DNA of 64,000 nucleotides from assembly GCF_964194025.1 (NCBI RefSeq), contig NW_027452515.1, positions 1-64,000 of the forward strand. The letters are read 5' to 3'. The notes below the pieces were generated by a model, which saw only the letters and a list, made by a program, of their open reading frames with translations, was not told the origin of the DNA and ran no database searches. Of this stretch, positions 1 through 64,000 are shown piece by piece. This DNA is from Convolutriloba macropyga (taxonomy: Eukaryota). Numbering within the stretch: position 1 is the stretch's first letter; the number at the start of each line of letters is the position of its first letter. The position numbers were made by a program, and so were the translations under genes.

Positions 1-1259
1 AAACAGAACTATCATAATTATAGACAATTCAAAAATTAAATAATTAGGAAGAAGTTTGGAATTTCATATAGTTACCACGGTAGCTCAGAACTATGCTCAT
101 AACTGTTTTTTTCAATAATCTAAAGTGCGTTAATTTTGTTCAAAAAATCATACAATGAATCTTGTTTTAAATTTTAGGCTTGTTTTAAATTTCAGGTAGC
201 AAAATTCTAGTCTTATATCCCTGTAACGAATATTTGCCGAAGTGAGCTGAACTTAAAGAGCGCCTTCTTAACCGTCGGAAACAACAGTTTTTAGACGTTA
301 ATTTTTCACAGCTTCCAAAACTGAACTCGATCTGGAAACACGATTTTGTCTATTTGAACTGGTTGATATTATACGTCAACATAACTGCCTTTGGTCGCTC
401 GTAAAAAAGGAAGAATGGAAAAATCGGTTGGAAAATTTGAAGCAGTTTTTAGTTTTCACTTTGGGTGTTTCAGCTTCTGTCTTTGCTAAGAAACACAATC
501 AAGTGTTCCTCGTGATCAAAGTGGTCAACAGAGAACAGTGTCCAACGTCAACGTGCTCAAAGTGCTGTTAGTTCAATTAAACATTGCGTCTATTCTCCAT
601 ACCCCGTTAAGTGACCAATTTCCAAAAAAAAATTGAGCATACATACTCGATTTTGTTCCCGGACCCTCGTCCCATTGTATGTCAGTACTGAAACATTGTT
701 TTCCAAATGTATATCGTCAACTGTATCAGTGTATCCTAAGAGTACATTGCTACCTCATTATGTGCAGTCTATTCGCATATATACTTTTTTCTGAAAATAG
801 ACTGGTTTTGATTTCCATGATGTTCTTGGTTTTGATTCCCATGATGTTCATAGCAAAATGAAGAAAAATTGTGAGCCTTTCGAAAAAAATTAAATTCTGC
901 TCGATCGGCGTCGGTTCTTTCCACGACCCAAGTTTTAAGATTAGAGTTGTAAGAGTAAGTGAAATGAGTGACACTATACGTGCTGTCACCTTTTGCAAAG
1001 CGTATTTTTGGGGCTAGAGTGAAAACTTAGGACAATCTTTTGTCACTGATTCCCACATCATTAATGCCTAGTTCCCACACTTTCACACTTTAAGTAACTA
1101 ATTTCCACGTGACCATATTCCATTGTATCTATCTCTCGACGCTCCTCAGGCCGATAATCTCCATAATTCCGCATAACGCTTTTAAATTAAGATAATTAGA
1201 CTACAAATAATTGAAATTCTGTACCAAAAATTTCACTGTGTCTAAATACAAATTTCTGA

Positions 1260-1393
1260 TTCACCGCTAAAAATCGCTAAAAGATGTAAGATTTGCGGTG
1301 AATTTGTATAAAAAGTGTAAGATTTGCGCCCAATGCGATGAATGCGGTGAGAAAAAAAAACTTTTAGCGGTGAAAATTCACAGCTAATCTTAC
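1260..1393. repeat. Small imperfect fold-back repeat cluster (MITE-like)
   Basis: ttcaccgctaaaa (~1260) is the reverse complement of ttttagcggtgaa (~1362-1374); tgtaagatttgcggtgaattt pairs imperfectly with aaattcacagctaatcttaca. Confidence 0.45.
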
Positions 1394-1400
1394 AAAGTTT

Positions 1401-1532
1401 ATAGCTGTAAAAAATGCAATATATGCATAATAAGCTACCGTTTGTCGAGTTAACAGTCTGTATTAATCAGTACAGACAGTTATCTCGACAAACGGTAGCT
1501 TATTATGCATATATTGCATTTTTTACAGCTAT
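1401..1532. mobile_element. Near-perfect 132-bp palindrome, probable MITE (possible TA target site)
   Basis: 1401-1449 is the exact reverse complement of 1484-1532 (49 bp); the inner stem continues with 2 mismatches around an 8-nt loop; the ends read TA-GCTG...CAGC-TA. Confidence 0.7.
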
Positions 1533-1971
1533 TCCAATGGTGAAACTTTTTTCTTAACTTTTGCATAATCTCATTTCTGTCATTTCGATATTTGATTTCT
1601 TGCTGACATAAACGCGATTGTTAGTGAGAAAGTACTACATTGAGTAAAACTTTTTGGCATGGTTTAAGACTGTCTGCTGCGAGGTCCAGGAATCGAATTC
1701 CTCTGTTGTCTGTTTTTTGATGACCAAAATATCTGAACTACACTCTAACTAAATAAAATTGCCCTGTTTCCCGATTTTTAGCAAGTCAGACGATGTCAAC
1801 TTATGTTCTGGTAATTATACTCATAAAAAATTTGTTTCGATTGTACACCATTGGTATACAATAGAGCATAACTCAGATATATTGACTGTATCTAAAATTT
1901 TGGAAAATTAATTTTTTTCGACAATTGAAGGGTATGCGCATAAAAAGTGACAAACGCGGCACCTCTTTTAG

Positions 1972-1996
1972 CTCTTACTACCACGTCTGTCAAACA
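1972..1996 (+). CDS. 25-bp micro-exon of FN3-like host gene (xLTTTSVK+ca; phase 1 to 2)
   Basis: ctcttttag acceptor and gtaagt donor; its phase-2 end joins in frame to the exon at 5979. Confidence 0.5.
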
Positions 1997-2934
1997 GTAA
2001 GTAACATGACCTTTTCTGTTGTCTATTTCTATCTGTATTAATGCGGACCAAAACTTCACTGGATGTGAGCCAGAATTTTGAAAGAGTTCTGCTGAAAATA
2101 AAGAGACAATGTAAGAAATATGCTGAACTTGCTAAAAAAAGTTTTCCCGAGTCCGGAAATCGTTGTCACTAAACATTAAAAATATGTTGGATCTAAAGTA
2201 AGTCCGTATAATTTGTTTTCAATGAAGGAAAACATCCCGATGTTCGGTTTTAAGCGTAGAAAAACATCAGTAAGTTCAATTTTAAACGCAACAAACTGTC
2301 GCTATGTCTAGAATTAAACGTAAGAAGTCGTCGTTATGAGATGGAATTATTTTAAATGTGTGTCTTTTTACGAAACGGAGGAGTATCGAGATTCTACAGG
2401 TTTTTACGACTTGAAGAGGATAGTATTGAATTTCTACAGGTTTTTTTTAGCTGACGCAAGTTTGTTCATGACTTGTACTTTTGACATTTGTTTTCAAACA
2501 TTGATTTCGGATTTAGTACGTTGATATTTGTTTTCGAGCATTGGACTTTAACAGTAGCTTAGTTTGATGTATAGTAATTAGGAACTGCTGGTAGTATTCA
2601 AGGTCATTGGGTATTTTTGATCTCATATAAGTCACTCCCGACTATATAACCTACTTCCCTTCACGCCTCCCACCATCACCCATTTTGATCAATGAGCCCA
2701 ATTTCTGTTGTAAATAATTGAAAAGGCCTTATTCACGAGTTCTCAGCATGAGAATAAAGAGTGTTATTGCTTTGTTGTTATGCTATTTGTAAGTTTGTTA
2801 GGCAAGAAAATCTCAGATTGTTGAGAACCAAAAACGCTTGGCGCAAATTTTTGAAAATAAAATGAGTGCGCAGCAAGCTTCTTGCTCTTAAATGACAAAA
2901 AGCAGTTTCTTGGCAAAAAAATTGACAAAAGAGC

Positions 2935-3092
2935 GGATCTATTCTGTTTCAGCCGCCCAGCTTAGTAGGAATATATGTTTTATGATCCCCAGGCACATGT
3001 GCATTATTTTTACATAGTAGCGTGCTATATAACAACACATAGTTTGTAAGTGGGGGTCATAAAAAACACTGAGGGGGGGGGCAGAATATATC
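2935..3092 (-). mobile_element. MITE family A, copy 1 (GGATCT termini, G/C runs, approx. 8-bp TSD)
   Basis: Reverse-oriented homologue of 4517-4691 and 31767-31953; flanks aaaagagc / aaaggacc match 6/8. Confidence 0.7.
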
Positions 3093-4516
3093 AAAGGACC
3101 GTCAAAATGAAGGAAAAATAGTACAATAAAAAATGATGAACAACTTAACTGAAGAGCACAACGGTGATCTTTAAGTTTTTTTATTCGAGACGATTGTAAC
3201 CCAAGCTTTTGCATTATTATGCTCAAGTTTTCCTTTTTTAAAACCTTAAAAAAACAATTTGTAAAAGGTGCATCTTTCACTTTCTACAAAGATCTCGAAT
3301 AATCAAACAACTAGAAACTTTTAATCATCAAAATTTTTCAAAAAATTATTGAACGCTAAATTACCATATTTTATTAAAATTAAATTAAAAAAAAACGTTA
3401 TACAATATAATGCCCCTGCATATAAATGGAAAATTGTCATTGAGAACATATATGATAGTAGGTGACAGTTTAGACAGCATAGAGTCGACTTTTTGCAAAT
3501 GGTTACGACAAGGCAAACAAGCCTTAATACATACCCTGGAATGCAAAACATCTTTATGATGTTTTTTATGGTCCTTTTTTTATAAAACCGGCTGAGTTAT
3601 ACATAATACACATCTATTTGTTTACACAGACGTATGCAGACTATAACTCTCTTCACAGATTATTCTGGGGTACACAGATTATTCCCATCAGCCACTTGGT
3701 TTGATTGAATTTGACAACCCTCTCAGTTAAATGCGGATCATTGCCTTGTCAGAAATCTAAATATTAATACGATCAGGGTTAGAGAAAAGCTATAGCAGTT
3801 TACAGACTATTATGGTTGAAAGATTTTTTGAAAATTTTACAGGATTATCTACCAAATCTAAGACGAGAATCTACCAAATCTGAGATTTTTATTGTACGAA
3901 TTTGTGATCAGGCATTTTTTTTCAAATAGAATGATTATGTTGCAAAGTTCTTTCGCATTGGCCTGCTGTCCTTAACGTTGTGTTTTGATCGTTTTCTTGA
4001 AGACTTAAACAAATCGGACAAATATCTTGCAAAACTTATGCAGTTCAGAAATATATCTAGCCAAGTATTTTTTGCACATCTCTTATTTTGTCAGATTTTT
4101 GTTGCAATCTTACCGTTATCTTGGTTGACTCTTTCAAATAGGATGGTTTGTAATCAAAACCAAATTTTAAGCCTTAAAATTTCAAAGATATGTAACATAG
4201 CGTTTTTACGGTACTCTTACATAATTAGGCGTTCATTTTAGCATTGATCCAACAGAGCTTAACGCTTCATAGCTTCGTTTTAGCTCCACATCTGGTTTAA
4301 AAAGATCTAAGTTTTTAAAATATGGCGTAATGGTACTACTTGACTCGAGTAAGTTTTTACTTTCAACAGTTTCAACGCGTTCACCCAAAAACTATGTCTC
4401 TGGCATCTCAGAAAAACTTACACGTGTCACTGTTTCCCGCGTCACAAGCTGAAGATTTTTATAGTTAGGTAAAAATGAAAGGACACCCAATTGATATACA
4501 ATTGCGTAAATGAACC

Positions 4517-4691
4517 GGATCTTTTCTGTTTTGCCCCCCCCAGTGTTTTTTATGACCCCCAGTTACAATTTCTATGTTGTTATATAGCAAGTTACTATGT
4601 AAGAAAATAGCACGTGCGCCTGGGGTTCATAAAAAATATATGCTCACTAAGCTGGGGGGGGGGGGGGGGGGGGGTGCAAAACAATAGATCC
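4517..4691 (+). mobile_element. MITE family A, copy 2
   Basis: ggatct...agatcc terminal inverted repeats plus an internal inverted pair ttttatgacccccag / ctggggttcataaaa; homologous to 31767-31953. Confidence 0.75.
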
Positions 4692-4874
4692 AATGAGGTT
4701 ACTGAATGCTGCGTAAAAGATTAATATCTGATTAGCATTTAATTTTACATATGGTCATGGGAATCCTTGGCATCTTAAGTATGTAATAATGATTTAGCAA
4801 AAGCAAATTTTAGACTAAATGGACGCTTTTGCGGCGCAGAAAACAATGAAACTTAATGATCTAACTGTTCTTAG

Positions 4875-5490
4875 AAGAAGTTTGCAGCAAGTTTATTTGT
4901 CCTGTTGTCCTTTTTAAGAAATATTTCTTCTAACCAATTTTTCTTCAACATTTGGATAAACAGGTAAAGTTTGGAGGGCATTAGCTTGCTGAGCAGCTCT
5001 TTTAGAGCATTACTACTTACCAGTCTCTAAGTATATGATTCGGTGGCGGTCAAGCAAGCCGATAGGCAAGCAAGCCGAATTTTGAAAATGAGGTCAAGTA
5101 AGCCGAAAAATTTTCGGATACCCGTATTTTAAGTTGCCCCTGGCGGTCTGGTGGGCGCGCTTCGCACGCGTCGCGGCTTTGCCGCGATAACCGGCCCGCT
5201 ATTTCCGGATTACATCCCACAGCAGCTGAGAGGCATGGCCATGGACAGCGGTCTGCTGAGGCCCGTACCCACTAGATGTCTAAAAATTGACGCATTTTTG
5301 TTTCTTTGGTGCATTGGAATACATTATGCACTATAATACTACTCGCAGTATTGATTGTAACAGCTAACAATGTATTATTTCTGATGGATTACATAAGTAT
5401 TACATGACTTTCGGCTTGCTTTTCTGTCGGCTTGCTTGCCTATCGGCTTACTTTGCACTCGCCATATGATTCACAAAATTTTTTTCAGGA
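4875..5490 (+). repeat. Dispersed ~200-bp repeat family B (related copies ~26578-26770, ~32740-32895, ~34275-34410, ~36800-36910); this copy is interrupted by a MITE
   Basis: Shared motifs aagttt(g/t)(c/t)agcaa...gtcctgt...gataaacaggta...gcatta...gctgagcag in each copy. Confidence 0.6.
5041..5463. mobile_element. Non-autonomous DNA transposon (MITE) with perfect 8-bp TSD ATATGATT
   Basis: atatgatt at 5033-5040 and 5464-5471; TIRs built of aagcaagccgataggcaagcaagccga and its reverse complement; 8-bp TSDs are typical of hAT and Merlin. Confidence 0.8.
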
Positions 5491-5978
5491 GATATAAATT
5501 CATGTTAAGATGAGGGATTCTGAATCTCCGCTCTCAACTCCTGCTCCACTCAACGGCACTCTCCCACCCGCCCTTCTCCCCTTGCCCCTTGTCACTCCCC
5601 CCCCCCCACTCAACTCCCCTTCCCATGATATCATCCCTAAGCGCCAACTGGCTACCAAAGAAGCCGATCACTCGCCGGTCATTTGAGAGCCGTTCACCCG
5701 ATGTTAATCGGTTATGTTTCTTATTTTATTTGAAAGATCTTTTTTTGCGGAAAATGAGAAACATGCGCGGAAAACTCTAACTATTGAACGATTTACTACC
5801 ACTTATCCTACATTTGTCTGCAATAATTCCTCGGCCCAGTTTTTAAAATTCTTGCAAACTTGACTGCACTTTTGAGAGATTGGACAAGATGCTTTGTATT
5901 TTTTGCAAAGATCTTTGTAAGATCTTAGAGGATAGTTTTCAGTGTATGACTATTAGGATATGATTAATTCTGCTCCAG

Positions 5979-6136
5979 TGGCTCAACTGTCACTGAGACT
6001 ACAAAAGTGGGTGTGGGTTTGAATGACTTGTGTATGGGTGAGGTATATCAGCTGCAGTTCACTCGATTTCTGGCTGGACAGCAGAGTGACAATATCCCAA
6101 CAAGCTACTTCTTCTGCGCACCTTCCGATAAACCTG
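5979..6136 (+). CDS. Exon of FN3-like host gene (GSTVTETTKVGVGLNDLCMGEVYQLQFTRFLAGQQSDNIPTSYFFCAPSDKP; phase 2 to 1)
   Basis: ttctgctccag acceptor, g|gttaca donor, open frame; L-x-D-L-x-x-G-x-x-Y resembles the FN3 E-F strand tyrosine-corner motif. Confidence 0.6.
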
Positions 6137-6338
6137 GTTACAGAAATGAGCTGAATTGCTCTGAACTTTTAAAGGAAATTTGTTGAAAGTGCATTTAGCA
6201 AAAATTGGGTTTTTGTTTTAAAATTTTGCATGCTTCCGAGAAAAAATAGCCCGCCATTAACTTGTGATCGTTATTTGGGATGTGCGTGTGGGGGGGGGGG
6301 CAAAGATCAAGCAGGATTAACTCCGATGAAGATTTCAG

Positions 6339-6506
6339 GTCAATTGCCATATGGGAAGTTAGAGTTCATCACAGCAGGAACAGATCGGTGTGATGTGGTC
6401 ACTTTGTTTGTATCGCGAGGAAGTTTGATGTTCCTCGAAAATGAGAAGTTGGATTACTCTCTGAGTTGTGCTCATTGCGGAACAGCAGAAACAAAGCATG
6501 TCACAA
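6339..6506 (+). CDS. Exon of FN3-like host gene (GQLPYGKLEFITAGTDRCDVVTLFVSRGSLMFLENEKLDYSLSCAHCGTAETKHVT; phase 1 to 1)
   Basis: atttcag acceptor, a|gtgatt donor; lies in ORF 6230-6544; phase compatible with both flanking exons. Confidence 0.55.
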
Positions 6507-7759
6507 GTGATTATTTTGCTCTCTCTATCCCAAAAGGCTCTTGAGTTTTTCATAGTTCATGAAAGAGTATTTGAAGGAGTAATACTTGATAGATATTAAG
6601 TTAATATTATTCATAGCCGCCGTCAACCTCTCAAAAGCTATTATTTAGGCACCCTCCTTTTTTAAAAAATAATCCAACGGGTTCGGATGTTATTGGTGCG
6701 CTGTTTTTTTGATAGCCGCGAATAGCTGGGGTTATTATTGGCCTTGTCTTGTTTTTTTTGCAGTTCAAAGAATTTGAACTGTATTATGGGGCGCTGTCTT
6801 TGTACGACTCGAAAAACAAGTGTTTAGGTCAAATGGCCGAATGAATTAAAGAGCCGCAAGAATAGAGTGATTTTCTGTTCACGAGAAAATTAGGTGTGAA
6901 AAAATTTTCGAAACATTTTGATCACGTGCGGCTTTTTCGAAGAAGTTTTTTAGTTTTTAATTAAAATTTTCGGGCGATATGAAATTCTAAACCCTAATAA
7001 CAAGTATCTGTACGTTTTTGACCACTTCAATCTTTTATTAAAGTTTTAAACTCAATACTGAGATATTTTTGAGACGCTTCCATAGCGGTTCTTAGACTCT
7101 ATTTTTTGTTTTTTTTTGTCGAGAGTTATTGTTTTGGTTTGTATGTTGAGTTGTGTGACTGTTTGGTTTCGTTAAAATTAATTTTAGTTTGTTTTAATTA
7201 TGGAAAATGGGCTAAGTTTAAACATTTTTGTTTCCTCAATTCTCTGTTCATTCTTCTTTTCTCAGAATTTGCTATTTTAAGTCTTTTAATTAGAGGTTTT
7301 GTTATTTGTATTGTCACTTAATCAGTACAATAAAAGATTTGAGAGCACACATTATCACAAATCAAATTATTCAACTAGGCAGTTTTTGGCAGTTTTGCCC
7401 TCTTTGTCATGTTTTACGAGTTTTCCAACGCATTTGGCTGTCATCTGGATGCTCAATGATTCAACAGTAGATTTTTGCAAAGATGTGTTTTGAACAGTTG
7501 TTAGGAAAATACAGTTCTTGGAGAAAAATAAAATAACGATTTTTAAAATATTTTTCTCTAATTCTTTTCACTTTGCTCGCTTTTTCACTTTATTTGACAC
7601 GTCTTGCTTTTTTTTAATTTTCCCATCACTTGACGAGCACAATAAATAATACCTGAGAATTTGTGATTTACAATAGTGTCGGCTAGGATGGAAGTTAAAT
7701 TTTACTTCGTTTCAATTTCGGAGTCTCCTCGCTGCTTTTTTTTAAATATCTGTTCATAC

Positions 7760-8060
7760 ACTTTGACAATTTTTGAAGTCAATTTGGTGTAGAGCAAAAA
7801 GCGAGTGGTTTTGCGGTGTATGAAAAACAATTCGTTTTTTCGCTATTGGTTTTGTGTTCAACTTCGGCATATTGACATTGATTTTCACTGTTTTTCCTTT
7901 TTTGTGGATAGGATTTTTTCTAAATGTTTTTTTTCTGATCCACCAATGGTTCATTCTGGGTCTAATTTTTCTGTTTAGTCTTTGAAAATTTTTTAAATTG
8001 TGCATCAATTCTTGTCCTACTATGTTTTTTATTTCGTTGTCAATATTTTTGTTACGTCCA
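7760..8060 (+). repeat. Dispersed old repeat family C (related copies ~34835-35285, ~35815-36110)
   Basis: Collinear shared blocks gtggttttgcggtgt, acattgatttt, ggattttttctaaatgtttt, cttgtc..ctatgtt..tttatttcgt. Confidence 0.55.
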
Positions 8061-9147
8061 TGACATCACAATTACTTCAAATCTGCTTTTGTTCATTCGT
8101 TCAAGCAATTTCAACTGAATGGCGTGCTTGACGTCACTTTTCAACCTTATTGGAGAGCATTTTCTGTTCATCTGCGTGAGCGCTACCACTATTCGTACCA
8201 GAGCAGTTCTTCCGACTTTAGTCGGCTTTGTTTATTTTATTTATTCACAACTGAGCCCCGGCCCAATGATCTAGTCGCAAAATTTACTAGATGTACTTTT
8301 ATACTCTCTAACCTATCTCAGATGATACCATGCTAAAAATAGAAAGGCGTTCTGCTCTGTTAATATGAAAATTACATTGATTAAAATAACGGGTACTTGT
8401 CACATTGCGATTTTATCTTGATACTGGCTATTTTCGAGAGCGTTTCATTCATTAATAACAACATTAATAAATTGTATTCAAGTAAGTTGACATTGCTGTA
8501 TAAATCAAGCTGTAGAAGCCACTTACTCGATAGATCACCAAAAGATCCAATGGTCCTAGTCAGGTGATGCCGGTAGCAGTACTAAGAAACTTTACAAAAA
8601 GGAAGATGCTCAAGGTGCAGGGGATTAAAAAAAACGGTCAGCTTAATACATTGACTAAACTAATTGTTCGTTTTTGCTAATGTAGTTTTCTCTAAAACTA
8701 TATTGATAATGTTTCAACTCGTTTTTACTCAAAATTTGTACTTCTCATATAGAGGGGGTAAAATGTCCAGATAAAGTTCAACATTTTTCTTATTCTTACT
8801 CCTAGTCGTTTAGGGCTACATCCACTAACAATGTTGGTGCTTTTCATCCGCCGGTTTTGTTTTTTTTTCGGCGTTTTTTAATCAGAATTGATCATTCCTT
8901 AATCGATTTTAGAGGTTGAAGATTTCAAAGTTTGATGAAAGGTCAACTATATCGAGCTTTTATATCAATGATCTGTGGTTTCCAAAATTTTTCAACAAAA
9001 GGGTATCGTCTTTTATAACGATATTTAAAGACATGAGCTCTGACTTATCTACTAGACAAAACATTTATTCGGGGAGGGAGGGGGATTGTTAGAAGAGATG
9101 GAAAATTCCGTAAATGATTTTTTAGTAGTATTCATTGATTATTTTAG

Positions 9148-9198
9148 TAACAACAGAGGACAGCAATAAAGAACAACTGGCTCTGGTGAAAGACCTAT
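9148..9198 (+). CDS. 51-bp exon of FN3-like host gene (ITTEDSNKEQLALVKDL; phase 1 to 1)
   Basis: attattttag acceptor, t|gtaagt donor, open frame in the expected phase. Confidence 0.6.
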
Positions 9199-9939
9199 GT
9201 AAGTCGTTACTCAACGTAATTTGTGGTTAGAAGCAGCCTTCAGCCGAAAGAAAAAAAAATTATCATTGTTCTTTAAGTCGCTAGCACCAAATTTTTGTTA
9301 TGACAGATTGATAAATAAACTATAGCTTCAAATTAGCTGTCAAAACCAGCTTAGTATAGTCTGTCCTATATAGTCGAAACAAATCATTTGAAAAACGCTA
9401 AAGCATGCAATTGAGTAGGCAAATGAGCAATGTTTGAAATGTCGATTAGGTCAACTTATAAGAAATGTTTTTTGAAATTTGTGGGCAACGCTATGCATAA
9501 AAATAGAAAAACTGGCAATTCTTCAGTAATAACAGCACCAAAAAATAATAACCACAGGAACACTACGCTGCTCTCAAATGTTGATACAATATCATATAAT
9601 ATGATAAGTTAATAACATATCATTACAAACAAAAGGAACCTAATTAAAGCATGCATATATCAGCATTTTGTTGTTCATTTGCATGTCTAGAGTTTTTGAA
9701 TGTTCGCTTAAGTTGTGATTTTATGAGATTACCTATTTAAATGGTCCAATAAATTTTCAACGCGAGCGAACTTTCGAAAACCGCCAGACAGGCACTTTAA
9801 CAGTAAAAATACCGATATCTGAATGTTTATATATAAATTTTGACCTTTGAAACAATAGGCTGTTGAATAGTACGCTTGTGAGAAATTCTCGCTTTGTCTG
9901 TGCAGTGAGAAAGAATGAGTCGCTTCTCTAAGTAGGTGG

Positions 9940-10020
9940 AAAAAAATTTACTCTCTAATCTGGGATCAAACCCATCCTAGAATGAGGTGCGGGAACCAAG
10001 CCAGCTCTGACCAGGCCACC
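9940..10020 (-). mobile_element. Possible tRNA-derived SINE head remnant
   Basis: Minus strand reads ggtggcctggtcag (A-box-like) ... gggtttgatccc (B-box-like) followed by a T run; does not fold as an intact tRNA. Confidence 0.3.
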
Positions 10021-10128
10021 TAGGGTCGCGCACGGGGGGGGGGGGGGTTCCCATCCAGGGGTCCCATCCTGATCAAGGCCCCATCCAGAGTCTGCGCGGT
10101 CTGATCTGCTCACTACCTAACGTCTGGA

Positions 10129-10281
10129 AGTATACACCACCTGACATCATTTTGACACAAAAGTTTTGGTGCTCGACATGCTTAATATTAAATTGTTTCC
10201 TTTAACACCAGGAAACAATTTAAGATTAAGCAAGTCGAGCACTCAAATTTTGTGTCAAAAAGATGTCAGGTGGTGTATGCT
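10129..10281. mobile_element. Fold-back palindromic MITE-like element (~70-bp arms)
   Basis: atacaccacctgacatc...ttaaattgtttcct pairs with aggaaacaatttaa...gatgtcaggtggtgtat around a short loop, with few mismatches. Confidence 0.7.
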
Positions 10282-11701
10282 CGACTTGCTTAAGTCAATC
10301 CATAATGTGAAGAAGTGCTCCACGAATAACTGAAATGGTCAACAGGGCTCTTCTTGTAGCAGATGTAGCAAAAAAGCAAATGTCCTTCCCGAAGCAAACA
10401 TGATTCAAGTGGAAAATATACTCACCTTTCTATTGGTTTTTAGTTAAACCGAATGCAACTGAATAGGCTTATTAGTGCATTTTAACATAATAGAGAAACT
10501 AGAGGTGACACCAGCCAATATCTGAACTCAAACATTTACTGCTAAATTGCATTTTGTGAAAAAATTGATTTTCATGAAAAATTTTTCTAACAAAGATGTG
10601 TATATTATAGCGGACATTTTCTGTCGTTTTCAGGACAAAAAAGTACAAAATAATAATCATATTTGTTGACAAGTCTCAGTGTCTTATAATTTCATTGATC
10701 AGCGTTGATTCTATCTGTATAGTGGTAGCAAGAGCAGTCATATTTGTGTTATATTTGCCCTTCAATTGAATAGTCTCTTTTTCCTTGGCTGTTTTTCTTA
10801 CTTAGAAAACAGGTTCAGCAAGCTCTCTGACTTTTTTAATCTGAGGAACAAATTTAGAGTGTTTCAAAACTTCAAATTATACTATTTTTCGTCAAATTTG
10901 CTCTCTTTTTTAACAATCTATGTATAAAATTTTATTTTTGCAGACGCTTTAATAAAAAAACAGTTATACAGAGAACAGTAATCAGGAATTCTCATTTTTA
11001 ATTTCTCATTTTCTTAAAATTTTATCTGAATCTAATACACCTGCTACGATGATGTAGTTAGGGTAAAATTTTTGCAGTTTTTCGAATCTCCATTTTATTA
11101 ATGACCCTTCCAACCTGTGTGCTATTTGTAGAATTTTTTGAGCTTTTTCGTTGCGTTTTTTAGTCATTGCTATGAAACGAGCTTGAATCATTTTTTGTAC
11201 TTAGCGTTTGTTTTTATTTTTGAATAATTGCTTTGGCTTTTTGAGTGACTTTAACGTCCATGAATCTTAAAAAGTTTTGTAGTCTAAGTTGAACTCAATA
11301 GTCAAACAGTTTACTAAGTGAGCTAAATCTGTTCTAATTTTTTTTTTCATTTTTTTTCATTTTATCACTTCAACTCTTTATAATTTATACAATCTCTAAT
11401 GAGATTATTTTGAGAAGGCCCTCGCTGGAATCATTTAGAGAACGCTTGCCTTGGACAAGGACTTCATTTCTTGGCTATCGTATTCTAGATGCTCTTTCTT
11501 TTAAGCTTTTCATGAGGTCACTACATTAATTTTGGTCGTATTGTTATTCTTCAAAATTTTGGTTGTTTCTAGATTTCTTGTTGCATTGACACAGAAAATT
11601 TTTTATTGAAAGATCACTCATAACTTCATCATGATTAAAAAATTACTGCTTCTGGTCAAGACAGGAAACAAAACAATTATAGCATCTAAGAATTGGGACG
11701 T

Positions 11702-12135
11702 TGTTAGTAACTAAATAGATGTAAGCGAGAGTTTATTAGCCAATCAGAATCGAGTATTTAAATAAGCACTCGATTTGAATAAAATAAGTTCCAAATTACG
11801 TATAATGTTCGGAAAAAGTTCGTGTAACCTAATTTTAAGTAAACATAACTACGATATGTACGGATTAAGGTGGTTTTCGGCTTAATATTTTTAGGTTCTT
11901 TAGACGGTTGTTGATCGATTAGGAACGATTCTGAGGTCAATAATATCAGACAAAAAACCAGTAAAAGAGCATCAAAAAAACCTTGCCGTCTAAACTCTCA
12001 CTTGTTGCTATCAGCAAAACTAATACGTTGTCTGGATTTACTTTGTCGTTGTAACACGTTGTTTCTATGTACGCACTAAAGCTTATACACGTTTGAATAA
12101 TTTGAAACTTCGAAAGTATGATTTTGTCAGCTTTA
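11702..12135 (+). repeat. 5' LTR of BEL element 1 (434 bp), with CCAAT box agccaatcag and TATA-like motif
   Basis: Direct repeat of 21524-21958 with ~13 substitutions and 1 indel by eye; starts TG. Confidence 0.93.
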
Positions 12136-12138
12136 TAT

Positions 12139-12146
12139 TGGTGCCG
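12139..12146 (+). promoter_or_regulatory. Primer-binding site TGGTGCCG (tRNA-His/Phe-type 3' end)
   Basis: 3 nt after the 5' LTR; complementary to ...CGGCACCA; only 8 nt match, so the tRNA identity is uncertain. Confidence 0.6.
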
Positions 12147-12735
12147 CTACGGTATCCAGGGAAAAAGTTTTTCCAACTAATTTAGATGCTCTGTTAACTA
12201 GATGCTCCGTTAACCAGATGCTCTGGGATAATCAACCCAGCACAATTCCCGGCAGTTAATTACTTTTAATTTATTTATACGCACTACTTACTCCGCAGTC
12301 GAATGATTTAACTGATTTCTACCTTCAGTTGATTTATACTGAAACAAGTCCAACAAAATACTGTATATATGGACGTCGACATACCTCAGTGGAGCAATGG
12401 ACTTCAACGAGGGAAAACCAATCTGACAAATTACAACGAAGGCGGACTTGAACAAATGAGGCCCAGTCAGATTAACTGTTGGGCACTGATGCAAAAATAA
12501 AGTTCAAAACGGGTGAGAAGCAGTGCGTTCATCTAGTTGAAGTCTCATAAATGCTCACTACACAGAGTTAGAGTTGAGAAAATACCAGAAACTGTAAGAC
12601 AGAACAGAACTTTTACACATTTTTTGCAGTAAATTAAAATTTTCAATTTAGACGGAAACTCCAACCCCTAATTTTTCTAACTCTTCAATCAAATATATTG
12701 GGTTATCAAAAAAATTAACGGTATCAGATCAAAAA

Positions 12736-12922
12736 TTAAGAACTCCGTGATTTTCAAAACGGAAAATTTAAAATAAGAATTCCGTGATTTTCAACACGGA
12801 AATCTTAAATTAAGAATTCCGGGATTTTCAACACGGAAATCTTAAGAATTCCGTGATTTTCAACACGGAAATCTTAAATTAGGAATTCGGCGATTTTCAA
12901 CATCGAAATCTTAAGAATTCCG
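12736..12922 (+). repeat. Tandem array of ~5.5 hairpin units (32-37 bp) in the BEL 1 leader
   Basis: Unit aagaattccgtg-attttcaa-cacggaaatctt(aaatt): 12-bp stem with 1 mismatch and an 8-nt loop. Confidence 0.9.
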
Positions 12923-13545
12923 CTATTTAGATAATCGGTCACCATCAAACCCCACATATCAAATTTTTTTTGACGAAAAAACATCGATTTTGAAAAATTT
13001 TTGGTTGAATTTTATAAAATTTTTGGTCAATTTTGAGGCAAATCAAAAAAATTTAGAAAATCAATACCGAATATTGATAAATCGTACTTTCATATATAAA
13101 ACCGTTCAGTTTACTACATTACCGTTCCGTAAAGAAGAATTTGCAAAAAAAAAATTGACCAAAAATTTCCAAAATTGGACAAAAGCATAAAATTTTGACA
13201 AATTTCGTCAAAATTATTATTTTCAATCGAAGGTTCGTTAATTTATTGAAACTCAATAAAAAAGGTGTGAAATATTTACCAACCTCCGGCATACAAAAAA
13301 TTTGCATTGCCATATTTTCCTCGTTCTCGATTCGATATCGTACCGCCCGCGTATTTTTCGTTCTTTGACATTTCAATTCTCCACGTTCCGTTTTTTTTTC
13401 AATACCACCGCTCTCCCAAAATTTTCGTTTTCTCTGTCTACTTTTTCCAATTTCGATGTAGTATGTTGTCATATAGGATGAAGCATGTTGTGTTTTGTTG
13501 CAGTATGTTGATTAGGCTAGTATGCTGGTTTGGTCTTATTGCTTT

Positions 13546-14065
13546 CTAGGGTGTGACTTAAGTTTGTTCTGGAGTTACGGCTAGTTGGTTTCTGGACTTT
13601 TCCCAATACTAATTTACTAGCGCCCCTGTTGTAGTATTTTGATATTACCACCGTATGTTTGCGTGTAACTGTATGATTGTCAGTTGGTTTGGGTTTTGCC
13701 TTCCAGGGTGTGACTTAAGTTTATTCTGGAGTTACGGCTAGATTGTTTTCTTCACTTTTCCAGCTTTCATAGACTACAAAAACACATATTGTTTAACTTT
13801 TGCTGCAGTTTGTTTAATATTCTTGGTATGCTGATTGGTTGTTTAGTTTTGAATACTGCTAGGGTGCGACTTAAGTTTATTCTGGAGTTACGGCTAGTAA
13901 ATTTCTTGCTCTTTTCATCCGCTTAGTATACTACTGCCTTGCCGTAATTTAGTTTGTTATTTGTATATATTAAGCCCCTAATGACCTGTGCTAGTTTGTT
14001 TATTGCAGTAGCATCTCTCCTCCTTCCTAGGGTGTGACTTAGGTTTGTTCTGGAGTTACGGCTAG
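13546..14065 (+). repeat. Array of four conserved 39-bp repeats separated by 117-129-bp diverged spacers in the BEL 1 leader
   Basis: ctagggtgtgacttaagtttgttctggagttacggctag at 13546-13584, 13703-13741, 13859-13897 and 14027-14065; each differs from this sequence at 0-2 positions. Confidence 0.92.
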
Positions 14066-14109
14066 ATTGTTTGGCTGAGTTTGTTGCTGTGGTATGCTAG
14101 CATAGTACT

Positions 14110-14420
14110 TACCGACCTCCCCGCTCGCTGCTTAATCGTCTCCCGCCCGTTCTTTCCCGTCTTTCCGTTTCGTTGCGCGCTACTCGCTCAACGCTTCGGT
14201 TCTAACCGTCCGTTTTCCCGTCGCGTCGTGAGCCCGTCTCCCAACATTTCCATCCCGTCCGTCACGTTTTCCGTTTCTTCGTGTTTCGCTCGTTCCTCGT
14301 TTCCGTCCCGTCCGTTGCGTCGCCAGTTTCCTACCCGCGTTTTGCCCGTTCCGTTCTGTTTCCCGTTTCGTGGCGCTTTATCCACCCGGCCATCTTTCGC
14401 GGGTCGCCTGTTTTTCTGTT
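14110..14420 (+). repeat. A-poor, CpG-rich low-complexity tract of (c)cgtt motifs in the BEL 1 leader
   Basis: Repeated ccgtt / ttcgt / cccgt motifs with very few A residues. Confidence 0.75.
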
Positions 14421-14624
14421 GAGTCTCACGTTGCGTAAAAGCAGGTTAGACGCTCTATGAATTTTGTTACTTACTTTCGCTGAGTAATTTATTACTCGGT
14501 AACTTCTTTACTGCTCTTCGGCGGCTTGAATATCAGGTCGTTGTCAATTGGGTTCGGTATAACCCTATTCCCGTGTGATTGTTTGGAACTTATCTTAATT
14601 TGAGAAATCAGCCATTTTAAGATC

Positions 14625-17600
14625 ATGGCCGATCATCAAGAGAAATTGAAAAAGTTCTTTAATGCAAGATCTAATCTAGGGTCTGAGATATGCAACATCC
14701 ATTAGGACATCACAGATGCCATAGGTTGTCAGGACAGGAGGGTTAAAGTTGAACGATTGGTTTCTAAGTTGAAGGACGTTTTCAGTAAACTTGTGCAGAA
14801 GAATGAGGAACTATTTGACTTGTCCAGTAAAGCGGAGAACCCAGATTAAATTTAACCTGTCTTTGAGCAATGGTTGGATGATGTAATTAAGAACAATGAT
14901 AAATTCTTTCTCGCGGCTAGAAGCTATATTCACACAGTTGCTGACCGAGACACCGTATGTGAGGGCATTAATCCTCAATGGCAGTCTAAGAGAAGTTCAC
15001 GCCGAACAACATTATCAATGTCTAGCCAGCGTAAACATGACTTTCTCATGGCAAAACTGAAACACGAAGAGGCTGAAAAACAAGGACACGCTGCTACGCG
15101 CCTTGCTAAGCGGAAATTCGAAATTGCTATGACAAAAAAGGAGCTTGAAATACAAATGGAGCAGATGGCACTTCAAGAATTAGAGGAAGACCACCGCCAG
15201 CGGGCTGCCGCAGCTAAATTAGATGAGGCCGAATCAATAGATAATTGTTCGTTGTTTAGACACCACTCAAGTGATCTGAATTTGCTTAAAGATCGGGGAT
15301 CAGATGGAAGTCAGGGTTTTGTTCAGGATTAGGTAAATTCTTTTCCAGCAGGTAATTCATGACTGATGCAAGTGAGTTAAACTTTTCTTGTCCTGGTTCA
15401 ACAACCGCTGACTCTCCTGTTAAAGATACTGCCCCTAGTAATCCTCCAGAAGACACAAGTAATGTTGCCGATAACTTAAATCATCCTGAAATGCTTTCTC
15501 AGTACACGCGGCCAGCAAGAAGCGTTGTATCGGGAATATCTCCAGGCTCAACTGCAGCAATCAATCAGTGATCAAAGGGTCAAGCAGGCACACAGTCCCT
15601 CAGGAAGTGGTAAGGTGAACCCAGTGATCCAAGTACCAGTCGAAGTACAAAATGTCGCAATCTCACCACTTCAGCCACCTATGCAACCTCCCCGACACCT
15701 GTTATGGCAACCACGAACTCCATTTTTGTACCTGATTTTTCAACAAACCCACAGGTAAACCAGTTCTTGGGTTTGAAAAGCTCCAGTGTGCCTGGTCAAT
15801 TACAAATGTCGATGCCTCATGTTCCGCAGCTACTGAAACCATCTCAAAGTAACATTCCACACCAAACACAAGTCCCTAATGCTCGTTCTCCGCATAATGT
15901 CTCTCCTCCTCTGAACCTACTCGTGAACCCGCCATCCGTAATCCCGCCTCAAGAATTATTTAATCTCAGCCTCCCGTGATTCCCTCGCCCATTCCAGCGA
16001 GCACAGCAATTTACTTACCCGTTCCCAACATTCCACAACAGAACATTGTCCATTCAACTCAAGCCCGCCTGGTGCCAAGGCCTACCGCACCCAAACGTCC
16101 CCTTAACCGTAACCCCGATTTAAACTTGTGGCGTTTTCCTCACAATACTCCCCCAAATGTAAACCAGGCGAAAAATAATGCAACTGTCTTCAACAACTCA
16201 ACAACGTTCAACCGAACCTACCCCCAAGCACAGCTAACCCCGTCATCAGCCATCCCATCTTGCAATTGAATGTACAACACAATCCTAATAGCAACTACGC
16301 AGCAAACTGTGGCATCCCCGTTAACCCCTTTAGTACAACTACTAACATCGCGCCACGTTTTGTCACGCCGGTTAAAAATCCAACGTACGGGCATACTCCT
16401 CCGATACCATTGTGCTGGGGTGGCCCACCGCATCCATTGCCTCCAGCGCCAGCATCTGAAAATGCAAGCTTGATTAAGGCATTCACTAACGCCTTAACTA
16501 GCAAAAGGAATGAACCGCTACCCAAATGGAAGTTGTCCGAATACAACGGGGATCCTCTACAGTGGCACGAATGGTATGGTCAATTTAAAAGCGCAATTGA
16601 CTCTCAGTCCCTAACTGATAATGTGAAATTGACATACCTTAAGACCCTCGTAACTGGTAAAGCTAAAACAGCTATAGCTGAGTTCGCTTACTGCGGCGCA
16701 ATGTATAAAGACGCACTGAGGACCTTAGAACGTAAATTTGGCCAAACAAATTGAAGAACGTAAACAGGCGGTCGTAACTGCCCATTTGGACAAACTCAGC
16801 AGCTTTCCACCATTGAAGATGCACAATAGCGACAACATCATTAACTATTCAGGGTGCATTTCATGTCTTGCCGGGGAATTTAAATCGCTCTCAAATGATT
16901 CAGATTTAAAGAGTGCTGCGCTTCTAAACACTGCCGTACAGAAGCTTCCACCCAATATAAAGGAATCGTGGTCACTTTTCACGGTCAAAAAGCATTGGGT
17001 GAAACCTACTCTTCTGGATTTCATTGACTGGTTAAAGGAGAAGGCTGAAACGCACAATTTAATGAAGAATATCGCAACTAAAACAAGGAATGAGGATACC
17101 ACCAACCCAGTAACAAAGTCAAAAGTTGCATCAAAGGCATTTGCTGCAAATACGCAACACAAGAGTAACCTTAAACCACAACAGAGTTCTCCGTCAACAT
17201 CAATTTTTAGTTGCATTGTATGCCGAGGGAGCCATCGGCCATGGGAATGCCGTGTCTTTAAGGAAAATAGCCCCACGCAGAGAGCCAAGGTCGTGGCTGA
17301 AGCAAAGCCCTGTTTTTCTTGTTTGCGTGATAAATACATGTTTAGGCGATGCCCAAGTCCCCGTAAGTGTAGAAAAGATGGTTGCAACAGCTCCCATAAC
17401 ACCTTACTTCACGGAGCTGAAATGGTGTTTCCAGCTAAACCCTCTAAAAATAACAAACAACATCGATACTTCGAAGTCGAAAACAAGTACTAGTAGGCCA
17501 TCTACCGGTCAACAGCAACCAAGCAAAACAACTACTTTGTCTTCTGTGACCGATGTCAAAGGCCTCCTTCAGAACACGGAACTGAAACTTACTATCTCTT

Positions 17601-20600
17601 CTGGTACTAGTACTACGGCCTTGGTTTTATGCGATACCGCTTGCAGTAACTCTTGGGTTTCCTATAGTCTCGCAGCTAAACTCGGTTTGCAGGGTACCAC
17701 ATTAAAGCTGAACGTCAACGTTATAAACACAGAAGAACTCATCGACACAAAGTGTGTTCAATTGACTGTGACACCTCATAAAAATCAAGACTTCGAAGCA
17801 TTCACTGTGCCTCCCTATGTGAAGGAAACATCAAATGTAGGATCCGACATCATTGACGTTAAGTCCATGCAGGAAACTTACCCACATCTGGCCGTCCTAA
17901 TTACACTAAAGTATAGCTATGGGAACATTGAGAGGATAATTGGACAGGATGTCTACCATGCCATCCGCCCCTTAGAGTACTTTGCAGCCATCGAAAAGTG
18001 TTCACCGTTCGCTGTTCGCTTGCCCAGAGGTTGGGTTTTAAGCGGCCCACTTCCGTCAAGTTCACGTTTAGTCTCAACGTGTTTCAAAGCCAATTTCGGA
18101 CAGAATTATGAATTAGCTTGTAAGGTTAAGTCTTGGTATGAAATGGAATCGTACGGCGCGTACAAGCAGGTTGACCCACGATCCGCAGCGGATGCTCGCG
18201 CGCAGGATATACATGAAACAACAACTTTTCATAACGGCCAAAAATACGATGTCGGTATGCTATGGGCTGATGACAACATCCAGCTCCCGAATAACTACTA
18301 TTCGTCACTGGTACAGCTCAAGTCTCTCAAAAAGCGGCTCTCAAGAGATAAAACATTGAAAGAAAATTACGCTAAGACTATCAGTGAAGACCTGGAAAAA
18401 GGTTACGTAATTCCAATTCCCGATGCTCACATGATCGAACAGCGGTCGGATAAAGAGTGGTACCTACCACATCATCCCGTAATCAACCCGAACAAACCGG
18501 AGAAAGTGCGTAGGGTACTAAATGGTGCAGCAAAGTTCCACGGTAGTTCTTTGAACAAATCCTTGCTCACTGGCCCCGACCTGCTACAAAACCTAATCCA
18601 TGTGCTACTTAGGTTCCGTCAACATCAATTCGCCGTGTCCGCAGATATTGAGGGCATGTTCCTCCAAGTGGGTGTCCCTGACTGTGACAAGCCATCAATG
18701 CGTTTTTTGCGGCGGGAGGACCCCACAACAAATGTTGTTGTGTATCAATACACGCGCCATATATTCGGGCCTAAAGACTCGCCCACATTCGCTAACTATG
18801 CATTACAACGCACGGCCCGAGACAATGTTAGTCGGTACACTGAAACAACCAAAACCGTCCCAGAAAAATTCTACGTGGACAATTACTTGGATTCGGTGCA
18901 GTCGCCTGAGAGGGCTCTCAAAGGTCGAAGGAGTTGGTGCATCTTCTTCATCTAGGTGGGTTCAAGCCTACCAAGTTTGTAAACAATGTACCAAATCTGG
19001 CTGATCGAATTGATGGGCCAACTCAGTCTACCGAACCAAAAGTAATTGTCTCATCTAAGGAGGATTCTTCGCACGTGCTCGAGTTGAAATGGGATCACAA
19101 CAATGATACTCTATTTGTGAGTCCGAGTACCTCCAGTACAGTAACTAAGTCTTTAACACAACGCTTGGTTTTGAGCTTAGTGTCTAAGGTATTCGATCCC
19201 ATCGGCCTAGTGGCACCATTTACTGTTGGTGCCCGATTGTTACTAAGGGACATCTGGCGTGTCAGCGGGCAGCACTGCTATGAATAATACCAAACGACAC
19301 TGTTGAAAAGTTCCTCGAATGGAGTGTAGAACTACCCAAGCTTGACGAAATCACTATAACAAGGAGCTACTTTTCCGGAAACTTTGAATACCTGGAACTA
19401 CACATGTTTGGCGATAGTTCTAAAGAGGTCTTGTTCGCTGTCTCATTTCTCCGAGCTCGAGTAAACACTTGTAGTGGGCCAAAAACAGAGCTTGCATTTG
19501 TCCTGGGTAAAGCTCGCGTAGCACCTATGAAGGTGATGACAATTCCAAAGCTAGAGCTGCAAGCTGCCCTACTGGCCTCTCGGTTGAAGCAAGACGTCTG
19601 TCGAGCCTTTACTGTGCATGTTATCAAAGTTCTTATGTGGACCGATAGCACCAATGTCTTGCAGTGGCTGAACTCCACAAGCAAGCAGCCAATATTTGTT
19701 GCAAACCGTGTATGCGAGATTTTAGAACACACTAGCGTTGATGAATGGAACCACGTTGCCTCGAGCGATAATCCGGCAGATGCCGGTACTCCTGGTATGT
19801 CCGCTGAGGTTTTGCAATCAAGTAGCTGGGTGAGGGGTCCAGATTTCTTAAGAACCTAATGAATTCCCGTTCGAACCAAGCACCGAAGTAGTTAAAAACA
19901 TCAAACTTGGTATAGTAACTAAGGAAACTGACGAAACCAATACATCATTGGCCGCATCCGTAAACAAGTCAACTAAGGATCCGCCCCCGCAACTAATTCA
20001 CTTCGATAAGTACAGTTCTTATCAGAAGTTGCTACGGAAAACAGCATACGCACTCCGCTTGTTACCTTCTCACGGATGTTACCGTAATGCCGATGTTAGC
20101 ATCATAGACACCACGGAGCTTGACGAAGCCGGGCGTCATCTCCAGCATCTTGTCCAAGGAGATTCATTCAATGCAGAGAGAAAAGATCTCCTCGAAAACA
20201 AACCCGTTAAACGGAGTAGCCGTATTGCTCCCTTTTTCCCCTTTATTGGGCCAAATCGTCTCATCCGATCGGCCGGCCGCATTAAACGGTTGGTCGAAGT
20301 TGACTTTGATGTAAAACATCCTATCGTTCACGATGCACGCCATGAATTTGTAAAGTTGTTCCTTAGGCACAACCACGTTAAACATCATAATCAAGGTATT
20401 GACTACCTGCGGGCTAAAGTACAAGAACACTATGTCATCCTCGAATTACGATCCTCACAGCGTTCCATTAAATCCAACTGCGTCACGTGCAGAAACTTCC
20501 GAGCTGCCACTATTCAAACAATCATGACTGACCTGCCAGCAGAAAGACTCGCATACCAGTCTCCTCCATTCATGAACAACGGGGTCGACTATTTCGGCCC

Positions 20601-21523
20601 GTTTTACGTTACTGTACGTTGGACTACCGAGAAGAATTGGGGTTTCTTCTCCACATGCTTAACTACTCTTGCCGTTCATGTTGAAAACGTTCCGTCCATG
20701 GACGCGAGTTCTTGTGTAATGAGGATGGAGCGGTTCCTCTCCCGTTGGGGTACACCTGCCTTTATTTGGTCAGTAAATGGCACTAACTTTGTTGTCGCGG
20801 AAAAAGAACTACGCGAGAATATCGAAAAGTGGAATATCATCAACATCGCCGTCGAACTTACCCACAAAGGCATTAAGTGGAGGTTCAATCCGCCAAGTGC
20901 GCCACACCAAGGTGGCATCTGGGAGAAGTTGGTACGTAGTTTTAAGCGAATACTCTACACCATCCTCGGTACTCGTCGTCTCATGGACGTTTTGAACACT
21001 ACTTTTTGGATCGTCGAACAGGCACTTAACGCACGCCCGTTAACGCCCTTAAACGCCGACCCGTCCGACCTAGGCGCAATAACACCTAATAATTTCCTAC
21101 TCGGTAACCAAGCAACAGCAATTCCGTCAATCTTTGGCGTAGACGAGTTCAATCATCGTAAACGGTACGCCCGCGCACAGTCGTATGCTAACTTTATTTG
21201 GTCACGATTTGGATCAAAGAGTACGTACTATTTGGATCAAAGGGCCCGGTCACTATTTGGATCAAAGAGTACGTACCGGCGCTGAACCGACGTTCCAAGT
21301 GGTAGACGCCTGCCGAGCAACACCTTAAGACCGGTGATTTGGTTTGGGTAGTTGAAGATACCAACCCAAGGGGTTAATACCCCACTGCTCGGATCACTGA
21401 ACTCCGTTACGGTTCCGACAGCGTCCCGCGCTCCGCCGTCCTGCGCACTTCTACCGGATCGCTCGTCCGCCCACTTGTAAAATTAGTACCCATTCTACCA
21501 GAATCTTCTTCTGGGCCGGAGGA
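14625..21523 (+). pseudogene. BEL/Pao gag-pol polyprotein, broken by stops and frameshifts
   Basis: Gag DUF1759-like LSEYNGDPLQWHEWYGQFKSAID; Cys/His knuckles CIVCRGSH, CFSC, CRKDGCNSSHNTLLH; protease LCDTACS; RT WYLPHHPV, ADIEGMF, FYVDN; Pao RNase H FGDSS, IPKLELQAA, NPADAGT; integrase GVDYFGP, PHQGGIWE. Confidence 0.95.
21513..21523 (+). promoter_or_regulatory. Polypurine tract of BEL 1
   Basis: gggccggagga immediately before the 3' LTR TG. Confidence 0.7.
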
Positions 21524-21958
21524 TGTTAGTAACTAAATAGATTTAAGCGAGAGATTATTAGCCAATCAGAATCGAGTATTTATATAAGCAATCGAATTGA
21601 ACAAAATACGTTCCAAATTACGTATAATGTTCGGAAAAAGTTCGTGTAACCTAATTTTAAGTAAACATAACCACGATATGTACGGATTTAGGTGGTTTTC
21701 GGCTTAATAGTTTTAGGTTCTTTAGACGATTGTTGATCGATTGGGAACCGATTCTGAGGTCAATAATATCAGACAAAAAACCAGTAAAAGAGCATCAAAA
21801 AAACCTTGCCGTCTAAACTCTCACTTGTTGCTATCAGCAAAACTAATACGTTGTCTGGATTTACTTTGTCGTTGTAACACGTTGTTTCTATGTACGCACT
21901 AAAGCTTATACACGTTTGAATAATTTGAAACTTCGAAAGTCTGATTTTGTCAGCTTTA
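21524..21958 (+). repeat. 3' LTR of BEL element 1 (435 bp)
   Basis: Direct repeat of 11702-12135. Confidence 0.93.
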
Positions 21959-22750
21959 GACGCTTTGCATAGTATTGTGACAAAATTGTAAACAAGAACT
22001 GTTAAAAAGCTCTGACTTAAGCACAAATCATAGAAAGTCTAATAATTTGTATTTAATAGCATAATAAGCCATTCGCAGTTTAAATTGCGGATTAAGACGG
22101 CAAATAGCAAATTTAGCATTTGTCGATCAAGTTTCTCTCGAGAAAATGTGTTTTCTAAAAATGGAGCTTAAGTAGATTACAAAAAAGTTCCAGAAATCAG
22201 TTTCAAGCGTAATGGAGCTGTTATCGCTATTGTCCCCAAAAGCCGCAAAGTGTAGGTTTTGCGGCGCATAATTCAGAATGCGTCGAATTTTAAAGTGCAT
22301 GTTTTCAGATATGCCTGGTGAGTTGTTGTCTGCCGAATTGACAAGAACGTGTAAATCGCGATATGACGTCATGAAAAAGTAAGTCAAGGTTGAGATTTCT
22401 CTTCAAAACGAAGCGTTTAGTAAACTCAAATTACTACAAAGATTTGGTGATTGTTGGTACTTAAGCTCCATTTTGTTTTGTAGTTTCTAATCAACAACGA
22501 TGCCCAATGAAACAACTACTCAATTTGTTTTCTCTCACCGTAACATGAAAATTAAAATTAATCAAATCACGGGAAGGAAATAGTCTCTTCATCAGTTAAC
22601 AATTTACTTGGTATTTATCCTTTTTTCTATGAACCCGGGTTGTTCATCATAAAACTTTCCTTGATTTCATTCAAGGTCATATATGATCCCGGTAATCATA
22701 CAAGGTCATATATGATTTGTTTGATTTCCCGGTAATCATAAAAGTTTCAG

Positions 22751-22974
22751 ACAAAAAAAAATACAGTAGTTGTATACAACTCCAATTGTAGCAGCTACAA
22801 CGCTCAATCAGTGGAAAATACACCAGAGTCACCCAAACAATGATTTCTAGAGTTTCATTTCTTCCGGTAATCATACAAGGTCGGGACGGGATATCAAACA
22901 ACATTTCGGTTAAGTGAATCAAAAGTTTATGGAATTGAGTCAAAGGATTTCAACTCGGTCTTTATGAAAATTAG
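22751..22974 (+). pseudogene. Disabled exon of FN3-like host gene (YKKKYSSCIQLQL*QLQRSISGKYTRVTQTMISRVSFLPVIIQGR/TGYQTTFRLSESKVYGIESKDFNSVFMKI)
   Basis: tttcag acceptor in phase 1 (fits exon 9148) and ag|gtaagt donor in phase 2 (fits exon 23103); in-frame TAG at 22789-22791 and an extra G at ~22883 that the duplicate at 24763 lacks. Confidence 0.5.
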
Positions 22975-23102
22975 GTAAGTGTCAAATAAAGAACATCCAT
23001 ACACTGAATAAATATCTTTATTTGAATAGCCGCCGTCAGCCTGCCTCTCAACCGCAATTATTTTAGTCGTCATTTTTCTACTTGCTTTCTAATCATTTTC
23101 AG

Positions 23103-23194
23103 GAAAGACCCAAAAACTTTTCCACCGGATGCAGCTCTGCTGAACATTCCGGACACCAATTTCGTGATGAAGATTCAATCAAAGTACAGATTGA
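23103..23194 (+). CDS. Exon (RKDPKTFPPDAALLNIPDTNFVMKIQSKYRL; phase 2 to 1)
   Basis: cattttcag acceptor, a|gtaagt donor, open frame. Confidence 0.65.
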
Positions 23195-23270
23195 GTAAGT
23201 TCCGATCATTTCAAACTGAATCGTGATCAAATGAATGAAATGAATCAAAACTATGTGTACTATATTTCAG

Positions 23271-23293
23271 TTTTACCCGAAATGAATCTTACG
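23271..23293 (+). CDS. 23-bp micro-exon (ILPEMNLT; phase 1 to 0)
   Basis: atatttcag acceptor, g|gtaagt donor; flanking introns 76 and 51 bp. Confidence 0.65.
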
Positions 23294-23344
23294 GTAAGTT
23301 TCTCTGTTTAAGAAAGTTGTTGTTCACCCTTTTACTTTATACAG

Positions 23345-23373
23345 AAGCAAAGAGACCCTCCCTACGCTAATAG
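23345..23373 (+). CDS. 29-bp micro-exon (KQRDPPYAN+ag; phase 0 to 2)
   Basis: ctttatacag acceptor, ag|gtgagt donor, in frame. Confidence 0.65.
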
Positions 23374-23472
23374 GTGAGTCTGACGAAGTCACTGAGAAAA
23401 GATGTCATTTACCGTGCCCGAATTCATACGTTTTAGACTTTTAGCAATGCAATTTGTTTTTTTTTCCATTAG

Positions 23473-23533
23473 AAGCTGCAAGAATGAAACCTGGAACACT
23501 TACAAGTTCCCTAGTCTAGATCTCGACTTATGA
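23473..23533 (+). CDS. Probable next exon (RSCKNETWNTYKFPSLDLDL*), 3' end uncertain
   Basis: tttttccattag acceptor in phase 2; creates N-glycosylation sequons NRS and NET; runs into a repeat tract and a stop with no clear donor. Confidence 0.4.
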
Positions 23534-23534
23534 A

Positions 23535-23830
23535 AAAACCATGCTCGGCCAAAAAGGGTATGATTAGACCATGCTGGACCCAAAAGAGCTATGAAAAGAA
23601 CTTTGCTAGACATAATTTATCACTTGGACTTTTGCTCGACCCAAATTTTGTCACTCTGGACGTTGCTCGAACCAAAAACTTTCGGCAGGGTTTTGTTCGA
23701 AGTAGGTTTTGACACTCTGGACATTTGCTCGACCCAAATTTAAGCTTGAGTTTTGTCTGACCAAACATGGGTTCTGGACTTTTCCTCGCGACCAAAATTT
23801 TCGAAGGGTAAAAATTGAGGAGCAAAAGTC
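23535..23830 (+). repeat. Degenerate ~29-bp tandem repeat (ttgctcgacccaaattt core)
   Basis: About 9 periodic gctcgaccc / gaccaaa motifs. Confidence 0.6.
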
Positions 23831-24762
23831 AAATCATAAATCAAGAAATGTTATTTTCATGGGTCTTTTTTTATCAGTTCAAATCCATTGAGCATTATAA
23901 GAGAAAGACGTGTATTAGTACAGGCTAGGGATCAGTCCTTGTCAATCAGTTATTATCAAATTTTGAAGTTGAATTTTCACAAGAGCCATCTCATATTGGC
24001 ATCTGTATTCTTATAAAAAAATAAATAGTTGCTGAACTATAAAGCGTTTTAAGATTGCTCGGGTCGAATTCAATTGGCTAACTTGTGAGAACTTGAAAAT
24101 TTCCTGCAATTTCTTACAAGGCGATACATCGCCTTCAAGTTTTTCTTTCAAAAATTTACAAGACCTTAAAAGTTAACCATTCGACTTAAAAGGCCGTTAA
24201 CCGTTGAACTTAAAAAGTTCCTTCAAGTTGAAAACATGTTCTCATAAGATAACCATTCTGTCTATATTGTTGTAAGAGACGCATATTTTGCACTTAGACA
24301 GAAAAATTTCAATCCATGAATTTCATTGCAGCAAAGTTTTAGCCATCAATTGTACATAAAGAAGCTCATTGAGATCTAGCAGCATTTATTAACTGAATTA
24401 TATAGGAACCTCCTGAGTAGATAAAAATGCAATTTTACCGTTTTGTCAACTTAGGCCACATTGTTATACAAACTGAGCCACTAATTCGAATTCGCTTTCT
24501 ACGGTAAAAGAAAGAATGTTATAAGCAATTAACCAAATAAAGTTGAACTCGAACTGAGTGTACTGGCAGGAAACTTACAAGTTAGCCATTCGACTTTCAA
24601 ATTTTTATAAGTTTACATTCGACCTGAAGTTAACCATTTTTTGCAAGAACCTAACAAATTCTTACAAACTAATCGACTTTTGCAATAAACTTGCAAGTTC
24701 ATACAATTTTATTTTCCGGTTTCGACCCATATATTACTTTGTTTGACACATTGTTGGACAAC

Positions 24763-24959
24763 GGACGGGATATCAGACAACATTTCGGTTAAGTGAAGCA
24801 AAAGTTTATGGAATTAAGTCAAAAGATTTCAACTTGGATTTTATGAAAATTAGGTAAGTGTCAAATAAAGAACATCCATACACTGAATAAATATCTTTAT
24901 TTGAATAGCCGCCGTCAGCCTCTCAACCGCAATTATTTTAGTCGTCATTTTTCTACTTG
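24763..24959 (+). repeat. Local duplicate of 22884-23084 (exon 3' part, splice donor and intron)
   Basis: ~200-bp direct repeat with ~7 substitutions and a 4-bp indel; keeps the ag|gtaagt donor at 24854. Confidence 0.9.
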
Positions 24960-27403
24960 TTTTATTTTTTGATTCATTTTTCCGTTTCACTTAAGTCACG
25001 ATTTTCACGTTTAACTTGACTCACTTCACTAACTGTTTCAACTGAATGGATTTTAAATTGTTGCACTGATTGAATTGCGTATTTTGGTACGGTCAATTTC
25101 AAAAGAGCAAAATCAAAAGAGACGGGATAAACTGAGAAAGCCCCGGCCTTGAGTCATAGTGCTTTAGGTTATCAAAGTTCTATAGAGTTTTTGCTAGGTG
25201 ATATTTGTATCAAGCTTATTAGTTTTCAATTTAGAAGCTAGATTAAGTACACTTTTAGAATCTAACTGAAACTGCACGCCAAATTAGAACACTTTTTGAC
25301 ACTGAAATAAAAACAGAAAAAAAGATCGGTCACTTTGTCTCTTCTTTTTTTGTTTAAATCCCGACGGGCATCAATTGCGTCAACGGTGGCTATTTTGCGC
25401 CAATCTGCCGGCATTTTCTGTTTATACAAATGTAGCTTGACGTTGACTGAAGCATTTGCACCTCGCACAGCTTAGGTCGATACCAAAAAATTTGCCTCAC
25501 ATTCTTGCCCAATTTAGAGAATAACAATGCACAAATTGTTTGGGTTTCATTGTTTCTTAAAATTTACTACATGGCCGCATTAGGAAAAATTTGAATCACG
25601 CAAAAAGAGAGACTAACTATCAAAATCGCTTTGTAACTCTCTTGCATTGGGAGCATTGGGAGACATTTCTTAAAAAAATAAAAATTTATTTTGTCAATTG
25701 TATCTTGAAGTGGCGCCTTAAAGCGTTTCAACTTGTTCCAGCTAATTTTTTTCTCAAAATCTCTCGAGCAAATTGGGAGCGTGGAGTAGTTTTGATCAAT
25801 TTCAATATACGTAATGGCTTATTGCTGTCTATTTTTTGGCTCAACCCAACGATGTCAAACTTGCTTTTCGTCCTACTCAACCCATTTTAATGGATTCTTA
25901 TGGATCTCTAGAAATGGATCTCTAGAATGGATCTCTCTTTTCAATGGATCACTAGAAAACTGGAAATGGCTTCCTTTGAAACTAATCAAAATAATTAAGC
26001 CAACGATTTGACTTTTGTTTAACCATCATGCAATGCTAAGAAGAGAGGAAAAAAATTGTCGCTATAAATTAAAGACAACGCTTATTCTGAAGAAGTTGTC
26101 CTGGGCGTTCATTTTGAAACTCTTTCAAGTGTATCATCGAAACCCGTCAAGCCTATAGTAATTTTTGTGGCACATGTTGCTTATTTTTGTTAACCAATAG
26201 GTTTCAATCACAGAACAAAATAGAAACTCGAAAAAAAGAAAAAAAAATGTTTTGCTTTATTATAGGCCCAAATAATTTTGAAGGCTGAATATTGAGCAAC
26301 GTTTTACGTATTTTTGATGTTAAAAAATTGGGTATAATCTGAAATTTTAAAAAATATATGGAAGTTCTTCCATTACTCTCGGAAAAAAATCATTTTGTTA
26401 ATCCTTGTCTATGAGAAAACTTTAACGGCAAAGTTTCATTGCATAAAGTTTTATAAACTTTTAATGTTACGATCGGAAGGGTCGGATAACAAAATTCTGT
26501 AGAAATTCTGCTCATATTGTTCTGATTTCTAATTTTTATAAAGAAATAGTTCTTATGCTTTTTAATTCCTCTCAAATGAAGTTTTTAGCAATTATATTAG
26601 TCCTGTGTTCTTTTTCCGCTTGAAGTTTTCCTTCTGTGCCTATTAATTTTTGGTCCTCAAAAACGTGATAAACAGGTAAGGCCCGGATAGCATTAGGTGG
26701 CTGAGCAGTTTTCTTAGGGCCTTACACATTACTAGTGTCTAGGTATGCGGCTCACAAAACTGTTTTGTATGGAGACGGTATTGGGTTCTGTTTAAAGTGG
26801 AATTCAGCTAAATAAATTGTAGAATTGAGAGGATAATCTTTGTTGCAAATTTTTGCGACTCCATTTGTTACATTTCCACGAAACGCGAAAGAGTCATTTT
26901 TGTCAAACCTTACTATATATTATTGGAATTAAATTCAACAAATAGGGAGTCTCAAGCGGTCAAAAGGACTGAACAATCTGTTTAGCAATTATTAGGGGAA
27001 CTTGTTCCCCAGGTTTAGACCGCGACTTTTGAAAAGACTCAAAATTTCTAGTGAGGGGGTCTTTCTTTCATTGACTAAAGTTTGGCTAAAATTACAAAGT
27101 CGAGCTCGCAACTTAAAATCGAGAACTTTTTTTCATGGGTCGAGTCACTGTTCGCAAAAGTGGAGAACTAAAATCATTTCATAAGTCGAGGTGTAATTTC
27201 TCAAGGTATTCAATTTCTCGGCCTCCTTTACTTTGGAATTTGAGAGAAAATTCGAATTTAGTTAATTTTTCTGTTGAATATAAAAGTAAGAAATTTGTAA
27301 TTATTAACACTGCCGGATTAATATCAGTTGTTTACTCGTCGATATGGCTCGGAATGCAGTTTTACTCTTTATTAACCTGAGTCGTAATGTTGACACATTT
27401 TAG

Positions 27404-27610
27404 GTTAATGCGAGTATTCCTCCGAAATACAATACCTACACAATGGACATCAAGCAGATGTTCTCTGAAGGTGGCAATTGGGAACCTAATCTGAGATTCA
27501 CTGTTAACAAAATACGACTGCTCATTATCAGGACAATAGGTGGTCAAAATGAACAGTGGTCAGTGATTATTTCCGTATCATCCCAGAACCTTAAAGCTCA
27601 GTTGAATTGA
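27404..27610 (+). CDS. Probable terminal exon (VNASIPPKYNTYTMDIKQMFSEGGNWEPNLRFTVNKIRLLIIRTIGGQNEQWSVIISVSSQNLKAQLN*)
   Basis: acattttag acceptor, 68 open codons to TGA; KIRLLIIRTIGG..W loosely resembles the C-terminal strands of galactose-binding / F5-8 type C folds. Confidence 0.45.
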   Translation, partial: VNASIPPKYNTYTMDIKQMFSEGGNWEPNLRFTVNKIRLLIIRTIGGQNEQWSVIISVSSQNLKAQLN

Positions 27611-27699
27611 ATCTTGGGCGCAGAATGGGATTATTTTCATTCTCATTATCTTCATTACTTGTTCACTTATATGTTGAGCCAAAAAACTTAAAAAAATAA

Positions 27700-28175
27700 A
27701 GGGTCCTGTCCCAGGGTCTACTTGGGGTCTGTTTGGTCTGTCTCAGGTTCTGGCTTGGGTCCGTTTACTGTCTCTGGGGTCCAAGTTCTGTTCGGTGTGG
27801 CAAACAAAGGTTGACTAAGTTGTCTTCAGACTGGCTTCGGTCTGTTCGGTCGAGAGGGTGTCCCAGGTTGAGATGTGCTTAACGATCAGACATTTAAAAA
27901 AGAATGCGGGTGGTATAGTGCGTTTTTGATTACATGGCGTCACTTGGGACTTTTTCATCTGGCTCTGTGTCTTGTCCTGCGTCTTTTCAATCTGGTTGCT
28001 AGAAATAGTCTGATCAGTCTGGCCCAGAGTCTGTTCTTGGGTCTGTTAAGTCTAGTTCAGGCTCTGGTTTGGGCCATTCAAATGACCTGGTTGACCAAAG
28101 TCTGTTGGTTTTGGCACATTCCTGGCTTTCGGTAGCTTCGATCTGAAGCCCCGTATATGACGCAGGTCTGTCTAG
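27700..28175. repeat. Low-complexity degenerate repeat rich in gtct / tctgg / gggtc motifs
   Basis: Repeated short motifs in two blocks. Confidence 0.45.
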
Positions 28176-29889
28176 CTCATATCTTTTTTTGGGCCGATGA
28201 CCTCATTCTCTTACATAATATATCGCTTTGCACAAACTGGGACACCTCGCAGGAAGCCTCACCCAGAGAAAAGAGTGTAATAAAAGGTTGTACATATAGC
28301 GTATTTTTAAAAGTGTATTAAGAGTGGACTAAAGATTGTAAATAGTGTAAAAAAAAGTGTAATTTTATTAAAATTACACCTTTACACTCTTTTCCTTGCT
28401 AATTAAGAGATGAATCGGCTATTACACCCTTATTATTGATTACTAACAGAGGGATACGGGTTAACGCCGTAGAATTCCTTAATTTGCGTTAAAATTGGCA
28501 TAAGCAGACACTGCGACTAAGTTAGATAATTTAAGTCAGGTTATTTAGGTTAAGTTAAGTATTTGAGTTTAGTCTTCTCTAATAAACAGTCATTTTTTCA
28601 AAGGCGCCAGAGAGGTAATATGAGTGATATATCTTCAAGAAACAAATTACTGAATAAAAGCGTATTTAGCTGTCAATAAATTTCGGTTACTTAGCAAAGT
28701 TGTATATGCGAATTGGGCCAAAATCCAAACGAGTGATTTAATTTTAGAAAAACACTAGAGAGCAAACTTGAATTTAGAATTGAACTAGATGTTTTGAAGA
28801 GAAACCGAATTTGGATTTGAATCAAAGGAACTTATTTTTACCAGAGATAAACAAGATAATCACTTTAAAAAATGAGGGAGGGGGATGCCGTTCACTCCCC
28901 CCGTGGGTAGTTATATTAAGCGGACGTTAACCAAGTTTTAATGGCATGTACATCTAATGGTACTCTCGAGCTTGCATAGTTTTTGGAACAACTGATCAAC
29001 CACTCTCGAGTTTTTAACACCGCAAGTAGCGTGATTCGAAAGTTTTGAAGTTTTCAGGTGAAAAATGACCAACTGAATAAAAAATATGGGCAAAAAATGT
29101 TTAAAACGAATAAGCATTCTGTGGTATTGGTTCTCGTTTTTCGAAAAAAAAAGTTTGAGAGGCTTTTAGGTTATTTAAAGCAGATAAAAATAGTGTATTT
29201 TCATAACAGGGTTTTAAGAACGTGATATTGAAAAGGTAATATCTCAAAATTTTTAAGTTGGATTAACCCGAAAAATTTTAGATAGACTAATTCCGACTCG
29301 GGGAATCCGAATGTGGATTCGGTTTTGAATTAAAACTAATTCCCAAGGAACCATCACTCGCCAGAGCTGCGGGACCTCAAAAATTGAATTGCTCGTGGAT
29401 TATTGGTATTAGCGTTATAATTTTTAAAGGGCTAGTGAAAATTTTGAAAGGTTCTCTGCTTCTAATGGTGCTATTTTTAACTTCCGAGTGCGACCGAAAA
29501 TTGATGCCTTGGGATGACCAGAGTGAAGACAAGTGGAAATTGCCTTTTCGAGCGGCCGACTGATTTTGAGTTGATAGAAATATGATAACCTGAGATATTT
29601 TGTGACACAGAAAAAATTTACTGTAGTCAAATTTGACGAACTCGGATTTTTTGAATTTTGGCATCCACGACTCCTTAAATAATTTCAAAAAGCAAAAGAA
29701 TCGCAACGGATTATACTAGGACAATAATTTTTGGAATGCCACTAGTTGGCACCCCACTGCTTTAATTATTTTCATCCGAAGTTAATTTGACTGCTAGAAC
29801 ACGAGATGTGATTTTTTCAGTTTGGATTCCCCGCTGAACACCAACAAAAACAGCGTGCACGCACTGCTCATGTCCTATTAAGAATTAGG

Positions 29890-30760
29890 TCGTAAAATTT
29901 GTAAGTAAGCGTTTTTGTGGATGAACCTTCTGCAGGAAAAATTGTTTATAACAACTTGAAGCCCCATCTAAGATAATTGACCACTGATTGACCTCTTTCA
30001 AATAGAGAGGTCAAATTTTGGGTTTCTTGGGCAATTGGTCTTTCTGGCATATAGAATGACAGCGAATTGCATGAAATGGTTTGAAAATTGAGAATAACAA
30101 TCGCTCTTAGTTTTAGGGTTGAGATAAGTTATTCAATAAACACATGGCATTTGACAAGAACTGATTGCAGCTAGTTTATTTTGAGAGTTGAAATGGATTG
30201 ATAAAAGCTTTTCATCGCAACGTTTGATGTCAACTAAGCAAACAGTACTGGAAATGACATGTGCAATATGTGTGATGAAAAGGAGTGTGATAAGAGTCCA
30301 AAGGTCGTTTATTTAAGAGAAAATAAAAATTGAACAATGGTTTGTACCAGTTGAATGACAGAGCATGATTTTGCAATGATTTGTTTACACAGTAAACAGA
30401 GTCCTCCAACAGAATGTGACAGATTTCAAGTGTAAGTTGCAATGTTTACTTTAAGAGATTAAAGTTTGTTTGCTTGAGATAAGAGCGTGTTGGTTGAGTA
30501 TAAATTGAAGTGACACAGAGAGATGAGATTTGGGAGACAGGTATTTGGCGAATTTTGGACCCACGAGGGATTTTTGCGCAAGCCAGAGAGAGCAATTGGC
30601 TTTGTGGGCTAAACTTTGGAAGACAGTGTCAAGAAGCAGAACAGAAACTTTAAGAGTTTTTTTGAGACTGAACTAGTAGTTTATAATTGCAAGACCAGTT
30701 GGGACACTGTGATTTAATTGGTTTAGTTCATTTGGGCAGTGAACCACGGATTTTATTTTT
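29890..30760 (+). pseudogene. Possible highly decayed transposase remnant (hAT-like)
   Basis: Purine-rich coding-like composition with fragments FCNDLF, LQQNV and WRILDPR; many stops, so family assignment is weak. Confidence 0.25.
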
Positions 30761-31506
30761 ATTTTTGTTGTTTTAATTACTATTATAAATCATCTCGAGT
30801 TTGTAATTTCCAATGATGTGCGAGTAATTATCCACATAACCAAAATTGAAATTGCGAGCAACAACAAGAATTAACTTATTTCAAGGCAATCTGGTCTGCA
30901 ACAGCGTAAAAGAGTGGAAGTGGGGAAATAGCCGACTAACAAAGTAGCTCTTGCTTCACCATTTCAAAACACTTAGCTCATTTTATTTGATCACTCTTCT
31001 GGGCGACAGAGACCCTCAATGTTGGCCAAGCAGAAATTCAGAAGACGACAAACGCCTCGGCCGGGGTACGAGATCGTAAAATACTTCAACTTGTGATAAA
31101 TCGTTCATGTCCTCTATACTTACTCAGTGCGTCTATTTCCGCTGATTTACTCGTGATGGCAGCCCTTCCAACTCCCCCTTGCTTGACCCCCACTTCCGTT
31201 CACATGCAGTCCATTTTTACTTTAAACCTCTTTTGCCGCTTTTAAACCCTTATTAACAAATATTTCACATCAGAGGAGAATACGAGCAAATAAACATCCT
31301 TCTTAAACACAGTTTTTGAAGTTTTATGCTTCTTTTATTTTGCATTATTTTTTAGTATAGAACTCAGTGCCATTTATCAACTTAAAAAATTTCGGCAACT
31401 TTTTGTAATAATAATGAAAACCGTTAACATGAATCTAGCATTGTTGTTATTATGAAGACATATCACTTTAAGAAGACAAGCACATAAAATCTCCGAACAT
31501 TTTCAG

Positions 31507-31702
31507 TAACAAGCCGGAGAAATTGAGCCTCTCTTTGACCGTGGACAAATCGGACCCAAGCAAGTTTCTCTACGAAGTTGGCACGACCATCACGTGCACC
31601 AAAACCTGGCAAAATTGTATGAAAGACAACAAAATGATTGGAGAGAACAAGTTTGAGTACCTCAAGACATCAATGGCCATGGCTTGTTACTTGTGTTTTC
31701 AA
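31507..31702 (+). CDS. Probable host exon (NKPEKLSLSLTVDKSDPSKFLYEVGTTITCTKTWQNCMKDNKMIGENKFEYLKTSMAMACYLCFQ; phase 2 to 0)
   Basis: cattttcag acceptor, aa|gtaaca donor, 65 open codons with higher GC than the flanks. Confidence 0.55.
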
Positions 31703-31766
31703 GTAACACTTATTTCATATGATAAAGAACGGCCAGATATCGAAACAAAATGCAGTAAGAAATCAG

Positions 31767-31953
31767 GGATCTAGTCTGGAGTCTGATTCCCCCCCCCCGC
31801 CCCCAGTGTTTTTTATGACCCCCAGTTACAATTTCTATGTTGTTACATAGCACGTTACTATGTGAGAAAATAACACGTGCGTCTGGGGGTCATAAAAAAA
31901 TTTATGCTCACTGAGCCGGGGGGGGGGGGGGGGGGACGAAACAGAATAGATCC
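31767..31953 (+). mobile_element. MITE family A, copy 3, with 8-bp TSD GAAATCAG/GAAATCAC (Merlin- or hAT-like)
   Basis: GGATCT...AGATCC termini; flanks 31759-31766 and 31954-31961 match 7/8. Confidence 0.8.
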
Positions 31954-33097
31954 GAAATCACTTTGTTCACGATGCGGCTAATTTGCTACTATACTCAACA
32001 TCAGTTAAGTCTCAGAAAGTTTTTTTTGCTCTCAAGGTTTGAAGCAATTTTTTGGCTCCCGTCTGTCTTTATAGCTAGAAAGCAGTAGCCAAGTTCATAC
32101 AATTCCATAAGAATTTTAATGGTATTGTGGCGCTGATTTTTTTAAAGAGCTGTTCACTCATTTTGATCTTTTTCGGAGTCACTTTAGAGGGATGATATTG
32201 ATCACGTCAAAAAAAGAAGTGAAGTGAGGAAAAGTGTATGGTTTTGTGGTGAGAAGTTATTGAACAAGAGTTAGAAAACCAAATTTGATGAATAAAATGC
32301 CTTCTTGATAACGTTTCTTGTAATAAGACCCATGCCAGCAGTTTGAAAGCAACGCGTCGCCTGTTAGTCTGTTATGCCCTCTAACATATTGAAGCGATTT
32401 TTCAACGAAACTGAAACTCAAGCCGCCATTCGAGCAGAAAGTGTATAAAGTTTTAAAAAGAAATTTTTTGAAGACATTTTTCGAAATATAATTGGAAGTA
32501 AAATTTGGCTAACAAACTGCTTTATGCGTCAATTTTGGATCAACCAATATCTTGGGTCAATTCATACCGGAAAGATAATTTGTCTTTGAGCTGCCTCCGA
32601 AATTGTTTAATGTTTTTTAGACCAATGTGGGGACGATTCGACTTCGGAAAGCTGCTCCTATTGCAGATATAGCACTGCTGTCTTTGGAGTACACACACGT
32701 AAGTGTTTTCTCTAATCTTATACTATACTTAATAATTGCTCTCAAGCGAAGTTTGTAGCAATTATATTAGTCCTGTCGGTCTTTTTATGCGATTTTTCGC
32801 TTGACCGATTTTTCGTCTGACGCTTTTGAATTTTCGTCCTCAAAAACGGGATAAACAGGTACCACCCAGCGGGCATTAAGTGCTCTTAGAGCCATTTAGC
32901 TCTGTTTCAGCTCAAAATGTTTTTAGAGACTTATACTTATACTTATGGTGTGAAGGGCGGTTCTTAGAGGTTGAAGACACCCCCACTGGTGACCCCCCCC
33001 TATTGCCCCACCCCCCACCGCGCTGTCGCCCCCTACCCTAGTGTTCTTCCCCCAAATCTGCTCCCCGGTGTTGTCCTAGGTGTCAAAGAACCCCCCA

Positions 33098-34090
33098 TAG
33101 GGTTTGATAATAGGTTACTGCATTGTTTCTAGTGGTAATGGAATGGTTTCAAAATTTTAACATCACAAATTTCAGCAATTTTTTGACAAAATGTACAATT
33201 TTTTCAAATTTTTGACGTTTTTATCCCTATTCAAGTCTTTTTAGACCTAGGGGCCAGAAAACATTCTAAGGGGGTCGATAACAAAATACTGCAGAACTTC
33301 TAATGGTCAGGGAATAGTTTTTCAAATTTTAATCTCACAAATTTTAGCAATTTTTGTTATGAAACTTGCTTTTTTTAAAATCTTTTTCGGTTTTTTAGAT
33401 TTTTTCAGCGTCAAGAGCCAAGGAACCTCCTCTAGGGTTCTAAAATAGGTTTGAATAATTTTTAGATTAAATAGAATGTCTTGCAAGATTTTAACATATG
33501 TTTCATATTTTAGCATATGTTTCATATTTTTGGCCATTTTTCAATTTTTTGACATTTATACTCATTATTCAGATTTTTTGAACCTCAAAAGTCAGAAAAG
33601 CTCCATTAGAGTTTCATATTAACTTTCTGGAAAATTTTTGGTCATGGAATAATTGTCACTTTTTTAATATCACAAGGTATAGCAAGTTTTTTTTGAAACT
33701 TGCATTTTTTTTCTAAGTTTTTCAAAAACTTTGTCATTTCTTAGGTTTCTCTAGCCTCAAGGGCCTCGGAACTTCTTCTAGGGTTTGATAATATATTACT
33801 GCATAGTTTAGAAATGAAATGGAATGTTCTTCAAGATTTTAATAACACGAAGATAAGAAATTTAAAAAAAATTATTTGCAATTTTTCATATTGTTGATTT
33901 TATCTGGCAAGAGAGGCCCTCGAACCTCCTCCAAGGTTTGGCAATAGGCTGCTGCATAGTTTTTATAGTTAATGGGATGGTGGTCAACTTTTTTTATGAC
34001 TCCAGTTTTAATAATTTTTGGATAAAATTTAAACTTTTCAAATTTTTGGAAAATTTGTATATTCCAAGTTTATGGATCTTCATGAGCCTG
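33098..34090 (+). repeat. Degenerate satellite of ~6 units of ~165-175 bp with dimeric (~340-bp) structure
   Basis: Recurrent (c)tagggtttgataata...actgca motif at ~33098, 33268, 33432, 33607, 33778 and 33934. Confidence 0.7.
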
Positions 34091-36322
34091 GGAAACGATT
34101 TCTGGCTTGGAACAGGGATACCGGATAGTCTCTTGAGACAATGAATTGGCTCTTAAGATATTAGTGTCTTGCGTAATGTCATCATCACTGATCCTCATTA
34201 TCAATGAGTTATAGTTGAAATGTTCTAAATCATAACTGATCTAACAGGCACTTTTTAGGAAACCCTTGTTAATTGCTCTCAAAAGCAATCTGTAGCAAAT
34301 TTATTAACCTTGTTTGTTTTTAAGCAATTTTTTGCTTGGCCGATTTTCGGTCTGACCCATTTGACTTTCGTTTTCATAAACGGGATAAAGATGTAGTGCC
34401 CTGAGGTCACTAAACCTTGGCTAGCTGCTGACGAATCCAACCGCTCGCCGGTCGTTTGAGAGCAATTTGCCCGATATTAGTCGGTTATGATTTTGTTATT
34501 CAAAAATTAACACTCAGATTCACCAATTCATTTTTTAATATTCGCAAAGGGGTAGCTGTCGCTACTATTGGTCGTCTCTTGGCCTTTTACAATTCAAGGA
34601 ATGTGAATTGTTTAGAGACAAAATGTCCATTTTAAAGATCAGTTCACAAATTTTTGTGCTTTTCAATTTCAGGCGGCTATTATTGCGCTCCGAACTTTTT
34701 TTTCAATTCAAAGAATTTGTAATGTTTTCAGGCGCTGCCTTTTTTCAATATCTGTTCACACATTTTTATGATTTTGAAGACAATTTGCAGCGGTGATTTT
34801 GGTCACGCCGAAACAGAAAGTGGAGCGAAAAAACAAGTGGTTTTGCGGTGTGCATCTTTTTCGCTCTAACTTTAAAGTAGAGTGAGAAAACTTTGTTTGA
34901 ACAAAATTCTGTTTCTCGCTCGTTGTTTTTGGTTCGCATGCTGCAATTTCACATTGATTTTTACCGTTTTTTCGGTTTTTTGGATCGGATTTTTTTCTAA
35001 ATGTTTTTCATAACCCATTCATAGTTCATCCTAGTCCTAGTTTTTTGTTAGAACCAAATTTTAATTTCTCGTTAGTGGTTTTTTGCTCAAATTCAGCATT
35101 TTGATTTTGATTTTCTGTTTTTTTTATTTTTTTTATCTGATTTTTTAGAAATTGGTTTTCCAATTAACTCATAGTCCGCTGTAGGTCTAGTTTTTTCTTT
35201 AGTTAATGAAAATTCTCTGAATTTTACGTCAGGACTTGTCTTGCTATGTTGTTTTATTTCGTCTAACAGACTTTTGTTTCGTTATACCCTGACTTCTTGG
35301 AATTGACATTTTCGATGACGTCAGTGACTTCTACTGCTTTGAAGTTAAAATTTGTGTTCGGGACGTCATTTCTGTTTTTATGTCCGTTGCGTGACTTACC
35401 TCACTCAAAAAATGACTTCTGAAGTCACTTATGGAATTTTATATTTTATGAAAATTTAATAATTAAAGGTCAAAAGTGCATCTAAGTAGTGCCAAAATTA
35501 TATGCCCTAATTCCTAGAGTTTTGAGTAATAGAATTTTGGGTTTTAATATCGAATTTTAATTTCGAAAAAACTCCATTAGGGACTCTTCCTTGTAGAGCA
35601 AATTTATCTCATAAAAATGACAGTCTGAATCTAACCCAAAAGTCTATTGGTCAATTAAAAAGTTGGTGGTCGATCTGTCAATCTTATTTCTTTAGTTTTT
35701 CAATTCAAGGTAGGCCACAAGCGTCTATTTTGGCTATTATCCGGCAATCTGCTGGCTATGTTTGAAGTCAAATTAAAGTGATGAATTTGGTTTCCCAAAA
35801 ACAGGAGGTAGAAAAAAGCAAGTGTTCTTGCGGCGTGCGGTTTTTGACACTCTAATTTTAAAGCATGGTGTGAAAACGGTGGTTGAACAAAAATTTGCCT
35901 TCTCGCATGCGGTTCTTTCTTCCAATGGGGAAAATGTGCTTTAAAATTTTTTGTTTAGTTTTCTATTGCATTTTTCTAAATGGTTTTCCCAATCCATTCA
36001 CATTCCACTCCTGTTCTATTATACTGTTTAGTTAATGAAATTTCTTCGAATGTTTGACCAGGATTTGTTGTGCTATGTTTTTTATTTCATTTTCCAGAGT
36101 TTTGTTACGAACAATTGCTATAGGAACAATTTAAATCTTTTTTGGTCAATTAATCATTCGTGCAAGTTCGACTGAATTATAAACCTTAAGTAATGAATTT
36201 TTCTGTTCATTCTCGTGATTAAGTTTTTAGTCACACGTGACTTAGTTCACTCTCAAAAGTGATTTCCTACTATCAAACTGCCTTTTCCTTACTTCAATTC
36301 AATGAGATAAGGTCTAATGAGA

Positions 36323-36323
<1 letters not shown>

Positions 36324-36372
<49 letters not shown>
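36324..36372. repeat. (TG)n microsatellite
   Basis: Seen directly. Confidence 0.98.
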
Positions 36373-36373
<1 letters not shown>

Positions 36374-37443
36374 ACAATAATTGAAATTTATTTGAGATCC
36401 GATAATAGAACCAGCAATAAAAAATACAGATACAAAATCATAAATATAATATAAAAATAAATCATACAAAAAATAAATTCTGAGCAATTTTATAGGTAAT
36501 TTTTCTCTTTTTCTGTCTGTTCTTTGATTATATTTTGATACAGCCGATCTGCAAAACTATCGCGGCTATTTTGTGGCAATCTGGCAGCTATGTTAATTTT
36601 TAGCAATAAAAAATTCAATAAGTAGTAAACTTAAGAAACTCTTAGGAAAATTTTATGGAGCCGTCTTATAGATATAAAGCTATTTTGCTATTTTGCGATG
36701 ACTTTTTATTCGGCAATTAGTAATGCAAGCGTCTTTACTGCTATTGGCTTCTTTTTCAAATTAAGGTCTTCTTTTTATATCTAATTGGCACGTTGGTAAC
36801 ATCTGACTTTTCGATTTTTTGTCCTCTGAGAGAGAATAAACAACTAAATCCCAGAGGCCATTAAGTCACTAAGCAGCTCGTTTCGATCCTTAGTAGTCTC
36901 TGAGTGTACAAAGAACCGAATCTGCTGAGGAGACGCAAATTAATGTTGTAGAGGGCAGTTTTTGAGCGCAGCTTTGACTCCTGCAACCCGAGCTAATAGA
37001 CTGGACAGTTTCGTGTGCGTCTTCAGTCTAGCAAATGCCAGAGTTTGGTCTGGTGCTTACGCATTTTTAATAAAATCTGTCAAGCTCTTTTTTCTCCAAA
37101 ATTCTTTTTTGGTTGGAACCATACCTGTTTTTGGGTCTGTTGGGTCTATTCGAATCTATAGCGTGGACAAATGAAAGCTGTGTCAACTGGACCACTTTAC
37201 CCCCACTCCATATTCCCTACAATAAAATCGCACTTTTTAAAATTATCCTATTCTTAATATTAAAGCTTTGTGTTATTCCCGGTGAAATGTAAAAACATGA
37301 AACCGATTTAATCCTGATTCTATCAGGTTGGAAATTTTCATTAAAAGTTTGCTGTAGTTGTTTTTATTTGTGTTACAAGTATGCCTGTAACCATTTGGTT
37401 AAAATTTTAAATTGCCCGTTTTAATTGGAAATAATTTTTTCAG

Positions 37444-37563
37444 CGACTCCAAAGTTGAGAGACCTCAAATGTATAACTGTTGATTTTGTGAACGGAGTAA
37501 TCACATTCACGATGACAGTTGATTACTTCGAACCAGACATAGTCCAGCTGCAGTACTCAGTTG
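37444..37563 (+). CDS. 120-bp exon resembling the N-terminal half of an FN3 domain (xTPKLRDLKCITVDFVNGVITFTMTVDYFEPDIVQLQYSV+g; phase 1 to 1)
   Basis: Strong ataattttttcag acceptor and g|gtaagt donor; open frame; P-x-x-x-x-L followed by alternating hydrophobic strands. Confidence 0.65.
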
Positions 37564-38963
37564 GTAAGTAAACAATTTTTTTTCTGAAAAAAATTTTGAT
37601 ATACATCATGCTAGATCTTGCAAGTCTCTTGCAAGATAAAAGTATCAATTGTAGCAATCCTGCAAGAGTAGGGAAAGGGAAAGCGCTTTTTGAATTTTTT
37701 AATCTGAATTATACAATTTTAATAATTGTTTTGACTACTACAATTTACTGATGAACACTAAGTGACAAATTGATGTTATAATAATAATAATATTTATCGG
37801 ATAAAAGTCCCTCAGTAACCGTTCGTGAATATTGCTTACTTTAAATGCCTATAATTGCTTCGGAATTTTAGAACTCGAGCTCGCGTGTCACCGTCACAAT
37901 TATTCACTATTCAAGTTTTAGACAAAATGCGGATAAATGTGACTAAAGAATGCCTTAAATGTCCGTTTAGGGCGAAAATTTCTAACAATGTACGATTGGC
38001 GACGTAATGTGATGATCACCCATTTATTTTTTTGGACAAAAAATTACTTAAATTAGCCGTTATGCTTAATTATTCGATTGTTTCCTTCCAAAAAGAATTG
38101 ATGTTCTTACCCCACTCGAGGAAACCAGTCGAAAAAGTTTTAAGAATTTATTTTAAGAAATTGCCACTGCCTATTGAAAAGGAGTTTCGTTTCTCATTAC
38201 TTAAGATCTTGAACGCACACGAACTGAAATATGCCACCTAGTTCACAGTTCTCAGTTTAATTATCAGGAGACGATGTCATGAAATTATCCGAAAATTCAA
38301 GAATTTCTGGAAAAACCGGTCGAAAACTTGCATTTCCTTGGCTGAAAAGCACTCATAAGCATTCATATCCTTACAGTACTTGTGAAAACGATAATTTATA
38401 AGTGGCATTTTGACATGTTGTTTATAACTTTTCAATTACAAACTAAGAGCTGTATTTTAGTAATGGATTATAATTTCAAAGGGACACTTTATTTTGATAA
38501 GATAAATGCGACTGCAACAAACTGAAGCCAGATTTGTCTCTAAAATTTGTAGTACTAAGGAGAGCCGGATTAAATGTTTATTAGGAGCAAATAAGGAACT
38601 GTAAACTCCAAACGTCAATATATTATCAGCGCAATACATATTATTTTTCTCATTTACGTGATAATCTATTTTCAAAGATCTGATCTTAATTTGTACTTTA
38701 AAGTCATATAAGTTGTTAACGTACAAGGCAACTCGGTAATGTGCAATTGCACATAAGGTTCCGACCCCGCTCATCCACAATTTTGGCATGATTGTCTACC
38801 AAATGACGAACATAGAAAAACCTAAAAAATCAAGTATTTTTTGGTGTATGAACAAAAAGATAGCCTCCAAAGCAAATAACTCAGTGGTGGAGTGAAAAAT
38901 GGTGCATTAGATTGATGAGATGTGCAAATAATCGGAAAGCGAGTCAAGACGAACAGTAATATC

Positions 38964-38964
<1 letters not shown>

Positions 38965-38999
<35 letters not shown>
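38965..38999. repeat. (AAC)n microsatellite
   Basis: Seen directly. Confidence 0.98.
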
Positions 39000-41510
39000 A
39001 AATTAATTACATCAAAAATTTCATGTCCGTTTTAAAAAACAAAACTTAATAACAAAGTCAAAATAGCGTCAGATAAAATTGATATTAAACAAAAACACTT
39101 TTAATTCACCAGAAAAGATATGGGACTACTCAATAAAAAGGCTTGGTAACAATTAGACAATAAGGAACAAAAACAGTAAAGTTGTAAAATTCGCTTAATT
39201 TTTAAAACAATTAATTTCAAAGTAATGAAAACCATTAGAGATCAACTAAAATATCTCTTAGGTGTAACCTTAACAATTCTTTCATGCAAGGAATTAAGAA
39301 CTGCGAGTATTCAATTTTTTATGCGTATAAAAAAGAACAACAAAAAGAACAAACCAAAAATTCAATTGAAACTTGGCAGGTAACGCTTTCAAAGCCATAA
39401 AGCCATACTATGGCAATCAAAATATGTTCGATTGCACATTTTGCGAGCACCAATAATGTACTATGTAAGCTCTCGTTAATGAAGCTAGGTAGAAAATAGA
39501 TAAAAATAAAAAAAAAGTGCAAAATTTTAAACACTTTAAAATTTTTTTCGAGAAAAAAATTTCCAAAGACATGAAAGCCATTAATTACAAAATGAAATAA
39601 TTAAATAGGTCCCTTTTTTCTTCCAAAGCAAGCCCTTGAGATTTGAAATTACCCAGAATAAATCTTATGTCCACAAAAAGAACTTCAAACATGACAAAAA
39701 ACAAAAATTAGTTTACTTTTTTTCCTTTGTCGAAGCCAGGAAAGTCAACCATTTCTTTAAAAATATTAGATTATGTGACACCAATCCCTCTTGAAACCTT
39801 CTTTTGACAACAATAATGCCATATTTGGCTCGTAATAAACGAGACTAGATAACAAACAGACAATAAAAGGAGCAAAATTGCGAAGTTACAAAGTGTCTTT
39901 TTTTATTTTAAAAAACAATTGTTTTCAGAGTCAAGCTAGCCATCAGCCATCTACTAAAATCAGAATATCGGAACATCTATTCGTCCATGAAAAGCCAATA
40001 AAACTGGCCTATTGTTGTGGAATTTTTATACGTCTAAAAAGACAAAGTAAAAAAGACAGCTGAAGATAAAATTTAAAAAATCAAATAAATTCTTCGAGAA
40101 AGTAGTGTCGAAGCCGCTAAAATCATAATCTATATCTTCCAGGGTTTTAATATTGTCAATTATGCCTGATTTTGAAAACCAATATTGTAATATATTAACC
40201 GTCAAAAACGTGATAATGTGACAAAACTAGACAACGAGAAAAATGGGCAAATACCTAAAAATTTTTTTTTAAAAAATGTGAAATCTGGTAATATTAAATA
40301 CAGAAAACCATAAATTAAGGCGTAAAACCGCAATAAAGGTTGAATTTGATTTCAATAGAAGGAAAAAGCAGTCTTTCAATGCTGACAATAAGCTACAAGT
40401 TGACAAAATTAAGAGAAAAATAGAGGCAAAGTTCTATAAGTCATTACTTTTTTAAAAGTCCAATAATTTTAAAAGTCAAAACAACCATGAGCTTTCAAGT
40501 AATCAACTAGATACAACAATCTGGAGATATTTAGGAATCCAATTGGACCAATCATTAGTGAGCTTTGTTTTGAAATGTTCTGTCATTTAATTAATGTAGA
40601 AAAGTTCGATTTTTTTTAATAAAAAAGACCGGCTGATTACAATCCGAATCATTTTTATACTAGTCCACGATTGGTCCAAAACTAGCCCTGCTAATGCTGT
40701 TTGCCCATTAGGAACACTTAATTATTCGAGTGTTCTAGATATTGAGATTTAGTTAGTTAAAAACACAAAAATAGATGCTGCGTTTTTGATAATCAACGAA
40801 TAAAATTAGCAATAAACGGCAACGCAGAGCACTCTCAACGGAATTTGAAGAAGAAAATCCCCATTTTGAGTCTAAAAAGATTGTGTTAGTGGTGGTTGGG
40901 TCTGTACTTGGTGTAAATTTAATCAAACTGGACGAAAAAAATTTATTTCGTGCTGTTTTTGATGGAAAAGTCTGAATTTTGAAACATTTAGCCAGATTCT
41001 TTTGACAAAAAAAAAATAACAAAATAGCCTACAATGTAGTTTTTTGTCTTTACAAATTAAAATCAACAACACTTTTTGAAGAAAATAACAAATTTTATCA
41101 AAATTGGTCAAGTTTTATTTAAAAATTCCGGAAAATGTGAATAAAATCTCACCGGAATTCACTCTATTTTCTCAAAATTTAAACCTCGATGACTCCCTGT
41201 AAAAAACGAAATTAAAAAAAATCTTTTTATTTCTATATTCTGCGCTGGACAAGCTTTCTAATGATAGCAGTCTCAACTCTGTACGATGAATATCTCGATC
41301 GGCCAAAATTGACTGAACAAAAAAAACCTATTTGAGTATATAGTTCCTTCCCCCTCAAGAGGGGTCGGAACAATAAATTGTTTTGTAAGATTTCATCAAC
41401 TTTTAAGCTCTTATAAGAAATAATTTATTAAACTCGCTGCCTTAAAGGGTTTTTCTGGTAATGTTTTATTTGACAATCTTTTGACTGAGGAGAAAGCATC
41501 ACTATGAGTA

Positions 41511-41748
41511 AGGGTAAAAGTACGGATCCAGCGCAGCTCTTTGAAAATTTGAAAGTGAAAAAAAAATCAATTTTCCACCTTTTTGTTTAAATAATAATTT
41601 AAAAAGCGTTCAGAAAAAAGTAGAAAAATAAGCTATTTTTTCAAGAGATTACAAAATGGTGAAAATTGACAGTTTTTTTTCCATTAACAAACTGTTTTTT
41701 CCACTTTTGTCTTTCGAAAGTAGTGCGCTCCATCCGTACCTTTTCCAT
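41511..41748. mobile_element. MITE-like element with ~35-bp imperfect TIRs
   Basis: aaaagtacggatccagcgcagctctttgaaa versus the reverse complement of tttcgaaagtagtgcgctccatccgtaccttt. Confidence 0.55.
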
Positions 41749-42041
41749 TATTACTAGATTACCCATAGTGAAGTCAATAGGCTTCTCATTCGCTTTTGTC
41801 TAATCTCCACAAATACTAAGGAAAATATTTTGTTAACATATTAGCAAGAGAAGCCATGTGTTAGGCAAGTTTGGTTTTGTTAACTAAATAAATTACGAGC
41901 CAGCGCCACTATCCTAAATTAACATTGCGCAAATTTTTGGAACATCGCGGCAAAAAACAAAGATGTATAAATACCCATCAATATAATCGTTGCTTTGCCA
42001 CCATATCCTAAACGGTTCGATGACAATATACCCAATGCCAT

Positions 42042-43623
42042 TATAGAATCTGAATATTTAGGGTGGAGGTTTAACCCTATTCCCAATTCCACAATTGTTC
42101 TTAGAATCTATCTTTAGAGAAAACTACTGGACTGGATAGTAACTTCACTCCTACTCTTACCTACTACTCTTAACTAGACTAAAGGGTTATACCAGGCCCT
42201 CCGTTCAAGTCCTAAAGAAAGTATTTTCAGGCGCTATAGAACTGTAGTCAATTGCCAATAATAATGATGATATTAGAATATGATTGTAATGCCTCTCTAT
42301 GTTGTATGATATTTTCGCTTCTAAGAAGTGTTTTACCAAATGAAATAAATTGGTGACTCTAAGATTGAGAATTATACTAAATTATTAATCGATCAACCAA
42401 TATACATAAAACAAATAGTAGATGAAGTGAAGAGCTCGTCGGTGTTCACTCCACAACCCAACCAGACGAGTGTTTACTAACTCGATAGAACGTTAAGACA
42501 TTGCCCATCAGGTACTTCAGGTTACTGCAGACCGTTTTAATTGTCCACTTGGTTCACCATTCCATACTACATGGGTTAACTTAACTTGCAGGCCTACCCT
42601 CAGAGTGGCTTCACTATGCTGTCTCCTAGAAAGAGCTTGGCCGATTATTACTCTCAAAAATCAATCGTCTTCATGTTGTCAGGGATTGGATGCTGTCCGC
42701 CAGTTCGTTAACCTAACTTAACCTAATTATTGATTGGTTGATCACTAGTCACCAAACTAATTTAAATCCAATAAACTGAAGCTAGATTGAGTATGATTTC
42801 AGATCCTTAGAGATGTATTGTGAAATTACTAAAGTTGTACAATTACACTTTTGATTTACAGAAAACCGAGAAAAACGATTAAGTTTTACCCAATCTTAAT
42901 TACTACAAGGCTATGCTTCCTTCAGAACAACTAGTTACAAATGCCTATGAGTGCCAAGTATCGAAGCGTTTAGCAAATACCTAAGAGATACCAATTTAAG
43001 CTCTACTAAGTTACAAAAAAAGGTCTAAAAAGAGAAAGTAGTGGAAAATTTTCTAAGTTAATTTAACGAAAAGTATAGTTACCAGAGTATACTAGTTCAA
43101 ACAATTATTACAATTTTCAGTTCCACGACAGAGATCTGTTAACTCACTCGTCTAATAAAATTTACTCCGCAATTTGGATTATCACGACAATATAATTATT
43201 TTCAGACTGCTTTTGGTTACAAAAATTGGCTAAAATTGAGCCGTATATATACTGCTTATCTATGTTTGGTTATGATAGTTTAGTCCTATTTTTACCAAAT
43301 ATTCCGAATTTTTTTGTGAAGAATACCTTTTTGGGAAAAAATTTTCAGAAGTTCATTCAAGACGTTAATAACCTAGGCCCCTAATTTGGGTTTCTAATCC
43401 AATATTACGTGGGTGAGAATTTTGACGTTCAATCTATGATATAATCTTTATCAGAGTCCATATTTACCTATTCAACCGTTCTCATCAGTTTAAATTTTTT
43501 CACCATTAATATCTTTGTACAGTTTCAATTTTAGAATTCGCTTTTGTGTTGGGAATAATTCAAGGTCAGTATTAATTTGGTTCTTTTCCGAAAAACGCAT
43601 AAGTTTAACTTTCCATTCCTACA
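42042..43623 (-). repeat. 3' LTR of Gypsy element (1582 bp)
   Basis: Near-identical to 54171-55767 apart from scattered substitutions and one ~16-bp indel. Confidence 0.95.
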
Positions 43624-43635
43624 TCCCACCCATCC
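43624..43635 (-). promoter_or_regulatory. Polypurine tract (ggatgggtggga on minus strand)
   Basis: Abuts the TG start of the 3' LTR. Confidence 0.75.
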
Positions 43636-43665
43636 GGACTAAACTATTCTCCTGAATAGTACAAA

Positions 43666-45789
43666 TTAGTATAACGTAAAAATATATAAAAGCACTAACA
43701 CCATATGTTGGTACGACAGTTTTTTTAGATCAGCGTTTGTCTCCTCATCGCGCATTCTCTCAACTAAGTTTAGTCTCTCTTCAAACTGCATGTGAGTTCC
43801 CATATCTAGTTGATCATCGTTGGACAAACTGCGAATACGTTTTGTAGTATTTTTGGACTTGTAACACTTCTTCGCTGCCCAGACAGCCAAAGGACAAATG
43901 CAAGACACCATAAGGAGAAACCAAGCAGACCAGCCAGTTCTTTAATTGTATGCAGTGTTGACCCATGACGAAAGGATTTGAAGTTGGTTTCCTCAGAAAT
44001 TCGTTGATGGATTTTGTCTACCAGGCGTGACATCAAACGTAGCGACATCCTTGAATGCCGATCTGATCTTATGCAACATCAAATTCTGACTCTCTTCCGT
44101 AGGAGTGATCACTGGAATGCTCGGGATGTTGAAAGCGGTATCCAGTAGTTCGGGAGTTGTGATTGTAGTTAATAGTCCACAGTGTTGAAGACAATATGCT
44201 GGATTGGGCAACATGACTAGTCCATTATTCGGGTGAACCAGTTTTCCATCGCAGGGGGGATGTACTAGGCAACTTTTACAGGCTGGTACACAGTTGAAAA
44301 CTTTCTGCCCCCACTGTACGTTATGTTATAAAGAAATTGTTGATCGTCTGCCGCGTTGAGAAGGTACATAGACTTCCCAAGGTAGATTGCTGTCGGTAAA
44401 ATTGGCAATTCGGTTACTTCTCGTGTGCAAGTCTTCAAAGCAGCTACCTTGTGATTGTATAGGAGTGAAGTCAAGCAGAGTTCATCTTGCGCGCTCACCA
44501 ACGCTACTGGCTTGGTGCAAAGTATCAGCAATTGTGTCCTCAAACAAGACAGATATTCCTCACTCTTCATTTCGGCATGATTATCTTCTCACCTTGATAC
44601 GATCAAATAGTTCCTTTCTAATTTTAGAGTTGCGGCCGTCGTTGTGTTCTTGATTGGTTGTGGCAGAGGGATTGCTTTGTAGGCATCGTGAATTGGTTCA
44701 CCACTGTATACTGGCACCTCCATTGTGATTAACAGTCCGTGTGGAGTGGAAGAAACCTTTCTCACTAAGGGCAGGCTGTAAAGTAAACTTGAGTGGTCGT
44801 ATGGTATAGAATACTTTTTTTATCTCCCAGCTTCTTCAGAGTTTTAATTATTTTCCGTAAATCCTCGTAGGGTACTAGTGCGGCTGGCAGTATTCCCTTG
44901 GATAGCAATCCAAGGCTTGTAATAAATATGTATCTCTGTTCCGTCAAATATAGTGTTTGTAGTTGCAACTCGTTGTGCATAGCATCGAGAGTCCATGATA
45001 CGTGGTTAAATGCACTTTGGGCGCAAAAGGCATACATAAAAACATCAGAACTTCGATGATCACAGGCTTGGGCTTGTTCTATTTCTTCCATTGTTTTTTG
45101 AAGCACCTCCAGGTTTGTTTGCAGAATCTCAAGGCTATTCTCTGAGCAGTTTAACACTTTTCGTGTGTCTTCATGAAGCTTCAAACTACTGCTGGCCATT
45201 ACCTGAATAGTCTATGTGTCTTCGTTGTGCAGGTGAACCATTCTTGATTCCAAATAGTGCAATCGTCCTTCCAATTGTTCCATCTTTCGCACAGACCAAA
45301 AATTGAGAGTAGTCTACAGCCTGCCAGTAAGGATTCTAAAGTTAACGCCGTCGCAGCTCCGATTGCAAACAGCAGTGGTGATCGTCTCTGTCGCTGAAGA
45401 GTGATAGTATGGTTTACAAAAGATGCTACTTCTTTGACAAGCTTTGTCCTCCTCTCTTTCTCCGCTCTTTCGTATTCTATCTGAATAGATGAGATTATTC
45501 CGTCAAAGTAGTGCTGTAATAGTGCGCTTATTTCTGGGTTGTTGCAAAACTGGGAGCGCTTGCATGTTTTTTGTTCCAATTGCTGAAGTATTGTAGAGAA
45601 TTTATAAATTGGTCGGAGATCCACGTTCAACAGCTTTGGAAGTGTGCCTGCGATATCCACAGTAAGATATGAGTCGGCCAATGAAACTGGAGTTTGAGGT
45701 TGGAAGAGAACATGCGCAGTAGTTCGTGCAATCTCCGCTGTTTGCTGTCGCCCCGCAAGTTTTAATGTAAATATCATAAAGTTGTACAT
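43666..45789 (-). pseudogene. env: env/F-like class I fusion glycoprotein, complete copy (copy 3), frameshifted
   Basis: Furin site RQRR followed by hydrophobic SPLLFAIGAATALTLESLLAG, heptad-like helix, LSKGILPAALVPYEDL, Cys-rich region, C-terminal TM-like LAGLLGFSL/MVSCICPLAVWAA and a basic tail; located between pol and the 3' LTR. Confidence 0.85.
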
Positions 45790-45925
45790 CTAAACATTAT
45801 TATGGTTAATTACTGCGCTAAACCTAGATAGCATTTTTTCTGTATTATAAAGAGTGCTACATTCTCTAATAATTCCCCCCTAAAGCAATGGAGTTTACTG
45901 TTTTGTCAGTTTTGGTTCCCAAAAG

Positions 45926-47268
45926 ACAGATATTCATCACTCTTCATTTAGGCACAACTTTCTTCTCGCCTTGATACGATCAAATAGTTCCTTTCTAATT
46001 TTAGAGTTGCGGACGTCGTTGTGTTCTTGATTGGTTGTGGCAGAGGGATTGTTTTGTAGGCATCGTGAATTGGTTCACCACTGTATACTGGCACCTCCAT
46101 TTTGATTCACAGTCCGTGTGGAGTGGAAGAAACATTTCTCACTAAGGGCAGGCTGTAAAGTAAACATGAGTGATCGTATGGTATAGAACACTTTTTTATC
46201 TCCCAGCTTCTTCAGAGTTTTAGTTATTTTTCGTAAATCCTCGTAGGGTACTAGTGCGGCTGGCAGTATTCCCTTGGATAGCACTCCAATGCTTGTAATA
46301 AATATGTTTCTCTGTTCCGTCAAATATAGTGTTTGTACTTGCAACTCGATGTGCATAGCATTGAGAGTCCAAGATACGTTGTTAATTGCACTTTGGGTGC
46401 GAGAGGCATACATAAAAACATCAGACCTTCAATGATCACAGGCTTGGGCTTGTTCTATATCTTCCATTGTTTTTTGAAGCACCTCCAGGTTTGTTTGCAG
46501 AATCTCAAAGTTATCCTCTGAGTAGTTTAGCACTTTGCGTGTGTCTTCATGAAGCTTCAAACTACTGCTGGTCATGACCTGAATAGACTCTGTGTCTTCG
46601 TAGTGCAGGTGAACCATTCTTGATTCCAAATAGTGCAATCGTCCTTCCAATTGTTCCATCTTTCGCTTAGAACTTTCGCACAGACCAAAAATTGAGAGTA
46701 GTCTACAGCCTGCCAGTAAGGATTCTAAAGTTATCGCCGTCGCAGCTCCAATTGCAAACAGCAGTGGTGATCGTCTCTGTCGCTGAAGAGTGATAGTCTG
46801 GTTTAAAAATGATGCCACTTCTTTGACAAGCTGTGTCCTCCTCTCGTTCTCCGCTCTTTCGTATTCTATCTGAATAGATGAGATTATTCCGTCAAAGTTG
46901 TGCTGTAATAGTGGGCTTATTTCAGGGTTGTTGAAAACTGGGAGCTCTTCCATGTTTTTTGTTCCAATTGCTGAAGTATTGTAGAGAATTTATAATTTGG
47001 TCGGAGATCCACGTTCAACAGCTTTGGAAGTGTGCCTGCGATATCCACAGTCAGATATGAGTCGGCCAATAAAACTGGAGTTTGAGGTTGGAAGAGAACA
47101 TGCGCAGTAGTTCGTGCAATCTCCGCTGTTTGCTGTCGCCCCGCAAGTTTTAATATAAATATCATAAAGTTGTACATCTAAACATTATTATGGTTAATTA
47201 CTGCGCTAAACCTAGATAGCATTTTTTCTGTATTATAAAGAGTGCTACATTCTCTAATAATTCCCCCC
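45926..47268 (-). pseudogene. env: env 5'-part duplicate (copy 2; chimeric, no TM)
   Basis: Tandem repeat with 1388-bp period; ORF pieces 46917-47177, 46429-46953 and 46075-46413. Confidence 0.9.
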
Positions 47269-47313
47269 TAAAGCGATGGAGTTTACTGTTTTGTCAGTTT
47301 TGGTTCCCAAAAG

Positions 47314-48656
47314 ACAGATATTCCTCACTCTTCATTTAGGCACAACTTTCTTCTCGCCTTGATACGATCAAATAGTTCCTTTCTAATTTTAGAGTTGCGG
47401 ACGTCGTTGTGTTCTTGATTGGTTGTGGCAGAGGGATTGCTTTGTAGGCATAGTGAATTGGTTCACCACTGTATACTGGCACCTCCATTTTGATTAACAG
47501 TCCGTGTGGAGTGGAAGAAACAATTCTCACTAAGGGCAGGCTGTAAAGTAAACATGAGTGGTCGTATGGTATAGAACACTTTTTTATCTCCCAGCTTCTT
47601 CAGAGTTTTAATTATTTTCCGTAAATCCTCGTAGGGTACTAGTGCGGCTGGCAGTATTCCCTTGGATAGCACTCCAATGCTTGTAATAAATATGTTTCTC
47701 TGTTCCGTCAAATATAGTGTTTGTACTTGCAACTCGATGTGCATAGCATTGAGAGTCCAAGATACGTTGTTAATTGCATATTGGTTGCGAGAAGCATACA
47801 TAAAAACATCAGACCTTCGATGATCACAGGCTCGGGCTTGTTCTATATCTTCCATTGTTTTTTGAAGCACCTCCAGGTTTGTTTGCAGAATCTCAAAGTT
47901 ATCCTCTGAGTAGTTTAGCACTTTGCGTGTGTCTTCATGAAGCTTCAAACTACTGCTGGCCATGACCTGAATAGACTCTGTGTCTTCGTAGTGCAGGTGA
48001 ACCATTCTTGATTCCAAATAGTGCAATCGTTTTTGCAATTGTTCCATCTTTCGCTTAGAACTTTCGCACAGACCGAAAATTGAGAGTAGTCTACAGCCTG
48101 CCAGTAAGGATTCTAAAGTTATTGCCGTCGCAGCTCCAATTGCAAACAGCAGTGGTGATCGTCTCTGTCGCTGAAGAGTGATAGTCTGGTTTAAAAAAGA
48201 TGCTACTTCTTTGACAAGCTTTGTCCTCCTCTCGTTTTCCGCTCTTTCGTATTCTATCTGAATAGATGAGATTATTCCGTCAAAGTTGTGCTGTAATAGT
48301 GGGCTTATTTCAGGGATGTTGAAAAACTGGGAGCTCTTGCATGTTTTTTGTTCCAATTGCTGAAGTATTGTAGAGAATTTATAAATTGGTTGAGATCCAC
48401 GTTCAACAGCTTTGGAAGTGTGCCTGCGATATCCACAGTAAGATATGAGTCGGCCAATGAAACTGGAGTTTGAGGTTGAAAGAGAACATGCGCAGTAGTT
48501 CTTGCACTCTCCGCTGTTTGCTGTCGCCTCGCAAGTTTTAATATAAATATCAGACAGTTGTACATCTAAAAATTATTATGGTTAATTACTGCGCTAAACC
48601 TAGATAGCATTTTTTCTGTATTTTAAAGAGTGCTACATTCTCTAATAATTCCCCCC
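47314..48656 (-). pseudogene. env: env 5'-part duplicate (copy 1; no TM)
   Basis: ORF pieces 48305-48565, 47463-48356 and 47336-47530. Confidence 0.9.
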
Positions 48657-48878
48657 AAATTCGCTGAAATTTATTTGAGCTAATTAGCTCTTTTCATAAT
48701 ACCGGTGATATTTTAACTTGCAAGATTATTTTTTCAATGGTGCAATTTAAATATGTTTTACGATTGTCCCCATCTTTAATAACAATTTCGGCTCATCTCT
48801 CTAGCTCTACAATTTTTTAGGCAATGCCATATAGAGAAACTTAATCAGGTACCTTTTTTATGTTTTTTTATTTTTAAA

Positions 48879-48942
<64 letters not shown>
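48879..48942. repeat. Compound (CA)n(TA)n microsatellite between the pol stop and env
   Basis: Seen directly, ~10 bp beyond the pol stop codon at 48951. Confidence 0.97.
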
Positions 48943-48944
<2 letters not shown>

Positions 48945-48950
48945 TTCTTT

Positions 48951-51900
48951 TTATTCGTCGTCGATTCCGAATCCTTTTGGGTACTTCACTGCGCGTCTTT
49001 CTCGTGTTTTAGCGATGGAGTTTACTGTTTTGTCAGTTTTGGTTCCCAAAAGTTCTGCAAATGTTTTTGGTTTGCACATTTCCCTCTTGGCGCTTATAGA
49101 TGTTGACTGTGTTTCACTGAGGTCCCTCAAGACAATTTTTGGCTTGTGTGGTCTTTGGGGCAGTGGTGTAGAATCAATCTCTTTGGCTGGGGTTACAAAA
49201 GGGGTCTTGTTTTCTTGTGTTTTGTCTTGTTCCGGAGTGATCGGTTCTGCTGGTATCTTAGTCTTAGTGGGCCTTTTAGTTGAATGTTCTCGCTCTGCAA
49301 AGAGATCATAGAAAAATTCTCCATCCTCGTTAATCCATTTGAAGGGACTCTCTTGTTTGGGTCGTCTTGATGTAATTTCTGGGGTGAAAGTTTTATTGTT
49401 TTCTTCAATGTGAATTTCCTGGTCACACGTATTTTGGCGTCTGAGCCATTTCTCTTGATGAGATGATCTTGTTTCCATTCTGGGTAACTCGTCTTCCTCC
49501 TTCACAGCCTTCAATCGATTGTAGTGGACTATCTGCCCTTTCTTGAGTTGTGTCTTTTGAGATTTTTTAGTTGACTTCTGAGGTCCTTTCGATGATGTTA
49601 TATGGTCCGATCCAGGGAAGAAAAAAACTTCCTTGATTTTGCTTTTTGGGGTGCGAAAAGCCAAACTTTCTCTCCTGGCTTTAGTTCTTCTTCAAAGACG
49701 TTTTTCTGATACTAATCTTTTTGTCTTCCTTGTCTGTAGCCAAGGTTCTCTCTGGCATTCATATGTGCGTCCCCAATTGTTCATTGAGCCATCTTGTGAT
49801 TTCGTAGTTGGCAATTTCGTGACCAGGTTGCTTTCGGGAGTAGCAGGTCAATCGGGTATTTGCATTCTTGTCCAAACAAAAGTGAGAATGGAGTCTGTCC
49901 TGTTGTTTTGTGTACGGTCGTATTATAGACGAAGTTGAGATAGGGAATCATTTGATCGCAGCTACTTGGATTGTTTGCGCAGTATTTGGAAATAACATCA
50001 GCATCAACTCTGTTGTGACGTTCTACCATACCATTTCCCTAAGGGTGATATGGAGATATTCTTGTCTTCTCTATTCCAAAAATTTTGCACACTTCTAGTA
50101 GTAGTTCGCTGCAGAAGTTTGCTCCTTGATCGGTGTGAAGGCAATCATGTGCTCCAAACGTCAAAACCCAGTTCTCCACAATTGCTCTAGCAACATCTTC
50201 GGCCGTAGTTCTTTCTAAGGGAACGCAAACCACGTATTTCGCGAAATAGTCCGTCAATACGAGTATGTGTTTTGCACCGCTTGCCTTTGCTCGGGTAACA
50301 GGTCCAAGGGTATCTGCTGCCATTTTGCTGAATCGGATCCCAACGTTGATTGTCTGGAGAGGGGCTATTCTTTTCTTTCCAGCGTTACTTCGTGCTTGAC
50401 ACAGGGTGCAGTTCTCACATTTTCGTTCAATGTCTATTCTTATTTTTGGCCACCAAAACCTCTGTCTTGCCCTGTCCAAGGTCTTTTGAAAAGCAAAAAT
50501 GGCCTCCACTGAGTTTTGAATCGTGAAGTTGTTCCAAAACTGTCTCTCTGAGTCCCTGCGGTACTATAAGTTGTTTTTGAGTTGTATTGCTTCCTTCTAC
50601 ATGCCACTTCCTTTACAGCACGCCATCAGTTAGTTCCATCTGGTCCCAGAGGCCCCACATCGCTACTGCATCTTCTCCTTGTGCTATTGCGTTTGTCTTC
50701 TTGATTTTTAAGTCTCTCAGCGGATTTTGGTCTGGATGTTTCTCAGCGTTTGCCCATTGCAAGATGAGACGTAAGCAGGTATCGTTTCTTTGAGCCAGCC
50801 TAAGTAAATTTACGTCTTCTTGAAATTGGATACTCATTGGTTCGTTCGCGTCCTGGGCTGTAACTGAGTTTATTCTTACGAGCGCGTCTTCCAAAGAGTT
50901 AGCTGATAGGCAACTTCCAAACATAACCAGTCTCTCGGCTTCAGTTAGCTCAGGTGTGATGCTGCACTGTCTTGACAGTCCATCTGCATTCCCGTGCTTG
51001 TCTCCTGGTCTATGTACTACTTGAAATTTGAATTCTTACAGTCTTTGAAGCATCCTGAATATTATCCCGTCCTTGTTTTGTCTAAATAACCACTGTAGCG
51101 ATGCATCATCTGTTCTGAGCACAAATTGAGTTCCCCAAAAGTAAGGCTCAAACCATTCCATCGCCTGAATGACTGCTAATGCTTCTCTTTCTGTTGTTGA
51201 GTAACGACATTCTGCTGGCGTCAAAACTCTGCTCGCGAAAGCGACTGGGTATTCTACTTCATCTTCATTATTAGAGAGCACTGCCCCTAGACTGTTGTCA
51301 TTTGCATCCGTGTCCAGGATAAAAGGAGAGTTGTACTCCGGATGCTTGAGTACTGAGCTATCAATCAAAGCCTCTTTCAGGTTCTCGAACGCATTATGGC
51401 ATTCAGGGTTCAAGTGAAACGGCTGTTCTTTTTCGTTATCTGGTGAAGAGGTTTCGCTATCCCAGCAAAGTCTTTGATGAAACGTCTGTAGTGATTGCAA
51501 AATCCAATAAAAGACCTCACTTCGGTAACGTTTTCTGGTCTTTTCCAGTACCGTAATGCACCGAGTTTGTTTTCATCTGGTGCATTTACCTCTGGGCTCA
51601 GTTTGTATCCTAGATAGGTTACGAATTCTTGAAAGAGGCGACATTTCTTGGGCTTGAGTTTAAGATTGGCCTGGCGAAGAGCGTGAAAAACGAGGCGCAT
51701 GTGTTTTTCGTGTTCCTCCACATTTTTACTAAACACCAGAACGTCGTCCAAGAAGATGAGGACAAACGAGAAGAGATATTCATTGAAGATACTTGTCATC
51801 TGTATCTTCAAGTCGCTGGAAGGTTCCCGGTGCATTGCAAAGTCCGAATGGAAGTCTGAGGTACTCGGAGTGTCCACCATCGGGAGTGACGAACACAGCT

Positions 51901-52931
51901 TTGGTATAGCACTTTCAGCTAAAGGGACTTGCAAATATCCAGAGGCTATGTCGAGGCTTGAGAAAATCATTGCTCCATGAAGATGATCCAGTATCTGGTC
52001 AATTCGCGGAAGGGGAAAAATGTCTTTCTTTGTCACTTCGTTTAGTCGTCGGCAGTCTGTGCACATTCGATTGCTCCCATCCTTTTTGGAAACGAGAACG
52101 ATTGGCGCACTGTACGGGCTGTTTGATTGTCGGATAATGTTTAGGGCCAGCATGTCCTCAATCTCCTTCTTAACCACAGTGATCTTTCCAGGTGCAAGTC
52201 TATGGGGAGAAAGCTTGATGGGCAGCGTATCACCTGTATCAATTTCATGCTGAAACAAGTGTGTCTTTCCAAGTTCCTTGTCGTTCATTACAAACACATC
52301 TCTGAACTCTCGTAGCAGTGTTCTTCTGTCGTCTGTTTGTTGGTTTCTGTCTGGAATTGCTAAAGAATAAATCTGTTCTAAATCTTCATCGCATGATAGG
52401 ATTAGGCTTGTTTCTGCAATTACCCCGTGCTGTGTTTCTTCCGTTGTTTCGATTTGATCAAGACCGGATTCTGCATCCGTCTAACAAAGATGTACGTGCC
52501 TGGGGACTTCAGTTCTATCGGCAAATTGCAAGTTTACAACATTGTTTTTTTTTCTCCATCATCAGCTGCTTTGAATGGAAGTCGATTGATACTTTATTCA
52601 GCTCCATCACTTGGGTTCCAAGTATCAAAGGCAAGTCTGTGTTCGGGGTCACCAAGAGATCGGTTTTCACTTTAACCCCGGTGCCGAACTTTATTTCGCC
52701 AGTGAAAACACCAAGTATTTGGAAAGGATCATTGGTGGCCGAAAGAACTTCTTCTCGGAATGGTCTGAGTTTGGAACGCTGTTCGTACTGTGAGTAAGCT
52801 TTTTCTGATAGAATGTTCACATTGCTCCCAGTATCCACTAACGCTTTGTGTTTTTGTCCGTCAAGATCAACCATCACGTAGACTGTAGGTCCAAAGACTG
52901 GTTCGGCTTGAACTTTGCTGATACTGCTCAC
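48951..52931 (-). pseudogene. pol: Ty3/Gypsy pol (protease, RT, RNase H, integrase, long charged C-terminal tail), frameshifted
   Basis: ALVDTGS; SPYSAPIVLVSKKDGS, FPLPRID, IFLDDVLV; FILDTDA, YSTTEREALA; RFWWP, CTLCQ, LHTDQGANF, VERHNR. Confidence 0.95.
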
Positions 52932-52952
52932 TTGCTCTGAGTTCGCTCTCTG

Positions 52953-54062
52953 TCAAATGCTTTTTACGATTGGTTGTCTATCGGTGTCCAAGTTTGCGGA
53001 TATACCCAGTTGTTTTGTTCCTTTCTGTGGACACTGATTTGAAAAGTGCCCAAACTCGCGGCAATTATAGCACTGCATCGCAGACGTTCTGGGTAGAGAG
53101 CCTTCCGGTCTTCCCGGACTTCTACTCTTAAATCTGGTTTGACTTGATTCAGATAGAAAACTTGTTTGGGTCTCAAGGATCTTCTCCATGATCTGTGTAT
53201 GTCGCTCTTGCTGCTCTAGCATCTGATTGAAGCCTCTGGTCTGAAACTCGATCATTTGATTGAAACCCAATGACAGAGGGGTGCTAAGTGCTCTAAAGTC
53301 AGCTTTTTCTGACTCATCATGATCTTGTTCACCCTTTGTTCATCTCACATGTCCGTTTCTTCGTCCTCGCAGTCGACTGGATTCCGCTTTACTGATGGCG
53401 TCTAGAGCAATGGCCCGTTGTGTAGCTGCATTGAAGCTGCATTGAGTATACATCTGATTTTGCTGTCCAACAGTCCATCCATAAAGGCATCTTTGTTAGC
53501 TTCCTGTGGTCCCGCAACATAACGATGAGCATTGGTTGCCTCTCCTAACTTACGAACTTGCCTTGAGAACTCTTGGATTGACTCTGATTCCAATTGCTGA
53601 AGATTTTTGAATTCGGTGCGGGCACTCCTTGCTTTCGGAAAGTCGCCGATTCTGTTGTTAAGAGCGTTCAAAACTCTCGCTATGGTCGGGGCTGGTTGTC
53701 CTTGCACTTGTTGAAAGTAATGATTGGGGAGATTATAATACTCATCTAACGCATAAGTGTTCAAACACGTGGGTAGGACCTCGCGTTGTCTCTGGTCATC
53801 CCAATTATTGGCAGTTGACATTGATTCGAAGTGTCTAACCCATCTTTCGAAGCTATCGAAGTCGCGGCTAGGGTATCGGAGGGGGTTGAGAAGGGGTGGT
53901 GCTACGACTATTTGTTGTTGATTGTTCGCCTGGTTCTGTTGTTGCTGTTGCCAGTTGTTTGGTGCGTTGTTCTTTTTTGGTAATTGAAGTAATTTTCGAT
54001 TTAAAACCAAATGACACGGAAAAAAATATATAGATGAGTTTTACTTTTGGAACGTATTCCAA
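52953..54062 (-). pseudogene. gag: Ty3/Gypsy gag with CCHC zinc knuckle
   Basis: FERWVRHFE..ANNW capsid-like motif, QLESESIQEF MHR-like motif, CYNCREFGHFSNQC. Confidence 0.9.
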
Positions 54063-54159
54063 AGATCTAATTCACTTGTTCTCTCAAATTCTAATTTTAC
54101 GTTTTTTTCTTTTTTTAATGTAAAATGCAAAACGGCCTTCTAATCAGAAGATTCTCTCT

Positions 54160-54169
54160 GTGGTCGCCA
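54160..54169 (-). promoter_or_regulatory. Primer-binding site TGGCGACCAC (tRNA-Arg type)
   Basis: 1 nt from the 5' LTR end; complementary to a ...GUGGUCGCCA 3' end as in animal tRNA-Arg. Confidence 0.75.
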
Positions 54170-54170
54170 A

Positions 54171-55767
54171 TATAGAATCTGAATATTTAGTGTGGAGGTT
54201 TTACCATATTCACAATTCCACAATTGTTTTTAGAATCTATATTTAAAGAAAACTACTGGACTGGATAGTAACTTCACTCCTACTCTTATCTACTACTCTT
54301 AACTAGACTAAAGGGTTATACCAGGCCCTCCGTTCAAGTCCTAAAGAAAGTATTTTCAGGCGCTATAGAGCTGTAGTCAATTGCCAATAATAATGATGAT
54401 TTTAGAATATGTTTGTAATGCCTCTCTATGTTGTGTGATATTTTAGCTTCTTAGAACTGTTTTACCAAATGAAATAAATTGGTGACTCTAAGATTGAGAA
54501 TTATACCAGGTCCTCAATTAACTTTCTAATTAATCGATCAACCAATATACTTAAAACAAATAGTAGATGAAGTGAAGAGCTCGTCGGTGTTCACTCCACA
54601 ACCCAACCTGACGAGTATTTACTAACTCGATAGAACGTTAAGACATTGCCCATCAGGTACTTCAGGTTACTGCAGACCGTTTTAATTGTCCACTTGGTTC
54701 ACCTTTCCATACTACATGGGTTAACTTAACTTGCAGGCCTACCCTCAGAGTGGCTTCACTATGCTGTCTCCTAGAAAGAGCTTGGCCGATTATTACTCTC
54801 AAAAATCAATCGTCTTCATGTTGTCAGGGATTGGATGCTGTCCTCCAGTTCGTTAACCTAACTTAACCTAATTACTGATTGGTTGATCACTAGTCACCAA
54901 ACTAATTTAAATCCAATAAACTGAAGCTAGATTGAGTATGATTTCAGATCCTTAGAGATGTATTGTGAAGTTACTAAAATTGTACAATTACACTTTTGAT
55001 TTACAGAAAACCGAGAAAAACGATTAAGTTTTACCCAATCTTAATTACTACAAGGCTAAGCTTCCTTCAGAACAACTAGTTACAAATGCCTATGAGTGCC
55101 AAGTATCGAAGCGTTTAGCAAATACCTAAGAGATACCAATTTAAGCTCTACTAAGTTACAAAAAAAGGTCTAAAAAGAGAAAGTAGTGGAAAATTTGCTA
55201 AGTTAATTTAACGAAAAGTATAGTTACCAGAGTATACTAGTTCAAACAATTATTACAATTTTCAGTACCACGACAGAGATCTGTTAACTCACTCGTGTAA
55301 TAAAATTTACTCCGCAATTTGGATTATCGCGACAATATAATTATTTTCAGACTGCTTTTGGTTACAAAAATTGGCTAAAATTGAGCCGTATATATACTGC
55401 TTATCTATGTTTGGTTATGATAGTTTAGTCCTATTTTTACCAAGTATTCCGAATTTTTTTGTGAAGAATACCTTTTTGGGAAAAAGTTTTCAGAAGTTCA
55501 TTCAAGACGTTGATAACCTAGGCCCCTAATTTGGGTTTCTAATCCAATTTTACGTGGGTGAGAATTTTGATGTTCAATCTCTGATATAATCTTTATCAGA
55601 GTCCATATTTACCTATTCAACCGTTCTCATCAGTTTAAATTTCTTCACCATTAATATCTTTGTACAGTTTCAATTTTAGAATTCGCTTTTGTGTTGGGAA
55701 TAATTCAAGGTCAGTATTAATTGGTTCTTTTCCGAAAAACGCTTAAGTTTAACTTTCCATTCCTACA
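54171..55767 (-). repeat. 5' LTR of Gypsy element (1597 bp)
   Basis: Direct repeat of 42042-43623. Confidence 0.95.
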
Positions 55768-56276
55768 GCCATTATGCCCAGTGTACTTTGATATTCTCTT
55801 TCAAATAATTTAATCCCATGCTCGGTTGTAGTAGTTTCATATCAAGCCCTACGGGCCTCTGAGGCAGGACCATGTCCCTTACGTAAACATATAATCGGCA
55901 TTGGGTATATTGGCATTCGGTGAAATGGAATTGGTTAAATTGCCTGGACACCATCCCACACATTAAGGCCACTTATATGTATTATGATATGTTTCATGGA
56001 GTTAATGAGGTAAAATGTACGAAATGATTCATTTTGTTTAGCAGGGGCTGACTAGTAATGTTGACATTGTTCCAATATTATGCTTGGAGGAATTCCGTCT
56101 TTTTAATGACTTTGATCTCTCAATGTAATTCATCCTAAGAAGCCTCCTAGACTTTTTAATATTGGAAGCAATAGTTGTCAAAACTAATTTGGGATTGAAA
56201 AGCTTTTTTCATTCTCTATCTATGGAAAATTTGAATTCTCCAAGCGGTAGCTTTTGTGAAAGATGCTATTACAACC

Positions 56277-56334
56277 TGTTATCTTTTCTTTAGTCTGATC
56301 CACTTTCAGAGACAACGACTGGTTTTCAAGAGTT
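56277..56334 (-). repeat. 58-bp terminal (U5) fragment of a third BEL 2 LTR
   Basis: Matches 57030-57087 with 3 mismatches. Confidence 0.88.
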
Positions 56335-57010
56335 AAATTATATTATGCACGCTTTGCGCTGTGGGGAGGGTTTTGTCTGATCACGGTCGCAAAGAAACAC
56401 CCTAACCTGGGGAGGATACTGTTTTACCTTTTAGAAAATTTTGTGCCTAGAGACAAAAATTTTTGCACTTGCGTGTCAGCAGGTGCAAAACTGTAAATCA
56501 GAATCAGCTTGAGTATCTGTTTGAATGTAAGAAGGGCTTAATCAAACCCTGAAATTTTAAATGCTCTTTCGCTAGACTTAGGGTCAGAGAGTTTTAGCTG
56601 AACTAGAACGTGCTATGATCTAAGAAAGATCAGGCTATGCTACCTATGTATATGTTCGACTATCCCCGTCGTCAGCCTATGCGTTGGTTCAAAAGAGAAC
56701 CCTATGCGTTGGCTCAATCTAATTAGCAAATGTGGGACCTCTAGCCGCATGGACTAGAGAACTGCATTGAGCGGATTGCATCATTATGTTCGGAGTGCAA
56801 CGAACGATGCAGGGGGTAGGTCATCGAACTGTAACTTACTTAGAAAGCCTGACAGCCTAGAAATTTGAAGTGCTAAAATATCAGATGGAAAAAATCTATA
56901 GCACGTTTAATTCAGCTAGGTGGTTGGATTTTTTAAAGTTTTAGTGAAAAACTACAAGTCAGAAATTTTAAGTTGTCTCTGTATTGTGAGTCGATTAATC
57001 GGTTTTAAAA

Positions 57011-57024
57011 CCGAGGATGCGCCA
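57011..57024 (-). promoter_or_regulatory. PBS-like TGGCGCATCCTCGG following the internal LTR
   Basis: TGG-initiated motif 5 nt downstream (minus strand) of the LTR CA end; tRNA unassigned. Confidence 0.6.
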
Positions 57025-57029
57025 AAATT

Positions 57030-57492
57030 TGTTATCTTTTCTTTAGTCTGATCCGCTTTCAGAGACAACGACTGATTTTCATGAGTTTATTTTGCTGTGT
57101 GTTCTTCTATAAGCTTGTATGCTTGTTAAATAATAGCTTACAAAGGTGTGGTTTATACCCGAATTTACTATCAAAGTTAAGTGTGGCACAATGAAACTCA
57201 TGTATGATAATGAATAAAAAGGTTTGGCATTAAAAATCAAAGTTAAAGATATGACTTTTGCAGCGATTATGAATATGAACTCAACAAATTTGAACTAAAT
57301 AATAAGGGCAAGGATTGGGGGGCTAAACGATTACGGACCGTTTACACTCCGGCAAGCAAAAACAAAACTTAGCAAATAAATTTAACAGAACAGAACGAAA
57401 TAATTGACATCAGAAATTCAAAATTACTGCCTCAAAAGTTTCCGCTTAAGTGAGTTTTATGCATCAATTTGACATGATTGAAGGAGTATTCA
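57030..57492 (-). repeat. LTR of BEL element 2 (463 bp, TG...CA)
   Basis: Minus strand starts tgaata right after purine-rich ggagggtgaa and ends ataaca; its end is repeated at 56277. Confidence 0.8.
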
Positions 57493-60400
57493 TTCACCCT
57501 CCGCGGCCAACGAAGAAGAAGAATCATTGTCAGTTTCAAACACCTTGCCCAATCTCACTGCGGGACGTTGCACCATGCCAGTACTGGTCTTGATGTCGAA
57601 GCTTCTGGCCACTCCATCTCTACTCAAATGTGCTTTGACAATCCGACCAATGAGCCAATTTCCTCGGGGTGTAAAATCTTTGTAGAGCCAAACAACATCG
57701 TCTTCCTTGAGCTCAGCGTTGGCCTGCTGCCATTTTGTCCGTCTGTTAAGTTCCGGTACAAATTCTTTGAGAAGACGAGACCAATAGTGGTCCAAAAGGG
57801 TCTGTGTCCAAGTCTTTAATTGAAAACCGGGTTCTGTTGTTTGCCAGAGGTTTTAGGCAGAAGTGGCGTCTTCTCATCAGGAAATGATTCAATCTTAATG
57901 GTTCCTCGTCAGTCAAAGTGCTCCCAACATGCGTCAGTGGGCGTGAATTAAGAATTCCTTCTGCCTCCGCTACAACTGTATGGAAGACTAAAAAGTTTAG
58001 TCGGCGGCTTCCGAGGACAACAAGTAGGCTTCGTTTAGCCGACTGGATAAGTCGTTCCCAAACCCCTCCGAAGTGCGGTGCCAGAAGTGGGTTGACCGTC
58101 CACTGGATGTTCTGTTGGGCCAGCTGGAGACGTATGTAATTGTTGTCTGGTTTGTAGTTTTCCTGAAAATTGAGTTTCATTGCCTGGTTAGCTCCAACTA
58201 AGTTTTTCCCGTTGTCCGAAACAATGACATCAGGGTATCCTCGTCTGGATACAAAACGTTGAATAGCCATTAGTAGACAGTCAGTAGAGAGGTCCTCACA
58301 AACTTCCAAGTGTACTGCTCGTGTGACCAAGCATGTAAACATGCAGACATAATTGAGTTCTGTCTGGGTTCTGGATTTTTCAATGTGAAAGGGTCCGAAT
58401 ATGTCCATTCCAGTATTCACAAATGGGTAGAGTTTGGAGTGCTCTGGAAAGCGAAATTTTGGTAGAGGAGCCATCTTCGGTCTGACATTGTCTGCTCGCC
58501 AGCGTCTGCAGATGAAGCAGTACTTCCCTAAAGTTCTAAAGTTCTTAGAGCTCTGCAGATTCCAACTATCATGAACGTTGCCTGGATATGTGCACGAACA
58601 TGTTCAATTCCATGTTGCCCGCAGTCGTGATGTGCTTTCTCAATAAGCAGTTTGGCAACTCTGCACTTGCTGTGGAGTATCATCGGATGTTTGCTCTGAA
58701 AAGGCAATCCAGATTTTTGAATTCGTCCCTCAACACTAAGTAGTCCGTCGCTATCCAGAAAGGGTGTATATGGTAATAGTTTGTTCTTCTTGTCTAGGGG
58801 TAGTCCACTTTGAAGTCGAGAAACTCTGTCCTTGAAGTGTGTGGACTGAGATATCCTCAAGAGAAAGCTCCGAGCCTTGTTTTCGTCAGCCGCGAAGTCG
58901 TCCAAGTCGCAAGGTATGTCGCGTTTGATCAACCTCTTCAGTACGCGCACTGCTCGAAACACTGTTCTAATTGTGCTAAGGAGTCTAGGCCAATTTGAAA
59001 ATCTGTTTGGATCTACCAACGGTTTTTCACTGGTCTTGACATCAACTTGAGTGGCGCATGTTTGAGCTGTTTTGTCACCGGAGAATGTCCACTTGCTCTC
59101 AGGTTTGATCAGGAAAGAAGGTGCTGTTATCCACAATTTTTGAAGATCGCATGGAGCTAGACCTCTGGTACCATGATCAGCCGGGTTCATTTTCCCTGGT
59201 ACGTGTCGCCAGTCGTCTTTGTTTGAGTTCTCAGCAATTTTCTTGAGCCTATTTGCGATGTACATCTTCTGTCGATCCTTTGATTTGATCCAGCTGAGTA
59301 CTGCTGTGCTGTCGGTCCAAAAATTTTTGCTCTTCACATCTATTGTCATCTCGGTCTCACAGAAGCCTGCTAGTTCTGCTCCCAGTGTAGCTGCTTCGAG
59401 CTCCAATTTGGGAATGCTCATCTGTTTGATTGGTGCCACCTTGGACTTGCTGATGACGTAGTGGGTAGCTATCGAGCCGTCAGCGGAGATTGTCCTCAGG
59501 TACACCACTGCTGATACTGCTGAAAGTGAAGCGTCTGTGAAGGTGTGCAACTCCTGAGTTCCATCGACGTTGGGAACTAGACATCTGGGGATTTGAATTG
59601 AAGGCATATTCTCGAAGTCTTCCATCCATTGCTGAATTTCGTCGTAATGTTCCTTTGATAGTAGCTGGTCCCAATTGTGTCCTTGTTTGACAACTTTTTG
59701 CAAGATGCACCTCAGTCGAATTGCAAAGGGCGAGATTATTCCAATGGGATCAAACAAAGAAGCAGCCATTGAGAGAAGCTTTCTCTGTGTGATATTCTCT
59801 CTTTCATAGCTCAGTTTGGGTTTCGCAAAAAGAAGTTGATCGGATTCAGGATTCCATGTTTGACCGAGTATCCTTTGTAATTTTAGAACTCCAATTCTGT
59901 CTTCCTCTGGAATCTTTTCCAGCACAGCAGGGTTATTGCTGAGAAACTTGGTGAGGTTGAATCCCCCTTGTTTTGAGAACATGTTTCAGCTCAGTCGCTG
60001 TATTTGCTGCCTCTTCCTCTGTTGAGAATGTTTGAATGAAGTCATCCATGTAGAATTGTTTTGTGATTGAGTCAAAAATTTTTGGATGTTCTTGTCTGTT
60101 ATCGTTGGCGCACTTTTGCAGAACAAAAATTGCGCAGGCAGGACAACATGTTGCTCCAAAAATGAGTTGTTGGTATTTGGATGTCCTCTCCTGATCATTG
60201 TCGCTCCACAAATAACGGAGAGCATCTTGGTCTTCTTCTCTGATTCCAACTTGCATGAACATAGCCCCTATGTCTGCTGCTACTGCAACCTTGTACTGAC
60301 GAAACCGTAGAAGAAGTCCATGTAGATTGCACAAAAGGTCTGGTCCCGTTAGCAGTGCATCGTTCAAAGAAACCCCTTTGTATTTTGAGGCTGCATTTTT

Positions 60401-63400
60401 CACTCGTCTTATCTTGTCTGGTTTTTGCTTGTTGATGACGGGATGATGCGGTAGGTACCAAATGTTCTTTGCATCCTGGTTCGTAACAGCTGCTATGTAT
60501 CCCTTATCCATATCATCAAAGATAGTGGTCATATATCTCTGTTTCAGTTGGTTGTCTCTCTCTAATCGCTTCTTCAGGGCGTGCCACTGAACCCTTGCCA
60601 TGAAGTAGTTGTTGGGTAGCGTGACATTTTCTCGCCAAGGGAGTCCAATCTCATATCTTTCCCTGTTGTGGTGTGTGGTCTCTGCCAAAGTTTTTATTGC
60701 CTTCTGGTCTTCTTCATTGTGTCCCGTCGTAGAACCCTGACTAAAGTTGACACCTTCAAAGGTCCAAAAAAGATGTAGAAGATTTTCGTCCGGGTCGTCA
60801 CTACCTCGCTTGAGATGGTTGAAAAGAGTGATGTTGTGGTTGCTGCTTCCTTTATGGTTTGGTTGAAAGTACTCTTGTGGCACAGGGCCTGTCAAAGTCC
60901 ATCCTAACAGTGTGTTGACTCCGTAGGGTGTTCCTGGTTTGCCAGTAGTGAAATGTCTTGGAACAGTAGCCAGAATAGCATCAGCCCCTATGAGTATTCC
61001 AATTTTGCTGTCACAAATTTGTGGGAAATTGATTTCTGCCGGATGATCATGGTCTCAACGAAGTCTATTCAACATGTCAGCGGGGACAATTGGCATCTGG
61101 AACTGCTCAATGGAGGTTGCGTACACAGGAAGACTTGTCACCGGTTTTGAGCTGTGAAGTTAACCAATTCCAATCATGACATCAGCTGTTGCCACTGTGT
61201 GCTCCCCATGTAGCGAAGCTAGAGGAAGTTCTATATCTTTGGGGACTCTAATCTGAAGAGCATCAGCAATGTTTTGTGTGATCTGTGTATTACCACTTCC
61301 ATTCTCCAAAAGTGCATAGGTCTCTATGTTGAAGTCTTTGTAGAAGAGCGTGACTGGTATTGCCTGTAGTTGAATAAAAGCTCTGACCCATGTGGGTTCC
61401 CGATTACTGCTACAAGTATGGTTTTGCACCCGTGGAAGTTTTTAAGAATCATCATTCAGTTCGTTGCTAGTCACTGATTGAACGTGAGTGTTACTTCTGT
61501 CATTAGTTTGCTGGGGATTGATGCGCTGCTGATTGGCAGTTTGATACGAGTTGTTGTTTCCATAGCTTGGATTACGAGGGTTGAAACTGTTTTGATTGCA
61601 TCCCCTTCTGTTGTTGGTATTTGGCGTGTTACTGGTTGTTGACGAAAGCTGAGACGTTGTATGGTTGAAGTTTCTACCGTAGTTTGACTGCACCGGGTTG
61701 TTCCTGGATTGAAATCCCCCTTTACTCGTTGCTTGGAAATCACTTCTCTGCAAAGTCCTGAAGTCGTTTCGATAGGAAGTTGAATGATGAAACCCATTGC
61801 ATCTGTCTACAAGACATCGAATCTTTGATTTACAAAATCCACCCTCATGTCTCTTCAAGCAATTGACACACAAGTTGTGATGCCTCACCAATTGCTGACG
61901 GTCAGCTACAGATTTGCTCAGGTATTCTTTGCAGCGACCAAGGTTGTGATCCCCGGAGCATAGTTGACAATTTGAGCTGGCTTGGAGAACTATGTTGGAG
62001 TGTTTCTGACCTTGGGAAGGCCGTTCAACCCGGTCTGTGCTTTGTGGTCTTTGTGGAGAGACATCCTCGCAAGCCTCTGCATATGTGCTTATCCAATCTA
62101 AAAAGTCAGCCAGATTTGGCTGCTCTATTCTCATGCTCCTTACATGTTGATTCCAGCGAATCGTCATTGGTGTTGTCAACTTCTCCTTGGCAAATTTAAC
62201 TACCGCAGAAGCCTTCAGGTCCGATTCAAAATGGTGAAGTCGAAAGGTCTGTACCAAACGTCTGAGGGAGGACGCAAAACTTACAAAACTGCTGGGATCA
62301 TCCATTCTTGTCCTAGGCCATTGATCAAGTTGTGTGAGGTACGCACTCACAACATGCTGCGGCTTTCCAAACTTTCTGATAAGTTCCTTAAGGGCCTGCT
62401 CATAGAAGTCTTTGTTGTAAGAGTATCAACAGATGAAGTGTTTTGCTTTGTGAGCTACCGAGTTTTGCAAGTATGTCAATTTCTGAGCAGTTGAAAGAGC
62501 TGGATTGTCGTGAATGGTTGACTTGAAAAAGCTGTACCATTGATGCCACATCAAAGGATCGCCTGAGAAATGGTCAAGACTAATCTTTGGTAGACTGAAC
62601 GCATTCATCATCACTTGATGGTTGGTCCATTCAGAACTGTGTGGTCGTTGTTGGAACTGTTGCTCAGAAAACTGTTGTGGCATGAAATTGAAGTGACGGT
62701 TGGTCTCTCCGTTGGGAGCGTTCATCATTTTGTTTGTCTCTCGGAATGAGTGATCCATTTGACTACCGAGCAAATGACGTGACTGCTGCTGATCCCGCGG
62801 ATAGTGATTGTCTGCAAAAGTTTGAGTGAAATTGTCAGGCATTGCTTGATGTTGAAATTCGATTGCAGTACCTGAATTCCAGTACACAGTGTCTGATGGT
62901 TGATCGCTAGAAATATTTAGGGTAGCAAAACCTTGATTTGGAACATTCACATCAACAATCGGGCAACGCTGAACCTGTTTCGCATCTTCGCTGAAGCTGC
63001 GATGCTTCTGTATCGCACTGTTCTCTTTTGGTTTCTGTTGCTGAGCATTGTATTTTTCTACACTTGTTCTTTCTTTTTGAAGATCACTATGACTGTTTTT
63101 GAACGGTACACCATCATGGTCATCAGAACTGACCACCTCATCCCAGCTCTCAGCGTTTTCACCTGCATTTTGCATTGGCGTTTTACGTCTCATTCCGCTT
63201 GGTTGTTTACGTCTGCTTCCTGAAACGACCACCTTGCTGCGTATTTTGTTGGGCTCTTCCGAGGAGGTGTCGGAAGAGATGAACTTTTGATGGTTTGAAC
63301 CATGAAGCAATCTGACTTTTTGTTTGGTTCTCAGCCAATTGCAATTTCTCGGTGCAGACTCTGCAGCAACAGTGTCGAACTCTTCTTGTGTCAACTGCTG

Positions 63401-63625
63401 TTCTATGAGTTCGTTACACATGCGATCAAGCTCCGGTTTTTGCTGTCGAAGTTCGTCAACGAGCTCTTGGAGGTCTGTTGCTGCTTCTGTTTGTTGCATT
63501 TGTTCGTCGAGTAGGTCTTGTGCTGCTTCCCACTCAATGACTTTGAACTTCAAGAGTTGCATGAGTTGAGCCTTGGAGGTTGACATTGTTTTGGTTTTGC
63601 TTGACATGGTTCTGGCTTTTCTCAT
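57490..63625 (-). pseudogene. BEL/Pao gag-pol of element 2, frameshifted
   Basis: LPKISLDHFSGDPLMWHQW; CQLCSGDH, CVNCLKRH, CLVDRCNGFHH; YALLENGS; WYLPHHPV, ADIGAMF, FYMDD; FTDAS, IPKLELEAA, NPADHGTRG; GMDIFGP, SDNG, PHFGGVWE. Confidence 0.95.
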
Positions 63626-64000
63626 TGGTCAATGGTTACTTTTTTTATGGTTGCACGATGACATTCACAAAAACAAATTATTGCACTATGAGTGTTATGA
63701 GTCACTGCGCTTTTAGTTAGCACTTAAAATGTTGTTTGAACGCTTATTAATTGTTTTTTTTGTATCTAAAAATAACTTGAATGCTATTTTTACTGCTGTT
63801 GTGGACAGCTATTAATGGTTTGGTTGTCTTTTGTTTTACCAAATCTTGCTTGAATGCTGTTTTTTTTATTAAATTATATTATGCACGCTTTGCGCTTTGG
63901 GGAGGGTTTTGTCTGATCACGGTTGCAAAGAAACACCCTAACCTGGGGATGATACTGTTTTACCTTTTAGAAAATTTTGTGCCTAGAGACAAAAATTTTT

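Follow-up and report, generated by a model that had tools for sequence, protein, structure and literature searches.

Four near-identical 39-nt modules in the untranslated leader of a BEL/Pao LTR retrotransposon are, in the reading that we favour (with a probability of about 40%), cis-acting stem-loops of the sense RNA, most likely multivalent Gag/NC sites for packaging, a role proposed by analogy with known packaging signals. Comparisons among element copies show that purifying selection in replicating lineages keeps the 39-nt module near-invariant, and the module (hereafter the core) very probably works as a signal on the RNA of the element.

Host element and leader array

The element is 10.3 kb long, lies on the + strand of the window (the whole 64-kb stretch of DNA that was analysed) and is a BEL/Pao LTR retrotransposon, with LTRs, target duplication, primer binding site (PBS) and gag-pol domains all in place. 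Its two LTRs differ at 14 of 435 positions (3.2%, i.e. 96.8% identical; the earlier note on this DNA had put the difference at ∼3%), and a target duplication of 4-5 bp, GACG(T/C), is found outside both. The gag-pol content comprises a coiled-coil Gag N-terminus, DUF1759, CCHC knuckles, a protease, Peptidase_A17 and pol; PF03564 and PF05380 are matched in the window copy as well as in intact copies, and related elements contain RVT_1, rve and DUF5641. All ORFs of at least 120 aa within 4000-24000 are the element's own, and those that were run against Pfam gave gag-pol domains or no match. In more intact genomic copies gag opens with a 415-aa coiled-coil ORF (MAEQQEKLKK...), and homology to one such ORF (L032:3804-5051) places the gag ATG of the window copy at 14625. 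The parts of the element, all on the + strand, are as follows.

11702..12135, + strand: 5' LTR, which begins with TG (435 aligned positions against the 3' LTR)
12136..14624, + strand: untranslated leader, 2489 nt, with the gag start placed by homology
12139..12156, + strand: putative primer binding site TGGTGCCGCTACGG... (TGGTGCC..., TGG-initiated), 3 nt past the 5' LTR, read directly
13428..14065, + strand: array of four ∼157-bp units (each a decayed part plus a core), by alignment an old tandem duplication
13546..13584, + strand: core 1, a predicted 39-nt stem-loop, from direct reading, folding and pattern search
13703..13741, + strand: core 2, with the 5' end CCAG (T>C, private to the window copy)
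13859..13897, + strand: core 3 (T9>C, private to the window copy, disrupts one stem pair)
14010..14030, + strand: polypyrimidine tract and CTAG/G adjoining the last core; its C/T richness is common to all families, its sequence is not
14027..14065, + strand: core 4 (A16>G, private to the window copy)
14100..14420, + strand: C/T-rich region of CCGTT type, a degenerate version of the 54-bp tandem repeats of family B (see below)
14625..21285, + strand: gag-pol region, broken by stops and frameshifts in the window copy
21524..21958, + strand: 3' LTR, aligned with the 5' LTR

The array belongs to the sense genomic RNA, between the PBS (∼12139) and the gag ATG (14625), which agrees with its earlier placement in a BEL/Pao leader; it starts ∼1.4 kb downstream of the PBS and ends 480-560 nt ahead of the gag ATG. 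There are 21 upstream ATGs in the leader (12136..14624), and in each core all three sense frames are closed by stop codons (direct reading).

The four 39-bp repeats of the earlier note, with their spacing and their four variable positions, were recovered at exactly the same coordinates: the start-to-start distances of the cores in the window are 157, 156 and 168 nt, the spacers measure 118, 117 and 129 nt, and the cores vary at core positions 2, 9, 16 and 21 only. CTAG had been said to bound nearly all of the repeats, and it is indeed found at both ends of every core in the window, the 5' end of core 2 (CCAG) being the sole exception. Core 1, too, has a private change of the window copy, a G at core position 26. 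A search with the pattern GGTGTGACTT-N12-GAGTTACGG (at most two mismatches) gave four matches in the 64-kb window and none in 100 dinucleotide shuffles, and no copy of the motif was found within the window outside the array, the LTR U3 included. Tandem Repeats Finder did not call the array because its units are too diverged.

Tandem origin of the units and the spacers

We refer to the 118 nt upstream of core 1 as S0, and to the spacers between the cores as S1, S2 and S3. Among S0, S1 and S2 the pairwise identity is 57-60%, and S1 and S3 are 57% identical (z = 2.7-3.75 for these pairs, relative to shuffles); over the whole set most alignments lie at 55-60%. The earlier description of the spacers as barely alignable is too strong for these pairs; the alignments of S0/S3 and S2/S3 are no better than those of shuffles. 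The alignment of all four units retains shared remnants across the full unit (e.g. ...TTGTTTTCT..ACTTTTCC... and ...GTATG.TG.TTGGTT...). Since the spacers are mutually alignable and remnants are found along the whole unit, these alignments show that a ∼157-bp unit was long ago multiplied in tandem to four copies, which have decayed unevenly. An evenly decaying tandem repeat, aligning end to end, had been named in advance as the outcome that would speak against a conserved core; the units do align end to end, weakly outside the core, but their decay is uneven and has spared the core.

Collecting other genomic copies, as had been proposed, revealed a constant array: repeat number holds at four and spacer content is unchanged over 29 copies, which have the same spacers in the same order. 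Four cores are seen in 28 of these 29 copies, spaced 160/158/169 nt; in copy L008 an ungapped scan missed the fourth core, yet a separate search found it at the expected place. Four units are also present in family B and in L038, a further family. Rare deletion or duplication joints between cores were observed in DNA unitigs of four public runs; searches for RNA runs brought up nothing but runs that behave as whole-genome DNA. These unitigs have single-copy depth over 12188-12481, and their summed depth is higher over the array than over gag (depth there is no copy number).

The array resembles CRISPR arrays in look alone, with near-identical repeats of ∼39 nt, hairpin potential and unlike segments of similar length. 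A CRISPR array was considered and rejected: near-identical direct repeats are present, but the spacers are homologous to each other, are not acquired and are alike in all copies, a prokaryotic host and nearby cas genes are both absent, and the array lies inside a retrotransposon of a 1.18-Gb genome. This upholds the earlier statement that the array is no true CRISPR (the host being eukaryotic, cas genes lacking and the spacers mutually homologous and fixed), and it removes the repeat-spacer analogy on which the earlier description was built, as the spacers are homologous remnants of one duplicated unit and constant among the copies of the family. A hypervariable UTR minisatellite was rejected as well: the homologous units are arranged head to tail, but they do not vary freely in number or sequence. 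A CRISPR-like or processing array, in which the repeats would be cut to free ∼120-nt spacer RNAs or the spacers would have been acquired elsewhere, can be given almost no weight: it has the visual pattern of conserved repeats and unlike spacers of similar length in its favour, nothing more, whereas the homologous spacers keep their order in all 29 copies and drift near-freely between families, cas genes are lacking in this eukaryotic host, no Rfam match lies within the array (E up to 1) and a miRNA precursor would need a longer stem. Of the roles once suggested, processing into ∼120-nt spacer RNAs is unsupported because the spacers evolve almost freely between families, and a nucleosome-spaced array is a weak idea since the spacing spans 138 to 287 nt among families. 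ARAGORN predicted no tRNA in the array. Outside it, at 12773-12889, there are two sub-threshold matches to miRNA models of Rfam.

Conservation and folding of the core

Genome-wide, a 35-mer of the core (at most three mismatches) has 3770 matches and its reversed control none; 35-mers from a spacer of the main subfamily and from RT have 488 and 325 matches, respectively, so the core persists in subfamilies whose spacers have diverged. The comparison of the spacer (488) with RT (325) gives no clear signal as to non-autonomous derivatives that keep the array.

Two sets of copies were compared. Family A consists of the window copy and 28 others. Pairwise column identity in this family is 0.968 in the cores and 0.90 elsewhere, and sites with variants in at least two copies make up 5.8% of the core sites and 22.3% of the others (p = 4e-7); likewise, the window copy differs from the family A majority at 2.6% of core sites and 11.1% of sites elsewhere (p = 4e-4). 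Family B (30 copies from the same genome) was reached via Gag N-terminal homologues, and its Gag N-terminus is 45-46% identical to that of family A. In family B the number of singletons per site per copy is 0.0077 in the cores and 0.0084 elsewhere, and these equal rates indicate that the cores are no mutational cold spot; sites with shared variants amount to 5.8% in the cores and 15% elsewhere (p = 0.0014). A normal rate of private mutations together with a depletion of shared variants identifies the conservation as purifying selection in the replicating lineage.

The same difference is found between the families. The cores of families A and B are 92-94% identical (the cores of the window copy are 89-92% identical to those of family B and of L038), and the commonest core 2 and core 3 of family B are identical to family A cores at 39 out of 39 positions. 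With private decay counted in, core identity between families still ranges from 89 to 94%. The spacers of the two families are 55-58% identical, and where gag is best conserved its fourfold-degenerate sites have an identity of 39%, the level of neutral saturation between families A and B. A 39-mer no better conserved than its flanks across family members, named at the outset as a finding that would count against the idea, is thus not what the families contain.

That the cores are functionless, and alike through gene conversion, concerted evolution or recent duplication, is extremely unlikely. Tandem repeats often homogenise, and the rare copies with fewer or more units (the unitig joints) also speak for this explanation; however, two core-specific differences (G/A at core position 21 and, in core 1, the A at position 26) recur unchanged in copies and subfamilies alike, the cores are conserved between families with saturated neutral sites, the spacers between the same cores are down to 55-60% identity, and the cores gain private mutations at a normal rate. 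Core-specific differences that have been kept since the split of the window copy from the main subfamily make homogenisation unlikely. The earlier proposal of 'selection or homogenisation' acting on the core alone can accordingly be narrowed: selection is borne out by cores far better conserved than their flanks across copies, subfamilies and family B, and homogenisation is not.

An alignment of 58 distinct core sequences has two invariant arms, GGTGTGACTT and GAGTTACGG, and a centre that tolerates substitutions and indels. The predicted fold consists of an outer 4-bp CUAG/CUAG helix, a G-rich internal loop, an 8-bp helix (UGUGACUU/GAGUUACG, which includes three G-U pairs) and a 12-nt U/G-rich loop. 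The minimum free energy (MFE) of a single core is -11.9 kcal/mol on the sense strand (z from -2.3 to -2.8, which is modest) and, for the antisense strand, about -3 kcal/mol (z between about -1 and 0, like shuffles), so the sense-strand hairpin reported earlier was found again, now with some comparative support. Folding of the whole array gave z = -1.8 for the sense strand and +0.7 for the antisense strand, and three of the four units form the hairpin in the MFE structure of a 611-nt context.

Comparative support comes from core 0 of family B, in which both arms are exact and the centre has been rewritten with a 1-nt deletion: its closing stem is UGGC/GUUA in place of CUAG/CUAG, with all four pairs kept, and its MFE structure is exactly the two-helix model. 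In the two-helix structure 96% of the cells are paired and the double-sided changes exceed those of all 500 shuffles, although they represent only two evolutionary events. For the main 8-bp stem (MFE structure), covariation within the clade is not above that of shuffles, because this stem never varies at the lineage level. The covariation check suggested in the earlier note thus came out divided, with a closing stem that covaries in one diverged core and a main stem that is invariant and gives no covariation. We infer that the core acts as an RNA stem-loop on the genomic transcript. The palindrome ACUUAAGU (CUUAAG) is half buried in the predicted stem of canonical cores; in core 0 of family B a GUUAAC lies wholly in the loop, possibly by chance.

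Sister families, candidate roles and known parallels

In a HMMER search with the CA-NC-PR part of Gag, contigs of other public assemblies proved to contain related BEL/Pao elements. In L043 (Gag 48% identical) the leader has three units of ∼195 bp between the 5' LTR and gag, each of which folds to a 29-bp hairpin; seven of the 29 pairs are compensatory, a number matched by none of 500 shuffles. L042 (Gag 52% identical) and L074 (50%) have four smaller hairpins each, just upstream of a gag-like ORF. Over the eight copies in these two elements nine out of 12 pairs are compensatory (0-1 of 500 shuffles match this, and slid controls give 1-3), and the unpaired GUGU and UUGA stretches are constant. 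Their motif has GUGU, GACUU and UCUGG in common with the 39-nt core and the same topology (an outer helix, an internal loop containing GUGU and an inner helix), which makes homology to the core plausible. All these hairpins, in L043, L042 and L074, fold better on the sense strand. Leader hairpins that fold on the sense strand and recur several times, in many cases four times, thus look typical of the clade. In L041 the leader is short and the motif is absent, and L075 was left out of the comparison as too short.

Tandem duplication of an ancestral leader segment of ∼157 nt produced the four units, and most of each unit went on to drift almost freely under purifying selection that held the 39-nt module alone. 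In the mechanism that we propose, the four stem-loops may act jointly as multivalent recognition sites on the full-length RNA; the likeliest partner is the Gag of the same element, through its zinc knuckles (NC), and binding would serve selective packaging and perhaps dimerisation, by analogy with retroviruses. The CA-NC-protease module of Gag, which has CCHC knuckles, is ∼90% identical between families A and B and the N-terminus ∼45%, as would be expected if a ligand and its binding domain were conserved together. More tentatively, the BEL/Pao elements of this clade may in general use a multivalent packaging signal, typically of four stem-loops, that is read by the zinc knuckles of Gag. This extension would have the unpaired GUGU-type motif conserved and the array born of tandem duplication in the leader and kept through sequence turnover; the families of the source genome would have kept it invariant past neutral saturation, and the sister families would have kept their three to four hairpins by compensatory changes.

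The structural and conservation evidence also fits some other role of the RNA, such as an IRES or other translational control, constitutive nuclear export of the unspliced RNA, or RNA localisation via a host protein, which we consider unlikely but worth some weight. The 21 upstream ATGs and the stops in all core frames make cap-dependent scanning look hard, the array ends well ahead of the gag ATG (by the 480-560 nt given above), and precedents exist: the leaders of gypsy and Idefix are reported to have IRES activity, CTEs are more effective as multimers than singly, and I-factor RNA transport in Drosophila oocytes is directed by small stem-loops. However, no finding connects the hairpin with ribosomes, export factors or the transport machinery, four identical small hairpins in freely drifting sequence are unlike known IRES architecture, and the co-conservation with the NC module slightly favours binding by Gag. 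Rather improbable is an action at the level of DNA, with the cores as reiterated sites for a host or element protein in an enhancer, insulator or internal promoter array of the 5' UTR. The full 39-mer is conserved in sequence, beyond what pairing potential asks for, a composite site for a DNA-binding protein would be an equally good reading of an invariant 39-mer whose dyad symmetry is imperfect, and the spacing is flexible, as in enhancers; Drosophila LTR elements do keep enhancers and insulators in their 5' UTRs, parallels being the Su(Hw) cluster of gypsy, the copia leader enhancer and, in mouse, the L1 monomers, and GGTGTGA in the 5' arm resembles what we take to be a T-box half-site (a lead only). 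A DNA site gives no reason, however, why the arms should be complementary through G-U pairs only, which confines folding to the sense strand, nor why the closing stem should be altered on both sides with pairing retained, and compensatory changes as in the hairpins of the sister families are unexpected for sequence-specific DNA recognition; the G-U asymmetry and the compensatory changes together make a DNA-level array less likely. The Su(Hw) core, which we take to be TGCATA/TATGCA, is absent from all cores (direct reading), and within the window the motif is confined to the array, the LTR U3 being free of it.

Splicing would account for some of the same bases: a polypyrimidine tract and CTAG/G before the cores, strongest at the last one, could form a 3' splice site that removes most of the leader. 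In the window three of the four cores do follow a C/T-rich tract with YAG/G, the tract ahead of core 4 stays C/T-rich in all families as its sequence changes, and the AG is retained in the CCAG of unit 2; we nevertheless regard this as very unlikely, as it explains the first few bases of one core and neither 39 invariant bases in each of four cores nor the 3' arm, no donor was identified, and core 0 of family B lacks the AG (TGGC) with both arms kept.

Leader stem-loops that serve as packaging signals are textbook knowledge for retroviruses, where Psi, as far as known, is a compact group of unlike hairpins adjoining the PBS (SL1-SL4 in HIV-1; DIS-1/2 and SL-C/SL-D in MoMLV). The array, as we read it, is like Psi in that its stem-loops are on the sense strand, lie between PBS and gag on the full-length RNA and are more conserved than their surroundings, and in that a candidate partner, the NC part of Gag with its CCHC knuckles, is encoded by the same element (a partner role assigned by analogy). 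In contrast to Psi, the BEL/Pao module is repeated four times near-identically, with ∼120 nt of freely evolving sequence in between, and ∼1.4 kb past the PBS. Another likeness is to the packaging signals of alphaviruses (several stem-loops in nsP1, each with a GGG motif) and of ssRNA phages (dispersed hairpins), in which a small stem-loop that has a conserved unpaired motif recurs several times and the copies are additive sites for the capsid protein; those signals, however, lie in coding sequence and arose by convergence, and the BEL/Pao array arose by tandem duplication in a leader. The gypsy insulator (12 Su(Hw) sites) and the copia enhancer share with it reiterated conserved motifs separated by variable sequence in a 5' UTR, but their motifs are short protein sites on DNA without strand-specific pairing, whereas the BEL/Pao module is 39 nt long, has a predicted sense-only fold and covarying counterparts in sister families, and contains no Su(Hw) motif.

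Tandem arrays in the UTRs of LTR elements are known to be hypervariable in monomer sequence and number and to seed satellites (PMC7004042), the arrays in the 3' UTR of Ogre/Tat elements being an example (Macas 2009, as cited in PMC7004042). The BEL/Pao array is like the latter a non-coding tandem duplication in an LTR element, with rare copies that have gained or lost units, but it is fixed at four units and just 39 nt per unit are conserved across families. Sireviruses have conserved reiterated motifs in non-coding regions, in their LTRs (PMC2829016). These motifs, too, are short, reiterated, non-coding and conserved among very divergent members of a retrotransposon lineage; unlike the BEL/Pao cores, they are found in plants, in the LTR or upstream of env, as palindromic CGG-CCG boxes of CpG islands that are presumed to act as DNA.

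Among the LTR retrotransposons of metazoans, BEL/Pao elements form one of three large groups, and to our knowledge no cis-acting RNA signal has been described for them. Our literature search agrees with this: it revealed no account of a reiterated stem-loop array, frozen by selection, in the leaders of BEL/Pao elements, and a search for the core motif returned an unrelated primer and nothing else. If the packaging reading is right, BEL/Pao elements would have in the array their first defined cis-acting RNA signal, one that parallels, in a retroelement, the multi-hairpin signals by which alphaviruses and RNA phages are packaged. The core is a sharply bounded 39-nt candidate with unusually clean evolutionary constraint, and with it the choice of RNA by BEL/Pao Gag becomes directly testable, using short RNAs and recombinant Gag. 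The array also illustrates how a UTR tandem duplication that is partly frozen by selection takes on a repeat-spacer look, which is not to be taken for CRISPR-like biology.

A minor similarity concerns the C/T-rich region downstream of the array. In L040 (GCA_029980085.1) the 247 nt upstream of gag, at which point the contig ends, are C/T-rich like this region, whose CCGTT is presumably Myb-like.

Modular leader of the window copy

The untranslated leader of this BEL/Pao element, between the 5' LTR and gag, is modular, and the subfamily to which the window copy belongs is rare and differs by about 12% from the main subfamily: four DNA runs cover part of the leader of the window copy (12188-12628) at ∼40x, the depth of single-copy sequence, whereas its LTR and hairpin array are highly repeated in the same runs, and the sequence from the LTR to position 13004 is different in the main subfamily. 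In each stem-loop core of the array (13546-14065), every one of the three sense frames contains a stop codon (TAG, TGA and the final TAG of the core). There are 21 upstream ATGs in the leader, 10 of them within the array, where they come mostly from GTATG motifs that recur in the decayed parts of the repeat units.

Repeat blocks on either side of the array

Two further repeat blocks were observed in the leader, one upstream of the hairpin array and one, C/T-rich with CCGTT/CGCGC motifs, between the array and gag.

Further repeat blocks and similar stretches
Window 12733-12922: 37-nt tandem repeat, five copies, with a TTCCGTG...CACGGAA inverted repeat in every unit
Window 14100-14420, + strand: C/T-rich repeat block
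L034:5515-5790 and L035:5485-5800: C/T-rich repeat block
L040:1-120 (relative from GCA_029980085.1): similar C/T-rich stretch ahead of gag

The segment with the 37-nt repeats is common to only a few other genomic copies (L010 and L025), and an Rfam search of this segment returned only sub-threshold matches, to miRNA models. In family B, the second family of the same genome, the C/T-rich block consists of 54-bp tandem units (five to six clear ones), of which the block in the window copy is a degenerate version.

Rearranged copies and sister elements

L039 and L036 are degenerate copies of further subfamilies, in which cores have been lost by deletions ending near cores (one core remains in L039 and two in L036); these deletions agree with rare deletion joints in the DNA unitigs (13565>13807, 13574>14044, 13585>14023 and 13742>14014). 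At another locus of the source genome (G000:C4:8476762-8480533; L011 and L017), two arrays are 2961 bp apart with one LTR between them. Since the order of elements is LTR-leader-LTR-leader-gag, this locus holds a derivative, either tandem or with an internal deletion, made of LTR and leader alone.

Among sister elements from other assemblies, L042 has an unannotated ORF of 225 aa (L042:5761-6438) between its 5' LTR and hairpin array, and in L043 the leader begins with seven 26-bp tandem repeats (L043:5863-6107).

Follow-up and report, generated by a model that had tools for sequence, protein, structure and literature searches.

The first 64,000 nt of contig NW_027452515.1 from the convolutid acoel Convolutriloba macropyga (Xenacoelomorpha), which we refer to as the window, contain a dead copy of a Ty3/Gypsy retroelement with an env region. 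Very probably, its predicted F-type env and its pol descend jointly from an old ancestor that already carried env, and the env protein would let particles of the family enter other cells. Elements of this kind are already known from many animals, and this one is apparently new for the phylum Xenacoelomorpha. Host genes agree with an acoel origin. The only full-length COX1 of the assembly, read in the invertebrate mitochondrial code, shows 91% identity to COX1 of the acoel Symsagittifera roscoffensis and at most 69% to the named matches from non-acoels. A COX1-like segment on a chromosome did not link the chromosomes to this mitochondrial contig, but two HSP70 proteins encoded on chromosomes did, being identical to records from a convolutid acoel.

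A decayed Ty3/Gypsy copy with three env units

The element spans 13,726 nt on the minus strand (55767 to 42042), and all of its features lie on that strand. It reads, in order, long terminal repeat (LTR), primer binding site (PBS), gag, pol, env region, polypurine tract (PPT), and LTR. Comparison of the window with itself returned two direct repeats of 1.6 kb and a tandem repeat of 1388 nt within 43666 to 48656. The direct repeats are the 5' LTR (54171 to 55767) and the 3' LTR (42042 to 43623), which begin with TGTA, end with CTATA, and are 97.7% identical across 1581 aligned nt. On either side, the element is bordered by the 5-bp target site duplication (TSD) ATGGC (55768 to 55772 on the 5' side and 42037 to 42041 on the 3' side). 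Inside the LTRs are a PBS complementary to the 3' end of a host tRNA-Arg(TCG) (54152 to 54169), whose first 14 nt are intact in the window copy, and a polypurine-tract-like stretch (43624 to 43641).

Using Pfam together with the reading frame of sister copies, we located a broken gag with a CCHC zinc knuckle (52953 to 53972; PF00098, E=1.6e-6 on window pieces). It is followed by pol (48954 to 52952), which by Pfam and structural modeling encodes protease, RT, RNase H, a mini-domain bridge, and integrase. The order of Pfam domains in the window copy (CCHC knuckle, aspartyl protease, RT, RNase H, integrase) is that of Ty3/Gypsy elements. With its LTRs, PBS, PPT, TSD, and PR-RT-RH-IN order with a single RNase H, the element belongs to Ty3/Gypsy (Metaviridae), as had been proposed in an earlier note made from the letters of the sequence. 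The CCHC Gag, Arg-type PBS, 5-bp TSD, and 1.6-kb LTRs listed in that note were each found as well.

Relative to frames that are naturally open in sister copies, the gag-pol of the window is interrupted by 10 frameshifting indels and 8 stops. The stretch from 43666 to 48656, previously read as a third open reading frame (ORF), is indeed the env region. It is not a single ORF, however, but consists of two truncated units (codons 1 to 420) and one broken unit of full span. Unit 1 (47306 to 48565) is preceded by TTTAG directly before the ATG and encodes RQRR at 48170 to 48159. Unit 2 (45918 to 47177), which is 97% identical to unit 1, encodes RQRR at 46782 to 46771. Unit 3 (45789 to 43729) encodes RQRR at 45393 to 45382 and a transmembrane segment (TM) at about 43937 to 43887, and is interrupted by five frameshifting indels and two stops. 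Each truncated unit ends at a duplication junction (47271 to 47308, with a second copy at 45884 to 45920), where about 40 nt from the 3' end of pol are joined to env through microhomology. After the first junction, there is a deletion of about 340 nt relative to unit 1. The window copy is a dead, decayed relic.

The same insertion is present on chromosome C1 (8.35 Mb), with the same TSD and with flanks that are 92 to 94% identical, on one side over 3.7 kb or more. It has the same microhomology junction between env and the end of pol, but env is present in only two units, each about 1.75 kb long; in the window version, the second unit was shortened by about 340 nt and then duplicated again. The triplication is a product of decay after insertion, in which a microhomology-mediated tandem duplication was followed by a deletion and a second duplication. 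Because two other copies (L040 and L084) carry unrelated internal env duplications, such events are ordinary decay. One could instead suppose that the triplicated truncated env, which lacks the TM, was domesticated by the host as a secreted restriction factor or fusogen. The units do retain the signal, the furin site, and the N-terminal helices, and the insertion on C1 also has more than one unit. Yet there are frameshifts and stops in every unit, and duplications arose in L040 and L084 without any relation to this one, which makes domestication scarcely credible. We also considered estimating the age of the insertion from the LTR identity of the window copy. This was rejected, because the LTRs of the C1 sister insertion are about 92% identical and that insertion differs from the window copy by about 8%.

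Predicted fold of the env protein

To characterize the env protein, we used a natural open ORF of 696 aa from another copy in the host genome (locus L016). This protein begins with a hydrophobic segment near its N terminus and carries RQRR at residue 132; long helices, 15 cysteines, and 7 sequons are also present, and the TM lies at about residues 628 to 650. The layout first noticed in the window was confirmed: a hydrophobic stretch comes after RQRR, and there are long helices, a Cys-rich region, and a C-terminal TM. We judged the signal peptide and the fusion peptide of L016 env directly from the sequence; both miss a 19-residue hydropathy threshold, and the fusion-peptide stretch is less hydrophobic in the open L016 env than in the window units.

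Searches with sequence profiles pointed toward viral F proteins. No fusogen Pfam family was detected in any of the seven window env fragments scanned. The L016 env matched PF12259 (Baculo_F) at E=6e-5, which is below the Pfam cut-off, while a relative with 91% identity scored above the cut-off. Across the alignment of env homologues, Baculo_F was matched by 9 of 70 members. The top Atlas matches of env were Baculo_F and Fusion_gly clusters (0.95), with a low recognition score that is weak by itself. A profile of the env alignment matched PDB entries 9w4d and 9w4c, annotated as "fusion protein" (E=1e-11).

We then compared predicted structures. The AlphaFold2 model of L016 env, computed as a monomer, had a pLDDT of 82.4 and a pTM of 0.72. 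With Foldseek, F proteins of RSV and hMPV made up all 42 PDB rows listed (best E=4e-9), with modest TM-scores to solved F proteins (TMq ~0.3). The best matches in BFVD were baculovirus F, chu-like, and abalone-herpesvirus proteins (E from 1e-18 to 1e-16), and VIA-align against hMPV F gave a Z of 10.4 and an rmsd of 6.7 over 362 residues. Because the env model folds like the F proteins of pneumo- and paramyxoviruses and of baculoviruses, the env of this family is, by predicted fold, a class I F-type fusogen. The earlier note had called env class I and F-like and had pointed to AlphaFold and Foldseek as a check; on the naturally open env of the sister copy, profile and predicted structure both support that assignment, with an F-type fold and viral F proteins as matches. 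The features of an F-type env that we found comprise a signal peptide, a furin site, a fusion peptide, heptad helices, a Cys-rich head, a TM, and the predicted F fold. The acoel protein shares its predicted fold and processing motifs with baculovirus F (PF12259) and pneumo-/paramyxovirus F (PF00523), but structural sequence identity to them is only 6 to 15%, and the acoel F is encoded by a retroelement.

Family copies, selection, and a candidate route of spread

A DNA search of the host genome gave 40 scored matches among 140 candidates, with identities of 87 to 94% apart from the query itself. We analyzed 30 copies together with their flanks. In 28 of these, the 5' LTR is followed by a PBS whose first 13 nt are changed at no more than one position; one of the remaining two has a PBS with two changes, and the other has no PBS. 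In the host genome, the PBS has its complement at the 3' end of a gene family (28 exact matches) that ARAGORN identified as tRNA-Arg(TCG). Both ends were resolved in 22 of the 30 copies examined, and 13 of them have a matching 5-bp TSD. Identity between paired LTRs ranges from 91.7 to 99.75%, and one sister copy has gag and pol in a single frame. Env is fully open (696 aa) in one copy and broken by a single stop in two. The search for intact genomic copies, advised when the element was first noticed, thus succeeded for env in 1 of 30 copies, while none of the 30 sampled from a genome with 140 candidates had all frames open. Given these counts, the family may be largely extinct.

Selection on env was evaluated with column-by-column variant counts in 27 of 31 copies, leaving out the four with internal env duplications. 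For variants common to at least three copies, the pN/pS of env was 0.19, compared to 0.86 for singletons (Fisher P = 1e-13). Common variants gave similar values in Gag-PR-RT (0.13) and RH-IN (0.17), and gag-pol singletons had pN/pS of 0.89 and 0.91 in the two regions. The near-neutral singletons are the decay expected following insertion, while variants in three or more copies arose during replication of the family. Since pN/pS of common variants was similar for env and the enzymes, purifying selection kept env about as strictly as the enzymes while the family spread. The description "potentially infectious" from the earlier note would accordingly suit the family, judging from selection on env, but not the dead window copy.

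Drosophila gypsy produces its env from spliced RNA. In five of the six acoel families with F-type env, TTAG occurs no more than 25 nt before the env ATG, with a chance of 0.09 to 0.17 in each, and this recurrence suggests a splice acceptor. Among the best 15 of 56 joints in contigs of four runs, there was no leader-to-env joint, a result that carries no weight either way. Env would be made from a spliced subgenomic RNA with TTAG just before the ATG as acceptor, would enter the secretory path through its N-terminal signal, and would be cut at RQRR by a furin-type protease. The cleaved protein, modeled here as a monomer, would trimerize, and the newly exposed hydrophobic peptide would drive membrane fusion together with the heptad helices. 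By means of such fusion, particles made in somatic cells could reach germ-line or stem cells, as is known for Drosophila gypsy. The acoel germ line is renewed from adult stem cells, which makes acoels a natural test of the role of env in soma-to-germline entry outside insects. The model for this mechanism is the soma-to-germline infection described for Drosophila errantiviruses (PMC13524379).

Origin of env and relation to known elements

When distant env homologues were used as queries, the host genome returned many loci with open frames of about 680 to 800 aa. We fetched 10 of these other env loci and found an RT- or pol-like ORF upstream in 9 and a CCHC gag ORF in 8. These loci make up five families (A, A2, B, C, and D), every one with a furin motif and a hydrophobic peptide. 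The host genome therefore contains at least five further gag-pol-env families with related F genes, or at least six F-env families in all. Open gag, pol, and env frames occur in the sister families, where gag and pol are in different frames, unlike the single frame of the window family. A simple pattern search recovered no PBS motif from them. In two copies of family A, the LTR pairs match at 100% and 99.9% over about 920 nt, and there is evidence that sister families were recently mobile.

The RT of the window family is 56 to 63% identical to that of the sister families (49% for family D), and its env shares 25 to 29% identity with env from the other acoel families. We built RT trees from 131 rows minus 4 near-duplicates, including five acoel families but not family D; a more careful RT tree was built minus 37 rows. 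For the env tree, four near-duplicate acoel envs were dropped. Both sets of trees were made from sequences other than the published errantiviruses of PMC13524379, whose clades A1 to A11 are not represented. In the RT tree, the five acoel families and further sequences form one clade (support of 100/100), and the named RTs of molluscs, echinoderms, arachnids, fish, and frogs fall outside it. The env tree unites all six acoel families and four other proteins in a single clade (support of 99). The window family lies outside A/A2/B/C in both, and env is thus older than the split of the acoel families.

These trees bear on where env came from. A recent capture of env by the window family alone would explain why its env is so dissimilar from that of the other acoel families, but RT and env give the same branching order, which argues against such an event and leaves it highly improbable. 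The earlier suggestion of an independent env capture by this element is not supported, for the same reason and because the genome has related F genes in no fewer than five further gag-pol-env families. A capture could also have happened once, deeper in the acoel lineage, with all acoel families descending from an F gene acquired from a marine virus. The separate clade formed by the six acoel env genes and four other proteins would fit this, as would the distance of acoel RTs from named mollusc, echinoderm, arachnid, and vertebrate RTs and the presence of exogenous invertebrate viruses among the best structural matches. However, more distant full-length relatives (20 to 26% identity) have the same furin and fusion-peptide layout and are nearer in sequence than any Pfam viral family, and an Arg-UCG primer combined with F env recurs in polychaetes (PMC13524379). 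In addition, a close-relative search of viral contigs with a single env protein found no relative (six pattern matches, none of them confirmed). We regard a single acoel-lineage capture as unlikely. A broader proposal, in which acoels host an old and still-mobile radiation of env retroelements, with infectious particles passing between somatic cells and the adult stem cells that give rise to the germ line and with an F captured independently of other phyla, seems to us a shade less probable again. Instead, the acoel clade likely owes its F to inheritance from an ancestor that it has in common with other phyla.

Inheritance from a shared ancestor can be set against a survey of 1512 env-bearing Ty3/Gypsy elements across metazoans (PMC13524379; Chary and Hayashi, eLife 2026). 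In the operational sense of that survey, an errantivirus carries a fusogen ORF resembling env after pol and before the 3' LTR, and has gag, pol, and env intact in one copy. Such an ORF was found in the acoel family and is broken in the window copy; the 30 sampled copies of the family included none with every frame open, while the sister families do show open gag, pol, and env frames. The text of the survey describes a group of "ancient errantiviruses" whose env is of the F or gB type and in which RNase H is followed by a mini domain of helices and three short strands, with no pseudo-RNase H. With this group, the acoel family has in common the gag-pol-env order, a Ty3/Gypsy pol, an F-type ectodomain, a furin site, a fusion peptide, multicopy families, env/pol congruence, and a predicted RNase H with mini-domain bridge. 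In our bridge model, helices (residues 205 to 258) precede three short strands (263 to 266, 269 to 275, and 282 to 287), and there is no second RNase H. The model thus contains neither the duplicated pseudo-RNase H typical of gypsy, ZAM, and 17.6 nor the dual RNase H (tether plus acquired RH) typical of Retroviridae and lokiretroviruses. The Arg_UCG primer site is also shared with polychaete members: among the 36 rows with an Arg match in the survey's tables, Arg_UCG occurs with F env in nine polychaete elements and one springtail element, the latter with LTRs of about 1.25 kb. The acoel family differs in its host phylum; by the features it shares, it would belong to this group.

Other known systems are similar in part. 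Insect errantiviruses such as gypsy and ZAM of Drosophila have the same three-gene layout and an F-type env, but insect members mostly use Ser, Lys, or Leu primers and have a duplicated pseudo-RNase H, in contrast to the Arg primer and mini-domain bridge of the acoel family. The features that had been singled out as unlike insect errantiviruses do separate the element from those of Drosophila, yet they are no oddity, since they fit the published "ancient errantivirus" group. TelKA of bdelloid rotifers is a Ty3/Gypsy element whose ORF3 resembles paramyxovirus F (Rodriguez et al. 2017, PMC5408684). It has an RXXR site, fusion peptide, coiled coil, cysteines, and TM in common with the acoel family; it differs in its host phylum and in a dUTPase between PR and RT (PMC5408684), for which there was no match in the acoel pol pieces scanned.

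Xenacoelomorpha is a phylum central to early bilaterian evolution. Neither acoels nor other Xenacoelomorpha appear in the text or the seven supplements of PMC13524379 (a scope that excludes its figures and sequence repository), and Xenoturbella, Hofstenia, Symsagittifera, and convolutids are likewise absent from the seven supplements. Our literature search, whose scope excluded most subscription papers and repeat databases, found no paper on acoel env elements. Two xenacoelomorph genomes have been screened for retrovirus-like RTs, according to the text of PMC9040795. Ty3/Gypsy elements with env have been claimed to be older than the bilaterian radiation, and the acoel elements fill a gap in that claim, with six or more F-env families in one genome and purifying selection on env in the one family tested. 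The selection test is a different line of evidence from that of PMC13524379, where function was argued from intact frames and folds. In another acoel genome, Gypsy elements account for 28% (PMC6451197, in whose available text envelopes are not mentioned), and because of this large share, spread by means of env may be one factor in the size of acoel genomes.

Two versions of the env-element insertion

We compared the LTRs of the decayed Ty3/Gypsy env element in the window (42042-55767, minus strand) with those of the C1 sister locus, L034 (C1:8352421-8364676), which carries the same insertion. The LTR pair is 97.7% identical in the window copy versus ~92% in L034, and the two versions of the insertion are ~8% divergent from each other. 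These values suggest LTR homogenization; they also suggest that the two versions stem from an ancient segmental duplication, or else that heterozygosity is very high.

Flank similarity between the two loci ends just short of a multicopy BEL/Pao-type LTR element, which occupies 56333-64000 of the window and continues to ~67100 in contig C3419, with gag/pol ORFs on the minus strand. Its ~1-kb LTRs start at 56333 and 63869, with a further match at 66073, and a gap of ~560 nt separates it from the 5' LTR of the env element (54171-55767). Because the flank match stops just before this element, the element may be specific to the window version of the locus.

Other repeats in the window

Another BEL/Pao-like element, so labeled by ORF appearance alone, lies on the plus strand at 11696-21958, where fragmented gag/pol ORFs accompany 440-nt direct repeats (96% identity) spaced 9.8 kb apart. 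Short AT-rich repeat families, both dispersed and tandem, were found at 12731-14074 and 26477-36109, with periods of 37 to 170 nt. A longer AT-rich repeat (>2 kb; 38700-41000) has many copies at 80 to 87% identity, and the env element lies beside or inside it.

Loci elsewhere in the genome

In one copy of family B, which is among at least five further gag-pol-env families, pol runs on into the 3' portion of env as a single 1,513-aa open frame (locus L124; C2, ~17.26 Mb); this joined frame apparently arose via internal deletion. In three of four runs, contig depth at locus L058 was about tenfold higher over the LTR end (L058:7670-8400) than internally, which, depth not being equal to copy number, hints at abundant solo LTRs.

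Genes for tRNA-Arg(TCG), whose 3' end complements the env-element primer-binding site, form a tandem array on C1 (20.08-20.14 Mb) with a spacing of ~410 nt. Finally, a COX1-like chromosomal segment on C13 (L032; 6.187 Mb), possibly foreign organellar or bacterial DNA, matches an unnamed protein at 86% and is less close to the acoel's own COX1.
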